A stretch of DNA of 64,000 bases, from NCBI GenBank assembly GCA_002269645.1, contig NIVC01000142.1:248001-312000 (forward strand), given 5' to 3'. The notes beneath the pieces were generated by a model that did not search any database, was not told the origin of the DNA, and saw only the letters and a list, made by a program, of their open reading frames with translations. Shown piece by piece: positions 1 through 64,000 of this stretch. How positions within the stretch are numbered: position 1 is the first letter of the stretch; every line of letters begins with the position of its first letter. This DNA comes from Macrostomum lignano (taxonomy: Eukaryota). A program made the translations under genes and the position numbers.

Positions 1-3000
1 GGCATATCAGACCTGAGGGTCGCCCAGCTCTGCAGCTTGACCTGCTTGTACCAGACGGCGTAGTTCAGCTCCCGACCACCGTCGTAACCTGGCATCCAGC
101 TGAGATGCGCGCTGAACGGGTCGGTGACCACCGTCAGGTTGTACGGCGGCCTCTCTGGCCGAGCTTCAACCAGCAGCTGGGACTCGGCGAAGAGCTGCGC
201 CAAGCTGTTGTTCACCAGGCACTGGTACCTGCCGGAGTCCGTCAGCCGCAGACGGCGGATTGTCAGCGCGTTCGGCAGTCGCTGAATTCGTCTATTGGGG
301 TCGTCGGTGAAGTCGTCGTCTGGGAGCTGCAGCGGGTCGGCGTCTTTGAACCAGAGCACCTCGGCGCCGATGCCCAGGCTGTCCAGGTTGCAGAACAGGC
401 TGGCCTCGCCGCCAACCAGCTGCTGGATGACCGTCTGCGGCCGCTCCCGCATGTACGGCAGGCCTGGGGGGAGACGAAACACTGCACCGTCACTGTGACT
501 CCCTCTGCACCGTCACTGTGACTCCCTCTGCACCGTCACTGTGACTCACTCTGCACCGTCACTGTGACTCACTCTGCACCGTCACTGTGACTCACTCTGC
601 ACCGGTACTGTGACTCACTCTGCACCGTCACTGTGACTCACTCTGCACCGTCACTGTGACTCACTCTGCACCGTCACTGTGACTCACTCTGCACCGTCAC
701 TGTGACTCACTCTGCACCGGTACTGTGACTCACTCTGCACCGTCACTGTGACTCACTCTGCACCGTCACTGTGACTCACTCTGCACCGTCACTGTGACTC
801 ACTCTGCACCGTCACTGTGACTCACTCTGCACCGTCACTGTGACTCACTCTGCACCGTCACTGTGACTCACTCTGCACCGTCACTGTGACTCACTCTGCA
901 CCGTCACTGTGACTCACTCTGCACCGTCACTGTGACTCACTCTGCACCGTCACTGTGACTCCCTCTGCACCGTCACTGTGACTCACTCTGCACCGTCACT
1001 GTGACTCACTCTGCACCGTCACTGTGACTCACTCTGCACCGTCACTGTGACTCACTCTGCACCGTCACTGTGACTCACTCTGCACCGTCACTGTGACTCA
1101 CTCTGCACCGTCACTGTGACTCACTCTGCACCGTCACTGTGACTCACTCTGAACCGTCACTGTGACTCACTCTGCACCGGTACTGTGACTCACTCTGCAC
1201 CGTCACTGTGACTCACTCTGCACCGTCACTGTGACTCACTCTGCACCGTCACTGTGACTCACTCTGCACCGTCACTGTGACTCACTCTGAACCGTCACTG
1301 TGACTCACTCTGCACCGGTACTGTGACTCACTCTGCACCGTCACTGTGACTCACTCTGCACCGTCACTGTGACTCACTCTGCACCGTCACTGTGACTCAC
1401 TCTGCACCGTCACTGTGACTCACTCTGCACCGTCACTGTGACTCACTCTGAACCGTCACTGTGACTCACTCTGCACCGGTACTGTGACTCACTCTGCACC
1501 GTCACTGTGACTCACTCTGCACCGTCACTGTGACTCACTCTGCACCGTCACTGTGACTCACTCTGCACCGGTACTGTGACTCACTCTGCACCGTCACTGT
1601 GACTCACTCTGCACCGTCACTGTGACTCACTCTGCACCGTCACTGTGACTCACTCTGCACCGGTACTGTGACTCACTCTGCACCGGTACTGTGACTCACT
1701 CTGCACCGTCACTGTGACTCACTCTGAACCGTCACTGTGACTCACTCTGCACCGGTACTGTGACTCACTCTGCACCGTCACTGTGACTCACTCTGCACCG
1801 TCACTGTGACTCACTCTGCACCGTCACTGTGACTCACTCTGCACCGGTACTGTGACTCACTCTGCACCGTCACTGTGACTCACTCTGCACCGTCACTGTG
1901 ACTCACTCTGCACCGTCACTGTGACTCACTCTGCACCGGTACTGTGACTCACTCTGCACCGGTACTGTGACTCACTCTGCACCGTCACTGTGACTCACTC
2001 TGCACCGGTACTGTGACTCACTCTGCACCGTCACTGTGACTCACTCTGCACCGGTACTGTGACTCACTCTGCACCGGTACTGTGACTCACTCTGCACCGT
2101 CACTGTGACTCACTCTGCACCGGTACTGTGACTCACTCTGCACCGTCACTGTGACTCACTCTGCACCGTCACTGTGACTCACTCTGCACCGTCACTGTGA
2201 CTCACTCTGCACCGTCACTGTGACTCACTCTGCACCGTCACTGTGACTCACTCTGCACCGGTACTGTGACTCACTCTGCACTGTCACTGTGACTCACTCT
2301 GCACCGGTACTGTGACTCACTCTGCACCGTCACTGTGACTCACTCTGCACCGGTACTGTGACTCACTCTGCACCGTCACTGTGACTCACTCTGCACCGTC
2401 ACTGTGACTCACTCTGCACCGTCACTGTGACTCACTCTGCACCGTCACTGTGACTCACTCTGCACCGTCACTGTGACTCACTCTGCACCAGCACCCGGAT
2501 GTCGTGGCTCCAGTCGCCCCAGCCGAGCAGGTTGAGGCAGCGGCATTTCCACACGCCAGCGTGTCCGGGCCGCACGGAATCGATTTGCACCTGCGGCTCG
2601 GACGTGCCGCCAGCGGACGAATAGTTGTGGGTCCAGACAACCTCGGACACTGGCGGGTTGGCCAGCACTGGGCAGTTAATCCGGCCAGGCTGCCCCACGG
2701 CTAGGAACTGAGTCCTCTGCTCTGAGCCTTCGAACAAAGGCGGATAAATGACATCAACATAGGCGCTGGCGTGCGGCGGGTTGCTACGGCCGTTGCTAGG
2801 GACGCAACGGTACCAGCCGGTGTCGTGCCGCATCAGGGTCGGTATGACCAGGGTGCCGTTGTCGATGTAGTAGCGGTGGCGCAGGGCTCCGAGCAGGCGG
2901 AGGTCCCGGCCGGACCGGTACCAGGTGTAGCTGATGTTGCCCGGGTGTCCGGTGGCCGAGCAGGTCAGCTCGAGTCTCTGGCCGACCTTCTTTGTCACGT

Positions 3001-6000
3001 TGGCCGGGGACACTTGAATATAGACTCCGCCTGGAGAGGATTAAAGATTTGGGGGCTATTGTTGCTGGGGTCTTTCTAGAGCCGAAAATGAGATCAAGGT
3101 GCCAAGTTTAGAAGCTACCAGTTATCCCTAGATGTTAGCTCCACATCCGTAGATTTTAGCGCCACATAATCCTTAGATTTTAGCGCCACATCATCCTTAG
3201 ATTTTAGCGCCACATCATCCTTAGATTTTAGCGCATGCCATCCTTAGATGTTCTAGCGCCACATCATCCTTAGATTTTAGCGCCACTTTACTCACCCTCG
3301 ATGAGCAGGGTCACGTGAGCTCGATCCGTCCCGAACTTGTTGCTAGCCTGGCACTCGAACAAGCCGCCATGTTGAAAACCCACCGATGCGATGCTCAGCT
3401 GCCCGGAGGCCGTCACCTGGATGTCGCTGCCGCCGTCGTCTTCGTGGATGGTGTGAGCAACGTCGGGTCGGAGCCGACGCCCGTTGTGCAGCCAGGCGAC
3501 GTCCGGCTGTGGGCGGCCGCGGGCCCGGCAGCTCAGCGTCAGGCTGGAGTGCGGCCGCCGGACAATCGCCGCAGGGAGCTGCGTGAGGATTTTCGGCCTC
3601 TCTGCGGATCGGTGGAAGGGATGTACTGGGAATGTACTAGGTATGTACTGGGAATGTGCAGGGTGTGTACTGGGGATGTACTAGGGATGTACTGGGAATG
3701 TACTGGGAATGTACTAGGTATGTACTGGGAATGTGCAGGGTGTGTACTGGGGATGTACTAGGGATGTACTGGGAATGTACTGGGAATGTACTAGGTATGT
3801 ACTGGGAATGTGCAGGGTGTGTACTGATGATGTACTAGGGATGTACTGGGAATGTACTGGGAATGTACTAGGTATGTACTGGGAATGTGCAGGGAATGTG
3901 CAGGGTATGTACTGGGGATGTACTGGGAATGTGCAGGGTATGTACTGGGGATGTACTAGGAATGTACTGAGGATGTACTGGGGATTTACTAGGAATGTAG
4001 TGGGATGTACTGGGGATGTACTGGGGATGTACTGGGAATGTACTGGGAATGTACTGGGGATGTACTGGGGATGTACTGGGGATGTACTGGGGATGTACTA
4101 GGAATGTACTGGGGATGTACTGGGAATGTAGTGGGGAATGTACTGGGAATGTACGAGGGATGTACTGGGGATGTACTGGGGATGTACTGGGAATGTACTG
4201 GGAATGTACTGGGGATGTACTGGGGATGTACTGGGGATGTACTGGGAATGTGCAGGGTATGTACCGCGGATAAGACACTGCTGTGTGCATCCACTAAGCT
4301 GGGAGTGGAGCATCAGAAATTGAATATTTGAACTTCAATTGAAGCGTAAAGCTTTGGCACTTTGGCACTAGGCGCAGCAATGCTGTACACAGGCACGCAC
4401 TCATACACAGCTCACACAGGGTGTACAGCAGCCCTGACTTTCTAATCATCAGGCATGTACACTGTCTGTGCCTTTGGGGTCGGCACTCATGGGTGTGAAT
4501 CGCCCTACCAGCTCCAAATGAATGCGTTTGCGAACGGAATCGAACTAAGGGTCGTGTCATTGGCTCCGAGTCCATAGCTGACACAGTCACCACCAACTCA
4601 CACACAATGGCAGAAAATATCCCAACTATTCTACACTCAGCCAATCTGCTCAGAAAATGCACCAGAAAAAACCTGCACGAATCATTGAGTGAAAGTGAAT
4701 TTACGGAATAGCCAAGTCTGTGTGAATGAATTGCCAATAAGCTTTGGTCCAGTTGGTGGCTAACTTCATTGAAACAATGGCTCATCAGTCTGTGAATTGC
4801 AGTTGGAGGGCACAGATGACTGGGCAGGAACTCCTTGATTGAAGATCAGAGTTAGAGCCATTGTGTTTTAATCACGGATTGCTGCTGAGAAAGCAGTTAT
4901 GCTATCTGCCTGCTGATTCTGGGAACATTAAGAGCTGGCGGCTTCACCGACAGAGAGTGACAGAATGAGGGACAGTCACTGACAGACAGTGACAGAATGA
5001 GGGACAGTCACTAACAGACAGTGACCGATTGAGGGACAGTCACTGACAAAGAGTGACCGAATGAGGGACAGTCACTGACAAAGAGTGACCGAATGAGGGA
5101 CAGTTACTGACAAAGAGTGACCGAATGAGGGACAGTTACTGACAAAGAGTGACAGAAAGAGGGAGTCACTAACAGACAGTGACAGAATGAGGGACAGTCA
5201 CTGACAAAGAGTGACCGAATGAAGGACAGTTACTGACAAAGAGTGACCGAATGAGGGACAGTTACTGACAAAGAGTGACAGAAAGAGGGAGTCACTAACA
5301 GACAGTGACAGAATGGGGAACAATCACTGACAAAAAGTGACAGAATGGGGAACAGTCACTGACAGACAGTGACAGAATGGGGAACAGTCACTGACAGACA
5401 GTGACAGAATGGGGAACAGTCACTGACAAAGAGTGAAAAAATGGGGGACAGTCACTGACAGACAGTGACAGAATGGGGAACAGTCACTGACAAAGAGTGA
5501 AAAAATGGGGGACAGTCACTGACAGACAGTGACAGAATGCGGGATAGTCACTGACAAAGAGTGACAAAATGGGGGACAGTCACTGACAGACAGTGACAGA
5601 ATGCCTGACAGACAGTGACAGAATGCGGATGTGGCAGTCGCTCCAGCTGGCTAAAAATAGAGTGAAGTTTTACGAAGCCATTCAGAAAGCAGCCAGAGAT
5701 TTTGCAAGTCTCAAAGAAATGGACAGCAGCTCTCAAGAGCCATCTATTCTTGAAGCATTTTGCCTGCGGCGGCAACGAAAAGAAGAGGCCGCCAATTCAC
5801 GGGATTTTCAAACAGCTCGAAGCAGCAGCCACTTGACATGCTCTTGACTTTGAGTTTCTCCCAGTTGCTGTGCTGTGCTTGTCGAAGCGTGAAGCACTCC
5901 CTAACCTTCTAAACACCAGCCCTGCCAGCTCCAGACGGCACTCACCGAAGTCCACTCCATCGCTGTAATTCACGCAGCCAGCAAGCAGCAAAAGAAACTG

Positions 6001-9000
6001 CAGCCTCCTAAACAACTTCATCAAGATTGCAGCTGTCAGTCGCGAGTTCGCAGTGTTTTAAAAAGCAAATTGAGAAAGGAATCTGCAGGGCTTTGGTTTC
6101 CTCAGCGTTGAGAACTGCGACTCAACCGCCTACTAAATGCAGTCTAGCGCACAATTGTCCGGCTCCCCGCTGAGGGACAGATGATGATGGAGAATAGGAA
6201 GCTGGGGAGGCGGCAGGAAGCCAGGTGGGGTCCCTCTGCAGGTCAGCAGCTGACTGATTTGAGCTGCACCTCTGGGCCAATTGGGATTCTGGCTGGCCAT
6301 CCCTAATCCTGAAGTGCCCCACCCCTTCAACCTGTCCAGCCCTCAGCTTCTTCCTTTTTATACTCGGCTCAATAAGTGTGTGTGCAGACAAAAAACTTTT
6401 TCACGCGGTAGCCAGCTTCACACCTTTACTGTCGGAGCCGGGTGCCGAAGCCATGCGAGAAAATAATTTATAACAGCAAGAACACGCCAGTTTAATTTTA
6501 ACAAAAATTTTCCTATATAGTTCTGATGGACACAGCCTGGGCTATCAATCAGATGGCTTCACTTGATTGCATTTTAATAGACTCGAATTGGGACTGGGCC
6601 GCCGTTTTAAATTAATCTTCCTCTCTTGCTATCGAGCCAACCTTTGACAGGTTGTTGGCGTAAAGTGCATTTGCAATGCAGTTAGAGTTAAGAGCTCAGA
6701 AGGTCAAAGTGTACATTCTAAATGGAACATAATGTCGGGCGTAATTTCTAAATGGAACAGCAGGTGGGGTGTACATTCTAAATGGAACAGCAGGTGGGAT
6801 GTACATTCTAAATGGAACAGCAGGTGGGATGTACATTCTAAATGGAACAGCAGGTGGGATGTACATTCTAAATGGAACAGCAGGTGGGATGTACATTCTA
6901 AATGGAACAGCAGGTGGGATGTACATTCTAAATGGAACAGCAGGTGGGATGTACATTCTAAATGGAACAGCAGGTGGGATGTACATTCTAAATGGAACAG
7001 CAGGTAGGGTGTACATTCTAAATGGAACAGCAGGTAGGGTGTACATTCTAAATGGAACAGCAGGTGGGGTGTACATTCTAAATGGAACAGCAGTTGGGGT
7101 GTACATTCTAAATGGAACAGCAGGTGGGATGTACATTCTAAATGGAACAGCAGGTGGGATGTACATTCTAAATGGAACAGCAGTTGGGGTGTACATTCTA
7201 AATGGAACAGCAGGTGGGATGTACATTCTAAATGGAACAGCAGGTGGGGTGTACATTCTAAATGGAACAGCAGTTGGGGTGTACATTCTAAATGGAACAG
7301 AAGGTGGGGTGTACATTCTAAATGGAACAGCAGGTGGGATGTACATTCTAAATGGAACAGCAGGTGGGGTGTACATTCTAAATGGAACAGCAGTTGGGGT
7401 GTACATTCTAAATGGAACAGCAGGTGGGGTGTACATTCTAAATGGAACAGCAGGTGGGATGTACATTCTAAATGGAACAGCAGGTGGGGTGTACATTCTA
7501 AATGGAACAGCAGTTGGGGTGTACATTCTAAATGGAACAGCAGGTGGGGTGTACATTCTAAATGGAACAGCAGGTGGGGTGTACATTCTAAATGGAACAG
7601 CAGTTCGGGTGTACATTCTAAATGGAACAGCAGGTGGGGTGTACATTCTAAACGGAAAAGCAGGTGGGTGTACATTCCTAACAGATGAAAAAGCCATCCG
7701 CAAAGTCCGTACTCAGATTTGCGAGCCCAGTTTCTGATTGACAGCTTGACCAGCCTAGCAGCAGCAGCAGCAGCGGTCCTCTATCTATCTGTTTATTCAT
7801 ATCTTGCCGACTCCTCATATTCATATCTCAAGCTGATCCATCCTGGGCAAATGAAATTTCCAGTTCCTGGGGACAGCGGGGAAGTTTCTCGATGTCTGCT
7901 TCTCGGCTCCATCAGTTCATATCTTCCTGTGCAGTTGCAAGTGCAGCAAAAGAGCTCAGCGTGAGCAGTCGGATGACCATTTAAATCAATCATCGCCCCG
8001 GTCGCTTCTGGCCCACTGCTGCCACCGAAGCGCCAGGATTGACGGAATTGCAAAAGATGTCAATATAAGTATTATAAATATATATGTACGTATGTATATA
8101 TGTATATGTTTATCCATGCATTTTTGTGGAGCAGAAAATTTAGTACGCTCGTATACACATGCTAATACTAATACCTTTTCACTTCACTGCATGAAGACAG
8201 AGCTAAAGAATTAATATTATCTATAGTAGTTTTCGTGTCTGTATAAATTGTGTTCGAAGAATCTCATTTTTAGATATAAAAAATTTCGTGACTGCAACTA
8301 TGATTCTCGTGAGGTGGATGCAATGTACATTACCAGGGAAGAGAGTAAATCGATATTATCATGAGGTGTATGCAATGTACATTACCGGGGAAGAGAGTAA
8401 ATCGATATTATCGTGAGGTGGATGCAATGTACATTTCCGGGGAAGAGAGTAAATCGATATTATCGTGAGGTGGATGCAATGTACATTACCGGGGAAGAGA
8501 GTAAATCGATATTATCGTGAGATAGGCGCAATGTACTTTATCACGAAGTGAATGCATTGTACATTATCACGACGCTTTGGTATGTGTAGCTTTGTTTTCG
8601 CAGATGAAGTTTACATTTTAGTCGGCCGAACGCTAACAAAAATACACTTTCAAATGCGGTCAATTTTTAGCGAGTTCGTGACAAGTGCCTGCCATGTGAC
8701 TCCATTCGAATCGCGTAATTAATCAAGTCTAATTCAATCAGGACTAGACGGCCTAGAACTTTAGAGAAATTGTTATCCAGACCTTGCGTACAAAGCCAGC
8801 TCTCTCCTCGGTTGCCAAGCCGCAAAATTACCAGAACGTTCCGGGGAACTTTTAGCGGCCCCGAAAAAGATTACTATAGTAGCTTAACTAACTGGCAAAC
8901 AGGACAGGACAGCCGGGCCTCAAAGGAGGGAGCCTCCGCTTCACGCTTGAGCGCCAACGCGGGGGTTCTCAGGCTTCGGGTCATGCGTTCGAGCTGGATT

Positions 9001-12000
9001 TTGCTTCAACAGAGAGCTCTCTTGTGACGACCCTCTGAACAACACTGACAAGTCTTTTATAGTTCCTCAGTGCAGCCCACAGCTCTGCTCTGGCCTACTA
9101 AAAGGCAATTCAAGTGCATTTGAACTAATGCGCTTTTCTGAGACTGGGCTGTTTAAAACAATTTCTATTGCTGTTATTGATCGACTGTCATGGGAAATCC
9201 TGTTTGGGAAATCCTGTTCGGGAAATCCTGTCTGGGAGATCCTGTCTGGGAAATCCTGTCTGGGAAATCCTGTCTGGGAAATCTTGTCTGGGAAATCCTG
9301 TCTGGGAAATCCTGTCTGCGAAATCTTGTTCGGAAATCCTGTCTAGGAAATCTTGTTCGGGAAATAATGTCTGGGAAATACTTCCTAGGAAATCCCGACC
9401 GGGAAATCCTGTCTGGGAAATCCTGTCTGGAAAATCCTGTCTGGAAAATCCTGTCTGGGAAATGCTGTTTGGGAAATCCTGTCTGGGAAATGCTGTTTGG
9501 GAAATCCTGTCTGGGAAATCCTGTCTGGGAAATCCTGTCTGGGAAATCCTGTCTGGGAAATCCTGTCTGGGAAATCCTGTCTGGGAAATCCTGTCTGGGA
9601 AATCCTGTCTGGGAAATCCTGTCTGGGAAATCCTGTCTGGGAAATCCTGTCTGGGAAATCCTGTCTGGGAAATCCTGTCTGGGAAATCCTGTCTGGGAAA
9701 TCCTGTCTGGGAAATCCTGTCTGGGAAATCCTGTCTGGGAAATCCTGTCTGGGAAATCCTGTCTGGGAAATCCTGTCTGGGAAATCCTGTCTGGGAAATC
9801 CTGTCTGGGAAATCCTGTCTGGGAAATCCTGTCTGGGAAATCCTGTCTGGGAAATCCTGTCTGGGAAATCCTGTCTGGGAAATCCTGTCTGGGAAATCCT
9901 GTCTGGGAAATCCTGTCTGGGAAATCCTGTCTGGGAAATCCCAACTGAGAAATCAGTCCGCTTATACCAGATCCCGTCTGAAACTGTTACTGCGCCCAGG
10001 TTTCTGCAAAGAAGATTAATGCGAGCCTGCGGCTTTCTTTTTGAGGGACTTTATTATCAGATTAACGAGGCTATTTCTTTCTATTCACCGCAGGAATCAT
10101 GATTTTTTCTTGAGAGAATATTCCCTAATCCTCGCTTTATGATTTCATATTTTAAGCTGCTCTAATTGTGAGCGCTGATAAATGAGTCGAATAAAACGAT
10201 TCACCATCTCGGACTAGAACGGGGAGAGGGAAGGACTTTGTGGATCCCGTGACTCCATTGGGCAGTGGCGTACGCAGAAAATTGTATTTGGGATTGGGGG
10301 GTCCGAGCCTCAGGGGCGCCAATAAATTTGTGTCTTGTAGTGGGAGCCCCTGTTTTTTAGGTTGACAGCCCTGTCTTTTAGGTTGGCAGCCCCTGTCTTT
10401 TAGGTGGCCGCCCCTGTCTCTTAGGTGGCCGGCCCTGTCTCTTAGGTGGCCGCCCCTGTCTCTTAGGTGGCCGCCCCTGTCTCTTAGGTGGCAGCCCCTG
10501 TCTCTTAGGTGGCCGCCCCTGTCTCTTAGGTGGCCGGCCCTGTCTCTTAGGTGGCCGCCCCTGTCTCTTAGGTGGCAGCCCCTGTCTCTTAGGTGGCCGC
10601 CCCTGTCTCTTAGGTGGCCGCCCCTGTCTCTTAGGTGGCCGGCCCTGTCTCTTAGGTGGCCGCCCCTGTCTCTTAGGTGGCCGCCCCTGTCTCTTAGGTG
10701 GCCGCCCCTGTCTCTTAGGTGGCCGCCCCTGTCTCTTAGGTGGCCGGCCCTGTCTCTTAGGTGGCCGGCCCTGTCTCTTAATTGGGCGTCCCCGTAAAAT
10801 AGCTACTTTGTTTTATTTACAATTAGAAAGCTCAAAATAGGTGAGATATTGTGAATTGAGAGCAAAATAATACTGTAAACTTCTTATATCCCGCAAATGC
10901 ATTTTGTGGCGAGAAAAAGCCTTCAAAGTGAAATAAGCAAGATCCTGTTATACTTTAGCTGCCCATGATTGGAATTTACATGACCGCGCCGAGCACCCGA
11001 TGTGGCGACACCCTCCAACCCTTTGGGAGGCGCTCTCAGCGCTCTCGAGAGTGAGCAGTGCGCGGTCACAATGCTGAGATTGATTGGGTGGGGAGCCACC
11101 TCCCCCCGGATCTCCTCAAACTTATCCGAGCCACCACTTCTCCCCTAAACGCCCCGAGAGTTCTTCCCTTCGATCCAGCCAGCACGCCAAGGGTCGGGCA
11201 AGGAGGAGCTCGCGCGATAAAAAATAACCAGTGTGTTCCTTCTTATCCCTTTTTTAAAGACTTTAAAGACTTCTCTCTTTTTTGCAGTTTTTTTCTCTAT
11301 ACGACCTCCAGGAGGAGCAGCCGGGGGGTCTCACTGGCGATAATTGAAGAAATGCTGGTTCCCTATAGATAACATAATGCGATAGACAAATTTTGGCGGT
11401 TACGTATGAACTGCAAATGCACCTGGTAGGGTTTTTAATTTAAAAAAATACATAATGGCAACTAATGCTTCGTCAGTCAGCCATTACATTTTTATCGGGT
11501 TGGAAAATAATACTCCCGAGTTGTTCAAGAGAATCACTCTTTAGAGAGTTGAAATCCATGAGAATCACTCATTAGAGAGTTGAAATCCATGAGAATCACT
11601 CTTTAGAGAGTTGAAATCCATGAGAATCACTCTTTAGAGAGTTGAAATCCATGAGAATCACTCATTAGAGAGTTGAAATCCATGAGAATCACTCTTTAGA
11701 GAGTTGAAATCCATGAGAATCACTCTTTAGAGAGTTGAAATCCATGAGAATCACTCTTTAGAGAGTTGAAATCCATGAGAATCACTCTTTAGAGAGTTGA
11801 AATCCATGAGAATCACTCTTTAGAGAGTGGAAATCCATGAGAATCCCTCTTTAGAGAGTTGAAATCCATGAGAATCACTCTTTAGAGAGTTGAAATCCAT
11901 GAGAATCACTCTTTAAAGAGTTGAAATCCATGAGAATCACTCTTTAGAGAGTTGAAATCCATGAGAATCACTCTTTAGAGAGTTGAAATCCATGAGAATC

Positions 12001-15000
12001 ACTCTTTAGAGAGTTGAAATCCATTAGAATCACTCTTTAGAGAATTGAAATCCATGAGAATCACTCTTTAGAGAATTGAAATCCATGAGAATCACTCTTT
12101 AGAGAGTTGAAATCCATGAGAATCACTCTTTAGAGAGTTGAAATCCATGAGAATCACTCTTTAAAGAGTTGAAATCCATGAGAATCACTCTTTAGAGAGT
12201 TGAAATCCATGAGAATCACTCTTTAGAGAGTTGAAATCCATGAGAATCACTCTTTAGAGAATTGAAATCCATGAGAATCACTCTTTAGAGAGTTGAAATC
12301 CATGAGAATCACTCTTTAGAGAGTTTAAATCCATGAGAATCACTCTTTAGAGAGTTGAAATCCATGAGAATCACTCTTTAGAGAGTTGAAATCCATGAGA
12401 ATCACTCTTTAGAGAGTTGAAATCCATTAGAATCACTCTTTAGAGAATTGAAATCCATGAGAATCACTCTTTAGAGAATTGAAATCCATGAGAATCACTC
12501 TTTAGAGAGTTGAAATCCATGAGAATCACTCTTTAGAGAGTTGAAATCCATGAGAATCACTCTTTAAAGAGTTGAAATCCATGAGAATCACTCTTTAGAG
12601 AGTTGAAATCCATGAGAATCACTCTTTAGAGAGTTGAAATCCATGAGAATCACTCTTTAGAGAATTGAAATCCATGAGAATCACTCTTTAGAGAGTTGAA
12701 ATCCATGAGAATCACTCTTTAGAGAGTTGAAATCCATGAGAATCACTCTTTAGAGAGTTGAAATCCATGAGAATCACTCATTAGAGAGTTGAAATCCATG
12801 AGAATCACTCTTTAGAGAGTTGAAATCCATGAGAATCACTCTTTAGGGAATTGAAATCCATGAGAATCACTCTTTAGACAGTTGAATTCCATGAGAATCA
12901 CTCTATGAGAATCAATCTCTGATAATAACTTTGAAGAATCACTCTGGAGAATCACTCTGGAGAATCATTCTGGAGAATCACTCTGAAGAATAATTTTATG
13001 AGAATCACTCTGGACAATCACTCTATGAGAATCACTCTGGAGAATCACTCTGAAGAATCATTCTGGAGAATCACTCTGGAGAATCATTCTGAAGAATCCC
13101 TCTATGAGAATCACTCTGGAGAATCAATCACTCTGGAGAATCACTCTCTGGAGAATCACTCTGGAGAATCACTCTGAAGAATCATTCTGGAGAATCACCC
13201 TGAAGAATCATTCTGGAGAATCACTCTGGAGAATCACTATGAGAATCACTCTGGAGAATCATTCTGGAGAATCAATCACTCTGGAGAATCACTCTCTGGA
13301 GAATCACTCTGGAGAATCACTATGAGAATCACTCTGGAGAATCATTCTGGAGAATCACTATGAGAATCACTCTGGAGAATCAATCACTCTGGAGAATCAC
13401 TCTGGAGAATCACTCTGGAGAATCACTCTGGAGAATCACTCTGGAGAATCACTCTGGAGAATCACTCTGGAGAATCACTCTGGAGAATCATTCTATGAGA
13501 ATCACTCTGGAGAATCACTCTGGAGAATCATTCTATGAGAATCACTCTGGAGAATCACTCTGGAGAATCATTCTATGAGAATCACTCTGAAGAATCACTC
13601 TGGAGAATCATTCTATGAGAATCACTCTGGAGAATCACTCTGAAGAATCACTCTGGAGAATCACTCGCTAATAATCACTCTGGAGAATCATTCTATGAGA
13701 ATCACTCTGGAGAATCACTCTGGAGAATCATTCTATGAGAATCACTCTGGAGAACCACTCTGAAGAATCACTCTGGAGAATCACTCGCTAATAATCACTC
13801 TGGAGAATCATTCTATGAAAATCACTCTGGAGAATCACTCTGGAGAATCACTCTGGAGAATCACTCTGAAGAATCACTCTGGAGAATCACTCTGTAATAA
13901 TCACTCTAGAGAATCATTCTGGAGAATCATTCTGTAGAATCACTCTGGAGAATCACTCTGAGAATCACTCTCTGAGAATGAGACTTTAAAAAGTATGTCT
14001 AAAGAACTCATCTGGCACAACAGGGGGGGGGGGGCACACGCGTCACTTGTCGGAAAAATGAATATGCTCGCATTAGACCCAATATAAGATCCGAGCTCGG
14101 GAAGTCATCGAGTCGCCAGGGGCCGAGTCGGGAGTCCCAGCGGTTGGCCAGCTTGAGCAGCTCTGACGATCTTTCCCCATGGGATCGGCGGCCGTGAGGA
14201 GCCGGAGTGGTCCCCTGGCCGCTGTTCCCCATTTCTCCCCCTAATTCCTTTGCCTTCTCTCCCTCTTTCTTTCGAATGCTTCGCCTTTAACAGGACGCCG
14301 CACCGACCCCGGGGAGAAGGCTGGACAGCGGCTTCATCGCTGCTTTGAATAATTGCAATTTGGCCCCGGCTGAGAAGGCTGGCACAGCAGCAGATGCTAG
14401 CGAAAATATGAGGAGAGCCATTTTTCTCAGCGATGTAGAGGAAGGGGCGACTCTCGTGTCTCCATTTTTTTCTTTCCCTTGCTTCCTTCGGGAAATTTAG
14501 GCGACCAAAAATCGACTCGACAAATTTTGAGTCACGTGATTCGCTAGGGACAGGAGACTCAGTAATTTGGCAACGGATCACTTCGGCGTCAGTTTATTTA
14601 TTGCTTCCAAGCCAGGTTGACCGAGCCAAAATTTATGATCTTAAAGTGACTTCCTAGTTGAAGAAGAGAGATTATTCTAACACCCGGAATCACTCTAGTC
14701 ATACCCGGGATCCTTTAGAACCCCTCTAGGGAAACCCCTCTGGGGAAACCCCTCTGGGGAAACCCCTCTGGGGAAACCCCTCTGGGGAAACCCCTCTGGG
14801 GAAACCCCTCTGGGGAAACCCCTCTGGGGAAACCCCTCTGGGGAAACCCCTCTGGGGAAACCCCTCTGGGGAAACCCCTCTGGGGAAACCCCTCTGGGGA
14901 AACCCCTCTGGGGAAACCCCTCTGGGGAAACCCCTCTGGGGAAACCCCTCTGGGGAAACCCCTCTGGGGAAACCCTCTGGGGAAACCCCTCTGGGGAAAC

Positions 15001-16084
15001 CCCTCTGGGGAAACCCCTCTGGGGAAACCCCTCTGGGGAAACCCCTCTGGGGAAACCCCTCTGGGGAAACCCCTCTGGGGAAACCCCTCTGGGGAAACCC
15101 CTCTGGGGAAACCCCTCTGGGGAAACCCCTCTGGGGAAACCCCTCTGGGGAAACCCCTCTGGGGAAACCCCTCTGGGGAAACCCCTCTGGGGAAACCCCT
15201 CTGGGGAAACCCCTCTGGGGAAACCCCTCTGGGGAAACCCCTCTGGGGAAACCCCTCTGGGGAAACCCCTCTGGGGAAACCCCTCTGGGGAAACCCCTCT
15301 GGGGAAACCCCTCTGGGGAAATCCCTCTGGGTAAACCCCTCTGGGGAAACCCCTCTGGGGAAACCCCTCTGGGGAAACCCCTCTGGGGAAACCCCTCTGG
15401 GGAAACCCCTCTGGGGAAACCCCTCTGGGGAAACCCCTCTGGGGAAACCCCTCTGGGGAAACCCCTCTGGGGAAACCCCTCTGGGGAAACCCCTCTGGGG
15501 AAACCCCTCTGGGGAAACCCCTCTGGGGAAACCCCTCTGGGGAAACCCCTCTGGGGAAACCCCTCTGGGGAAACCCCTCTGGGGAAACCCCTCTGGGGAA
15601 ACCCCTCTGGGGAAACCCCTCTGGGGAAACCTTGAAAATGTAGCAGAAATGACTCACCGTAGACGAACAGGTAGATGGTGCACTGATCCTTGGCCTCGCC
15701 GGGATCCTCAACGCGAAACTTCACGTAACACCGGTAGACGCCCTGGTCGCTGACTCGCACATCCTTCAGCTTCAGGCTGGCCTCCGAATACACCGATAGG
15801 CGGCCAACAAACTCGGTGGCAAGCGTGGGCTCGAAGGACTCAAACCTGTCGAACACGGCCTGCTGCAAGCCGTCACGGCGCCACTGCACCTGGTGCGGCA
15901 CCAGCACGTTGGCGTTCGCCGGGTAGCGGAGCTGGCATTCGAACAACACGTCGCTACCAACGGCCACCTCCTTGGCAATCTGGCGCCGAGTCCGCGACAG
16001 CAGCGGCTGCATGGCGTGGCCCAGCCGACCGGCTTGTAGAAGCAGCAGCAGCGACAGCAGGAGCAGCAAGCCACCCGGAGCCAT
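1..16084 (-). CDS. tutl: Turtle/IGSF9-like immunoglobulin superfamily receptor (signal peptide, 5 Ig, FN3...), 3'-partial
   Basis: Exons 16084-15658 (signal peptide MAPGGLLLLLSLLLLLQAG + V-type Ig, D.G.Y.C), 3601-3296 (Ig2; not in the ORF track, translated by hand: RPKILTQLP...GLFECQASNKFG), 3030-2482 (Ig3+Ig4) and 463-1 (Ig5 ...DSGRYQCLVNN then FN3 ...LSWMPGYDGG...WYK). All junctions are GT-AG, phase 1 and in frame. The Ig5-FN3 order and the style of Ig1 match the Turtle/IGSF9 family. Confidence 0.85.
481..2489. repeat. 23-bp minisatellite (CTGCACCGTCACTGTGACTCACT), ~87 copies, filling tutl intron 3
   Basis: Directly visible; minor variants (GGTAC, TGAAC, CTCCC) recur. Confidence 0.98.
3140..3288. 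repeat. 24-bp tandem repeat (TTAGATTTTAGCGCCACATCATCC), ~5-6 copies, tutl intron 2
   Basis: Directly visible. Confidence 0.9.
3620..4262. repeat. Degenerate 10-11-bp repeat (GTACTGGG[A/G]AT)
   Basis: Directly visible; source of the spurious MYWECTG ORFs. Confidence 0.95.
4390..4526. repeat. Dispersed repeat, copy 1 (homologous to 61968-62107)
   Basis: Shared CTCACACAGGGTGTACAGC...CAGGCATGTACA.TGTCTGTGCCTT...GGTGTGAATCGCCC...CCAAATGAATGCG in the same orientation. Confidence 0.75.
4965..5630. repeat. ~30-bp minisatellite (GACAGAGTGACAGAATGAGGGACAGTCACT-like)
   Basis: Directly visible, degenerate. Confidence 0.92.
6708..7680. repeat. 30-bp minisatellite (GTACATTCTAAATGGAACAGCAGGTGGG[A/G]T), ~32 copies
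   Basis: Directly visible. Confidence 0.97.
8305..8540. repeat. 52-bp tandem repeat, ~4 copies
   Basis: TCGTGAGGTGGATGCAATGTACATTACCGGGGAAGAGAGTAAATCGATATTA repeated. Confidence 0.9.
9190..9945. repeat. 14-bp minisatellite (GGGAAATCCTGTCT), ~54 copies
   Basis: Directly visible; degenerate at the left end, homogeneous at the right. Confidence 0.97.
10365..10782. repeat. 21-bp minisatellite (GTCTCTTAGGTGGCCGCCCCT), ~19 copies
   Basis: Directly visible. Preceded at 10263 by CAGTGGCGTACGCAG, which resembles a MITE terminus, but no partner TIR was found. Confidence 0.93.
11525..13980. repeat. Compound array: 31-bp unit (GAGAATCACTCTTTAGAGAGTTGAAATCCAT, ~44 copies, to ~12900) grading into a degenerate 13-bp unit (TCTGGAGAATCAC)
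   Basis: Directly visible; both units share the core GAGAATCACTCT. Confidence 0.96.
14719..15631. repeat. 14-bp minisatellite (GGGGAAACCCCTCT), ~65 copies, starting ~27 nt inside tutl intron 1
   Basis: Directly visible. Confidence 0.98.
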
Positions 16085-16619
16085 TATTCGCCCAATCGCT
16101 ACCTTACTACTGTAGCGGCTTTGTCCGCGAACTCTAAGCCGGAGACTGATCGGATTTATTAGCAGGCGGATTAGTCAAACAAACTGCATATCGCAGCCCA
16201 GCCTCCGGCGCAGAGCGGACTCCGAACTCAGCAGCTTTCTACATGTAAGCATCCCGGAGGGTCGGCGGTGTGTCCGGTGCAAACAGGAGGTGCAAAAAAC
16301 ACAGCAGGAGGCCGGGCATTGGACGGGGGTGGACCGGAGCCGGTAGCCCATTGGCCGGTGGCCCTGCTGGAACTTTGAGCTATACAGGATGGCTGGGATT
16401 TTAATCCCTCCGGCCCCTGAAAAGAGCACCGGTGCTTGTTCTGGTCGCTTTCAGTCTTTAATTGTACAAGCGGTGAGCACTGCTCACAAGACAGGAGACA
16501 ATGCTCAGATTGAGTCCTTGCAGTTTTACAACCCCCAACCCCTCGGACACTTTTATAGGGGATTTATTGGGTATTCAGTTTTAAGCGGAAATGCATTAGA
16601 GGAGTGGGGTTGCTGGGAA

Positions 16620-17150
16620 CTTCAGATCCCATAGATGAGGATCTCCCACTGCATCCAAATCCCATAGGTAAGGATCTCCCACTGCATCCAAATCCCATAG
16701 GTAAGGATCTCCCACTGCATCCAAATCATAGGTAAGGATCTCCCACTGCATCCAAATCCCATAGGTAAGGATCTCACACTGCATCCAAATCCCATAAATT
16801 AGGATCTCCAACTGCATCCAAATCCCATAGGTAAGGATCTCACACTGCATCCAAATCCCATAAATTAGGATCTCCAACTGCATCCAAATCCCATAGGTAA
16901 GGATCTCACACTGCATCCAGATCACATAGGTAAGGATCTCCCACTGCATCCAAATCCCATAGGTAAGGATCTCACACTGCATCCAAATCCCATAAATGAG
17001 TATCTCCCACTGCATCCAAATCCCATAGGTAAGGATCTGACACTGCATCCAAATCCCATAAATGAGGATCTCCAACTGCATCCAAATCCCATAGGTAAGG
17101 ATCTCACACTGCATCCAGATCCCATAGATGAGGAGCTGACACTGTCTCCA
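16620..17150. repeat. 33-bp minisatellite (GATCTCCCACTGCATCCAAATCCCATAGGTAAG), ~16 copies
   Basis: Directly visible. Confidence 0.93.
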
Positions 17151-18239
17151 GATTCCAAAGGTACCTTTAAGCTACAAAATTTCCAATAAAGTTGAGGATC
17201 TCTTCGGATAGGTATCCAGACTCCCAGATCCCATAGGAGTCATTCAAGATGAAGTGCTTCAGCATTGCTGGCACCAAATGGGCCAGTTGTAAATAGAAAA
17301 TGGCACAGCCAGCTGTCTCCCATTTCTCAAAACGAGAAGAGCCTCTCACAGGCCAGTTGAAAACCTGAAGAACGGCCTTTAGGATTCATTCAAAGGAAGA
17401 AAAACTCTCAGTTGATGTAAAGGCTTTATTGATGAGGGAGAGTATGAGCGCTAATCCCTATTGTAGAAAAAAACAAGGGAACACGGCAATACGGGGGATA
17501 GCCGGGGCAATTGCTCTGCAACTATCAAGTGCAACATCGCTGCCGAAGTAGAAGCGGGTATTTGTCAAGATGCCAAAAGAATTTCCAGGGCCAAGAATAC
17601 GGAGAGAAGGCCAACTTTGAGATGGAGAGAGCTGGGAGTTGCAGAGAAGAGATGGCGGAGAAGGATAGCGAGAATCTTGAATAATCCAGTTGGACCGGGA
17701 TGGCGGGCGGGGCAATGACAAATCGGTACATACATGAACTATAGGCCCAGCGCTTCTCGATCTATCCTTCTATGCCAGGGGCCTCTGCAAGCAAATTACA
17801 GGCGCACAGAGGGACTAATCTAATGCCGGGGCACTCCTTGCCATCCCTTCTCATCCCCTCATCCAGTCCGCATACAACAACTTGTTTTGAGCACTCAACC
17901 TCGACTGCAGCTCTTCAGCCTAACAAATATATAAAACTTACTTTTTCTATCCTAAGCTGGATAGAATGAGCGAGTGATGGAGGGCGAGAAGGCAGATAGA
18001 AAGAGCTGTCATGTCGAACTGCTGCTGCTGCTTCTGGGGCTTAAGCAGATTTCTTTGATTGAATATTAGTTTGCGCGCTCTAGAGGGCTGCCAGAGGCGC
18101 CAATTCAAATTAATTGGCAGCCGAAGGAAGAGCCGCCAAGCAGATTACGCAGTTTAAGGCTGGGTCAGGCGGCATCTCTGACATATTTTTGACGCAAGAG
18201 CTCTCGGGGCATTGGGGCAGGGTAGCGAATGCCATCCTA

Positions 18240-19156
18240 AATCAGTCTGCAGATTCCTGACTAGATCAGTCTGCAGATTCCTGACTAGATCAGTCTGCAG
18301 ATTCCTGACTAGATCAGCCTGCAGATTCCTGACTAGATCAGCCTGCAGATTCCTGACTAGATCAGTCTGCAGATTCCTGACTAGATCAGCCTGCAGATTC
18401 CTGACTAGATCAGCCTGCAGATTCCTGACTAGATCAGTCTGCAGATTCCTGACTAGATCAGTCTGCAGATTCCTGACTAGATCAGTCTGCAGATTCCTGA
18501 CTAGATCAGTCTGCAGATTCCTGACTAGATCAGTCTGCAGATTCCTGACTAGATCAGTCTGCAGATTCCTGACTAGATCAGTCTGCAGATTCCTGACTAG
18601 ATCAGTCTGCAGATTCCTGACTACATCAGTCTGCAGATTCCTGACTAGATCAGTCTGCAGATTCCTGACTAGATCAGCCTGCAGATTCCTGACTAGATCA
18701 GCCTGCAGATTCCTGACTAGATCAGCCTGCAGATTCCTGACTAGATCAGCCTGCAGATTCCTGACTAGATCAGCCTGCAGATTTCTGACTAGATCAGCCT
18801 GCAGATTCCTGACTAGATCAGCCTGCAGATTCCTGACTAGATCAGCCTGCAGATTCCTGACTAGATCAGCCTGCAGATTCCTGACTAGATCAGCCTGCAG
18901 ATTCATGACTAGATCAGCCTGCAGATTCCTGACTAGATCAGCCTGCAGATTCCTGACTAGATCAGCCTGCAGATTCATGACTAGATCAGCCTGCAGATTC
19001 CTGACTAGATCAGCCTGCAGATTCCTGACTAGATCAGCCTGCAGATTCCTGACTAGATCAGCCTGCAGATTCCTGACTAGATCAGCCTGCAGATTCATGA
19101 CTAGATCAGCCTGCAGATTCCTGACTAGATCAGCCTGCAGATTCCTGACTAGATCA
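18240..19156. repeat. 24-bp minisatellite (AGATCAG[C/T]CTGCAGATTCCTGACT), ~38 copies
   Basis: Directly visible. Confidence 0.97.
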
Positions 19157-19539
19157 TCACCAGAGAATTAAGCACAACACAGCAACTCAACCCGAGTCTA
19201 TGCGCAAGGCCACTATTATAAATAAATCTGTCTGATATATTAATTAGGTTTCTATCTGTGAGTGGGTTGGGGCTGGCGGGCCTCGCATTACTGCCAGAGC
19301 ATAGCGAATGGATTTGGCCAGATGGAGGAGGGCCGGCTGGTGGATCGATTCTGGGCCGGCGGGAGGCGAGCCGCAACCCCCTCCCCCAAGTTAATCGATG
19401 CTAGTGCATCCATTTTATCTGTTTGTATCCCCCCAGCTGGTTCGGTGTGCAGCTAAGGTTTATCTTTATATTATTATTTTTGGATTGCGACACTATCACG
19501 GCTTTACGGCAGTTAAACTGCTACCATTTCAAACTGAGA

Positions 19540-19900
19540 TTGAGAGGAATGGATAGAGGTAGATAGTGGATATAGGGACATAGCAATACAGACAGGTAGA
19601 CAATAGATTGAACAGCTGGAGTGTGGATAGGAGTAGAGTAGATAGAGGCAAATAGAAAGTGGATAAGAGGCCAATATAGTGGATAGTGTAAGATACAGTG
19701 TGGATAGAGGCAGATAGAGGGTGGATAGTGCAAGATACAGTGTGGATAGGGGCAGATAAAGTGGATAGAGGTAGATAGAGAGTGGATAGTGCAAGATACA
19801 GAGTGGATAGGGGCAGATAAAGTGGATAGAGGTAGATAGAGAGTGGATAGTGCAAGATACAGAGTGGATAGGAGCAGATAGACACGTAGTGTAGCGGATA
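19540..19900. repeat. Degenerate purine-rich simple repeat (GATAGA/GTGGATAG) with a higher-order unit
   Basis: Directly visible. Confidence 0.8.
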
Positions 19901-20187
19901 AGGCTAGATTAAAGTACACTAAAAAAGTAGAAAGACATTTCCAATCAACCAGAATTCAGGCTCCTACAACTGACAATTAATAAAAAATGCTGTCAATGAG
20001 CGTTCAATAGATTCGAAAACCGATAGCAAAATGCATTTATTATTAAAAAATTGCAGTGCAATACCCGAATGCTTTTACATGCATATAGATATAAGGCTTT
20101 GAAAAACTGCATTGCACCAAAAACATTTAAAATCATTGTATTGTGCTGCGATGGCTCAACAATGAATGGTGTAATTCTTATCCGCAG

Positions 20188-20545
20188 TGACCCACTATGT
20201 ACCTGGGCCCAGAGCAGTGTGACCCACTCTCTGTACCTGGGCCCAGAGCAGTGTGACCCACTCTGTACCTGGGCCCAGAGCAGTGTGACCCACTCTCTGT
20301 ACCTGGGCCCAGAGCAGTGTGACCCACTCTGTACCTGGGCCCAGAGCAGTGTGACCCACTCTATGTACCTGGGCCCAGAGCAGTGTGACCCACTCTCTGT
20401 ACCTGGGCCCAGAACAGTGTGACCCGCTCTCTGTACCTGGGCCCAGAACAGTGTGACCCACTCTCTGTACCTGGGCCCAGAACAGTGTGACCTGCTCTCT
20501 GTACCTGGACCCAGAGCAGTTTGACCCACTCTCTGTACCTGGACA
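20188..20545. repeat. 32-34-bp minisatellite (GTACCTGGGCCCAGAGCAGTGTGACCCACTCT[CT]), ~10 copies
   Basis: Directly visible. Confidence 0.93.
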
Positions 20546-21109
20546 TGAAATTTATCTTCATACCCTAAAAAGGACTTTGTGGAGCACACAATAGGTGATG
20601 CGTACATTGGTATGAAAATTAATGGTGATAAGGGATGATTAAATATGCGCAAAAAGTGCGAAAGCGTGTTGCAATTTAAATTAGCAGAAAATTAACAATT
20701 AGTAAATAAGTAAAGAGCGCGAGTGCGAAAGTACAAATAAGTTGTTAAACAGTAAGAAAATGATGAAAGCCAATACAGATGAAAGTTTTCTGGAAACAGA
20801 GAGCTTGAAAAAATATGCATTTAAATTACTGACCAACTGGTTATTTGAATATCAGCATAAATGCTTACCATAGCTAGTAGAAAAAGGATTTTAAAAATTT
20901 GAGCAATAAAAATAGATAAACGAATGTCTGGCTAATTAAAACAGTTTAACCAGAGTAATAAATTATGATGAGCGAAGAAATTATCTGTTAGAAAGTTAAA
21001 ATTTTATTACTTTCTTTATTGCTGAACAATATCGATCGCATGAATAAAAACTAAAATGAGTTAAAGCCTTTAACTGGAAGATGCTAATTAAAACTGTACG
21101 TTAATTAAC

Positions 21110-21990
21110 TAAATAAACCCAAAGTGGCAAAGTGGTGCTAATTACACCTGAGCGCTAATTAATTAAATCAACCCAAATCTGCAAAGGTGCTAATTACACC
21201 TGAACGCTAATTAACTAAATAAACCCAAAGCTGCAGAGGTGCTAATTACACCTGAATGCTAATTAACTAAATAAACCCAAAGCTGCAAAGGTGCTAATTA
21301 CACCTGAGCGCTAATTAATTAAATAAACCAAATGCGGCGAAGATGCTAATTACACCTGAACGATAATTAACTAAATAAACCCAAAGCTGCAGAGGTGCTA
21401 ATTACACCTGAATGCTAATTAATTAAATAAACCCAAAGCTGCAGAGGTGCTAATTACACCTGAATGCTAATCAATTAAATAAACCCAAAGCTGCAGAGGT
21501 GCTAATTACACCTGAGCGCTAATCAATTAAATAGACCCAAAGCTGCAGAGGTGCTAATTACACCTGAGCGCTTATTAATTAAATAAACCCAAAGCGGCAG
21601 AGGTGCTAATTACACCTGAGCGCTTATTAATTAAATAAACCCAAAGCTGCAGAGGTGCTAATTACACCTGAACGCTAATTAACTAAATAAACCCAAAGCT
21701 GCAGAGGTGCTAATTACACCTGAACGCTAATTAATTAAATAAACCCAAAGCTTCAGAGGTGCTAATTACACCTGAATGCTAATTAATTAAAAAAACCCAA
21801 AGCTGCAGAGGTGCTAATTACACCTGAACGCCAATTAACTAAATAAACCCAAAGCTGCAGAGGTGCTAATTACACCTGAATGCTAATTAATTAAATAAAC
21901 CCAAAGCTGCAGAGGTGCTAATTACACCTGAACGCTAATTAATTAAATAAACCCAAAACGGCAAATTAGCAAATGTGCTAATTACAGCTG
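21110..21990. repeat. 52-bp minisatellite (GCTAATTACACCTGAACGCTAATTAACTAAATAAACCCAAAGCTGCAGAGGT), ~16 copies, just 3' of CDC6
   Basis: Directly visible. Confidence 0.94.
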
Positions 21991-22066
21991 CGGGATAAGC
22001 ACACTCAAAGCTGAATTAGGTCAGGTGTTAATTGCCGCTGTTTTACGCCATACAAAATTAATTTAA

Positions 22067-25000
22067 TTATCGCGCAGGCCCAACATCGGCCAGCAGGCCG
22101 GGGTCGGCGACAAGCTCTTCAACGTCGCGATCGTCCAGACGAAGCGCAACGCGGGACATCCGGGCCTCGGCTGCCTTGGTGAGGCGCAGCACGCCGGTGT
22201 CGTGCAACGACTGGCAGTAGGACGGCAGCTCGTCCCACAGAGGCGGCGGCATCTGGCGAGCCGAGCAGAGCTCGCGCAGACTCGAGTCCAGCTCCGCCAG
22301 CGTTGCCTGCGGGCATTGCGAGAGTGAATTTAAACAAGGTCATCCCAGGTCAACAGGGAGGTCAGCAGGTTCACTGGCAAAAAAATTCGGCGGTCGCTAG
22401 AAAAAATAGGTCACTTCAGTTTCTAGGAAAACAGGTTGGTTTGAAATGTAGGAATTCTAGGAAACAGACACACATCCTTGAGCTGACATAAATTTCGCCG
22501 CAGAATATCATTTCTCACCTGTCGTTGACCCCGCCGACGAAGCCGCAGCGCCGCGGCAGCCGTCAGCCGTAGGTGCAACGGGAGTCGCCGTTGCGGCGTG
22601 TCCGGGGTGGCCAGACTGCTGGAGCCGCCGACCACGGCGGCCAGCGGCGATGCAGTCGCGGCTTTCAAAGCTTCGCCAACGTGTCGCACAGTCGGCGAAC
22701 CATCGGCCAGTTCAACGGATCGGCGGCAGACTTCCAGGAGGCGTCGGGCATCGCCGGTGCTGGCGGCGATTCGGCCAGCTGCCAGTCGGACAGCGTCGGC
22801 GGTTTCGGCAGCCAGCGCGGCCGGGGCCGCAGCGAATCGGGCGGTGACGATGGCGAGCAGGTCGGCTCGGGTATAGGGCGAGAAACTGAGCTGGCGAAGG
22901 CCGGCTGGCCGGGACACGGTGGCCGAGGCGGGGAACAGCCGGTCGCACAGGCTCAGCGAGTTGGCCACGCCCAGTACGCGAAGCCGGTTGCCGTCGCCAG
23001 CTCCGGCCAGACTGTCCGGCCAGCGAAAGATTCGCCGAAGATTGGCCAAGTCAATCTGGTCGATTTCGTCCAGCACCAAAGACAGCGACTGCTGCTGCTG
23101 CTGCTGCAGGAAGCGCCTGATGGCCGCCTCCGCCAGCTTCAAAGAGCCGGCGCCGCCATCTCCGCCGCTGTTAGCGGAGCTATTTTTAGCATCAACCAGC
23201 TGGGCCAGCTGAGCAGAGAATGACTTGGCGGATTCGCCAGTCTCCATGCAGTTGTGCAGAATACAGCGGACGGCTTTGACAGATTGCAGCTTGCGAACGG
23301 CGGTTTTAACGGCGGCAGTTTTGCCTGCGGTTTTTTAGCAGAGGAAATCATTGCCAGTGTTATGAAGTGCTTTATTAAACTACAGACCTGCTTGCTTATG
23401 ATAAGAAATAGCGAATCTAGAGTTTTACAATAGGATGTTCCTATAATAGGGATCTTCAATAAGGATGTACAGCTTCAATAAGGATGTACAGCTTTAATAA
23501 GGATGTATAGCTTCAGTAAGGATGTACAGCTTCAGTAAGGATGTACAGCTTCAATAAGGATGTATAGCTTCAGTAAGGATGTACAGCTTCAGTAAGGATG
23601 TACAGCTTCAGTAAGGATGTACAGCTTCAGTAAGGATGTACAGCTTCAGTAAGGATGTACAGCTTCAATAAGGATGTATAGCTTCAATAAGGATGTATAG
23701 CTTCAGTAAGGACGTACAGCTTCAGTAAGGATGTACAGCTTCAGTAAGGATGTACAGCTTCAGTAAGGACGTACAGCTTCAGTAAGGATGTACAGCTTCA
23801 GTAAGGATGTACAGCTTCAGTAAGGATGTACAGCTTCAATAAGGATGTACAGCTTCAGTAAGGATGTACAGCTTCAGTAAGGATGTACAGCTTCAGTAAG
23901 GATGTACAGCTTCAGTAAGGATGTACAGCTTCAGTAAGGATGTACAGCTTCAGTAAGGATGTACAGCTTCAGTAAGGATGTACAGCTTCAATAAGGATGT
24001 ACAGCTTCAGTAAGGATGTACAGCTTCAGTAAGGATGTACAGCTTCAATAAGGATGTACAGCTTTAATAAGGACTTCAAGAAGGCCATCTACACACCCAT
24101 GGCGTGTGAAGTATCAAGGATGTCTCACCTGAGCCCGGCGCCCCGCAGACGTACAGCACGCTATGGCTGGCCTTGCCCCTAAGAAAAGTCTCCAGAGTTT
24201 CCAGCTCAGCTTGTCGACCAACCAAACTGACATCGTCCCGCTCAGAGATGGCACTCTGCAGCAGCTGTTTGAGCTCAACAGACTGAGCGCTGGCCCTGAG
24301 CAGAGTAGACTTGCGCAGGTCGCACTCGGCCTCTTCTTCATCAAGCTGCGGATGCTGTTTTGCTTTTAACTTATTAGGAGTTGCTCTTGTTGCTGCTGCT
24401 GCCGCTGAAAGAGAGAGAGAGAGAGAGGGGGGCATGGCAGGTTTCGATGAGCGGTGGCTACAGACTTGTGAAACTCGAGTCTAAGAGTCTTGCCCTCCAA
24501 GCCAAGGAGCATATTGAATGCTCATTTTTTTAAATACGACTTGTCTGTTCTATGGCGGGCTTTGTGCTAAAGAAAGATTTCTCCTCCTGCCCTGAATATC
24601 TTCTCAAGGTACCAATTGCGGAGGAGACGCCAGCTATAGAGGGGGCGCCAGCTACAGAGAGAGCGCCAGCTACAGTGGGGGGCGCCGGCTATAGTTGGGG
24701 AGGGGGCGCCATCTACAGTGGTGGGGGTGCCAGCTATAGAGAGCGCCAGCTACAGTGGGGGGCGCCGGCTACAGTGGGGGGGGCGCCAGCTACAGTGGGG
24801 GGGCGCCGGCTACAGTGGGGGGGGCGCCAGCTACAGTGGGGGGCGCCGGCTACAGTGGGGGGGCGCCAGCTACAGTGGGGGGCGCCGGCTACAGTAAGGG
24901 GGGCGCCAGCTACAGTGGGGGCGCCGGCTACAGTGGGGGGCGCCAGCTACAGTAGGGGGGGGGGCGCCGGCTACAGTGGGGGGGGGGCGCCAGCTACAGA

Positions 25001-26277
25001 GAGAGCGCCAGCTACAGTGGGGGGCGCCAGCTACAGTGGGGGGGGGCGCCGGCTACAGTGGGGGGGGGCGCCAGCTACAGAGAGAGCGCCAGCTACAGTG
25101 GGGGCGCCAGCTACAGTGGGGGGCGCCAGCTACAGTGGGGGGGGGCGCCGGCTACAGTGGGGGGGGGCGCCAGCTACAGAGAGAGCGCCAGCTACAGTGG
25201 GGGCGCCAGCTACAGTGGAGCGCCAGCTACAGTGGAGCGCCGGCTACAGTGGGGGGGGCTCTAGCTACAGGGGGGGCTCTAGCTACAGGGGGGGGGCTCT
25301 AGCTACAGGGGGGGGGCGCCAGCTACAGAGAGGAGACGCCAGCTACAGAAAGGAGACGCCAGCTACAGAAAGGAGACGCCAGCTACAGAGAGGAGACGCC
25401 AGCTACAGAGAGGAGACGCCAGCTACAGAGAGGAGACGCCAGCTACAGAGAGGAGACGCCAGCTACAGAGAGGGGCGCCAGCTACAGAAAGGGGCGCCAG
25501 CTACAGAGGAGGCACCAGCTACAGAGAGGAGACGCCAGCTACAGAGAGGAGACGCCAGCTACAGAGAGGAGACGCCAGCTACAGAGAGGAGACGCCAGCT
25601 ACAGAGAGGGGCGCCAGCTACAGAAAGGGGCGCCAGCTACAGAAGGGCGCCAGCTACAGAGAGGAGACGCCAGCTACAGAGAGGAGACGCCAGCTACAGA
25701 GAGGAGACGCAGGAGACGCCAGCTACAGAGTGGAGACGCCAGCTACAGAGAGGAGACGCCAGCTACAGAGGGGCGCCAGCTACAGAGAGGAGACGCCAGC
25801 TACAGAGAGGAGACGCCAGCTACAGAGAGGAGACGCCAGCTACAGAGAGGAGACGCCAGCTACAGAGAGGAGACGCCAGCTACAGAGAGGAGACGCAGGA
25901 GACGCCAGCTACAGAGAGGAGATGCCAGCTACAGAGAGGAGACGCCAGCTACAGAGGGGGGGGGCATGCCTGCACATATACTCAGGGGGAAAAGCTGCTG
26001 CAGACAAGTCAACGCCCCTGCTCCCACTCCAAATAAGCTCACCTTCAACAGTCGCATTTTCCTTCTCCAGCTGCTCGTCATCAATTTCAGCTATTGACTT
26101 ATTCTTGCCCTTCATCGGCTTGCTCTTGGCCTTAGCAACCGACTGTCGCCGCCCAGTCCGCTGTTGCTTAGCCTTTGTCGGTGTCTCCAATAATTCCTCA
26201 GACTGGCCTGGGGCCACCTCCGACAGCGGCTGCTGCTGCTGCTGTTGAAGCACAGACCTTCTTCTGGTTGTTGGCAT
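22067..26277 (-). CDS. CDC6: Cell division control protein 6 (AAA+ ATPase with C-terminal winged helix), 4 exons, ~518 aa
   Basis: Exons 26277-26043, 24404-24129, 23324-22519 and 22306-22067 splice in frame (1557 nt). Motifs: LVGRQAELETLETFL, YVCGAPGSG|KT (Walker A split by an intron), HNCM, LVLDEIDQ (Walker B), LGVANSL, FSPYTRADL, TGDARRLLEVCRR. Confidence 0.9.
23455..24075. repeat. 19-bp minisatellite (AAGGATGTACAGCTTCAGT), ~32 copies, CDC6 intron 2
   Basis: Directly visible. Confidence 0.97.
24625..25965. repeat. Two-block G-rich minisatellite (core GCCAGCTACAG; G-run block, then GAGAGGAGAC block), CDC6 intron 1
   Basis: Directly visible. Confidence 0.94.
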
Positions 26278-26322
26278 AGCGATATTGGTGTCGGATTTAT
26301 TTTGATTTTAATCAACGTTTCG

Positions 26323-26340
26323 CTGAAATTAGAAATATTT
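26323..26340 (-). promoter_or_regulatory. Putative trans-splice (outron) acceptor for CDC6: tttctaatttcag, 45 nt before the ATG
   Basis: Strong polypyrimidine-AG in the short NGDN-CDC6 spacer, ~170 nt downstream of the NGDN AATAAA. Its function is inferred. Confidence 0.5.
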
Positions 26341-26494
26341 TTGAGAAATCTTAATAATCGTTACTAATGCTGTAAAATATTTAATTCGACTACTACTACT
26401 AGATAAAATAATAAATAAACAAAATAGACGCAAAATTTCACTTTTCCAACAATAAGCATACTACTAATAGTAGGAAAATGCGATTAGGCACACT

Positions 26495-26500
26495 TTTATT
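26495..26500 (-). terminator. Putative polyadenylation signal (AATAAA) of NGDN
   Basis: Lies ~36 nt after the NGDN stop and is followed by a U-rich tract on the sense strand. Confidence 0.55.
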
Positions 26501-26535
26501 AATTCTATAACAACGGGAGTTCACTTGTTTTATTT

Positions 26536-28554
26536 TCACTTTCTCTTCTTTTTGGCCCCTTTTTTAGCCAGTTTGCGGGCCAGTTTCCCGCGCGGACCCT
26601 TGGCCCGCCTGCCGCCGCGGTCCTCGTCCAGGCCGGCTGGCAGCAGGCCGCCCAGAGATTCGAAATCGCTGCCTAACCGTTTAGCCCGCAATTCCAGCTG
26701 CCTCTGCCGTTTGGTGACAGACAATCGAGTCAAATTCGCTTCCTCGTAGCGTCTGCGAGCTTCCGCTTCGCGCAGACGGCCGCTAGCGCCGGCGCCGCGC
26801 CGTTCCGACAATTCAACAGGCGCGTCGTCCATCTGCTGGCGTAGCTCCTCAAGCACATCCAGTTGAATAGCCCGACGCTTGGCTCGCCGATCGGCATCGG
26901 TGTTGGATGCGCGCCGATTCGAACCACTGGCCGCCGCCGCCGCTCCCTCGTCGTAGAACATCGGCGTAACCTTCGGCGGCACGTACTTGCCAGCACCGGC
27001 TGCTGAAGGCTTGGAGGCTTCGGCCAGCTTCTTTTTCTTCAGCTGATTCTGCTTGGCTCTCTTTGCCGCCTCATCGCTGTCGTCCCCGCTGTCTCCAGCA
27101 TCGTCTTCATCCGAGGACAGCCGGAAATTCTCCAGCCTGGCAGCCGTCGGCTCGGCCGCTTCATCAGCTCCGGCCAGCTGCGCCAGCCTGTCAATCTGGT
27201 GCCGGACGCGAGTCTCCACTGGCCGGGCGCACTCCAGCAGGCACCGCAGCTGGCACAGCCGTTCGACTGTCCGCTGCGGCGGAGGCTGGCCGGCCAGCCG
27301 GTCGGCTATGAGCTGCATCAGGTTGGCGGTGTACAGCTCCATAGCTTGGCATTTCAGCGCCACCAGGCTGACGGCCTCCGTGGTTGGCTGGCTGGACCAG
27401 TCTCGGCTGGACACTAAGTCGGACAGTTCGGCCAATGCGCCGGACACCTGATTGTAGAGCGGAGCTAGTTCTGCGTCCTGCAAAAAAGAAACACATGATG
27501 GGCTTTTATTAAGTACTTACATAAGTAGTACTAATATCCTGCACTGTATTCTAAATCCCTCAAATCCCACAGCCTAAACTAATCCCCAAAAATATCCCAC
27601 ACCCTAGACTAAATTCCTAAAAATATCCCACACCCTAGACTAAATCCCTAAAAATCTTACACTCTAGACTAAATCCCCAAAAATATCCCACACCCAAGAC
27701 TAAATCCCTAAAAAATCCCACACCCAAGACTAAATCCCTAGAAAATCCCACACCCTAGACTAAATCCTTAAAAAATCCCACACCCTAGACTAAATCCCTA
27801 GAAAATCCCACACCCTAGACTAAATCCCTAGAAAATCCCACACCCTAGACTAAATCCCTAAAAATATCCCACACCCTAGACTAAATCCCTAGAAAATCCC
27901 ACACCCTAGACTAAATCCCTAAAAATATCCCACACCCTAGACTAAATCCCTAGAAAATCCCACACCCTAGACTAAATCCCTAAAAATTTCCCACACCCTA
28001 GACTAAATCCCTAGAAAATCCCACACCCTAGACTAAATCCCTAAAAATTTCCCACACCCTAGACTAAATCCCTAAAAATTTCCCACACCCTAGACTAAAT
28101 CCCTAGAAAATCCCACACCCTAGACTAAATCCCTAAAAATTTCCCACACCCTAGACTAAATCCCTAAAAATTTCCCACACCCTAGACTAAATCCCTAAAA
28201 AATGTCACACCCTAGACTAAATCCCTAAAAATTTCCCACACCCTAGACTAAATCCCTAAAAATTTCCCACACCCTAGACTAAATCCCTAAAAAATGTCAC
28301 ACCCCAGACCAAATCCCAAAAATGCCACACCATAGACTAAATCCTCTAATTTTGTAACAAGACACGAGTGACAATCTCTGTCGCAGTCACAGTGCACTAA
28401 AAGCATGCACATGAGTAAGTGTAAGCGGCATTACAACTTGGACAATATTTATATATATAGAGAATATTTAATTTTATTCAAATTCTGTCCATATTTTTAA
28501 ACACAGAGCCACTACTTAGCATACAGGTGGGCTGGGCGGTACGGGATCTGCCAT
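26536..28554 (-). CDS. NGDN: Neuroguidin / Lcp5 (Sas10/Utp3/C1D family SSU processome factor), 2 exons, ~323 aa
   Basis: A 30-nt first coding exon 28554-28525 (MADPVPPSPP, donor GTATGC, phase 0) joins the acceptor tttttgcag and exon 27477-26536. Family-like segments: LKCQAMELYTANL, RLCQLRCLLECARPVETRVRHQIDRL, GKYVPPKV, RRRYEEANLTRL, and a basic C-terminus KKGAKKKRK. Confidence 0.85.
27545..28340. repeat. 29-31-bp minisatellite (CCCACACCCTAGACTAAATCCCTAAAAAT), ~26 copies, NGDN intron
   Basis: Directly visible. Confidence 0.95.
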
Positions 28555-28572
28555 AGAGGTGCAATAAAGTGC

Positions 28573-28590
28573 CTACAGTATAGTTACACA
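28573..28590 (-). promoter_or_regulatory. Putative trans-splice acceptor for NGDN (actatactgtag), 18 nt before the ATG
   Basis: AG acceptor-like site in the NDUFS2-NGDN spacer. Its function is inferred. Confidence 0.4.
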
Positions 28591-28790
28591 TCATACTCAT
28601 TAAAAGCTAATTATAGACAAAAACTGATAACTGGGAAGCTAAAGAATGGGAGGGCAGGAGGGGAGACGCAAAAATGACACACTAAGGCTACTACTGAGAG
28701 ACCCAAAGTAAGTAGTACTTATAAAAACAGAAACTAATAGAGATATATCTATGACAAAAATTCAATAAGAATCCGATCTGGTCTGACCCA

Positions 28791-28796
28791 TTTATT
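28791..28796 (-). terminator. Putative polyadenylation signal (AATAAA) of NDUFS2
   Basis: Lies ~175 nt after the NDUFS2 stop. Confidence 0.45.
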
Positions 28797-28969
28797 TTGC
28801 TTTACGAGTTCATATAAATTTAGACTATAAAAAACTTATGTGCTCTACTATGAGTAGCAAACTCAGCAATACACGCTATATTTATCCAGACCAGAGTAAT
28901 TCACACTGACAGCTTGAGTTTACCCAATTAATATAATTAGTTTATATCAACAATCTGTCAGTAAATCTT

Positions 28970-31900
28970 TCAACGGTCAACTTCGCCGAACACAACGTCC
29001 AGTGTGCCGATGATAGCCACAATATCGGCCAGCATGTGACCCTTGCCCAGCTTGTGCAGTCCGGCCAGGTGGGAGAACCCGGGCGCTTTGATTTTGCACC
29101 TGTACGGCTTGTTGCCACCGTCGGAGACCAGGTAGACACCGAATTCGCCTTTTGGCGCCTCGATTGCCGTATAGGTGGCGCCGGGTGGCACCTGTGGATT
29201 TGGGATAACGCGTCCAAATTTCAGTACTTGGATCAGAGTAGAGTGAGATCAGAATTGAGTGGGATCAACATTGAGTGGGAGCAGAGTGGAATGGGATCAG
29301 AATCGAGTGGGATCAGCATTGAGTGGAGTGGGATCAGAGTAGAATAGGATCAGAATCGAGTGGGATCAGCATTGAGTGGGATCAGAGTGGAATGGGATCA
29401 GAATAGAGTGGGATCAGCATTGAGTGGGAGCAGAGTGGAATGGGATCAGTATAGAGTGGGATCAGAGTAGAATGGGATCAGCATTGAGTGGGATCAGAGT
29501 AGAATGGGATCAGCATTGAGTGGGAGCAGAGTAGAATGGGATCAGAATAGAGTGGGATAGACCAGAGTAGAATGGGATCAGAATAGAGTGGGATAGACCA
29601 GAGTAGAATGGGATCAGAATAGAGTGGGATAGACCAGAGTAGAATGGGATCAGTATAGAGTGGGATCAAAGTAGAATGGGATCAGCATTGAGTGGGATCA
29701 GAGTAGAATGGGATCAGCATTGAGTGGGATCAAAGTAGAATGGGATCAGCATTGAGTGGGATCAGAGTAGAATGGGATCAGCATTGAGTGGGATCAGAGT
29801 AGAATGGGATCAGCATTGAGTGGGATCAAAGTAGAATGGGATCAGCATTGAGTGGGAGCAGAGTGGAATGGGATCAGTATAGAGTGGGACCAGAGTAGAA
29901 TGGGATCAGTATAGAGTGGGATCAGAGTAGAATGGGATCAGCATTGAGTGGGATCAGAGTAGAATGGGATCAGCATTGAGTGGGAGCAGAGTAGAATGGG
30001 ATCAGAATAGAGTGGGATAGATCAGAGTAGAATGGGATCAGTATAGAGTGGGAGCAGAGTAGAATGGGATCAGAATAGAGTGGGACCAGAGTAGAATGGG
30101 ATCAGTATAGAGTGGGATCAAAGTAGAATGGGATCAGTATAGAGTGGGATCAGAGTAGAATGGGATCAGCATTGAGTGGGATCAGAGTAGAATGGGATCA
30201 GCATTGAGTGGGATCAGAGTAGAATGGGATCAGCATTGAGTGGGATCAAAGTAGAATGGGATCAGCATTGAGTGGGATCAGAGTAGAATGGGATCAGCAT
30301 TGAGTGGGATCAGAGTAGAATGGGATCAGCATTGAGTGGGATCAGAGTAGAATGGGATCAGTATAGAGTGGGATCAGAGTAGAATGGGACCAGAACCCAT
30401 TAGTTGCTCACACAATTTAATCAGTCTTACCTGATAGCCCTCGGTAAAGAGTTTAAAATGGTGAATAAGCGCCTCCATGGACTCCTTCATCTCGGCACGC
30501 CTAGGCGGCACAATTTTTCGATCGTCGACTTTCACCTCGCCAGGCGGCAGCTTGTTGAGGCACTGTTCGATGATTTTCTGGGACTGGCGCATCTCTTCCA
30601 TGCGGCACAGGTAGCGGTCGTAGCAGTCACCGTTGCGACCAATGGGAACGTCGAATTCAACCTGCGGCAGTGGGCAACGGACGAATTAGATAAAAAATAG
30701 ATTAGAAGGTAGACTATTAAAATCGCGTAGTGTCAGACTACATGGACTCTAACGGTGTCACACTAGTGCTGTCAGACTCTAGTGTAGTTAAATTAGTGGG
30801 TGTCAGACTAGTAGTGTCAGACTCTAGTGTTGTCAGATTAGTGGTGTCAGACTCTAGTGTAGTTAAATTAGTGGGTGTCAGACTAGTAGTGTCAGACTCT
30901 AGTGGTGTCAGACTCTAGTGGTGTCAGACTAGTGGTTTCAGACACGAGAGTTGTGAAATCAGTGTCAGACTCTAGCGGTGTCAGACTCTAGTGGTGTCAG
31001 ACTCTAGTGATGTCAGACTCTACGAGTGGTGTCAGACTCTAGTGGTGTCAGACTCTAGCGGTGTCAGACTCTAGTGATGTCAGACTCTACGAGTGGTGTC
31101 AGACTCTAGTGATGTCAGACTCTACGAGTGGTGTCAGACTCTAGTGGTGTCAGACTCTAGTGGTGTCAGACTCTAGCGGTGTCAGACTCTAGTGATGTCA
31201 GACTCTACGAGTGGTGTCAGACTCTAGTGGTGTCAGACTCTAGTGGTGTCAGACTCTAGTGATGTCAGACTCTACGAGTGGTGTCAGACTCTAGTGATGT
31301 CAGACTCTAGTAGTTTTAGACACTAGTGGTGTCAGACTCTAGTGGTGTCAAACCGGTGTCAGACTCTAGTGATGTCAGACTCTAGTAGTTTTAGACACTA
31401 GTGGTGTCAGACTCTAGTGGTGTCAAACCGGTGTCAGACTCTAGTGGTGTCAGACTCTAGTGGTTTTAGACACTAGTGGTGTCAGACTCTAGTGGTGTCA
31501 AACCGGTGTCAGACTCTAGTGGTGTCAGACTCTAGTGGTTTTAGACACTAGTGGTGTCAGACTCTAGTGGTGTCAAACCGGTGTCAGACTCTAGTGGTGT
31601 CAGACTCTAGTGGTGTCAGACTCTAGTGGTGTCAGACTCTAGTGGTGTCAGACTCTAGTGGTTTTAGACACTAGTGGTGTCAGACTCTAGTGGTGTCAAA
31701 CCGGTGTCAGACTCTAGTGGTGTCAGACTCTAGTGGTGTCAGACTCTAGTGGTGTCAGACTCTACGAGTGGTGTCAGACTCTAGTAGTTTCAGACACTAG
31801 TGGTGTCAAACCGGTGTCAGACTCTAGTGGTGTCAGACTTGAGTGGTGTCAGTTAAACTAATGAAGGTAAATAGAAGGGGATCAAAGTCTGGAGGTTGTG

Positions 31901-32963
31901 ACAGGTTCAAAAATCGATCGGGGTCAGCTGAGTCCATGGGGTGGGGAATCCAGTGGACTCAAAGTCAAAACGTGTACAGGATTGGACCCGCCAAGCAGCC
32001 AATTCATGCGCTCACCTGATCGTAGGCATCGTATGGCTGGGATTTGCGCAAGTCCCAGCAGATGCCGGAGCCGCGAAGCATCACCCCAGAGAAGCCATAG
32101 TTGAGCGCATCCTCCGCGCTGATCACACCGATATCCTTGGTTCGCATCACCCAGATGCGATTCTCAGTCAGCAGATCATCCACCTCGTCGATTCGCTGTA
32201 CAAACTTCTTATTCCAATCGTAGATATCCTCGAGCAGGCCGACTGGCAGGTCCCGGTCCACGCCGCCGGGCCTGACGTAGGCGGCGTGCATTCTGGCGCC
32301 GCTGACTCGCTCGTAGAACTCCATCATCTTTTCGCGCTCCTCGAACATCCAGAAGAATGGCGTCATGGCGCCAACGTCGAGCGCGTGAGTGCCGATGCCC
32401 ATGAGGTGGTTCATGATTCTGGTCAGCTCGCCGAACAGCACCCGGATCCACTTGGCCCGGGGCGGCACATCAATATTGAGCAGTCGCTCAACAGCCAACG
32501 AGAAGCACTGCTCGTTGCACATCATTGACACATAGTCTAATCTATCGAAATAAGGCAGCGCCTGAGTGTAAGTCTTGTACTCGATCAGCTTCTCAGTGGC
32601 CCGGTGCAGCAGGCCGATGTGCGGATCGGCTCGCACGACAGTCTCACCGTCCAGGGTGAGCACCAGCCTGAGCACACCATGAGCAGCCGGGTGCTGCGGA
32701 CCAAAATTTATCGTCATATTTAGCACCTGCTTGTCCCGATCCTCCATAGCGCCAGTCTGCGGCAGGAACGGCTCCCATTTGCTGGCCCATTTCTGGTCAG
32801 GATGAGTGGCTAGCATGACTTGCTTGTCGATGGTTCGCCTGTCGGCAACGTACTGCTCAGCATAGCCGCGCCGGCACTGCTGGTGAGCTGGCAGCGGCTG
32901 GCGCAGCAGAGCCAGCTGGGTGAGCCTGCTGCTGGCCTGGCGTAGCAGGGCGGTGGCCGACAT
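28970..32963 (-). CDS. NDUFS2: NADH dehydrogenase [ubiquinone] Fe-S protein 2 (complex I 49 kDa subunit), mitochondrial precursor, 3 exons, ~466 aa
   Basis: Exons 32963-32016, 30661-30431 and 29191-28970 (all phase 0, 1401 nt). Arg/Leu/Ser-rich transit peptide. Hallmark motifs [76 protein letters not shown]. Confidence 0.97.
29245..30390. repeat. 16/32-bp minisatellite (GATCAGAGTAGAATGG/GATCAGCATTGAGTGG), NDUFS2 intron 2
   Basis: Directly visible; dimeric higher-order unit. Confidence 0.95.
30730..31850. repeat. 16-bp minisatellite (GTGTCAGACTCTAGTG) with a ~74-bp higher-order unit, NDUFS2 intron 1
   Basis: Directly visible. Confidence 0.95.
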
Positions 32964-33069
32964 TGGTTTTAAAAAATTAATATTAACTGTGTATATTCAG
33001 TGTATTAGCTGTATAGTTCAGCTGAGTCTGTTGTAAGTCGGCAGAAGTAGTAAGTGCATTAATATTTAA

Positions 33070-33382
33070 ATATTATTAATTAATTTTGTTGATTACATCT
33101 GTCATAATGAAGCCAGATGTGCAACCGAAAGCTTGGCCGCAGCTTTTGCATGGCGCATCTGAAGGCTGCATATGGCTATTCAGACCAAGGACTGGGGGGT
33201 CGCCCCACACACCCTCAATTACCCCAGCTAATGCTGGCACCCATTTTACAGCTGGGTGAACTGAAGCAATGCAGAGTTAAGTGTCTTGCTCAAGGATGCA
33301 AATTGTTCCAGTGGGATTGGGAATCGAACCCCTGACCTTTAAGTTATGAGTCTAATGCTCTAACCATTAGACTACAACAACC
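33070..33382 (-). mobile_element. tRNA-derived SINE with a CORE (MIR-type) domain
   Basis: Minus strand: A box GTAGTCTAATGGTTAGAGC, B box GGTTCGATTCCC, then TCCTTGAGCAAGACACTTAACTCTGCATTGCTTCAGTTCACCCAGCTGTAAAATGGG (closely follows the MIR/CORE consensus as I recall it), then an AT-rich tail. Confidence 0.75.
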
Positions 33383-35044
33383 TATATATTTAAAAATATA
33401 AATAAATTTTTAAGTATTTTAATTTTATTCATTGGGATGATAACTAGCATTAGATACAATATTCAAAAAAGTAATGCCAATACCTGAAAGTCTGGTACTT
33501 TATTGCATTACTTGGTTTTTAAAAAAAGCAAGGTTTTAAGGCAAAGAAAGCAAGCTTAGCATTGTTTTAAATGAAGAAACTTTGGTAAAACAAATAAAAT
33601 AAAATTACCAAATGAAAAACAAACAATTGCCACTTTATTCAATCAATTAACTACTTTAGGCAGTCTTATTTATATATATTAGTACTATTGTCATTTGAGT
33701 ATAGTGTTGCAGCCTGCTAATCTGCAATTGCTGCACCTGCATGCTTAATCCTTTAGTTTGATAAGGGGTTGGGTGCACTTAGTCATCTAAGCAGACTGAC
33801 TGCTCTAAGCAAAGCTAGACTTAAAAGCCTCACCCTTGATTAGGCAATATCTGGCCCTACTGCTCTCTATATGTAAACCTAAGTAAATTGTATCACTTTT
33901 CTTCATTTTACTCAACTTGGCCTTGCTCTAAGCACCCAAAATAGTGGATTTATTTATTTATTTCTGATTGTTTACTTGTTTACTAAATTACTTGTGCTAC
34001 TACTAGTGAATTACTAGCATATTTACTATTATAAAAATTATAGAAATCAATTGGCAATCAACATATAATCAATTGATAGTAAATCTATTGCAGAACTTGC
34101 AGCATAATAATTGATAAATAAATAATATCATTTTAATGATGATTAATAACTACCAACTAATTATAAAGCATATATAGCCAAGGACATTCCTTTAAAATTA
34201 TAAAAACTTTTCAAGAAAGAAAACGTTTGTTACTTTTTTACTAGATACTGTATAACCTAATTATTTTACCTTTATTAACCTAAATATAAAGTATTTATTA
34301 TTCTTCTTTAAAAGTATTTTAAAAACTATTTCATTTATTTTAAAGAAATTTTTATGTATTATCTAATTTTCAAAATTTAAATAGCATTGGATAATTGGGA
34401 AAATTGAAAAATTATTTATAGCCTATAGCCTAGTTATAGGCTTAGAAGTCCAATACTGATAAAATTATTGGCTTCCAATACTCCAATATCCAAAAGGTAT
34501 TGCCAATAATATTAGAATATCACATAATCAGAAGTGTGCCTAACACTGATGATAATAAATTTTATTAGGCACATCTTTTATAATTGGCTTATTAGCATAC
34601 CTAGCATGCCTTCTTGGCATATAGAGATTGCTAAGATAATTAGATATGAGTGAGTTCAGAGTCCAAATCAATATATACAATTAGTATACAAAAATGATTA
34701 ACTTTAAGTTTGGCATAGTCTCTATGTACATAGTTAAAATAGCTAAATTTTGATTAAAAAGAATAGCTCTTAGCTCTTACCAGAAAAATGGAAAACTAAA
34801 TTTAAAAAATCATGTTTCATTTTTTAAGAAGTTAAAGTAAGACAAATTTAGTTTAAATAAACTAGTTCTTTAGGGTTCAGTAAAAACTGAAGTTTTTCTA
34901 ATTTTTTTTTCAATTTTTTATTCATCATTCAAATTTCATTTTAAGAATCATATTGTAAGCTGTAAATATTAGTTTTTATTATTATTTTCTGTTTTGACAT
35001 TTTATATGTGATAAAAATCCATTGGTCTTGGTCTTGGTATATAG

Positions 35045-38000
35045 TGTAGTAGGGGGGTTTAGTTCAAGCAGTTTTGCTAAGGGCGTTTGCCAAGGTTTCC
35101 GATTTGTTGAGATAATTATTTTTAGTTTTCCGAAATCGAGAATAAGCAGTTTTGCTTTTACGCTACTGTTAGTAGTTCACCCTCGGGGAAATATCTGAAG
35201 TTGTGGGAATTCGAGTATTAGCGGGTTCCTCTATTAGTAAAAGGCTGTTTAGCCTCGAGAAAAGCATCCGTTCGGGACAATCAGTCTAAAGCATCCCCGT
35301 TCAGGGCCGTCCATTAGGACAATATTTCAGAGAAAGTCTCAAAGCACAAACTCAAATATAAGGGAGTCTCCCCTTGTATGAAAGATAGAAATACTAAAAA
35401 TTCTGGAACCATAAAGGAAATTAAGGGTAAGTCAGGGTAAAATAGGGAGGCTAAGAAGGAGTCTACCGAGAATAGGAATATTAGTATAGTCAGTTAGATA
35501 AATAGGGAAAGACTAAGGGAGTCTACCATTAGTCTAATTAAAAATCGGAGTCTACCGAATTGTTTACATAGGGAACTATAGTGTGAAATTTACTCTTTGC
35601 ATATTTGGTGTTAATTAATACCTTCTTTGTGTGTTCTAATAACCTTACATAACATTGACTCTTGTCTCACTTATTTTAATTTAACATTAACTATAAGGGA
35701 CATTAGTCTGGTGGCAGCAACCTACCAAATTAAAAGTACATGATAATAGAAATAGCAGTAAAACCCAAAACCAGTAGCCTAAACCGCAGGTACCACGCTT
35801 GTCCAATAGTGATATAAATAAACTAAGGAAGCAATTTTTGGTTGTAGCATATACATGTACCAGTAATCCTAACCTAACCCTGGCAGATAATATATATATA
35901 TAACTCCATATATAAGTTATATATACAAGTACCAGAAAAATTTTGGCAGATTTTTTGGCAGCAGATATATATATACCAGAAAATTATAGCATACAAAGAG
36001 ACCTAGAATATACCATTGGCATACAACTTAATGGATATAAGACTATTTGTCTACCCTGGGCAAATGGCCAATGGACTATGTCTACTGGTGCTAAATTGTG
36101 GATGTGATAATTGACATAGGTTTCTAGACACTTTGGTGACAAGACACTTTGGCAACAGATGTTTCAGCAACAAGTCATATTAGCAACATACAGTAGAGTT
36201 CCTAATTTTGATATAGGTGTTTTATTGTGTCACTAAAATACATTGCAAAAAATTGCCATAAAATGTGCATTATTACATAATCCAGACTAAGGCAGTAGTC
36301 TTATCTACTTTTTCTCTGCAGTAAAACCATGCTGCAATAAAAAATAGAAGCCATTGTATTATATATAATCCACACAAATGAAAGTACCTTGCCATCAAAA
36401 ATCTCTATAAACTAAATCTCTAAGGTTTGTATACTTGTGACTTTTTCTTAAGTCAATCTGATTCTAAGAAAGTATATAAGGTATATAGAAATATAAAATA
36501 TATACTTTTAACAAAGCCAACTTTTTTTGTTTTTAAAAATTCTAGAATATAATGTGGTAGCGGTATCTTTGTTTCTTATAAACTTGTTTTTCAAATTAGC
36601 GTGAAATTTTATATTCATTGTTTTAATACTCAAAATATGTTCAACTTGTAAGAATTTGTTTAAAATACATGCAATCAACTAGTATAAAAGGAAGATAATT
36701 GTAGGAAGGAAAAGATAACTCGTTTGCTAGCTATAAGCTCAAAATGTGTTTGATAAATCTTTCTCAGATTATTGCTTAATTTCTAAAGAGTATTGCAGAG
36801 AAGTTTGGAAGTCGGGAATTTAGAATTCATGTAAAAGTAGTACTAATAGTAATCGCTGTGACCCTCTAATCTAGGTAATACCCAGACTAGAGAGAGAAAG
36901 TACATATACCAGTAAGACCACTCAGGCCATATACTAAGAATGCTACTAGACCATATACTAAGAATGCTACCAGACTATATACTAAGAATGCTACCAGAAT
37001 ACTACAAGAATGCTACCCAGAAATATATGAGATTCTAAGAAACAGTTAGAAACATTAAGGCAAAAATTTAGTATCAGCAGTAGAAATTTAATAAAGGGAA
37101 ATTAAAACCCTGTAACAACTTGGTGGCTTAGCAGTGGGATTCCATATTGTACAGGAACACCCCTACAACAACTTTGGTGGCAATTAGTAGGATAATTGGA
37201 GGACAGAAGTAAGCCCTAGCACAATAATTGTTTCAAAAACATAAATGATTTTTTTATAGAATTTTCTTGCTTATTAGTGCAGCACCTTTAGGAAATTTTT
37301 AAACATTTCAATTTGGACTAATTATCTGCAAGCAGACAAATAGCTGGTAGACAAATAGTCTGGTACTCTAACTTAATATATGGAAGATCCTAGAGTGCCT
37401 TCTTGGACATGTATACCAAGATTTCCTAGTATACAATTAGGGTATTTGCCATTTTTCAGCATATATCTAAGCATATATAACATAGTGGCAAATTTTTTGC
37501 TTTTATCTATGGCATACTCACATGCATGTTAGGTTAAAGTAAGGTTATTTTATATAAAATACACTATATGCAATACTATTGTGGTAGGGCAATCTACCAC
37601 ATTGAATTAGTGAAATTGCAACCCATTGTGCAACTTTGTCATGACCCCTTTTTGCGTCACCCAGTATGCCACCCCTGGCCCTATCTATCCCTTGCCCCAT
37701 TTTTTGCCAAAGTAAAATTTTTTGTTTTTTTTCCATTTGTTATTAGTGTCATCTGTTGCCCTATCATTTGCCCCATCCTCTGCCCCACCCCCTGCCTTGC
37801 AGCCCCATCTGTTGCCCTATCCCTGTCTAGACGACACAATTTTTCCATTTATAAGGCAAATTCAGGCCACCAATTTGTCATGCCTTTCTATCTATAGTGT
37901 TTTAGTTGTTTGGTTTGTTTCTTTGTTTGTTTGTTTGTTTGTTTATCCTGCTTGCTTGTTCTTCTTCTTAGTGTGTTTAATAGTTTGCCTTTCATTAAAT

Positions 38001-38265
38001 TAGTTTAGTGTCTTTGCCTTTTATTAGTTAATTGTCTGGTACCTGGCACCAGCCACAATCATTCTTGTAAATAATAATAAAATATTTGTTTAATATTGCC
38101 TGCTTAATAAATAATAACTAATAAGTTCAATAATTAATCAAAGCCATTAACAGTTTATCTTGAGTCATTTGCTTGTGGGGCGTTAAACAACCGAATTAAT
38201 CTCAACTTGGAATGAGCTCTGAGATCTCAACATTTTGTAATACAAAATTTACAGTGGTGGCAGCG
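35045..38265 (+). mobile_element. Decayed LTR-retrotransposon relics (LTR-like termini and tRNA-Leu-type PBS motifs)
   Basis: TGTAGTAGGGG at 35045 versus CCCCTACAACA ending at 37170. ...ACA ends are followed by TGGTGGC motifs at 37121 (TGGTGGCttAGCAGTGGGATTC), 37175 and 38255 (TGGTGGCAGCG). No intact gag/pol; boundaries are uncertain. Confidence 0.35.
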
Positions 38266-38324
38266 CTACTCTACTGAAAGTACTCAGTTCAGCAACTTAG
38301 AAAACAGATTTATAGTGTCTAGAC

Positions 38325-38718
38325 CAGGGGTCTTCAACCTTCTACGGGCAGCAGGCCACATTGACAACTGGCTTAGGATGTGCGGGCCATATGCTAATAT
38401 AAAATATGCAAAGCCAAGCAAAAATGTCCATTTCTAAATGTCAAACAAAATTAATGAGATGGCTGGTGCTCCTTATCCTTCGACAGCAGTTCAAGTTTGG
38501 CTTGATCAATGAAACTGCAAGCAGCAGTGCATCTTTGAGGTGGCCATCAGTCAACTGCGCTCTAGTTTTCCTCTTGGTCAGCTTCGGGGGCTGCAGTGAA
38601 ATCCAGTGATAGACTTGGCAGGCCGCATATAATGCAAACTACTAGAAGGTACTGTGGGCCACAAAAAAAGGGCTTGCGGGCCACATGCAGCCTGCGGGCT
38701 GCAGGTTAGGGACCCCTG
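38325..38718. mobile_element. hAT (Charlie/MER5-like) MITE, 394 bp
   Basis: TIRs CAGGGGTCTTCAAC / GTTAGGGACCCCTG. 8-bp TSD GTCTAGAC / ATCTAGAC (7/8 match), fitting the nTCTAGAn hAT target preference. Confidence 0.85.
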
Positions 38719-41700
38719 ATCTAGACCATTGAGTCTAAAGTCTAAACGACTATGCCTGCATAAGACCACTCGACTACAATTACGACTACCCCCAGATTTG
38801 AGAACCCGGCTACTGGAGTAAAACAAGAAGAGATAACTTGTTATGATTTGTCTGCAGTGATTTCTGGATTTATTTATGAGAAGGCAATGCCAATCGGTTT
38901 TGAAGAAGAAACCCCAAAGAGAAAACCAAATTTCCAAAGTGACCAAAAAAATATTAAACTTCCTCCACCCCACCTTACTATCAATATGGAATATAATAAG
39001 CAATAAAAAAATAATTTAAAACTTTATGCCTGAAAAAACATTGTTACTCAACGTGTCTTTAGTTTTAGCAAATAAAAAGTAGAGGGCCTATTTAAAGTCT
39101 TTCTTTTATACTTGCCTTTCCTCAGTACATATTGCAAAAATGTATAATTTTTTAAGTTTGTTATTCTGCATGAAAAATGAATTCAAAAATGAAAAAAATT
39201 GTATATAACTATTGCTTGGGTCGTTCGCAAATTCTAGGAGGAGCAAAAATTTTAACAATTTTCCGAACATTTACTATTGTTACTGCCATATTGAAAATAA
39301 TAGGACACTTTTATCTGTGAATAAAGATAATTTTTGGGTTAAACTTTATCATGCAAAAGTGTTTTTTAATCATCTGGCGGTATTAAGCGATAATTAGCGA
39401 TGAAAGAATTCAAATTCAATCATTTCACCGATGTTAATTTTTGGTACTACAAGATGTCTGTAGCTAAAAAAAAGTTGTTGTTGTGTTGAAACCTTGCTAT
39501 ATTACATTTAAAATTAAAGCTTATATAAATTTAATTTAAGATTTTTTTAAAGCTCAATAAACTGCACTATAAATGATTTTATAGATGCTTAACTGTACGC
39601 CTAGCATTTCCGGTGGGATAGCCTCTTTGCGTCTCACAAAATGTATTTTTTCAGCTGACGTCTAGAATGTGCGCTTAAAATGATACATTTTGATGCAGAT
39701 AATTAGAAAAACATGTCTTTTTATCTTTTTGTAAAAAATTGTTATGAAATAGAGCACTATTGTTGATAAAAATAATTAAAAGCAACCATGCATCGCAATA
39801 AACTCCTACTTTGAAGCACAAAATAAATATCCTGTAACCACACTAGCATTCTCCATGGAGCACCTTTTGAGCTGAAATTTTACACAGATATCCAGTAAAG
39901 TAAACTGAGCAAATGATTTTTTTTGTTTTTGAAAATACTTCAATTTGGCTATGTATCAGTTAGTACATTGGACATATTTATTATATTTTTATTAAAATCC
40001 TTGTAACCAAGCTACAGAGAAACATGTGCAAAACTGGACCTTGAAATTTGACCTGAATGATCAGCAAATGTGTATCTCGAAATGATTTTTTTTGTTTTCA
40101 TCAAGTCATTCTATGCTAATTTTTTCTGAAGGTAAAGATACCATATATTTAGAGTCAATAGGGGAAGCATTTAGACTTATTCAATAGTCATTAAAATTGC
40201 AACTATATTATTATAATATAGTAATAATATTATACATGTATTATATAGTAATATTAACTTCTAAGATGCCCTTATAAATTTAAGTAAAGACAACAGGCCT
40301 TAATTAATTAATCAGCATTTTGAAGAAACTGACCTTATACAGATGGGCCCCAAGCTAAGAAATGAATGTAGAGCTTATTTCGTGTAAGGTATAAAAATCA
40401 ATTTATTAAAATATTAAATACTTCTAATAAATTGGTTAAATTAGTTATTTACCTTGAATTAATTTAATTTTAATAATTAAATATATAAATTTGTTTCACT
40501 TCTTACTGCATTTAAATAGAGTACCTCTCTACTATACTATAGAAGTATAGTAAAAGTACATGGTAAAAAAGTATAGTAAAAAATTTTCTTTGGTTTAATC
40601 CCAGCTTGCCTCAGTTTTTTAGTCTTAATACGAGCTAGATAGTAAGTGTTGATTAATTTGCTCCATCACCTTTTGCCACGGAAACAGCACATGTCGGACA
40701 TGCAACACTCTTCCTGATCCCTGGATTCAAGATGACTGCTTCTGCTTCTTCAATGCTTGAAAACTGAGCTCATGGAGCTTTAGGTTATGCTGTCAGAGTG
40801 CTGCTGCCGGTGCTGTGTGTGTATGTGTGTGTCTTCTGCGGGTAGGTTCCATGTCCCTCAGTTTAGCCACTGTTGTGGGCTAACTGGAGGAATTGCCGTT
40901 GTCGGTGCTGCAGGTGGCACTGCATGATAGTATTGACGCTGTCAGTGACGCTGGCAAAGGCTTGGACGAAGCTAGGTGCCGTCATTGTCAGAAGGACATG
41001 CGTGTGCTGCTTAGACCAGTGCGCACATTCGACTGGACTCGTATCTGGTGCAGTCTGGTGTATTCACTGAGATTGTGTGGATCTGCCTCCTCGCATCACC
41101 TCAACCAGGCTCAATTTCTTTTGTAGAATTTTCGTGCGCTGCTTAACTGCATCTTGTGCCTGCTGAGTGATGCCAAGAATTGTGCCACACAATAATTTGG
41201 CCCATAAACTACTCGTATATTATACATATGTATGCACAGCACACACACACGCAGTTCATTCACATTAAACGTACTAGTTAATGGAATTCTCATCTCATGA
41301 GCTCTAGTCTATGGACAAACCTGAAATTACTAGAATATCTAGACAGATCTAAACTTCTTTGAGCAGCGCGCTGCGCTGCGAGCAAATACATGTAGATTCC
41401 TTAGCGCAACTAATTAATAGTGTAGTACAGTCTACAGCCTGAAGTAGCCTGTGTAAGATGCGGAGGGATGATTTTTGCATAGGAAGCCACTACGGTAAGG
41501 TTGATGGAACTATGGGGAGGTGAGAGATTCAAAGCGAGGGACGGAAGCCATGCATAGTTCGATCATAAGTTTGATTATTCCATGAGTCTGGGGATGCATT
41601 AACGAGAGGCGGATGAGAGCATAGAAATAAAGCGGGCTAAATATATTAATACACAAAATTACATGTACTAGCTAGTAATTTCAGAATGGTCAGCGACTCC

Positions 41701-44700
41701 TCCGATTTGTATCTGCGACCGCGTGCCCACAAATCCCCCGGCAGACCCTGTCGCAGTTGGTGGTTGTGCACAGAATACAATGTTAATTTTCGAGCTTCTC
41801 TGCAAAAAATGCGTGATGCACTCAAGATGCGTGCTATAGTCTACTTCTTTGATTGATGGCTGGGTTTTGCCTTTTCGCTTGTGATCATCAAAAGCTTGGG
41901 CGTCATTGCTACTGGTGTTTCAGTATGCGCATTATGTCTGGTTATCATATTATGTGCATGTGCAGTGTCTTTTACCTACATTTTTGTTTGTCTCTGTTTC
42001 CTGCATGCTCTTTCGCATTTTTACACCTCGCACACCCTCATTTTTCTCAATTAACAAGTGAAATCTTTTTTTAAAGACTAACTGCTATTTTAGTTAAGCT
42101 AGTAGGTTTTTGGTAATTAAATAATTCAATTTTGTCTATTTTCCAAAAAGTTTCAAAAAATGAATTGATTAAAATAAATTTGAATTATTTTAAGTTAATT
42201 GGAGTAAAATGTCTAATAAGTAACTATAATTTTTTATTTTAAGTACATGCAGCTTTGGTATAAGTATTAATGTAATAAGTACTTAAAGTAAAATCAAGCA
42301 AGTTATAGTTTTCAGAAATTATGCTACAAATAATCAAATATATACTAGAATCCGAATTCCTTTATTAAGGAACATGCAGTTGATATTAAATCCACAATGT
42401 GCTTTTTGGTGTTCAAGGATAGTTCCCTGACTTTTTCTATTATTAGTTAGATTTTATTATATTTAATGTAAAAATGAACATTCTTTATTTGTCGAATCAT
42501 CTTGACTTTGAAAAGATACATAGTGAAAACTTGATTTTTAATTCAACTTTTCAAGACTTATTTAGACTTCTTAATTCAGTGATTAGTTAAACTGATCGAA
42601 GTCCTTTCGAGTGCATGCTATAATAATTTCGCACTTTTTCGCACACGATAATTTTAAATGTCTGGGATTTAGAGCAGAGTAACAAAATGCTGTGCTCAAA
42701 AACATTTCCTTTGTCAATTTCTTGTTCTTTTATTTTTGCAAAAGAAATTTAACTGCATATTTAAAATAAAAATAGAAGAAAATTTTATTTTCTCTTTAAT
42801 ATTTTTGTCGTTTATTTTCCGCAACAAAGAATAACAAATAGCCTTGATTTCTTCTCAATTTCAAGTTTTCTTGTGGTTTTAGTAGCAGCTTCTTACAGAA
42901 ATTGTCGAAATAATTTTTTTTGTACGATTATTGGTCGATGTATAAACTTTTTTTGCAATAACAAAAAGTTGTGACCTAGCTTTGAGAACGACCCGCTTAC
43001 ATGTTAAAAACATTTTTTAGCCTTGGTGTACAAATGTGTTCATATACTTTTTCTCCCACCAGACTGTGCATACACTAAAATGCAATCCAAACTATGGCCT
43101 CTTGCTCTTGGTAGGCTTAGGCTATGGCTATAGGCTTGATAACTTTGTAGTATACAGAGATTGCCAAGATAGCAGGTAAGACTGAGACCAAGTTGCAAGC
43201 CCAAAACAATTTACAGTGTATAAAAATGACCTTTGGCTTTAGTAGTTTAACTCAAGTTTAGCATAGGATATAATAGGCCTAGTCTCCACCAACATAGGCC
43301 CTAGCTAAATTTTGACCAAAAAGGAATATCTCCTTTAAAATAATAATAAGGCTCGCCTAGGAGTCTAGGACTAGGTTCAAAAAGTCAGGACAGGGCAGGC
43401 ATGACCAGCCAACATGAAGTGTGACCGGCGAACACATTTTGGTGGAAAAAAAACTGATAGCTAGGCCTAGAATTCGACCCGGAATTCGCACGAAAGACGG
43501 AGCTAAGCGACAGACGGAAAAGACATCATCAAACTAAAATAAAAATTATATACAACAGACCAGAAGTACTATAAAACGACGAGTGTATTTGAGACGAGTA
43601 GACGACTGGGTCTGAGACTTAGTCTTAAGGCTGGGTATGCATGGCCTGCGCATTTGGTATTCAGCGGCGCGAATAATAATTGATTTTTTGGGATTAGGCG
43701 TATTTTTAAATGTGCATTTCTCAGAATTTGTCAGTTAAACAAAAATTCAATGACTCGAGCAAAAAAATTCGTTAAAAAAAAGTAAATAATAGTATCGAAA
43801 ATTATGACAATAAAATTTTCAATACAAATTTACATTAGGCACTTGATATTAGGATGTCTTGATAAACTTATTCGTATTTGGGTATTTTTAATCGAAATGC
43901 GCTACTGATCTGACTAATGCTTACGTTGTTGCGTCTTAAAGACAGGATGCAGCCATAGGTTCTCTGTCTGAGATCAAGCTACCCGCGAGCACGAATAGCG
44001 AAATTTCAGATTTTAATATATTTTAATAAGGTGAGCTACGGAATCACGGCAGATTTAATCGCAAAATCTTAGAATAAACATGACATCTACTCGTAAATTC
44101 GTTTATTCGGTGATAAATGCACAATTTGAACACTTAGTGTTCCAAATGGTTCTTGATAAACATATTATTAAAATTAGACAAGATTTAATTCTTTTTCGAG
44201 TCAACGATAAAGTCTTGAATCCAAGGACTACTAGACTTGAAGGGCGCAAACACTTGCAAATCGTGCAAAAATAGCTGAAGGCCGATAATTAAAATGTCTG
44301 TTTCTCTGAATCGATTGCATGTAGAAGGTTATTTTTTTGCTAGATTGTTCCGCTTTTTGTCGCCTACCATGCAAGTAAGTCATGCAGTTTAGTTTTTCCA
44401 CTAGATAAGATGCAAGAAAATCCTGTACAATGTAGTAGACATCCTATTTTTGGGCATATGGTAGCTTTATTCAAATCTTCGAGTTTAGGAAGCAAAATTA
44501 ATAACGAGAGTGTAACGTCCTTTATACATGTACATGTATAACGAAGTGTTCCTAGTGGTACTTGTTTGACTCTAGGATGCTTAATTAGGTACTTCTATTG
44601 TACCTAAGTTGCAAAATTGTTGCATGTAAATTATAAGTGCACGATAGTGACGACTGGTGAACAACTTTAAGTAACTTTTGCATTCGAATTTTTGTCAGCA

Positions 44701-45024
44701 AAGCTGCAGATCGAGTCAGCCATGGCAGATGGCCTATAAAGCATTCGAACGTTTGCAATGTTAACACATTGCTGCTGTGCAAAGAACCGTGAGAAAAAAC
44801 CACTGTAAATATGCTTGGATACTGCTTGGAGGAATGTATGAAATATGAAAAATAAAATAAAATATAGAGTCATGCTTCTGTATTATATATCTGATCTGAT
44901 TGAATTATTACTAAATTAAAGGCCATTAAAGTCAACAAAATAAAGATCAAACAATACAAACGATAATATGCAAATACACCGTGAATAAATAAACTACGTA
45001 GATAATAATAGATAATTGCATTCT

Positions 45025-45235
45025 GCAGGGCGTAGCCGGGAGGGGGGTGCATGGTGTTTCCAATTAGACCGGCAAAAACTTTTCGCTTCTGTTCCCTGTT
45101 AGCAGTTCTTCAACAACTACATTGGCATCCTTTGGTGCGATGGCGACCCTAATTCCAAGGTCACATTTCAAGCTCTCTCGCTGTCCATCCCGCGCTGGTA
45201 CCCCTAGTTAAACGATCCTCCAGCTACGCCCGTGC
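45025..45235. mobile_element. Short MITE-like element (~210 bp)
   Basis: Imperfect TIRs GCAGGGCGTAGCCGGGAGG / CCTCCAGCTACGCCCGTGC; no clear TSD. Confidence 0.55.
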
Positions 45236-45893
45236 TACAAGTACAGTACGTGCCGATTAAAATTAGTTTCCATGCACAAAAAATATATGGTCGGCAGCAG
45301 GCAACAAGTGAAAGACGTGCCAATAAAATTTCGAAGCTTAAAATTTTCTAATAATAATTCAATAAGCCGTGATAGAATCATACTGTACAAATAAAAAAAT
45401 ATCGATATTAATACATGTATAGCATGTATTAGGGATGAATAAGTTATTTTAAATGTCAAGCAATAAATCTATATATATATATATACGGCACAACAAAAAT
45501 TTATTAAAAATTGCCAAATGAATTTCCAAATATAGATAAAAGAAGATAAACTAAGTAAATTTTAAGGATTAATATGTTGGAAATCTGCTATATTGTTGAC
45601 TCGCATCAGTCACTTATGCTTGGGTTCCAATGTGGGGTCACTCTGAAACTATAGACACCGCATGAGACAGTCGATCAGGGCGTGCCTGTGCGAGTGCGTT
45701 CCTGCCTGTGTACGTGACGTGTGTGCTCAAGGATCAGCGAAAGAGACATCTGCTTGTCGCCTTGATAGTGCCCGAAGCCTACATGTGACTTAACAAGATA
45801 GTACTAATTACCGTTTACATATATTGCTTGCTGTATGAATCATTTTCCTTTTAGAAAATAATTAAACATTAAATTATAAGCCAAATATTAGAT

Positions 45894-48800
45894 TTAGTTC
45901 ATTATAACTCCACTGACAGTTTGAGTTGGAGCACTGCCATCCGCGCTGTTACTCGATGCATCCGCCTCTGTTTGTGGCATCCTAAAGATGGCCAGGCGGC
46001 GTTTCAAGTCGTAACTGAACAACGCCACCACTGCACCGTTGGTTGACCGGACGAAGAACACGTCTGTGTGCGCCACGAACTTGGCGCTCTCTCGACCGGA
46101 GCGCCAGACGCGCAGAGTCTGATCACGGGATCCGCTGATCACCGGGCTGGCCAGGTCGGTAAAGTGGCAGCAGCGGATCTGGGGTAATTGTGCCGGGTAA
46201 AATACTCCATTTTGGATTCGACTCATTGGAATCAGCAAGTCGTCATAAAGCTCTCACCAAATCCGTGTGCCCAGCGAGGACCTGCAGGCAGCTGTAGTCT
46301 TTGAGAGACCAGATTTTTAGCAGGCTGTCCAGCCCGCACGAGGCGAAGGCGTCGCCAGTCCTGTTGACTTTCAGTGCTACAATCTCGTGCTCGTGTGCTG
46401 ACTTGATGATGGTCACGTGATGGAAGCGCAGTACGGAACCCTCGGACTCAACGCGTTGTCGAGCCTCCAGACGCGACATTTCCGGTACTGCAAACTCAAC
46501 GTCCGCTGGCTGCAGGTGCAACAATTTTTAAAGAGTTTCTAAGGTTCTAAAATGCTCTTGCGAAAAATTACGAAGCTTAGAGAGTTTTGAGATTCAACAC
46601 GTTTGCTAAGGTCTTATAGGTCATAAGGTACTAAAGGTCCCGAAGGTCCTGAAGGGAAAGCTTTACTTAATTCTTGGTCGAAGGATCAAGAAAATCTAAT
46701 AGAAGGATGCGAAAATCACTAAGCAGCTATACATAAATTAGTCGGACGGAAGCTCAGGCTATTGCTGAAGAGCTCAGACTAACGAGATCTAAAATACCTC
46801 AGAATGAATCAATATGCACCAGGACCAATCTCACCTTCCACAGGCAGATGGAGCCATAGACTAGTCCGAAGATTGCCAGCGATTCGCCAGTGAACACAAC
46901 GCTCTCCTTGCGTGTCAGCACCTTTGATTGAGGCCCAACGGTTTTGCAACGCTGACAGCTTCGACTGCACCGTTTGTAGCCTCTGGCTGCTCCTCGAGAG
47001 ACCAGACGCTGATAAAGATTCGAGGATTGACTCCGATAGCGTGTCGCGAGTCTGGCGTGAAGATAAGATGCACAGGTGTCTTATCAATGCGAACGGAGCG
47101 CAAGTAGGCCAGGCTGGCAATGTCGTACAGGTGACAGTCGCATCCACCTGTCGCATTGTCGCTGCGCACGATCACCAGGCGCCGGGTGGCGCGAACCCGA
47201 GTGCCGCTGTGGCGCAGGGTGCAAATTTGGCGCCGTTTTATCATGTGAAATATGCGGATCTGGGGCCGCTCCCAGGAGCTGGAGTGGACCAGGTAAGCGG
47301 CGTAGCTATGCGATGGAATTATTCGCACCTGCAAGAGAGCATGGGTGGAAGTTTCAGCGGTTGAGATTAGATATTGCGTTAGTACTTGGTGAAACAGATT
47401 GAACCAGGCATTAAAATCAAACTTGCTGACCAGGCAAACCTTTGTGATAAGAGACAGGAAAACGTAACTGACCAGACAGAAGTTACCTTACAGACAAGAA
47501 AATGAAAAAGAAGCCTTACAGTGCACCTTTGTACCCTTAACTAACTCGCACCTTTCCAATCCGCATATCCTCTGCTTCAGACGGATCAAACAGCTCGGCG
47601 TGTCCAGTAACTTCGGCAGAATGCTCGGACACTGACCAGTAGGCGGCCACGTTCCGGTCCAAATAGAACAGCACCAGCTGGCCGTGTGAGAGCACATGAG
47701 CAGTGATGACCCGCTTGCGCAACAGGTGAAATCCAGTCGACAGATCGTCCAAATCGCAGCGGATGCCAATCTGAGGCGACTGCGGTCGGCCCTGAACAAT
47801 AAAATGCGTAAGGTTACAAATAAGGTTACTTTTTGAGCCTGAATGTAATCAATAAATGAAGGCATCAGTCAAATATCCAATGGGAGTCCAAGAGAAAGGG
47901 ACCTAAGTAGGATCTCTCGGCGTTTCTAGTTGGCAAGGCCGACAAGAGATCGTTCACCGGAGCCTTACTTCGGGTTTCATTTTATCGCTTAAGTTGGGAT
48001 CCCCTTTCAAGTTAACGGCGAGAATTAGCGCCGAAATGCCTCGTCATCTAATAGTAACCTGTTTCAGCTCGAGGCCCTCCCTGTACAGGCTGTACATTGT
48101 CCCACCGGTGGACGAGGCCGACCAATTAGGAAACGCCTTGGTCAAATTCCACACCCGGAGCTGCTCGTCAGCCGACGTGGTGTACAGCCAGCGGCCATCA
48201 ACGGCCAGTCCGGTGACCAGGCGGGTGTGGTGGGCGTTGATGAAGAGCAGCCGGCGCAGAGTCCGAGCGCACCAGGCCTCAACCTGGCCGTGCGACACGT
48301 AGCCTATGAAAACAACAGTCTCGGCGGCGGCAACACGCATGCTGGACGGCTCTGGAAGGTCGCTGACAAACCCGATGAACAGCGGCAGCGGGCTGACGTC
48401 GGGCGGGCAAGACAGCAGGTCGCGTAAGTAGGCGATGCGGACAAGGCAGCGCTTTGCCTGTCAGGCAGGTGCGGGTGATATTATTAGCTACTACTTCGAG
48501 TAAAAAGTTAAGCGTGGTCGCGTGGGTAAGATCGGAACTACGAGCATGCGAAAGTATTAAAGTAATTTATGTTGTCTAAACAGATTTTTTCGCGGAATAA
48601 ATTGCATCAAAAATCTCTTTAAAATACACTGAAGAAATACGAGTAGGAAGAGCTGTATTTTTGTACGGCTCCCACCAGACACATGCTGGTTTCAAATAGT
48701 CATCCGAAGGAAAAAAGACAAGAAATTGCGTCAAGAACAGAAAAGCCCCGATTTCGCCAATAAATTTTCAAGCAAGGCTTTGAAATAAAATTCAGTAGTC

Positions 48801-51800
48801 ACTCTTAGAGTATTAAGATCTTTTACAAGCAGTTGGTCCTTGATCACGGGAAAGCACAGGTTAAAGCACTGCTTTCTACTTTTAAAGTATGAGAGGAGAC
48901 TCATTTTGGATACGCTTTCGCAATAGTCCATTAAAACGTGACTACTCGTGCAACTGCACCCCAGATTATCGAATCCCGAACCTGAGGATCGTAGCATAGA
49001 CAGACAAGCTTTCTTGGCCCCGTCTCCATGGCAACAATTCGCGTAGACGGCATGTGCAGCTCCACGGGCGCGGAGAACGCGAACTCAATGCTGGCCGGCT
49101 TGGCTTTGCTGCTACTCAGCCGGACAGCCTGCAGGCAGCCGCGGTTGCAGGCGTACAGCGCCGCCGCCGCAGACCGCCGACCGCCGCCAACCACCGAGAA
49201 GCCGCCTCCACCGGGAGCGGGCAGCCAGGAGGTTGGGCAGTTCAGTGAGGGATCACCTTGGCTGCTCTCCATGCCGTCACTGTTCACCTTGAGTAGCTCA
49301 ATTACAGCATCCTGCTGCTGCGACTGCTGCGACCTGCATAACATGATTAAGTCTGGGTGTAACTCAGGCGAAGTCGTTGAATAAAATATACAGAACCTTA
49401 CACTATGGGAAATAAAATAATTTTAAGACGGTATAATCCTAAGGAAAGTTTTAGCACTCGACTAGCCATTAATAGGTGAATATTCCAGCTATGAGAATTA
49501 ATCTCCGCTACATGACAAAAAGTCCAGGTAGTGGAGAAACCCAATGACATGTGTGCATAGCAACCAACAAAGGACTCCCATTTATCGTACATGTTTACAT
49601 AGCAGCCAGAAGGGGAATCCCAGCTACATATGTACATAGCAACTATAATGGAATCCCAGCTATACACTTGTAGTAGACAATCATTCACCTGGCTAGTTGC
49701 TGCTGCAACTGCTGCTGGATCTCCTGCGGCTGCAAGCGCCTAGCAACCAGTGCTAATTCGCCGGCCTCGTCCAAGAAGCAGGCGTCAACCACCTGAGCGC
49801 CGAAGCCGCGCGATCTACGCAAGACGCGACCGCCCCGGAAGCCAAAGTCGGCTGGAAATTTTGTAAAATATGATAATTTAGACGCATACATGAAAGTAGA
49901 TACCAGCTTACTAATAGTAGTTTGCTTTACTTGGCGCTGACGATGAAAATTCGATTATTAAACAGCCGGTCTGCCGGTCGGGGCACAAGTCCGCCTGTCC
50001 CAAGCGCACGATGCACCGTCGGGCGTCGGGACTGAGGGCGCACACGCGGAACGGCTGCTGCTGATGCTGCACACCGACCGTGGATGATGGAGCTGGGGAT
50101 GCTGGGTCTGGAGGCTCCAGCTGTCCGAGATGGGGATGCAAAGAATAAATTGGTTATTTAAGTATATCGGATAATCGGATAAAATTGCTTAAAATACATG
50201 CATCTTGCCCCCAATAGAACAGTTTCTGGACCCGTCCCTCATGCCAAGGCTCATTGCGAATCGCAGAGATCCCAAGGGTATAAAGGACTCCTAAGATACC
50301 GGTGATCATATGGAATTTCTAATGTGCCAATGAACGTAAGGAAATCCTAATGTCCCAATGATCATAGGGAATTCCTAAAGTACAAAGGCTCAAATGGAGT
50401 TGCACAAATTAGCGAGGAATACACTAATATAATAGTGAAATAGCAAAAGTTTTGTTTGTTGGCACTTAATCAAATAAATTACGAGCTACCTCAGCCCAAA
50501 CACATGCTGGCTTTAAACGTATCTTGCCAATATCAAGCTAACGCATTTTGACAAAATTGATGTAATTAGCCCTCGAGCTACCATAGGTCATTTACGCAGG
50601 ACCCTGCTTGGACTCAACCAGGGCGGTATTCATGGCCATGGATGCTTTGCTAGGCTTCGCTACCTCCAGGAATGCCCATTCTGCCTCTCCGATGTTGAGA
50701 ATGCGGAGCACTTCATCTGTGAAGGCCCCGTCTTTACTCAGGATAGGCTCTAGCTTTTCCGACGTTTTCAGGCCCGAGAATCTCTGCCAGCTCGTTCGCT
50801 ACCTAAGGGCTACCGGGTGAGCGACCAACCACTCCCAGGACTCTCCGGAGGTGGCCCGCACTGCGGACACCAGCACCACCGGATCTCCCTACGAGACACT
50901 GCAGAACCAGCTCCCACGGGTCGCCAGAGGTTAGCGGAATGGGCGGCGACGCTTCCTCGCTGCACCCAGATGCCCGGAGCTCCCTGCAGCTGAGTCAAGA
51001 CTATCGGTCATTGATTTACACCATCTGTTCATCGCACTGAACGAGTCTCACCAGCTGCATGGAGTGGACCATGGCGCCCGTCCAGCTGTCCCAGACCCGC
51101 ACACAGCCGGCCACAGTCTGGCACAGGTACCGATCAGCAACCATCGGGCCAACCGAATGCTGCTCAGACTCGCCAGACGAGGTTGCAGTCGTAGTTGCCG
51201 CTGTGAACAAATGATAGACAATCTCGGATCGGTCGAGTTGCCACACCTGGACGGCGCCGCCGGGCGCGCAGACAACGGCGGTGTCGGCGCTGATGCGGAG
51301 CAGACGAGCGACGCCAGGATGAGCGGCGCTCAGCAGCCCGCGTGGCGGCGGCAGACAGGCCATGTGCGGCACGAGCCGGCCAGCTCCGCCAGCCGGGTCT
51401 GTCAGCAGGTAGGCTCGGGCGTCCAGCAGCAGCTGGCGAATGGAGGCGTACCGATCCGACAGCAGGCTGGCGTCAAGGCGGCCAATCAGCTCGACAGCGA
51501 TGGCTGGCGAGTCGTCGCTGGCCACGCTGGCGGCCAGCTTGAGCATGTCCAACACCAAGCGCACCTCTGGGTCGGCCCGGCCCACCGCCTGGGGAATTGG
51601 GGCGGGGTGGGGGCGGCATAAGGTGGCGCGATTGTCTTCAGTGTGTAGGGTAGCGACAAGTCTGGCTTAAAAGGCACTGTATCGCCGCGCCGGCCTGGTC
51701 TGTCCAAGCTCTGCCCACAGTCGACTGCCTGCCGGCTGACACCGGTGGCGCCGCGGATTTGGTCGGCGGCGCGGCCAATGTTTGCGGATAAGCCTTGAGG

Positions 51801-54572
51801 CGTGTGCCATGTGACGCTATTTTCTTTAAAATAACCTTTGTATCATAGTGCGTTATTGTTGTTGAACCGTACATTCAAGGAGCACTACTAGTAATGGTTT
51901 TAGTTTTAAGGCTTACGTTTTTTCGACAGGGAAATTAGGGGTGCATAAATTGCGAAAGCGATTTAAACCATTATTTCTGAGCAAAATGATGATGCAACTG
52001 TACTACTAACTGTATACTACTCACAAATTTGGTACCAAAGCCAGCCAATACAAACCTGAAAGTCGGCCAGCAGAGCCTGATAGCCCAGTCCGCTAGCCTT
52101 GGCCAGAATCCAAGTTAAATTGCATGCAAACCGGCGCTTGTAGTCGGCCAGTCTGTCCGGTTCGGCGGCTGCCCGACCCGGCCGGAGGGCGTCCAGACGA
52201 AGGCGGGGCAGCAGGGCAAGGACCCGCGTGTTGCTAGGCGAAATTGGCTGAGGCGTCACCTGCCGGTCGACGTCTGTCAGCGTCATCGGCGTTTTCAACC
52301 GAGACAGTTTGATCGTTCGACGAACGCCGGTCTCGGCTGAGAACAGGGCAAACAGGCGGTCTGGGAGGCCAGGGTCCGGAGCCACGTACCTGAGCGGCGA
52401 GAGGCACGGCATTGGCTTTTTGAGGGATGCTCAGTCAGCTTAGCGACTCTCATCTGGAGTCCGTAGCTATTGAGCGATTCCTTAGCCATCTGAGCCATTT
52501 CCCAGAGTCCTTAGCCATCTGAGCCATTTCCCAGAGTCCTTAGCCATCTGAGCCATTTCCCAGAGTCCTTAGCCATCTGAGCCATTTCCCAGAGTCCTTA
52601 GCCACTCGATAAACACCAGAGTCCCTCAGCCAGGATCACCTGGAATGCGCCGCCTCCGTGAACTGCCGGTGAAACCAGCCAAACAACGGCCTGCCATGGT
52701 CCTGCCTGACACTGATGTACTCGTCAAGGTCGTACTTGAGCCTCGCCCACATTGTTGGCGGAATGCGAAGAACTCCGGGCACGGGTGGACTGTGAAACTG
52801 ATAGATTTCAACTAGAAGGTCATCCTGGCAGGAAAGGTAATCCTCGAGTTCAACCTCGCTGATGCCGGAGCCCACCTGGCTCAGGTAGGTTAGCGGGCCC
52901 AGGGCCGAACGAACGAACAACTCGCCGTACCTTTGATAACGCGGATTTGAGTGCAATATTTTGTTCACTGTTTTATGGTACTCAGTTTTAATTACCTATT
53001 TTAAAGTCCTTAGAACACTATGGACGCTTACCTGTTCCCCAATCCCTCGAATACGTGCTTTACCAGCACCTGGACCCTCACCTGTTCCCCCAATCCCTCG
53101 AATACGTGCTTTACCAGCACCTGGACCCTCACCTGTTCTCCAATCCCTCGAATACATGCTTCACCAGCACCTGGACCCTCACCTGTTCCCCAATCCCTCG
53201 AATACGTGCTTTACCAGCACCTGGACCCTCACCTGTTCCCCAATCCCTCGAATACGTGCTTCACCAGCACCTGGACTTTCACCTGTTCTCCAATCCCTGG
53301 AATACATGCTTCACCAGCACCTGGACGCAGTCGTCACCGGGTTGGCCCACGGGCAGCCGCGGCTCAGTAAACGACGTCCAGGTGAGCGCCTCGCGCATCA
53401 ACACCTTCAGGTAAATTGGCTTCGGACACATGCCGAACAGGTCCAGCAGATGGCGCTCCTGACTGTCCTGCAGCCGTCGATTTCGTCTCTGGAGTTTCTT
53501 CCGCAGCGCCGCCAGCGCAGTGTCTCTGGGCATGGCTGCCACCAGCTCCAGCAGCTCGCAGTCGGGCGGGAACCGGATCTCGGCGGCCGGTACCGAGGAG
53601 AACACCAGGCGAATGCCGGGCGGGCAGATTCTGGGTAGCCAGGCCAGCGAGTAGGCGCCATCACGGGGGCTAAGCTGGTCCAGTGAGTCCAGCAGCAGCA
53701 GCAGACGCCGACCGCTGCCTGGGGCTAGCGGGCCCTGGCACAGCGAGTTCAGGTACTGAGGGAAGTACCTGGGTTAAAACAAGTGGGTTGTTTTTCGTTT
53801 AGTCATCAAGACAGACAGACATTTAACTATCTTCAATTTAAGGCTTAAGTTCAGTCTTGTCAAGCTAGGAAGATAACGGGATTAATATTCATTAGTGCCC
53901 CGAGATCTCGAACCTGCACAGTAGAATGGAGCTCTCTGTGGCTTCCTCATCCACGGGCAGGCCATAGAGCAGCTGCAGCTGGTCCAGCAGGCTGAGCAGC
54001 AGGTCCCCGATGTGGTAGCTCATAGCCGACGTGCCCAAATAGCGGAACACAACACTGACGCCTTCGCTTGGAGGGCACCACTGCTCAGTTGTCATGGCAA
54101 CGCACTGGGCCAGCAGGGAGGTTTTTCCCATTCCGGAGAGGCCGCGAACAAACAGCGGCCGCTTGGCCACTCCGGGCTCGTCGAGCAGGTAGCGCCTGAG
54201 ACGGGCCAGCTGCTCTTCTTGGCCGCAGAAGGTCTTCACCTTGTTGACGCCTATCCGGTGATGGCTGAGCACCTCTTGAGCCACTGGCGGCTGCCGTCCC
54301 AGCCGGGCGGTCTGCAGCCGGATGAGGCCGCCGACCTCTTCAACGAAAGCGTCGCAGAATCTGCGCCGATAGTCGCCGACGGACCCATCAACGAAGCCGT
54401 CGCGCCAGGCGACTGAGTCGAATCGGCGCGGCTTTCTGTTGCCGAGGGCCGGACTGATCTGCCGGCAGTGGGGTTTGCTTGAAGGTCAGGTGACGCAATA
54501 TGCTGTTTATAATTCTTTCAGACAACACGAACACACTCGAATATTCCTATAGTAAGATAGACAAACAGAAAA

Positions 54573-54627
<55 letters not shown>

Positions 54628-54630
54628 CTA

Positions 54631-54687
<57 letters not shown>

Positions 54688-57123
54688 CACAGACAGACAG
54701 ACAGACCTCATCCTCAACCAGCCGCTCCAGCCTCTCCCGGTCCTCTCGCCGCGGCTCCACAAACCGGTCCAGCATGGGCGGCCACGATTTGGCCACCGAC
54801 GTCTCGCCACCATCAGCCTCGTCGACGTCAACGTTGAGGCGGCGCACGAGGCAGGCGGCGGTGCGCCTGGCCGAGTAACTGTGCACCAGCCCGGCCGACA
54901 CCTCCCGCTCCGTTACAGACTCGCTGTAGGTCGCCAGCCGCTCGGGGGTTAAACGGCCAGCCTGCGTTAAAAATCGAATGAAGTTAATCGATTATTTGAA
55001 ATCTGAGAGCGAAATGTTGCATTTTAATGCTCCAAGCCTAGAATTTCTCATGCTTCGAATAATTCCCCTTGATTCGAATTCCCCATTATTTAAATCCCCC
55101 ATGCATGATTCAAATTCCCAATGATTCGAATTCCTTCGTGCTTTAGACATTCACCAAAGGTCCCGGACTAAAAAAGCATAATTTTTTCACCTAAATATAA
55201 TAACTAAAATTTTTAAAGTCACGAATTCACCTGTGCCAGTCGCTCGGCCGCCTTGGTCAGCAGGCCGCGTAGCCGCTTCGCCACGCCGTCCCAGGCCGCT
55301 CTGGCGGCGTTGCGGCGCTTGACATCGCTGGACAGAAAGTCCGGCAGGCTGTGCACCACCGGCAGCAGGACTCGAGCTGGCGGGCAGCAGTTCTCATCGC
55401 ATTTGTAGTGCCTGGCAATTGGATTGTGGTAAGGTAGATGGATTAGCGTATTTGACAGAATAGCGTCTGAGCTGTAGGTCCTGGGCTCAATTTCTATAGG
55501 TCATGGGCTCGATTTCTATAGGTCATGGGCTCGATTACTATGGGTCCTGGACTCGATTTCTATGGGTCCTGGGCTCGATTGCTAGGGGTCCTGGACTCGA
55601 TTTCTATAGGTCCTGGGCTCTATTTCTATAGGGCCTGGACTCGATTTCTATAGGTCCTGGATTCGATTTCTATAGGTCCTGGATTCGATTTCTATGGGTC
55701 CTGGGCTCAATTTATATAGGGCCTGGACTCGATTTCTATAGGTCCTGGTCTCGATTTCTATAGAGACTGGACTCGATTTCTATAGGTCCTGAACTCGATT
55801 TCTAAAGGTCCTGGATTCGATTTCTATGGGTCCTGGGCTCAATTTCTATAGGGCCTGTGCTCTATTTCTATAGAGCCTGGACTCGATTTCTATAGAGCCT
55901 GGACTCGATTTCTATAGAGCCTGGATTCGATTTCTATAGAGCCTGGACTCGATTTCTATAGAGCCTGGACTCGATTTCTATAGGTCCTGGTCTCGATTTC
56001 TATGGGTGCTGGACTACTCGATTACTATAGGTCCTGGATTCGATTTCTAAAGGTCCTGGATTCGATTTCTAAAGGTCCTGGATTCGATTTCTATGGGTCC
56101 TGGACTCAATTTCTAAAGGTCCTGGATTCGATTTCTGTGGGTCCTGGACTCGATTTCTATAGGGCCTGGATTCTATTTCTATAGGTCCTGGATTCGATTT
56201 CTATGGGTCCTGGATTCGATTTCTGTGGGTCCTGGACTCGATTTTAAGGTCCCCAGGTCAATGTCTGAAAGATCAGATTTCTATAATTGATAGATAAATA
56301 GACTACTCAAATTTAGCAGGCCATAAAATGTAACACTGGACTCAATGCTCCTAGGCCATAGAGACACACCTGTTGACCAGCTCAGCCTCCTCAGGCTCCA
56401 TCTCGCCTAGCAGAGCTTCGAACTCAGCTGACTCAACCGCTTCAGGCGGCCAGCAGCCGCCGCGCCTCTGGCCGATGAAGGCGACAAAAGCCGGTCCGTA
56501 GGAGAACTTCAGGCACTGGCGGACCTCGCGCAGGCACAGCGCCGCAGATGAGTGCTCGTTGACCATCTCCTGGGTGACGCCCCATCGCAGGTCGACGGCC
56601 GAGAAGTCCAGGCCGTGCTTGGCGCATAGAGCCTTCAGCCTGGGAAAACAGTCGACGCTGAGCCAGTTGCGCTCTTCCTTGAAGTCTGGCAATGGCGGTG
56701 GCGGCCGGGTGAACGGCTAAATATGAATTCTATGAAAAATAAATGCAGATTTAGTCTTAATTGCCTACTGACAGTAGAAATATTCGAAATCGATCATCAG
56801 GCCATTGAATCTGATATTTCAAATTTAGGACTGACACGGAATTTTAGAAGTTAGTCAACAAGACCTGTAGATAGCATGATAAAAACATGCAAAATTGCCT
56901 CACCTGAGAAAGTAGAACTAAGAAAAATCTTCACAGCATTGGAAACTGGAACCTGGTGTCTATCTAGATAGCCTCGAAGCAGTTTTTGCAAATCCTCATT
57001 AGATCCAGCCGGATTATCATGACTAAATGACGTTTTGCTACAATGATTAATAGGCTCTAAATAAAAAAACTTCACATTTTTAATTGCTGAAAAGATTAAT
57101 AAATTTAAAACTTACACTTCCAT
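45894..57123 (-). CDS. NACHT- and WD40-repeat protein (NWD1/NWD2-like; DUF4062 - NACHT - WD40), ~18 exons, ~1800 aa, one apparent 1-nt frameshift
   Basis: Exons (minus strand): ~57123-57116 (putative ATG micro-exon, uncertain), ~57038-56904, 56685-56370, 55411-55231, 54961-54707, 54458-53914, 53768-53283, 52930-52640, 52389-52056, 51588-51052, 50120-49931, 49851-49689, 49333-48982, 48457-48059, 47791-47552, 47328-46835, 46509-46258, 46178-45894. Motifs: KIFLSSTFS|DFKEER, VDLRWGV, LCLREV (DUF4062), GLSGMGKTS (Walker A), LLLLLDSLDQL (Walker B), WD repeats (TSADEQLRVWNL, SCGLDSLLKIWSL, SGSRDQTLRVW). Splice phases are consistent except exon 47328-46835, which is one base short. Confidence 0.82.
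50590..51015 (+). mobile_element. 5'-truncated non-LTR retrotransposon (LINE) 3' fragment, antisense within an NWD intron
   Basis: The plus strand reads GHGCFARLRYLQECPFCLSDVENAEHFICEGPVF..R (decayed C-terminal zinc-knuckle region of an RT ORF), then in another frame LVRYLRATG-stop and a 3' UTR-like tail. Confidence 0.65.
52470..52605. repeat. 29-bp tandem repeat (CCTTAGCCATCTGAGCCATTTCCCAGAGT), ~4.5 copies
   Basis: Directly visible, in an NWD intron. Confidence 0.9.
53025..53326 (-). repeat. 50-bp tandem repeat made of an exon 3' end plus its splice donor, 6 copies
   Basis: Unit GTCCAGGTGCTGGT[A/G]AAGCACGTATTCGAGGGATTGG[G/A]GAACAG|GTGAGG; the first copy is the coding end of exon 53768-53283. 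Confidence 0.92.
54570..54706. repeat. (GACA)n / (GTCT)n microsatellite
   Basis: Directly visible; begins at the exon boundary 54707. Confidence 0.95.
55485..56245. repeat. 22-bp minisatellite (GGTCCTGGACTCGATTTCTATA), ~34 copies, NWD intron
   Basis: Directly visible, degenerate. Confidence 0.94.
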
Positions 57124-59181
57124 TTCAGCAACAGTCGAATCTAGTGTTATATAAACTCAGTTCATTACTGAAAAATAAATTAAGAATAATTCAATATTCC
57201 TGAATGGTTATAAAAAAGTAATTGCCTTCAATTTGTGGCAAAAAAATAAATAAGAAGAAACAAAATCCTATCTTTCATTAGAGATGAAAAATTATAAACC
57301 TATTTAACAATACTTAAAATTATACTATAGTTGATTAATGCTAGGAAATAGCTATAAAGCAATAAACTAAACTATGAAACAGACATTTTTGACAATACTA
57401 CAGGCTTGAATAGATTAAATATTAAAACACGAAATGTATTTTTCTCAAAAGAAAAATTAAATATAAAGATATGTTTATCAATTTTTATGACTATATTATA
57501 TAAAGTTTTGGCGTCCTAAAACTAATTTAATCATTACATGCTTGCGACTTTATTGAATTGAAATGAATTTTTCAATTTAGCGTAGGTCTTCTAAACGTAT
57601 CGCAAAAATAGGCGCTAGCGCTAACATGCATACATTCAGCGAGGAGACGACTGATCCAAGGGGTCCAGACCCACGGCGGATGGCATGCATTTAAGCGAAA
57701 ATCAACTTTTTGGTGTCTCAAATCAAAAGGACTAAGAAATATGAATCCTGTTTCATTTTTCATACAAACACTATAATACAAGAACTGAATGGCTGCAGTG
57801 CGAAAGACAGTGAGTAATGATAAATATAGAAAAAGACAGGCATTAAAATCATCCGATTTGACACATACTTTCGTATTATTTGATATGATAAGTGATAACT
57901 AACTGGTAAAATAATCATTATTTCAATAGCACATTTAAATCTGAAAACTGAGGTTTGCGCGTGTGGAGACAATATAAAATTAAATATTAATGCTTTCATT
58001 TTCAGTCGCAACCATTCAACGATTTTCAATTGCATTCTCATTTGTGAGTTTTTATCCAAAATAAAATATATTTAGTAAAAATAGCTTACAGTAAAAGACT
58101 TTGTTAAAACAGGAAAACGTAAAACGCGCAATTCAAGCTGCAGTAAGGCTTGAGCAACCTTGAAACTTTCTTCTGCCGGCAATGGCGGAAGCAGCCTCAG
58201 ATCGAGAATAAAGAATAGTAGATCGTGACAGAATCGACTGTATTATCCGATTTGATGTATTTCAGTGGGACTAAATACATATAATGCTCAGTCAGTCTCC
58301 TGTTGAAGTGCGATGAAGTGCGAGAGATAGACTGACTGACAAAACGCTTCGTGATTTACAAATGTATATATGTATATGAAGTAGAAGGATGCAGATCATG
58401 CTGCAGGCACTCGATGTTCTTAGAAATAAGCTGGAGGACGGATTTATTGCTAGTGCAATTATGCTCTCGAGAAATCTATTTTTTCTAGCGCGGATTTTTC
58501 TAGGCTATGAGAAATCGTAGGCTCGTAAACCTCATTCAGAGTTATACATGTATATGCGTTGTCTAGCTAGAGCATACTTCCGTACGAGACTGAAATGCAC
58601 TGCGCACTGACCGACGACTTAATTTCTTAAAAAATCGAGTTCTGTGGCGTAAATTCTACGTACTAAATTTTTACTCGTCTTCATTAAATAACCATGTTAA
58701 GATTCAATTAACCTGCTCTGCTAAGTGTAGTATACTGTATATATGAAATTACAATTAACCTTTCAGACTTATAATGCACCATGTTCTACACAGAAACCCA
58801 TGGTTCCTTCTGATTGATTTTGGAATAGCGAAAATTGACCCTTTAAAAGCTCACTGACCCCAACAAGTTTACTTGTAACATCTACATGTAGCAATTAATA
58901 GCTCGTACTATGTACATCGTACATGTAAATGCCAAAATAATAAAACATAGAAGCTGTTTTAGAGTTTAATAATTTGAACTACTTCAGATTCTCAACATAC
59001 ATTTCATTAAAATATTAAGCTTATAGTAGCTCCAGTAATATTTATTAATTATTTAAGCAAATAAAGAAGACTCGCTACAAGAGAAAAAAGGATTGAAGAA
59101 CTATTGCAGTATAGCATATTTCAGCCTGACATTGATAGCCTAAGTTATTGAAGGTTCGCGTAGTTTGAGATCGAGAGCGCA

Positions 59182-61274
59182 TCAAACTTGAATCATCATC
59201 CGAAACTCTTTCAAGGCCCTGAAGCCTTCTACAAAATACCACACAGCATAAGAAGCGGTTGTTGTTTGGCCGTAGTAGTAGTTACCATTGGGATTCGCAT
59301 AGCTGCAGCTGCTATATTTATGCCACCAGCCACCGTAGCCGCCCCAATTAACAGAACAGTGCGATGCAGAGTAGCCATCGTTATCAACATCGCGGGTTGA
59401 AAACTTCTGACCTCTCGAGAGTTGCAGAGCGTCAAAGACCAAGCTTGATTTCGCTCTGACCATCGATCCGTACGACATCGTGTAGCTGGTGCTGGCGGGC
59501 CAACAACGAAGTTCGAATATTCGGCGAACCATTCAGTGTTATTCCAAAGAAGAATTTCTACTCGCAACGCTGCACTTCGAGAACTCGTCAGCCTGTGCAT
59601 GGTGTCCAAACCTACAAAAAGTCAAATACACAAAATAACATGAATCAGGCCTAAATTGTTTCCTCGTTTAATAGCTATGCAAAATAAAAGTTACCAATCC
59701 AAAAGTTGATGTCGTCACCGAATCCAGCCACATATTCCCGCCAGTATCGTTGAAACTGGCTGGTTCGACAGTTTCGTTGAACCACGACTAAGAAACTTCT
59801 GTCGTCTCTGGTGACAGTTTTATTACTAAGAGCTTCCAGGTTCGATAAAGCAGCACGAACTGCCTGGCTGTTGACTGACATCCTGTCTTTCATTCTGAAA
59901 GCAAAGCGGCTCTGACTGGTGCGATATTCGCACTCGTCTTTGAGCGAAAACGAGCCGGACCATCGAATGCCCTTCCAGAAGTTGACCGGCTCAGACTGAA
60001 GAATGGAGCTGAAAAACCAATCTAATTGTACAGTCACCGAATTAAAGTTAAGGTACTTCTAAAAATAACTCTTACATAAGCAAATCACACGATTCCAAAG
60101 CCCTACAGTAAGCTCTCAGCTCCGCAGTCCGCCGGTCAACAGACAGTCTCAACGCCTCGAACCGCCACTGAGACAGCCTGCTGCTCACGTGGATGCTCGC
60201 GTGCCACAGCTTCATGAACTCCAGCGACTCGACTGACGCAGACCCGATCCGAGACCTCACCGCCGCGATCACGGACTCGTCTTCGATCAGAGCGGGCAGC
60301 CTCACATAGTGGCTACCGAGTGAGAAGTCTCTGAGCAGCTGGAAGCTCGGAGTCGGACACAGCAACGGTTCGATCACAAAGTGGCCTCTCTTGCCTCGTC
60401 TCTGGTGCACGTAGGCAGTGCAGTTGTCCAGCTGAACCACTCTGAACAGCTGGAGATCGGAGCAGGCTGGCAGAGCAGAGCTCCTGGGTCTCTGCAGCGA
60501 CTCGATTGGGAGGAACGGAGCGCGAGCGACGGTGACCGGGAAGGCGCGCTCGAAGGAGGCGCAGCCCTCGCCAGCTCGCATGCTGGCCACGAGGCGGATG
60601 TTGTCGAATGGCTCCAAGCGGTCTCTCTCGAGGTTCATCCTGAACGACATTCGAACGATAACTTGAATTTGGCTTTCTACGAGCTAAATAGCATTCACCC
60701 TTAACTGTTATTCCATGCAAAATTATGAAACATACGCGAGGGACGGACACGCGAATTCGGCGCACATCAGCCGCAGGTGTCCAATGAACTCCGTCGGACC
60801 CCACAGAAATGAGGCCTTCCTGAACGCGAGGCTGGTCGATCCGTTTATCCGGACGCTCGTCACCTCCAAAAAAGACACCGACTTTGGCGACAGGTGGCTC
60901 AGCATCGACGCCGCGTCGGTCGCCAGAGTCTCGTCGGTCACGTTGACGGGGAAGCTGAAGTAGAACTCGTTGGTCAGCAGGTCGAAGTGGGCGCCGGGAC
61001 TGCGCAGAGCGGCCGGCTCCGTGATGCAGAAGGTCGGCTCGAGCACGAAGCGACCGGCCTTGACGGCGCCCAGACGGTGCACGAAGACGGGGCAGCCGCG
61101 GATCGACAGGCTGGTAACGAAGGACATGGAAGGCAGCGAGCCGTTGCTGCAGGCGAACTCTATGCGTTGGGCCGGAGCTGGCAACGAGTCGGCCGCGTCC
61201 TGCTCCGACGGGACTGCCGAAGCGCCGAGGCTGCAGAGCAGCAGCAGCTGAAGAAACTCTTGCAAATGACGCAT
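59182..61274 (-). CDS. Secreted fibrinogen C-terminal domain (FReD) protein with a duplicated N-terminal module, 4 exons, ~626 aa, apparent 1-nt frameshift in the last exon
   Basis: Exons 61274-60736 (signal peptide), ~60672-60076 (acceptor uncertain), 60008-59695 and 59611-59182. FReD motifs QR...FQRYWREYVAGFG..NFWIG|LD, KFSTRDVDND, GGWW..CSYANPNG.Y, FRMMI. Confidence 0.8.
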
Positions 61275-61967
61275 TATGCTCTTCCGAGTGGATAATGAAA
61301 AAACCCGGCGGTAAAGTTAGTTAATAAATTAACAGCATTAAATTGTCTTTCAAACAAGCCCAGTGTGTTGCAGTCAACTGGTTTTGCATCGCGCGACTCT
61401 TCTGTGCTGATGCTATCGGAGTGGCAGTCTGCAGAATTCACCTTTGACTCTGTGCGGTCTGGTAGACAGCATCAGATAACAGCCCGTGTGTGGGACAGAA
61501 GTTTGTTCGAGTTCTCCGTAGTAAGTGCAATGATAACGGATCTCGTGACTTGACATTGCACCCATAAAATTTGCACCAAGACACGTTTGCGATTTAAGCA
61601 TGCACCGGAAATATACAGGCAGTTAGTCAAGGTGGTCTGGATTCTAAACAAATCTAGAAAAGCATAGTTTACGAGTAAACAGTTTATGCATAAACATTGT
61701 TAAGTTTACATAGCAGTCATATCTAGCTTTTCTGGTATTTTTCTCTCATGATTCCACAAGAATTAAGCTAATGCATAGGACAGTAATTTATATTATCACT
61801 TGGTAATTATTGGAGCAGTTTTCAGAATATTTGAGCGAGTGTTTAAAAATACCTTTGATAAGTGAATTTTGATGAGCATACGAGTAAATATTTGCAAGAG
61901 GGCTGCAATGCAGAGGGCTGAACCCTGGTGCAACGCTTTCGGCGACATGGTGTCAAAACCAGCGCTG

Positions 61968-62107
61968 AGGCAGACACTCGTACACACGCTCACACAGGGT
62001 GTACAGCGGCCCTGACCTTCGAATCGGCAGGCATGTACATTGTCTGTGCCTTGGAGGTTGGCCCTCGTAGGTGTGAATCGCCCGCCTCCCCGCCCCAAAT
62101 GAATGCG
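61968..62107. repeat. Dispersed repeat, copy 2 (homologous to 4390-4526)
   Basis: See copy 1. Confidence 0.75.
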
Positions 62108-62994
62108 GCCGCGCATAGAATCGAACAGGCGTCGTAGCGCGAGTCAGACAGGCACGTTTACCGCTGGGCTGCTCTGCACTCTCAATTTCGATCGAAAACT
62201 TCTTTAGGCTTTGTGGCACAATCTGTTGCAATCAGATTCCGCAAGAACATACTCAGAAACATCGAACAGTCGCGCCATCACAGAAGATTCCGTCTGTGGT
62301 TGTCACTTTTGAGAGTGCAGGTAAAGTCTCTCAATCTTTGCGAGTGACGCAACTTTGCTACGCCACGGCAGACTTTGGTTGAGGAATGAAGTAGGGGGGG
62401 GGGCGGTGTGGGAGGGTTGGACGGATTAAAGCTGCCCCGATCAGTTTTCTCGGATCTCTTATTCCAAAATAGTCCAAGAGAAATTGCTCACTGTTGCATG
62501 GAGTGGCGACTTTTCAATGTTGCTGAGTATAATTAAATAAGAAAGGATTTAAGAAATGAATACTTGGATTCTTGGAAAGATAGGTCATTTTTTACTTCGA
62601 GCTGCTCTTCTTTTAAACTGAGTACAACAGACTGCAGCTGCTCACGAAAGTTGCCAGTGTGATGTAACTGACTTTCTACAAGCACTTAGCATCCGATCAT
62701 TAACCCGTTCATGAACCAACGAATAATCAATACGAAGCAAATAATCAGATTTATAAAACTCATGCACAGAAGACTAAAAAAGTTCTTTTTCGTAGAAACA
62801 GAAGGATCAAGAAAATGTTTGAAGCAACAAAAAAAACTGAGCTATGAGGCTAGTTTGCTTGCATTGTCTCCATTAATTATTATTGTTATTAGCGTGCAGG
62901 AACACGAGAGCTTATATAAATTCAATTTTGGTGCAACGAAGATTGAGTACCCGAATGTTACCAACATCAATTGCTGTCTAAATAAACTGTCTTT

Positions 62995-63964
62995 TCATAT
63001 CTGCACCATCATTCTAAACTCTTTAGCAGCTTTGTAGCTTTCTTTAAATTGCCAACCGGATATCGTTGTGGCTCTCGAGTCACCGTAGTTATAGACGCCG
63101 TTCGGGTTGGTGTGTCCGCAGGCTGCGTACCACCAGCCGCCGTAGCCGCCCCATTTTTTTGAGCAGTAGTTAGCAGTTGAATGGCCGTCGTTGTCTCGGT
63201 CTCGCGTGGAGAACTTGGTGCCGTTTGAAGACGCCAGGGCGTCATACACGAGGCTGGACTGCTCCCGAAGCATGCTGCTGTACTTCATTGTGTACAGCCT
63301 CGCCGCGTTGCCAACAGAGAAGCCGGAGTACTCAGCAAACCACTCGGTGTCATTCCATAGCAGCATCTCAACACGCATTCGAACGCTCTGCGGACTTGTG
63401 AGCCAATGCAGAGTTTCCAAACCTGTAACAGATCAACAATAGGTTGCTGCAGTGTAGTACCATGTACTCGTAATGCTGACTGTCTAGTACAAAGAAACCT
63501 TAACTAAGAGGCTACCATTTTCGAGCCTTCAGAATATCCGAAAAGTATAACAAGTCCATCCTTGTAGTTAACTAATTAAGCTCGTAACTACGGCAACTAA
63601 GTCTGTGCAGTAGTAACGGTGTTCATCTATTGTCAAGACGGCAGCCTTACCTATCCAAAAGTTGTGCTCGTCACCAAAGCCAGACACATATTCACTCCAG
63701 AAGCGGTTGAAATTGCTGCTTCTGCAACCACGCTGAAGCACAATAACGAAATGGCGATTGTTTCGCACGACCGTCTTGTTCCTCAGACTATCAACTTTCT
63801 GGCCAATTGCAGTTGACACTTGGCCTTCACCGCCAGACCGTTCCTTCATCCTAAAAACAAACCGAAGCTTTTCGGATCGGAGTTCGCAGTTGTCTTCCAA
63901 CAAAAATGTCGCAGTCCACTGGACGTTTTTCCAGAAGTTCACTGGCTCTGATTTAAAAATGGAT
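62995..63964 (-). CDS. Second FReD paralog (last two exons; 5' exons lie beyond the window)
   Basis: Exon 63964-63651 (314 nt, same length and phases as the paralog exon 60008-59695) and exon 63422-62995. Motifs FNRFWSEYVSGFGDEHNFWIG|LE, KFSTRDRDND, GGWWYAACGHTNPNG. Confidence 0.85.
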
Positions 63965-64000
63965 CTGAAACAAATGAGAAAGTTTTTTCTGCATCTATTA

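Follow-up and report, generated by a model that had tools for sequence, protein, structure and literature searches.

A probable spliced-leader operon of the NDUFS2, NGDN and CDC6 genes in Macrostomum lignano

Are three neighbouring genes of Macrostomum lignano, encoding the complex I 49-kDa subunit (NDUFS2), neuroguidin (NGDN) and CDC6, transcribed as one unit and resolved into separate mRNAs by spliced-leader trans-splicing? These unrelated housekeeping genes lie head-to-tail on the minus strand of the 64,000-nucleotide stretch analysed here (the window), which is an exact piece of the M. lignano assembly Mlig_3_7 (contig NIVC01000142.1, positions 248001-312000). In this species trans-splicing affects about 30% of genes and operons contain about 15% (Wudarski et al. 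2017, PMC5730564; Ustyantsev & Berezikov 2021, PMC8629364), a single 35-nt leader, CGGTCTCTTACTGCGAAGACTCAATTTATTGCATG, is used, and thousands of polycistronic transcriptional units have been annotated (PMC5730564; PMC8629364). Published operons have a modal repeat-adjusted spacing of about 100 bp with a threshold of 1 kb, and about 60% of the trans-spliced genes are not in operons (Ustyantsev & Berezikov 2021, PMC8629364).

Gene order and identities

GenBank lists just NDUFS2, NGDN and CDC6, in this order, over 24 kb. No opposite-strand gene was found between the three genes, and the plus-strand open reading frames there either translate repeats or run antisense to exons. The coordinates are collected in Table 1. 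The spliced translation of the three NDUFS2 coding exons (32963-32016, 30661-30431 and 29191-28970) is the M. lignano protein PAA89658 exactly, with 100% identity; all three exons match the Pfam family Complex1_49kDa (PF00346), and the identity to animal NDUFS2 is 66-83%. NGDN has human neuroguidin as its best solved-structure match (E=9.8e-26), with yeast Lcp5 next (1.2e-08). For CDC6, a splice model with exons 26322-26043, 24404-24129, 23324-22519 and 22306-22067 and an ATG at 26277 gives exactly the 527-aa GenBank product, or 518 aa counted from the ATG. The Cdc6 lid was found with Pfam, and the AAA and WHD_Cdc6 domains in precomputed matches; no Pfam match covers the N-terminal region. The best solved-structure match of this protein is human CDC6 (E=1.2e-30, versus 2.6e-23 for ORC1), and each of the three proteins matches its named family better than the nearest paralogous family.

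These Pfam, GenBank and solved-structure matches bear out the identities and the shared minus-strand orientation assigned by the initial annotation. Its stop codons at 28970 and 26536 are found in the sequence, and the long introns that it described as repeat-filled do contain minisatellites, as detected with Tandem Repeats Finder.

Table 1. Features of the NDUFS2, NGDN and CDC6 locus, in window coordinates
Feature	Position	Strand	Source or remark
NDUFS2, complex I 49-kDa subunit	28970..32963	-	GenBank PAA89658, BOX15_Mlig012976g5, 466 aa
AATAAA, likely NDUFS2 poly(A) signal	28791..28796	-	sequence; about 175 nt past the stop
Spacer NDUFS2-NGDN (NGDN outron)	27478..28969	-	1,492 bp long; unique sequence, 693 bp
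Exon 1 of NGDN in the initial annotation (ATG + 9 codons, 67% GC)	28525..28554	-	unsupported in the main mRNA
Minisatellite, 30-31-nt unit, about 26 copies	27551..28349	-	Tandem Repeats Finder and three-copy alignment; 799 bp
NGDN trans-splice acceptor TTTCTTTTTTGCAG	27478..27491	-	exon from 27477
NGDN (neuroguidin/Lcp5 orthologue)	26536..27477	-	single exon, 313 codons + stop; Mlig012976.g2/g4
Two AATAAA past the NGDN stop	26534-26529, 26500-26495	-	motif scan
Spacer NGDN-CDC6	26323..26535	-	213 bp, 25% GC, 41% T, no tandem repeat
Predicted CDC6 trans-splice acceptor AATTTCAG	26323..26330	-	motif scan; exon from 26322
CDC6	22067..26322	-	GenBank PAA89656, BOX15_Mlig019581g1

Trans-splice junction of NGDN and probable junction of CDC6

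The acceptor TTTTGCAG|GAC (27478|27477) marks the start of the NGDN mRNA and is the sole match, at 27477, in a scan of the NDUFS2-NGDN spacer for the motif [T/C]TNCAG. The NGDN coding sequence is 5'-partial in all three GenBank copies, beginning 3 nt after the 27478 acceptor. The acceptor is kept in a related species as cag|GACGC together with the N-terminal peptide, the similarity beginning at -7, and one paralogous copy of the locus (L007) carries TTGCATG|GAC at this position. Among the listed rows of a published table, NGDN (Mlig012976.g2/g4) is flagged TRANSSPLICED. Taken together, the flag in these rows, the 5'-partial coding sequence and the leader footprint in L007 identify NGDN as a downstream gene that is spliced-leader trans-spliced. 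The NGDN mRNA lengths given in the published rows are 1043-1044 nt when trimmed and 1085-1087 nt when assembled de novo and called complete. The de novo length is the sum of the 35-nt leader, 1044 nt and a short tail, and fits the leader joined to a single exon. By calculation, the 1044 and 1043 nt published for the NGDN mRNA place its 3' end near 26434-26436.

No genomic ATG lies between the in-frame TAA (27519-27517) and 27477, and the same layout is found in the related species. When the leader is joined to the NGDN exon, the junction reads ...TGC ATG|GAC GCA (M-DAELAP), with the leader ATG in frame with the open reading frame. The first ATG in the gene itself corresponds to residue 47 of the leader-initiated protein, and the 46 residues ahead of this internal Met, conserved between the species, lie within the human neuroguidin match. 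It appears that NGDN, lacking a genomic ATG at its 5' end, takes its start codon from the leader, and we infer that translation of NGDN would begin at the terminal AUG of the spliced leader. The leader AUG as a start codon has been a subject of work on schistosomes (2006, J Biol Chem 281:733, as cited in PMC12582326; slORFfinder, PMC9851317). NGDN resembles such leader-AUG genes in that the leader ends in AUG, which is in frame at the junction, and in that a genomic start codon is absent; the precedent comes from schistosomes.

In the NGDN-CDC6 spacer, the acceptor motif is present at 26323|26322, where the initial annotation had placed the CDC6 acceptor, and a second match lies at 26369. The first site also bears a leader footprint in the paralogous copy L006, AATTTATG|CGAAAC (TTTATG|CGAAAC), and 26323|26322 is probably the exact CDC6 trans-splice junction. 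The CDC6 coding sequences annotated in GenBank begin 18 and 30 nt downstream of this acceptor, inside the 5' UTR, and among the rows listed in the published table there is no trans-splicing flag for CDC6. The same leader is present on the NDUFS2 mRNA of a related species.

One transcription unit or several

Since the NGDN mRNA starts at the 27478|27477 acceptor and has no exon at 28554, the NDUFS2-NGDN spacer is 1,492 bp long (28969-27478) and not about 415 bp, as had been claimed. Both spacers had also been described as free of minisatellites, which is correct for the second, but the first contains one of 799 bp (27551-28349). Its copy number varies among the paralogous copies (about 5 units in L007), and the unique parts of the spacer, which is 1.3-1.5 kb long, have about 99% identity across the three paralogous copies. 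Both spacers are U-rich as claimed, with 41-44% T on the sense strand. The AATAAA motifs (28796-28791, 26500-26495) and the AG dinucleotides (28574-28573, 26324-26323) are present, but 28573 does not hold as an acceptor; the AATAAA at 28796-28791 is probably used as the NDUFS2 poly(A) signal. After subtraction of the repeat, NDUFS2 and NGDN are separated by 693 bp (1,492 - 799), and 213 bp lie between the NGDN stop and the CDC6 acceptor, both distances being below 1 kb. Taking the poly(A) sites as starting points makes both spacers shorter yet, with about 111 nt from the inferred NGDN 3' end to the CDC6 acceptor.

The published units were obtained by RNA-seq assembly, in which each cluster received a prefix and was cut into genes at leader and poly(A) sites. 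In the paralogous copy on contig NIVC01001326, NDUFS2, NGDN and CDC6 are Mlig012976g1, g2 and g3, with one unit prefix. In the window, NDUFS2 is Mlig012976g5; a second NGDN entry, g4, is listed jointly with g2. CDC6 in the window (Mlig019581g1) and NGDN in L007 (Mlig017877g1, differing from its NDUFS2) carry other prefixes, so two of the three copies have their published units split. Splits of units at repeats are common according to the M. lignano authors (Ustyantsev & Berezikov 2021, PMC8629364). In an older gene model, NDUFS2, NGDN and CDC6 are fused together. The shared Mlig012976 prefix, the trans-splicing flag of NGDN and the spacers largely support the operon proposed in the initial annotation, apart from its 5' end of NGDN, and we consider it probable (about 0.7) that NDUFS2, NGDN and CDC6 make up an operon resolved by the spliced leader. 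Within it, the NGDN-CDC6 pair is more secure than the membership of NDUFS2.

We propose that one promoter would serve all three genes. RNA polymerase II would start upstream of NDUFS2 and read through NDUFS2, NGDN and CDC6, and the NDUFS2 mRNA would be cleaved and polyadenylated past the AATAAA at 28796. The 35-nt leader would be trans-spliced onto the NGDN exon at 27478|27477, providing both the cap and the AUG start codon of this mRNA, which would end near 26435. The leader would next be joined about 111 nt downstream, at TTTCAG|CGAAAC (26323|26322), to produce a CDC6 mRNA with its own ATG at 26277.

Alternatively, NDUFS2 may be a unit of its own, with NGDN and CDC6 driven as a two-gene operon from a promoter inside the 1.5-kb spacer, mainly in proliferating cells. 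This arrangement is possible, but we think it unlikely. The first spacer is long (1,492 bp versus 213 bp for the second) and has room for an internal promoter, yet its repeat-adjusted length is within the published operon criterion. The unit prefixes of NDUFS2 and NGDN differ in L007, but one prefix is common to all three genes on NIVC01001326, and NGDN (g4) and NDUFS2 (g5) also have the same prefix. Ubiquitous expression is expected of a complex I subunit, whereas NGDN is a stringent neoblast gene ('Neoblast, stringent') whose mRNA falls several-fold after irradiation in the published tables; NDUFS2 and CDC6 are not among the rows listed there, and among these rows neoblast enrichment is documented for NGDN alone of the three. 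However, unequal mRNA levels inside operons can also arise post-transcriptionally. The reading of the locus as a 'growth operon' restates a published generalisation on trans-spliced and neoblast genes of M. lignano.

It is improbable that the three are separate genes with their own promoters and monocistronic, individually trans-spliced transcripts, whose closeness has no transcriptional meaning. Most trans-spliced genes of M. lignano do lie outside operons, the annotated CDC6 5' ends are inside the 5' UTR and away from the acceptor, and two copies show more than one unit prefix. Nevertheless, the stretch from the NGDN 3' end to the CDC6 acceptor is just about 111 nt long with 25% GC, the RNA-seq assembly placed NDUFS2, NGDN and CDC6 in a single unit for at least one copy, and the older gene model fused them.

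The proposed operon shows no difference in kind from the published M. lignano operons (PMC5730564, PMC8629364), with which it shares the leader, the acceptor motif, the co-orientation and the conserved housekeeping genes. Its spacing is likewise below 1 kb after adjustment for repeats, at about 100 nt for the second pair and with repeats inflating the first spacer; it differs in the splitting of its units, seen in two of the three assembly copies. The locus is already named as the unit cluster Mlig012976. The operon is reflected in public annotation and is not new; in the searchable text of published papers, we found no account of the trio. Because such operons of M. lignano are documented by the thousand, and this one in public gene names, the finding matters little beyond the locus.

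By analogy with the SL2-type operons of Caenorhabditis elegans, a polycistronic precursor would undergo 3'-end formation and then trans-splicing about 100 nt downstream; U-rich spacers and the combination of housekeeping and growth-related genes are also in common. The locus works like the SL2 family, yet it is not a member of it: unlike C. elegans, M. lignano uses a single leader according to the literature, with no specialised SL2 reserved for downstream genes, and the locus has a 1.5-kb minisatellite-bearing spacer and a leader that ends in AUG and would supply a start codon.

Probable leader-derived ATGs and gene models

The Mlig_3_7 assembly was polished with Pilon using RNA-seq. RNA-seq reads were mapped end-to-end for the transcriptome assembly, and we assume the same mapping for the polishing. 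Across 9,216 aligned unique positions, the change in L006 is the sole CAG-to-ATG swap. At both junctions, the ATG in place of the acceptor CAG is probably an artefact of RNA-seq polishing that marks spliced-leader junctions. Mlig_3_7 seems to hold leader-derived ATGs over real splice acceptors in some copies, of which its users should be aware, and this overwriting of acceptors could serve to find trans-splice sites without reads. It is very improbable that the junction ATGs (NGDN in L007, CDC6 in L006) are real DNA, produced by RNA-templated conversion from leader-spliced mRNA into paralogous copies. If they were, one NGDN copy would have a genomic start codon and no more need of trans-splicing, and a route out of operon and leader dependence after genome duplication would be visible.

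The initial annotation had NGDN start at an ATG at 28554, in a 10-codon exon that receives the leader at 28573|28572 and is cis-spliced to 27477, and the ATG, the GC-rich 30-nt stretch, the GT and the upstream AG are indeed all at these positions, but we regard this model as scarcely credible for the main mRNA: the NGDN coding sequences are 5'-partial at the 27478 acceptor in all three GenBank copies, the claimed acceptor CTGTAG mismatches the published M. lignano motif [T/C]TNCAG, the donor CCT|GTATGC departs from the published GT[G/A]AG, the L007 footprint is a leader-to-GAC junction, and the mRNA lengths in the published rows fit the leader plus one exon. The mini-exon form may at most exist as a rare isoform. 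Because NGDN has no start codon of its own, gene finders that use the genome only will mis-start it or fuse it to its neighbours. Indeed, NGDN is a clear case of a start-codon-less gene: the initial annotation mis-started it, and in UniProt A0A1I8JC95 it is fused to its neighbours.

Gene content and structure of the locus

We conclude that the NDUFS2-NGDN-CDC6 locus is most likely an ordinary M. lignano operon, already captured in public annotation. It would work like a nematode operon, but with a single leader: M. lignano has one spliced leader of 35 nt, CGGTCTCTTACTGCGAAGACTCAATTTATTGCATG; trans-splicing affects about 30% of the animal's genes, and about 15% are assigned to operons (PMC5730564; PMC8629364). 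The repeat-adjusted spacing of its operon genes has a mode of about 100 bp, with 1 kb as the operon threshold (PMC8629364), and the published motifs are [T/C]TNCAG for the acceptor and GT[G/A]AG for the donor (PMC5730564; PMC8629364). Window position x corresponds to record position x + 248000 on NIVC01000142.1 (assembly GCA_002269645.1, Mlig_3_7), and a 24-kb stretch of that record was an exact substring of the window.

Protein, Pfam and solved-structure matches bore out all three gene identities proposed by the initial annotation. Exon 1 of NDUFS2 was 100% identical to a M. lignano GenBank protein. For NGDN, the top solved-structure match was human neuroguidin (7mq8, E=9.8e-26), followed by yeast Lcp5, and the sole distant database match was a cnidarian neuroguidin-like protein. 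The four-exon model of CDC6 restored the Walker A motif GAPGSGKT and had human CDC6 as its top solved-structure match, with ORC1 behind; the CDC6 homology search returned only the paralogous copy. GC content was 50-68% in exons and 25-36% in spacers and unique intron sequence, and each long intron consisted almost wholly of one private minisatellite. The minisatellites of the introns and of the NGDN outron had units of 16-32 nt and filled 53-94% of the interval, and their copy number varied strongly among the paralogous copies of the locus; for example, L007, the copy on contig NIVC01002029.1, has about 5 units where the window has about 26.

Coordinates of genes and other features (window positions unless a copy is named)
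Feature	Coordinates	Strand	Remark
NDUFS2	exons 32963-32016, 30661-30431, 29191-28970	-	joined translation equals PAA89658 exactly, 466 aa
CDC6	exons 26322-26043, 24404-24129, 23324-22519, 22306-22067	-	527-aa GenBank product reproduced exactly
Change at NGDN acceptor	L007 ~9985-9997 = window 27491-27478		CAG to ATG
Change at CDC6 acceptor	L006 ~11145-11152 = window 26330-26323		CAG to ATG
Fused protein model A0A1I8JC95	32963-22519	-	1033 aa
AATAAA	27505-27510	-	27 nt 5' of NGDN acceptor
Private minisatellites	23454-24073, 24621-25956, 27551-28349 (NGDN outron), 29230-30393, 30745-31852		
tRNA-like element	33380-33090	-	directly upstream of NDUFS2
Other genes	45894-56692, 59182-63942, 2468-16084	-	two fibrinogen-C-domain, NACHT/AAA and WD40, Ig-superfamily

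The 5' end and start codon of NGDN

The initial annotation gave NGDN a short first exon with its ATG at 28554 and its acceptor at 28573, and this 5' end proved to be wrong. In GenBank, the window and two paralogous copies each have NGDN as a single-exon, 5'-partial CDS, which starts 3 nt past the acceptor TTTCTTTTTTGCAG/GAC at 27478/27477; no other site in the entire NDUFS2-NGDN spacer fits the published trans-splice motif. Neither the CTGTAG acceptor at 28573 nor the GTATGC donor proposed with it fits the published motifs. Three-copy conservation was uninformative on the mini-exon because the unique spacer sequence was about 99% identical throughout. With NGDN starting at the 27478 acceptor, the true NDUFS2-NGDN spacer is 1,492 bp; the 799-bp minisatellite that had been read as an intron is part of this spacer, and 693 bp of unique sequence remain. 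The AATAAA close to the NGDN acceptor may serve as an alternative, more distal 3'-end signal for NDUFS2, right next to the trans-splice site.

When leader and exon are joined, the sequence reads ...TGC ATG/GAC GCA..., and the terminal AUG of the leader is in frame to give M-DAELAPLYNQ.... The NGDN frame 5' of 27477 is closed by a TAA at 27519-27517, with no ATG between. One contig, of a related species with 67% protein identity, reads cag/GACGCC; eleven codons upstream its frame meets a TAA, and no ATG is present. Its nucleotide similarity to the window begins 7 nt before the NGDN exon. The first internal Met of NGDN is residue 47, and the residues ahead of it are conserved in both species and lie within the human neuroguidin match. 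NGDN appears in published tables as Mlig012976.g2/g4 with the flag TRANSSPLICED, at 1044 and 1043 nt. Earlier transcripts, assembled de novo, measured 1087 and 1085 nt and were classed as complete, 5' UTR included; these are the lengths expected from a 35-nt leader, 1044 nt and a short tail. The use of a leader AUG as initiator is a known phenomenon in flatworms (Cheng et al. 2006, as cited in PMC12582326; PMC9851317). On these sequence features, the likely start codon of NGDN is the AUG that the leader itself brings. For assembled M. lignano transcripts, an exact look-up of the leader-initiated protein (M+DAELAP...) found no record, and the run-assembly contigs located were all from related species.

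Probable leader junctions and evidence for a shared transcription unit

Alignment of the three assembly copies showed them to be colinear, with differences at about 2.2% of unique positions. The NGDN acceptor reads TTTTTGCATG/GAC in L007 and TTTTTTGCAG/GAC in the window and in L006 (the copy on contig NIVC01001326), and the L007 version (TTGCATG/GAC) matches the last 7 nt of the leader. The CDC6 acceptor reads AATTTATG/CGAAAC (TTTATG/CGAAAC) in L006 and AATTTCAG/CGAAAC in the window and L007; among the 22 adjacent double mismatches in 9,216 aligned unique positions, this change in L006 was the only CAG-to-ATG exchange. Mlig_3_7 was polished using Pilon with RNA-seq and DNA reads. RNA-seq reads were mapped end-to-end by the authors for transcriptome assembly, and if the same mode was used for polishing, as we assume, the mapper would have forced reads with the last few bases of the leader onto the acceptor. 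The ATG-for-CAG changes are probably artefacts of polishing that mark where the leader is joined, at 27477 and at 26322, the latter being exactly the CDC6 acceptor (26323/26322) of the initial annotation. If they are, some trans-splice sites in Mlig_3_7 have lost their acceptor and gained a false ATG. In the window, a fuzzy search found no 35-nt leader, 3' k-mers of the leader occurred at chance level, and an Rfam scan of the whole window at gathering thresholds returned 0 matches, hence no SL RNA gene or other known RNA.

The authors of the annotation clustered transcriptional units assembled from RNA-seq under a prefix; cutting these units at leader and poly(A) sites then gave the genes. On NIVC01001326, Mlig012976g1 is NDUFS2, g2 is NGDN and g3 is CDC6, and one prefix common to three unrelated genes requires a unit spanning all three. 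NDUFS2 in the window is Mlig012976g5, and NGDN g4, listed together with g2, is almost certainly the window copy. The length given in the examined parts of the published tables places the NGDN 3' end at about 26435, about 111 nt ahead of the CDC6 acceptor, which agrees with the modal operon spacing. An older-assembly model in UniProt, A0A1I8JC95, joins NDUFS2 and NGDN to part of CDC6 in a single protein, with splice sites that include a cryptic donor within the final NDUFS2 exon and the trans-splice acceptor of NGDN at 27478. Since the same leader is present on NDUFS2 mRNA of a related species, NDUFS2 is probably trans-spliced in M. lignano too. A full-text literature search for Mlig012976, Mlig019581 and Mlig017877 returned no paper, and the Wudarski 2017 supplements gave no match.

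One live alternative to a single unit is an internal promoter in front of NGDN: in the parts of the 2016 and 2018 papers' tables examined, NGDN is a stringent neoblast gene, and CDC6 and NDUFS2 were not found. Also against one unit, two of the three copies have their units split, with CDC6 named Mlig019581g1 in the window and NGDN named Mlig017877g1 in L007; according to the authors, unit splits at repeats are common in M. lignano (PMC8629364). In addition, the 5'-partial CDSs that GenBank gives for CDC6 begin beyond the acceptor, by 18 nt in the window and by 30 nt in L006 (window 26292-26322, minus strand), just past an in-frame TAA, and the sequence has no AG between the CDC6 acceptor and the ATG. 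Simply cutting at the trans-splice site would not give this offset, and the annotated 5' ends may reflect peaks called imprecisely, an artefact of internal priming within the A-rich 5' UTR, or a genuine start site. L007 carries CDC6 exons at 97-99% identity (11210-15028), yet has no annotated CDC6 gene.

Taken together, the shared prefix, the spacing and the probable leader junctions favor the operon that the initial annotation had proposed, whereas its NGDN 5' end and its short, repeat-free first spacer did not stand. The original observation is partly confirmed, and its interpretation partly supported.

Limits of the proposed unit and its neighborhood

Extension of the operon downstream to the Ig-superfamily gene (start 16084, minus strand) was rejected, as this gene is about 6 kb off, or about 3 kb without tandem repeats; extension upstream to the NACHT/WD40 gene was rejected with about 13 kb of AT-rich sequence between. 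Neither gene lies within the 1-kb operon threshold. All recognisable genes of the 64-kb window are on the minus strand. The Ig-superfamily gene encodes a signal peptide, and its first-exon ORF continues into a 14-nt minisatellite. Between the NACHT/WD40 gene and NDUFS2, positions 34000-46000 form a 12-kb stretch of 34% GC without tandem repeats and with almost no long ORFs; its flanks, by contrast, are repeat-filled and gene-dense.

The tRNA-like element is found in all three paralogous copies. Its head, about 72 nt long, resembles a tRNA and carries a CAT anticodon-like loop and a GGTTCGATTCC box B; behind the head comes a tail of about 220 nt. ARAGORN called no tRNA at this element, which is therefore degenerate; from its sequence, it looks like a tRNA-derived SINE.
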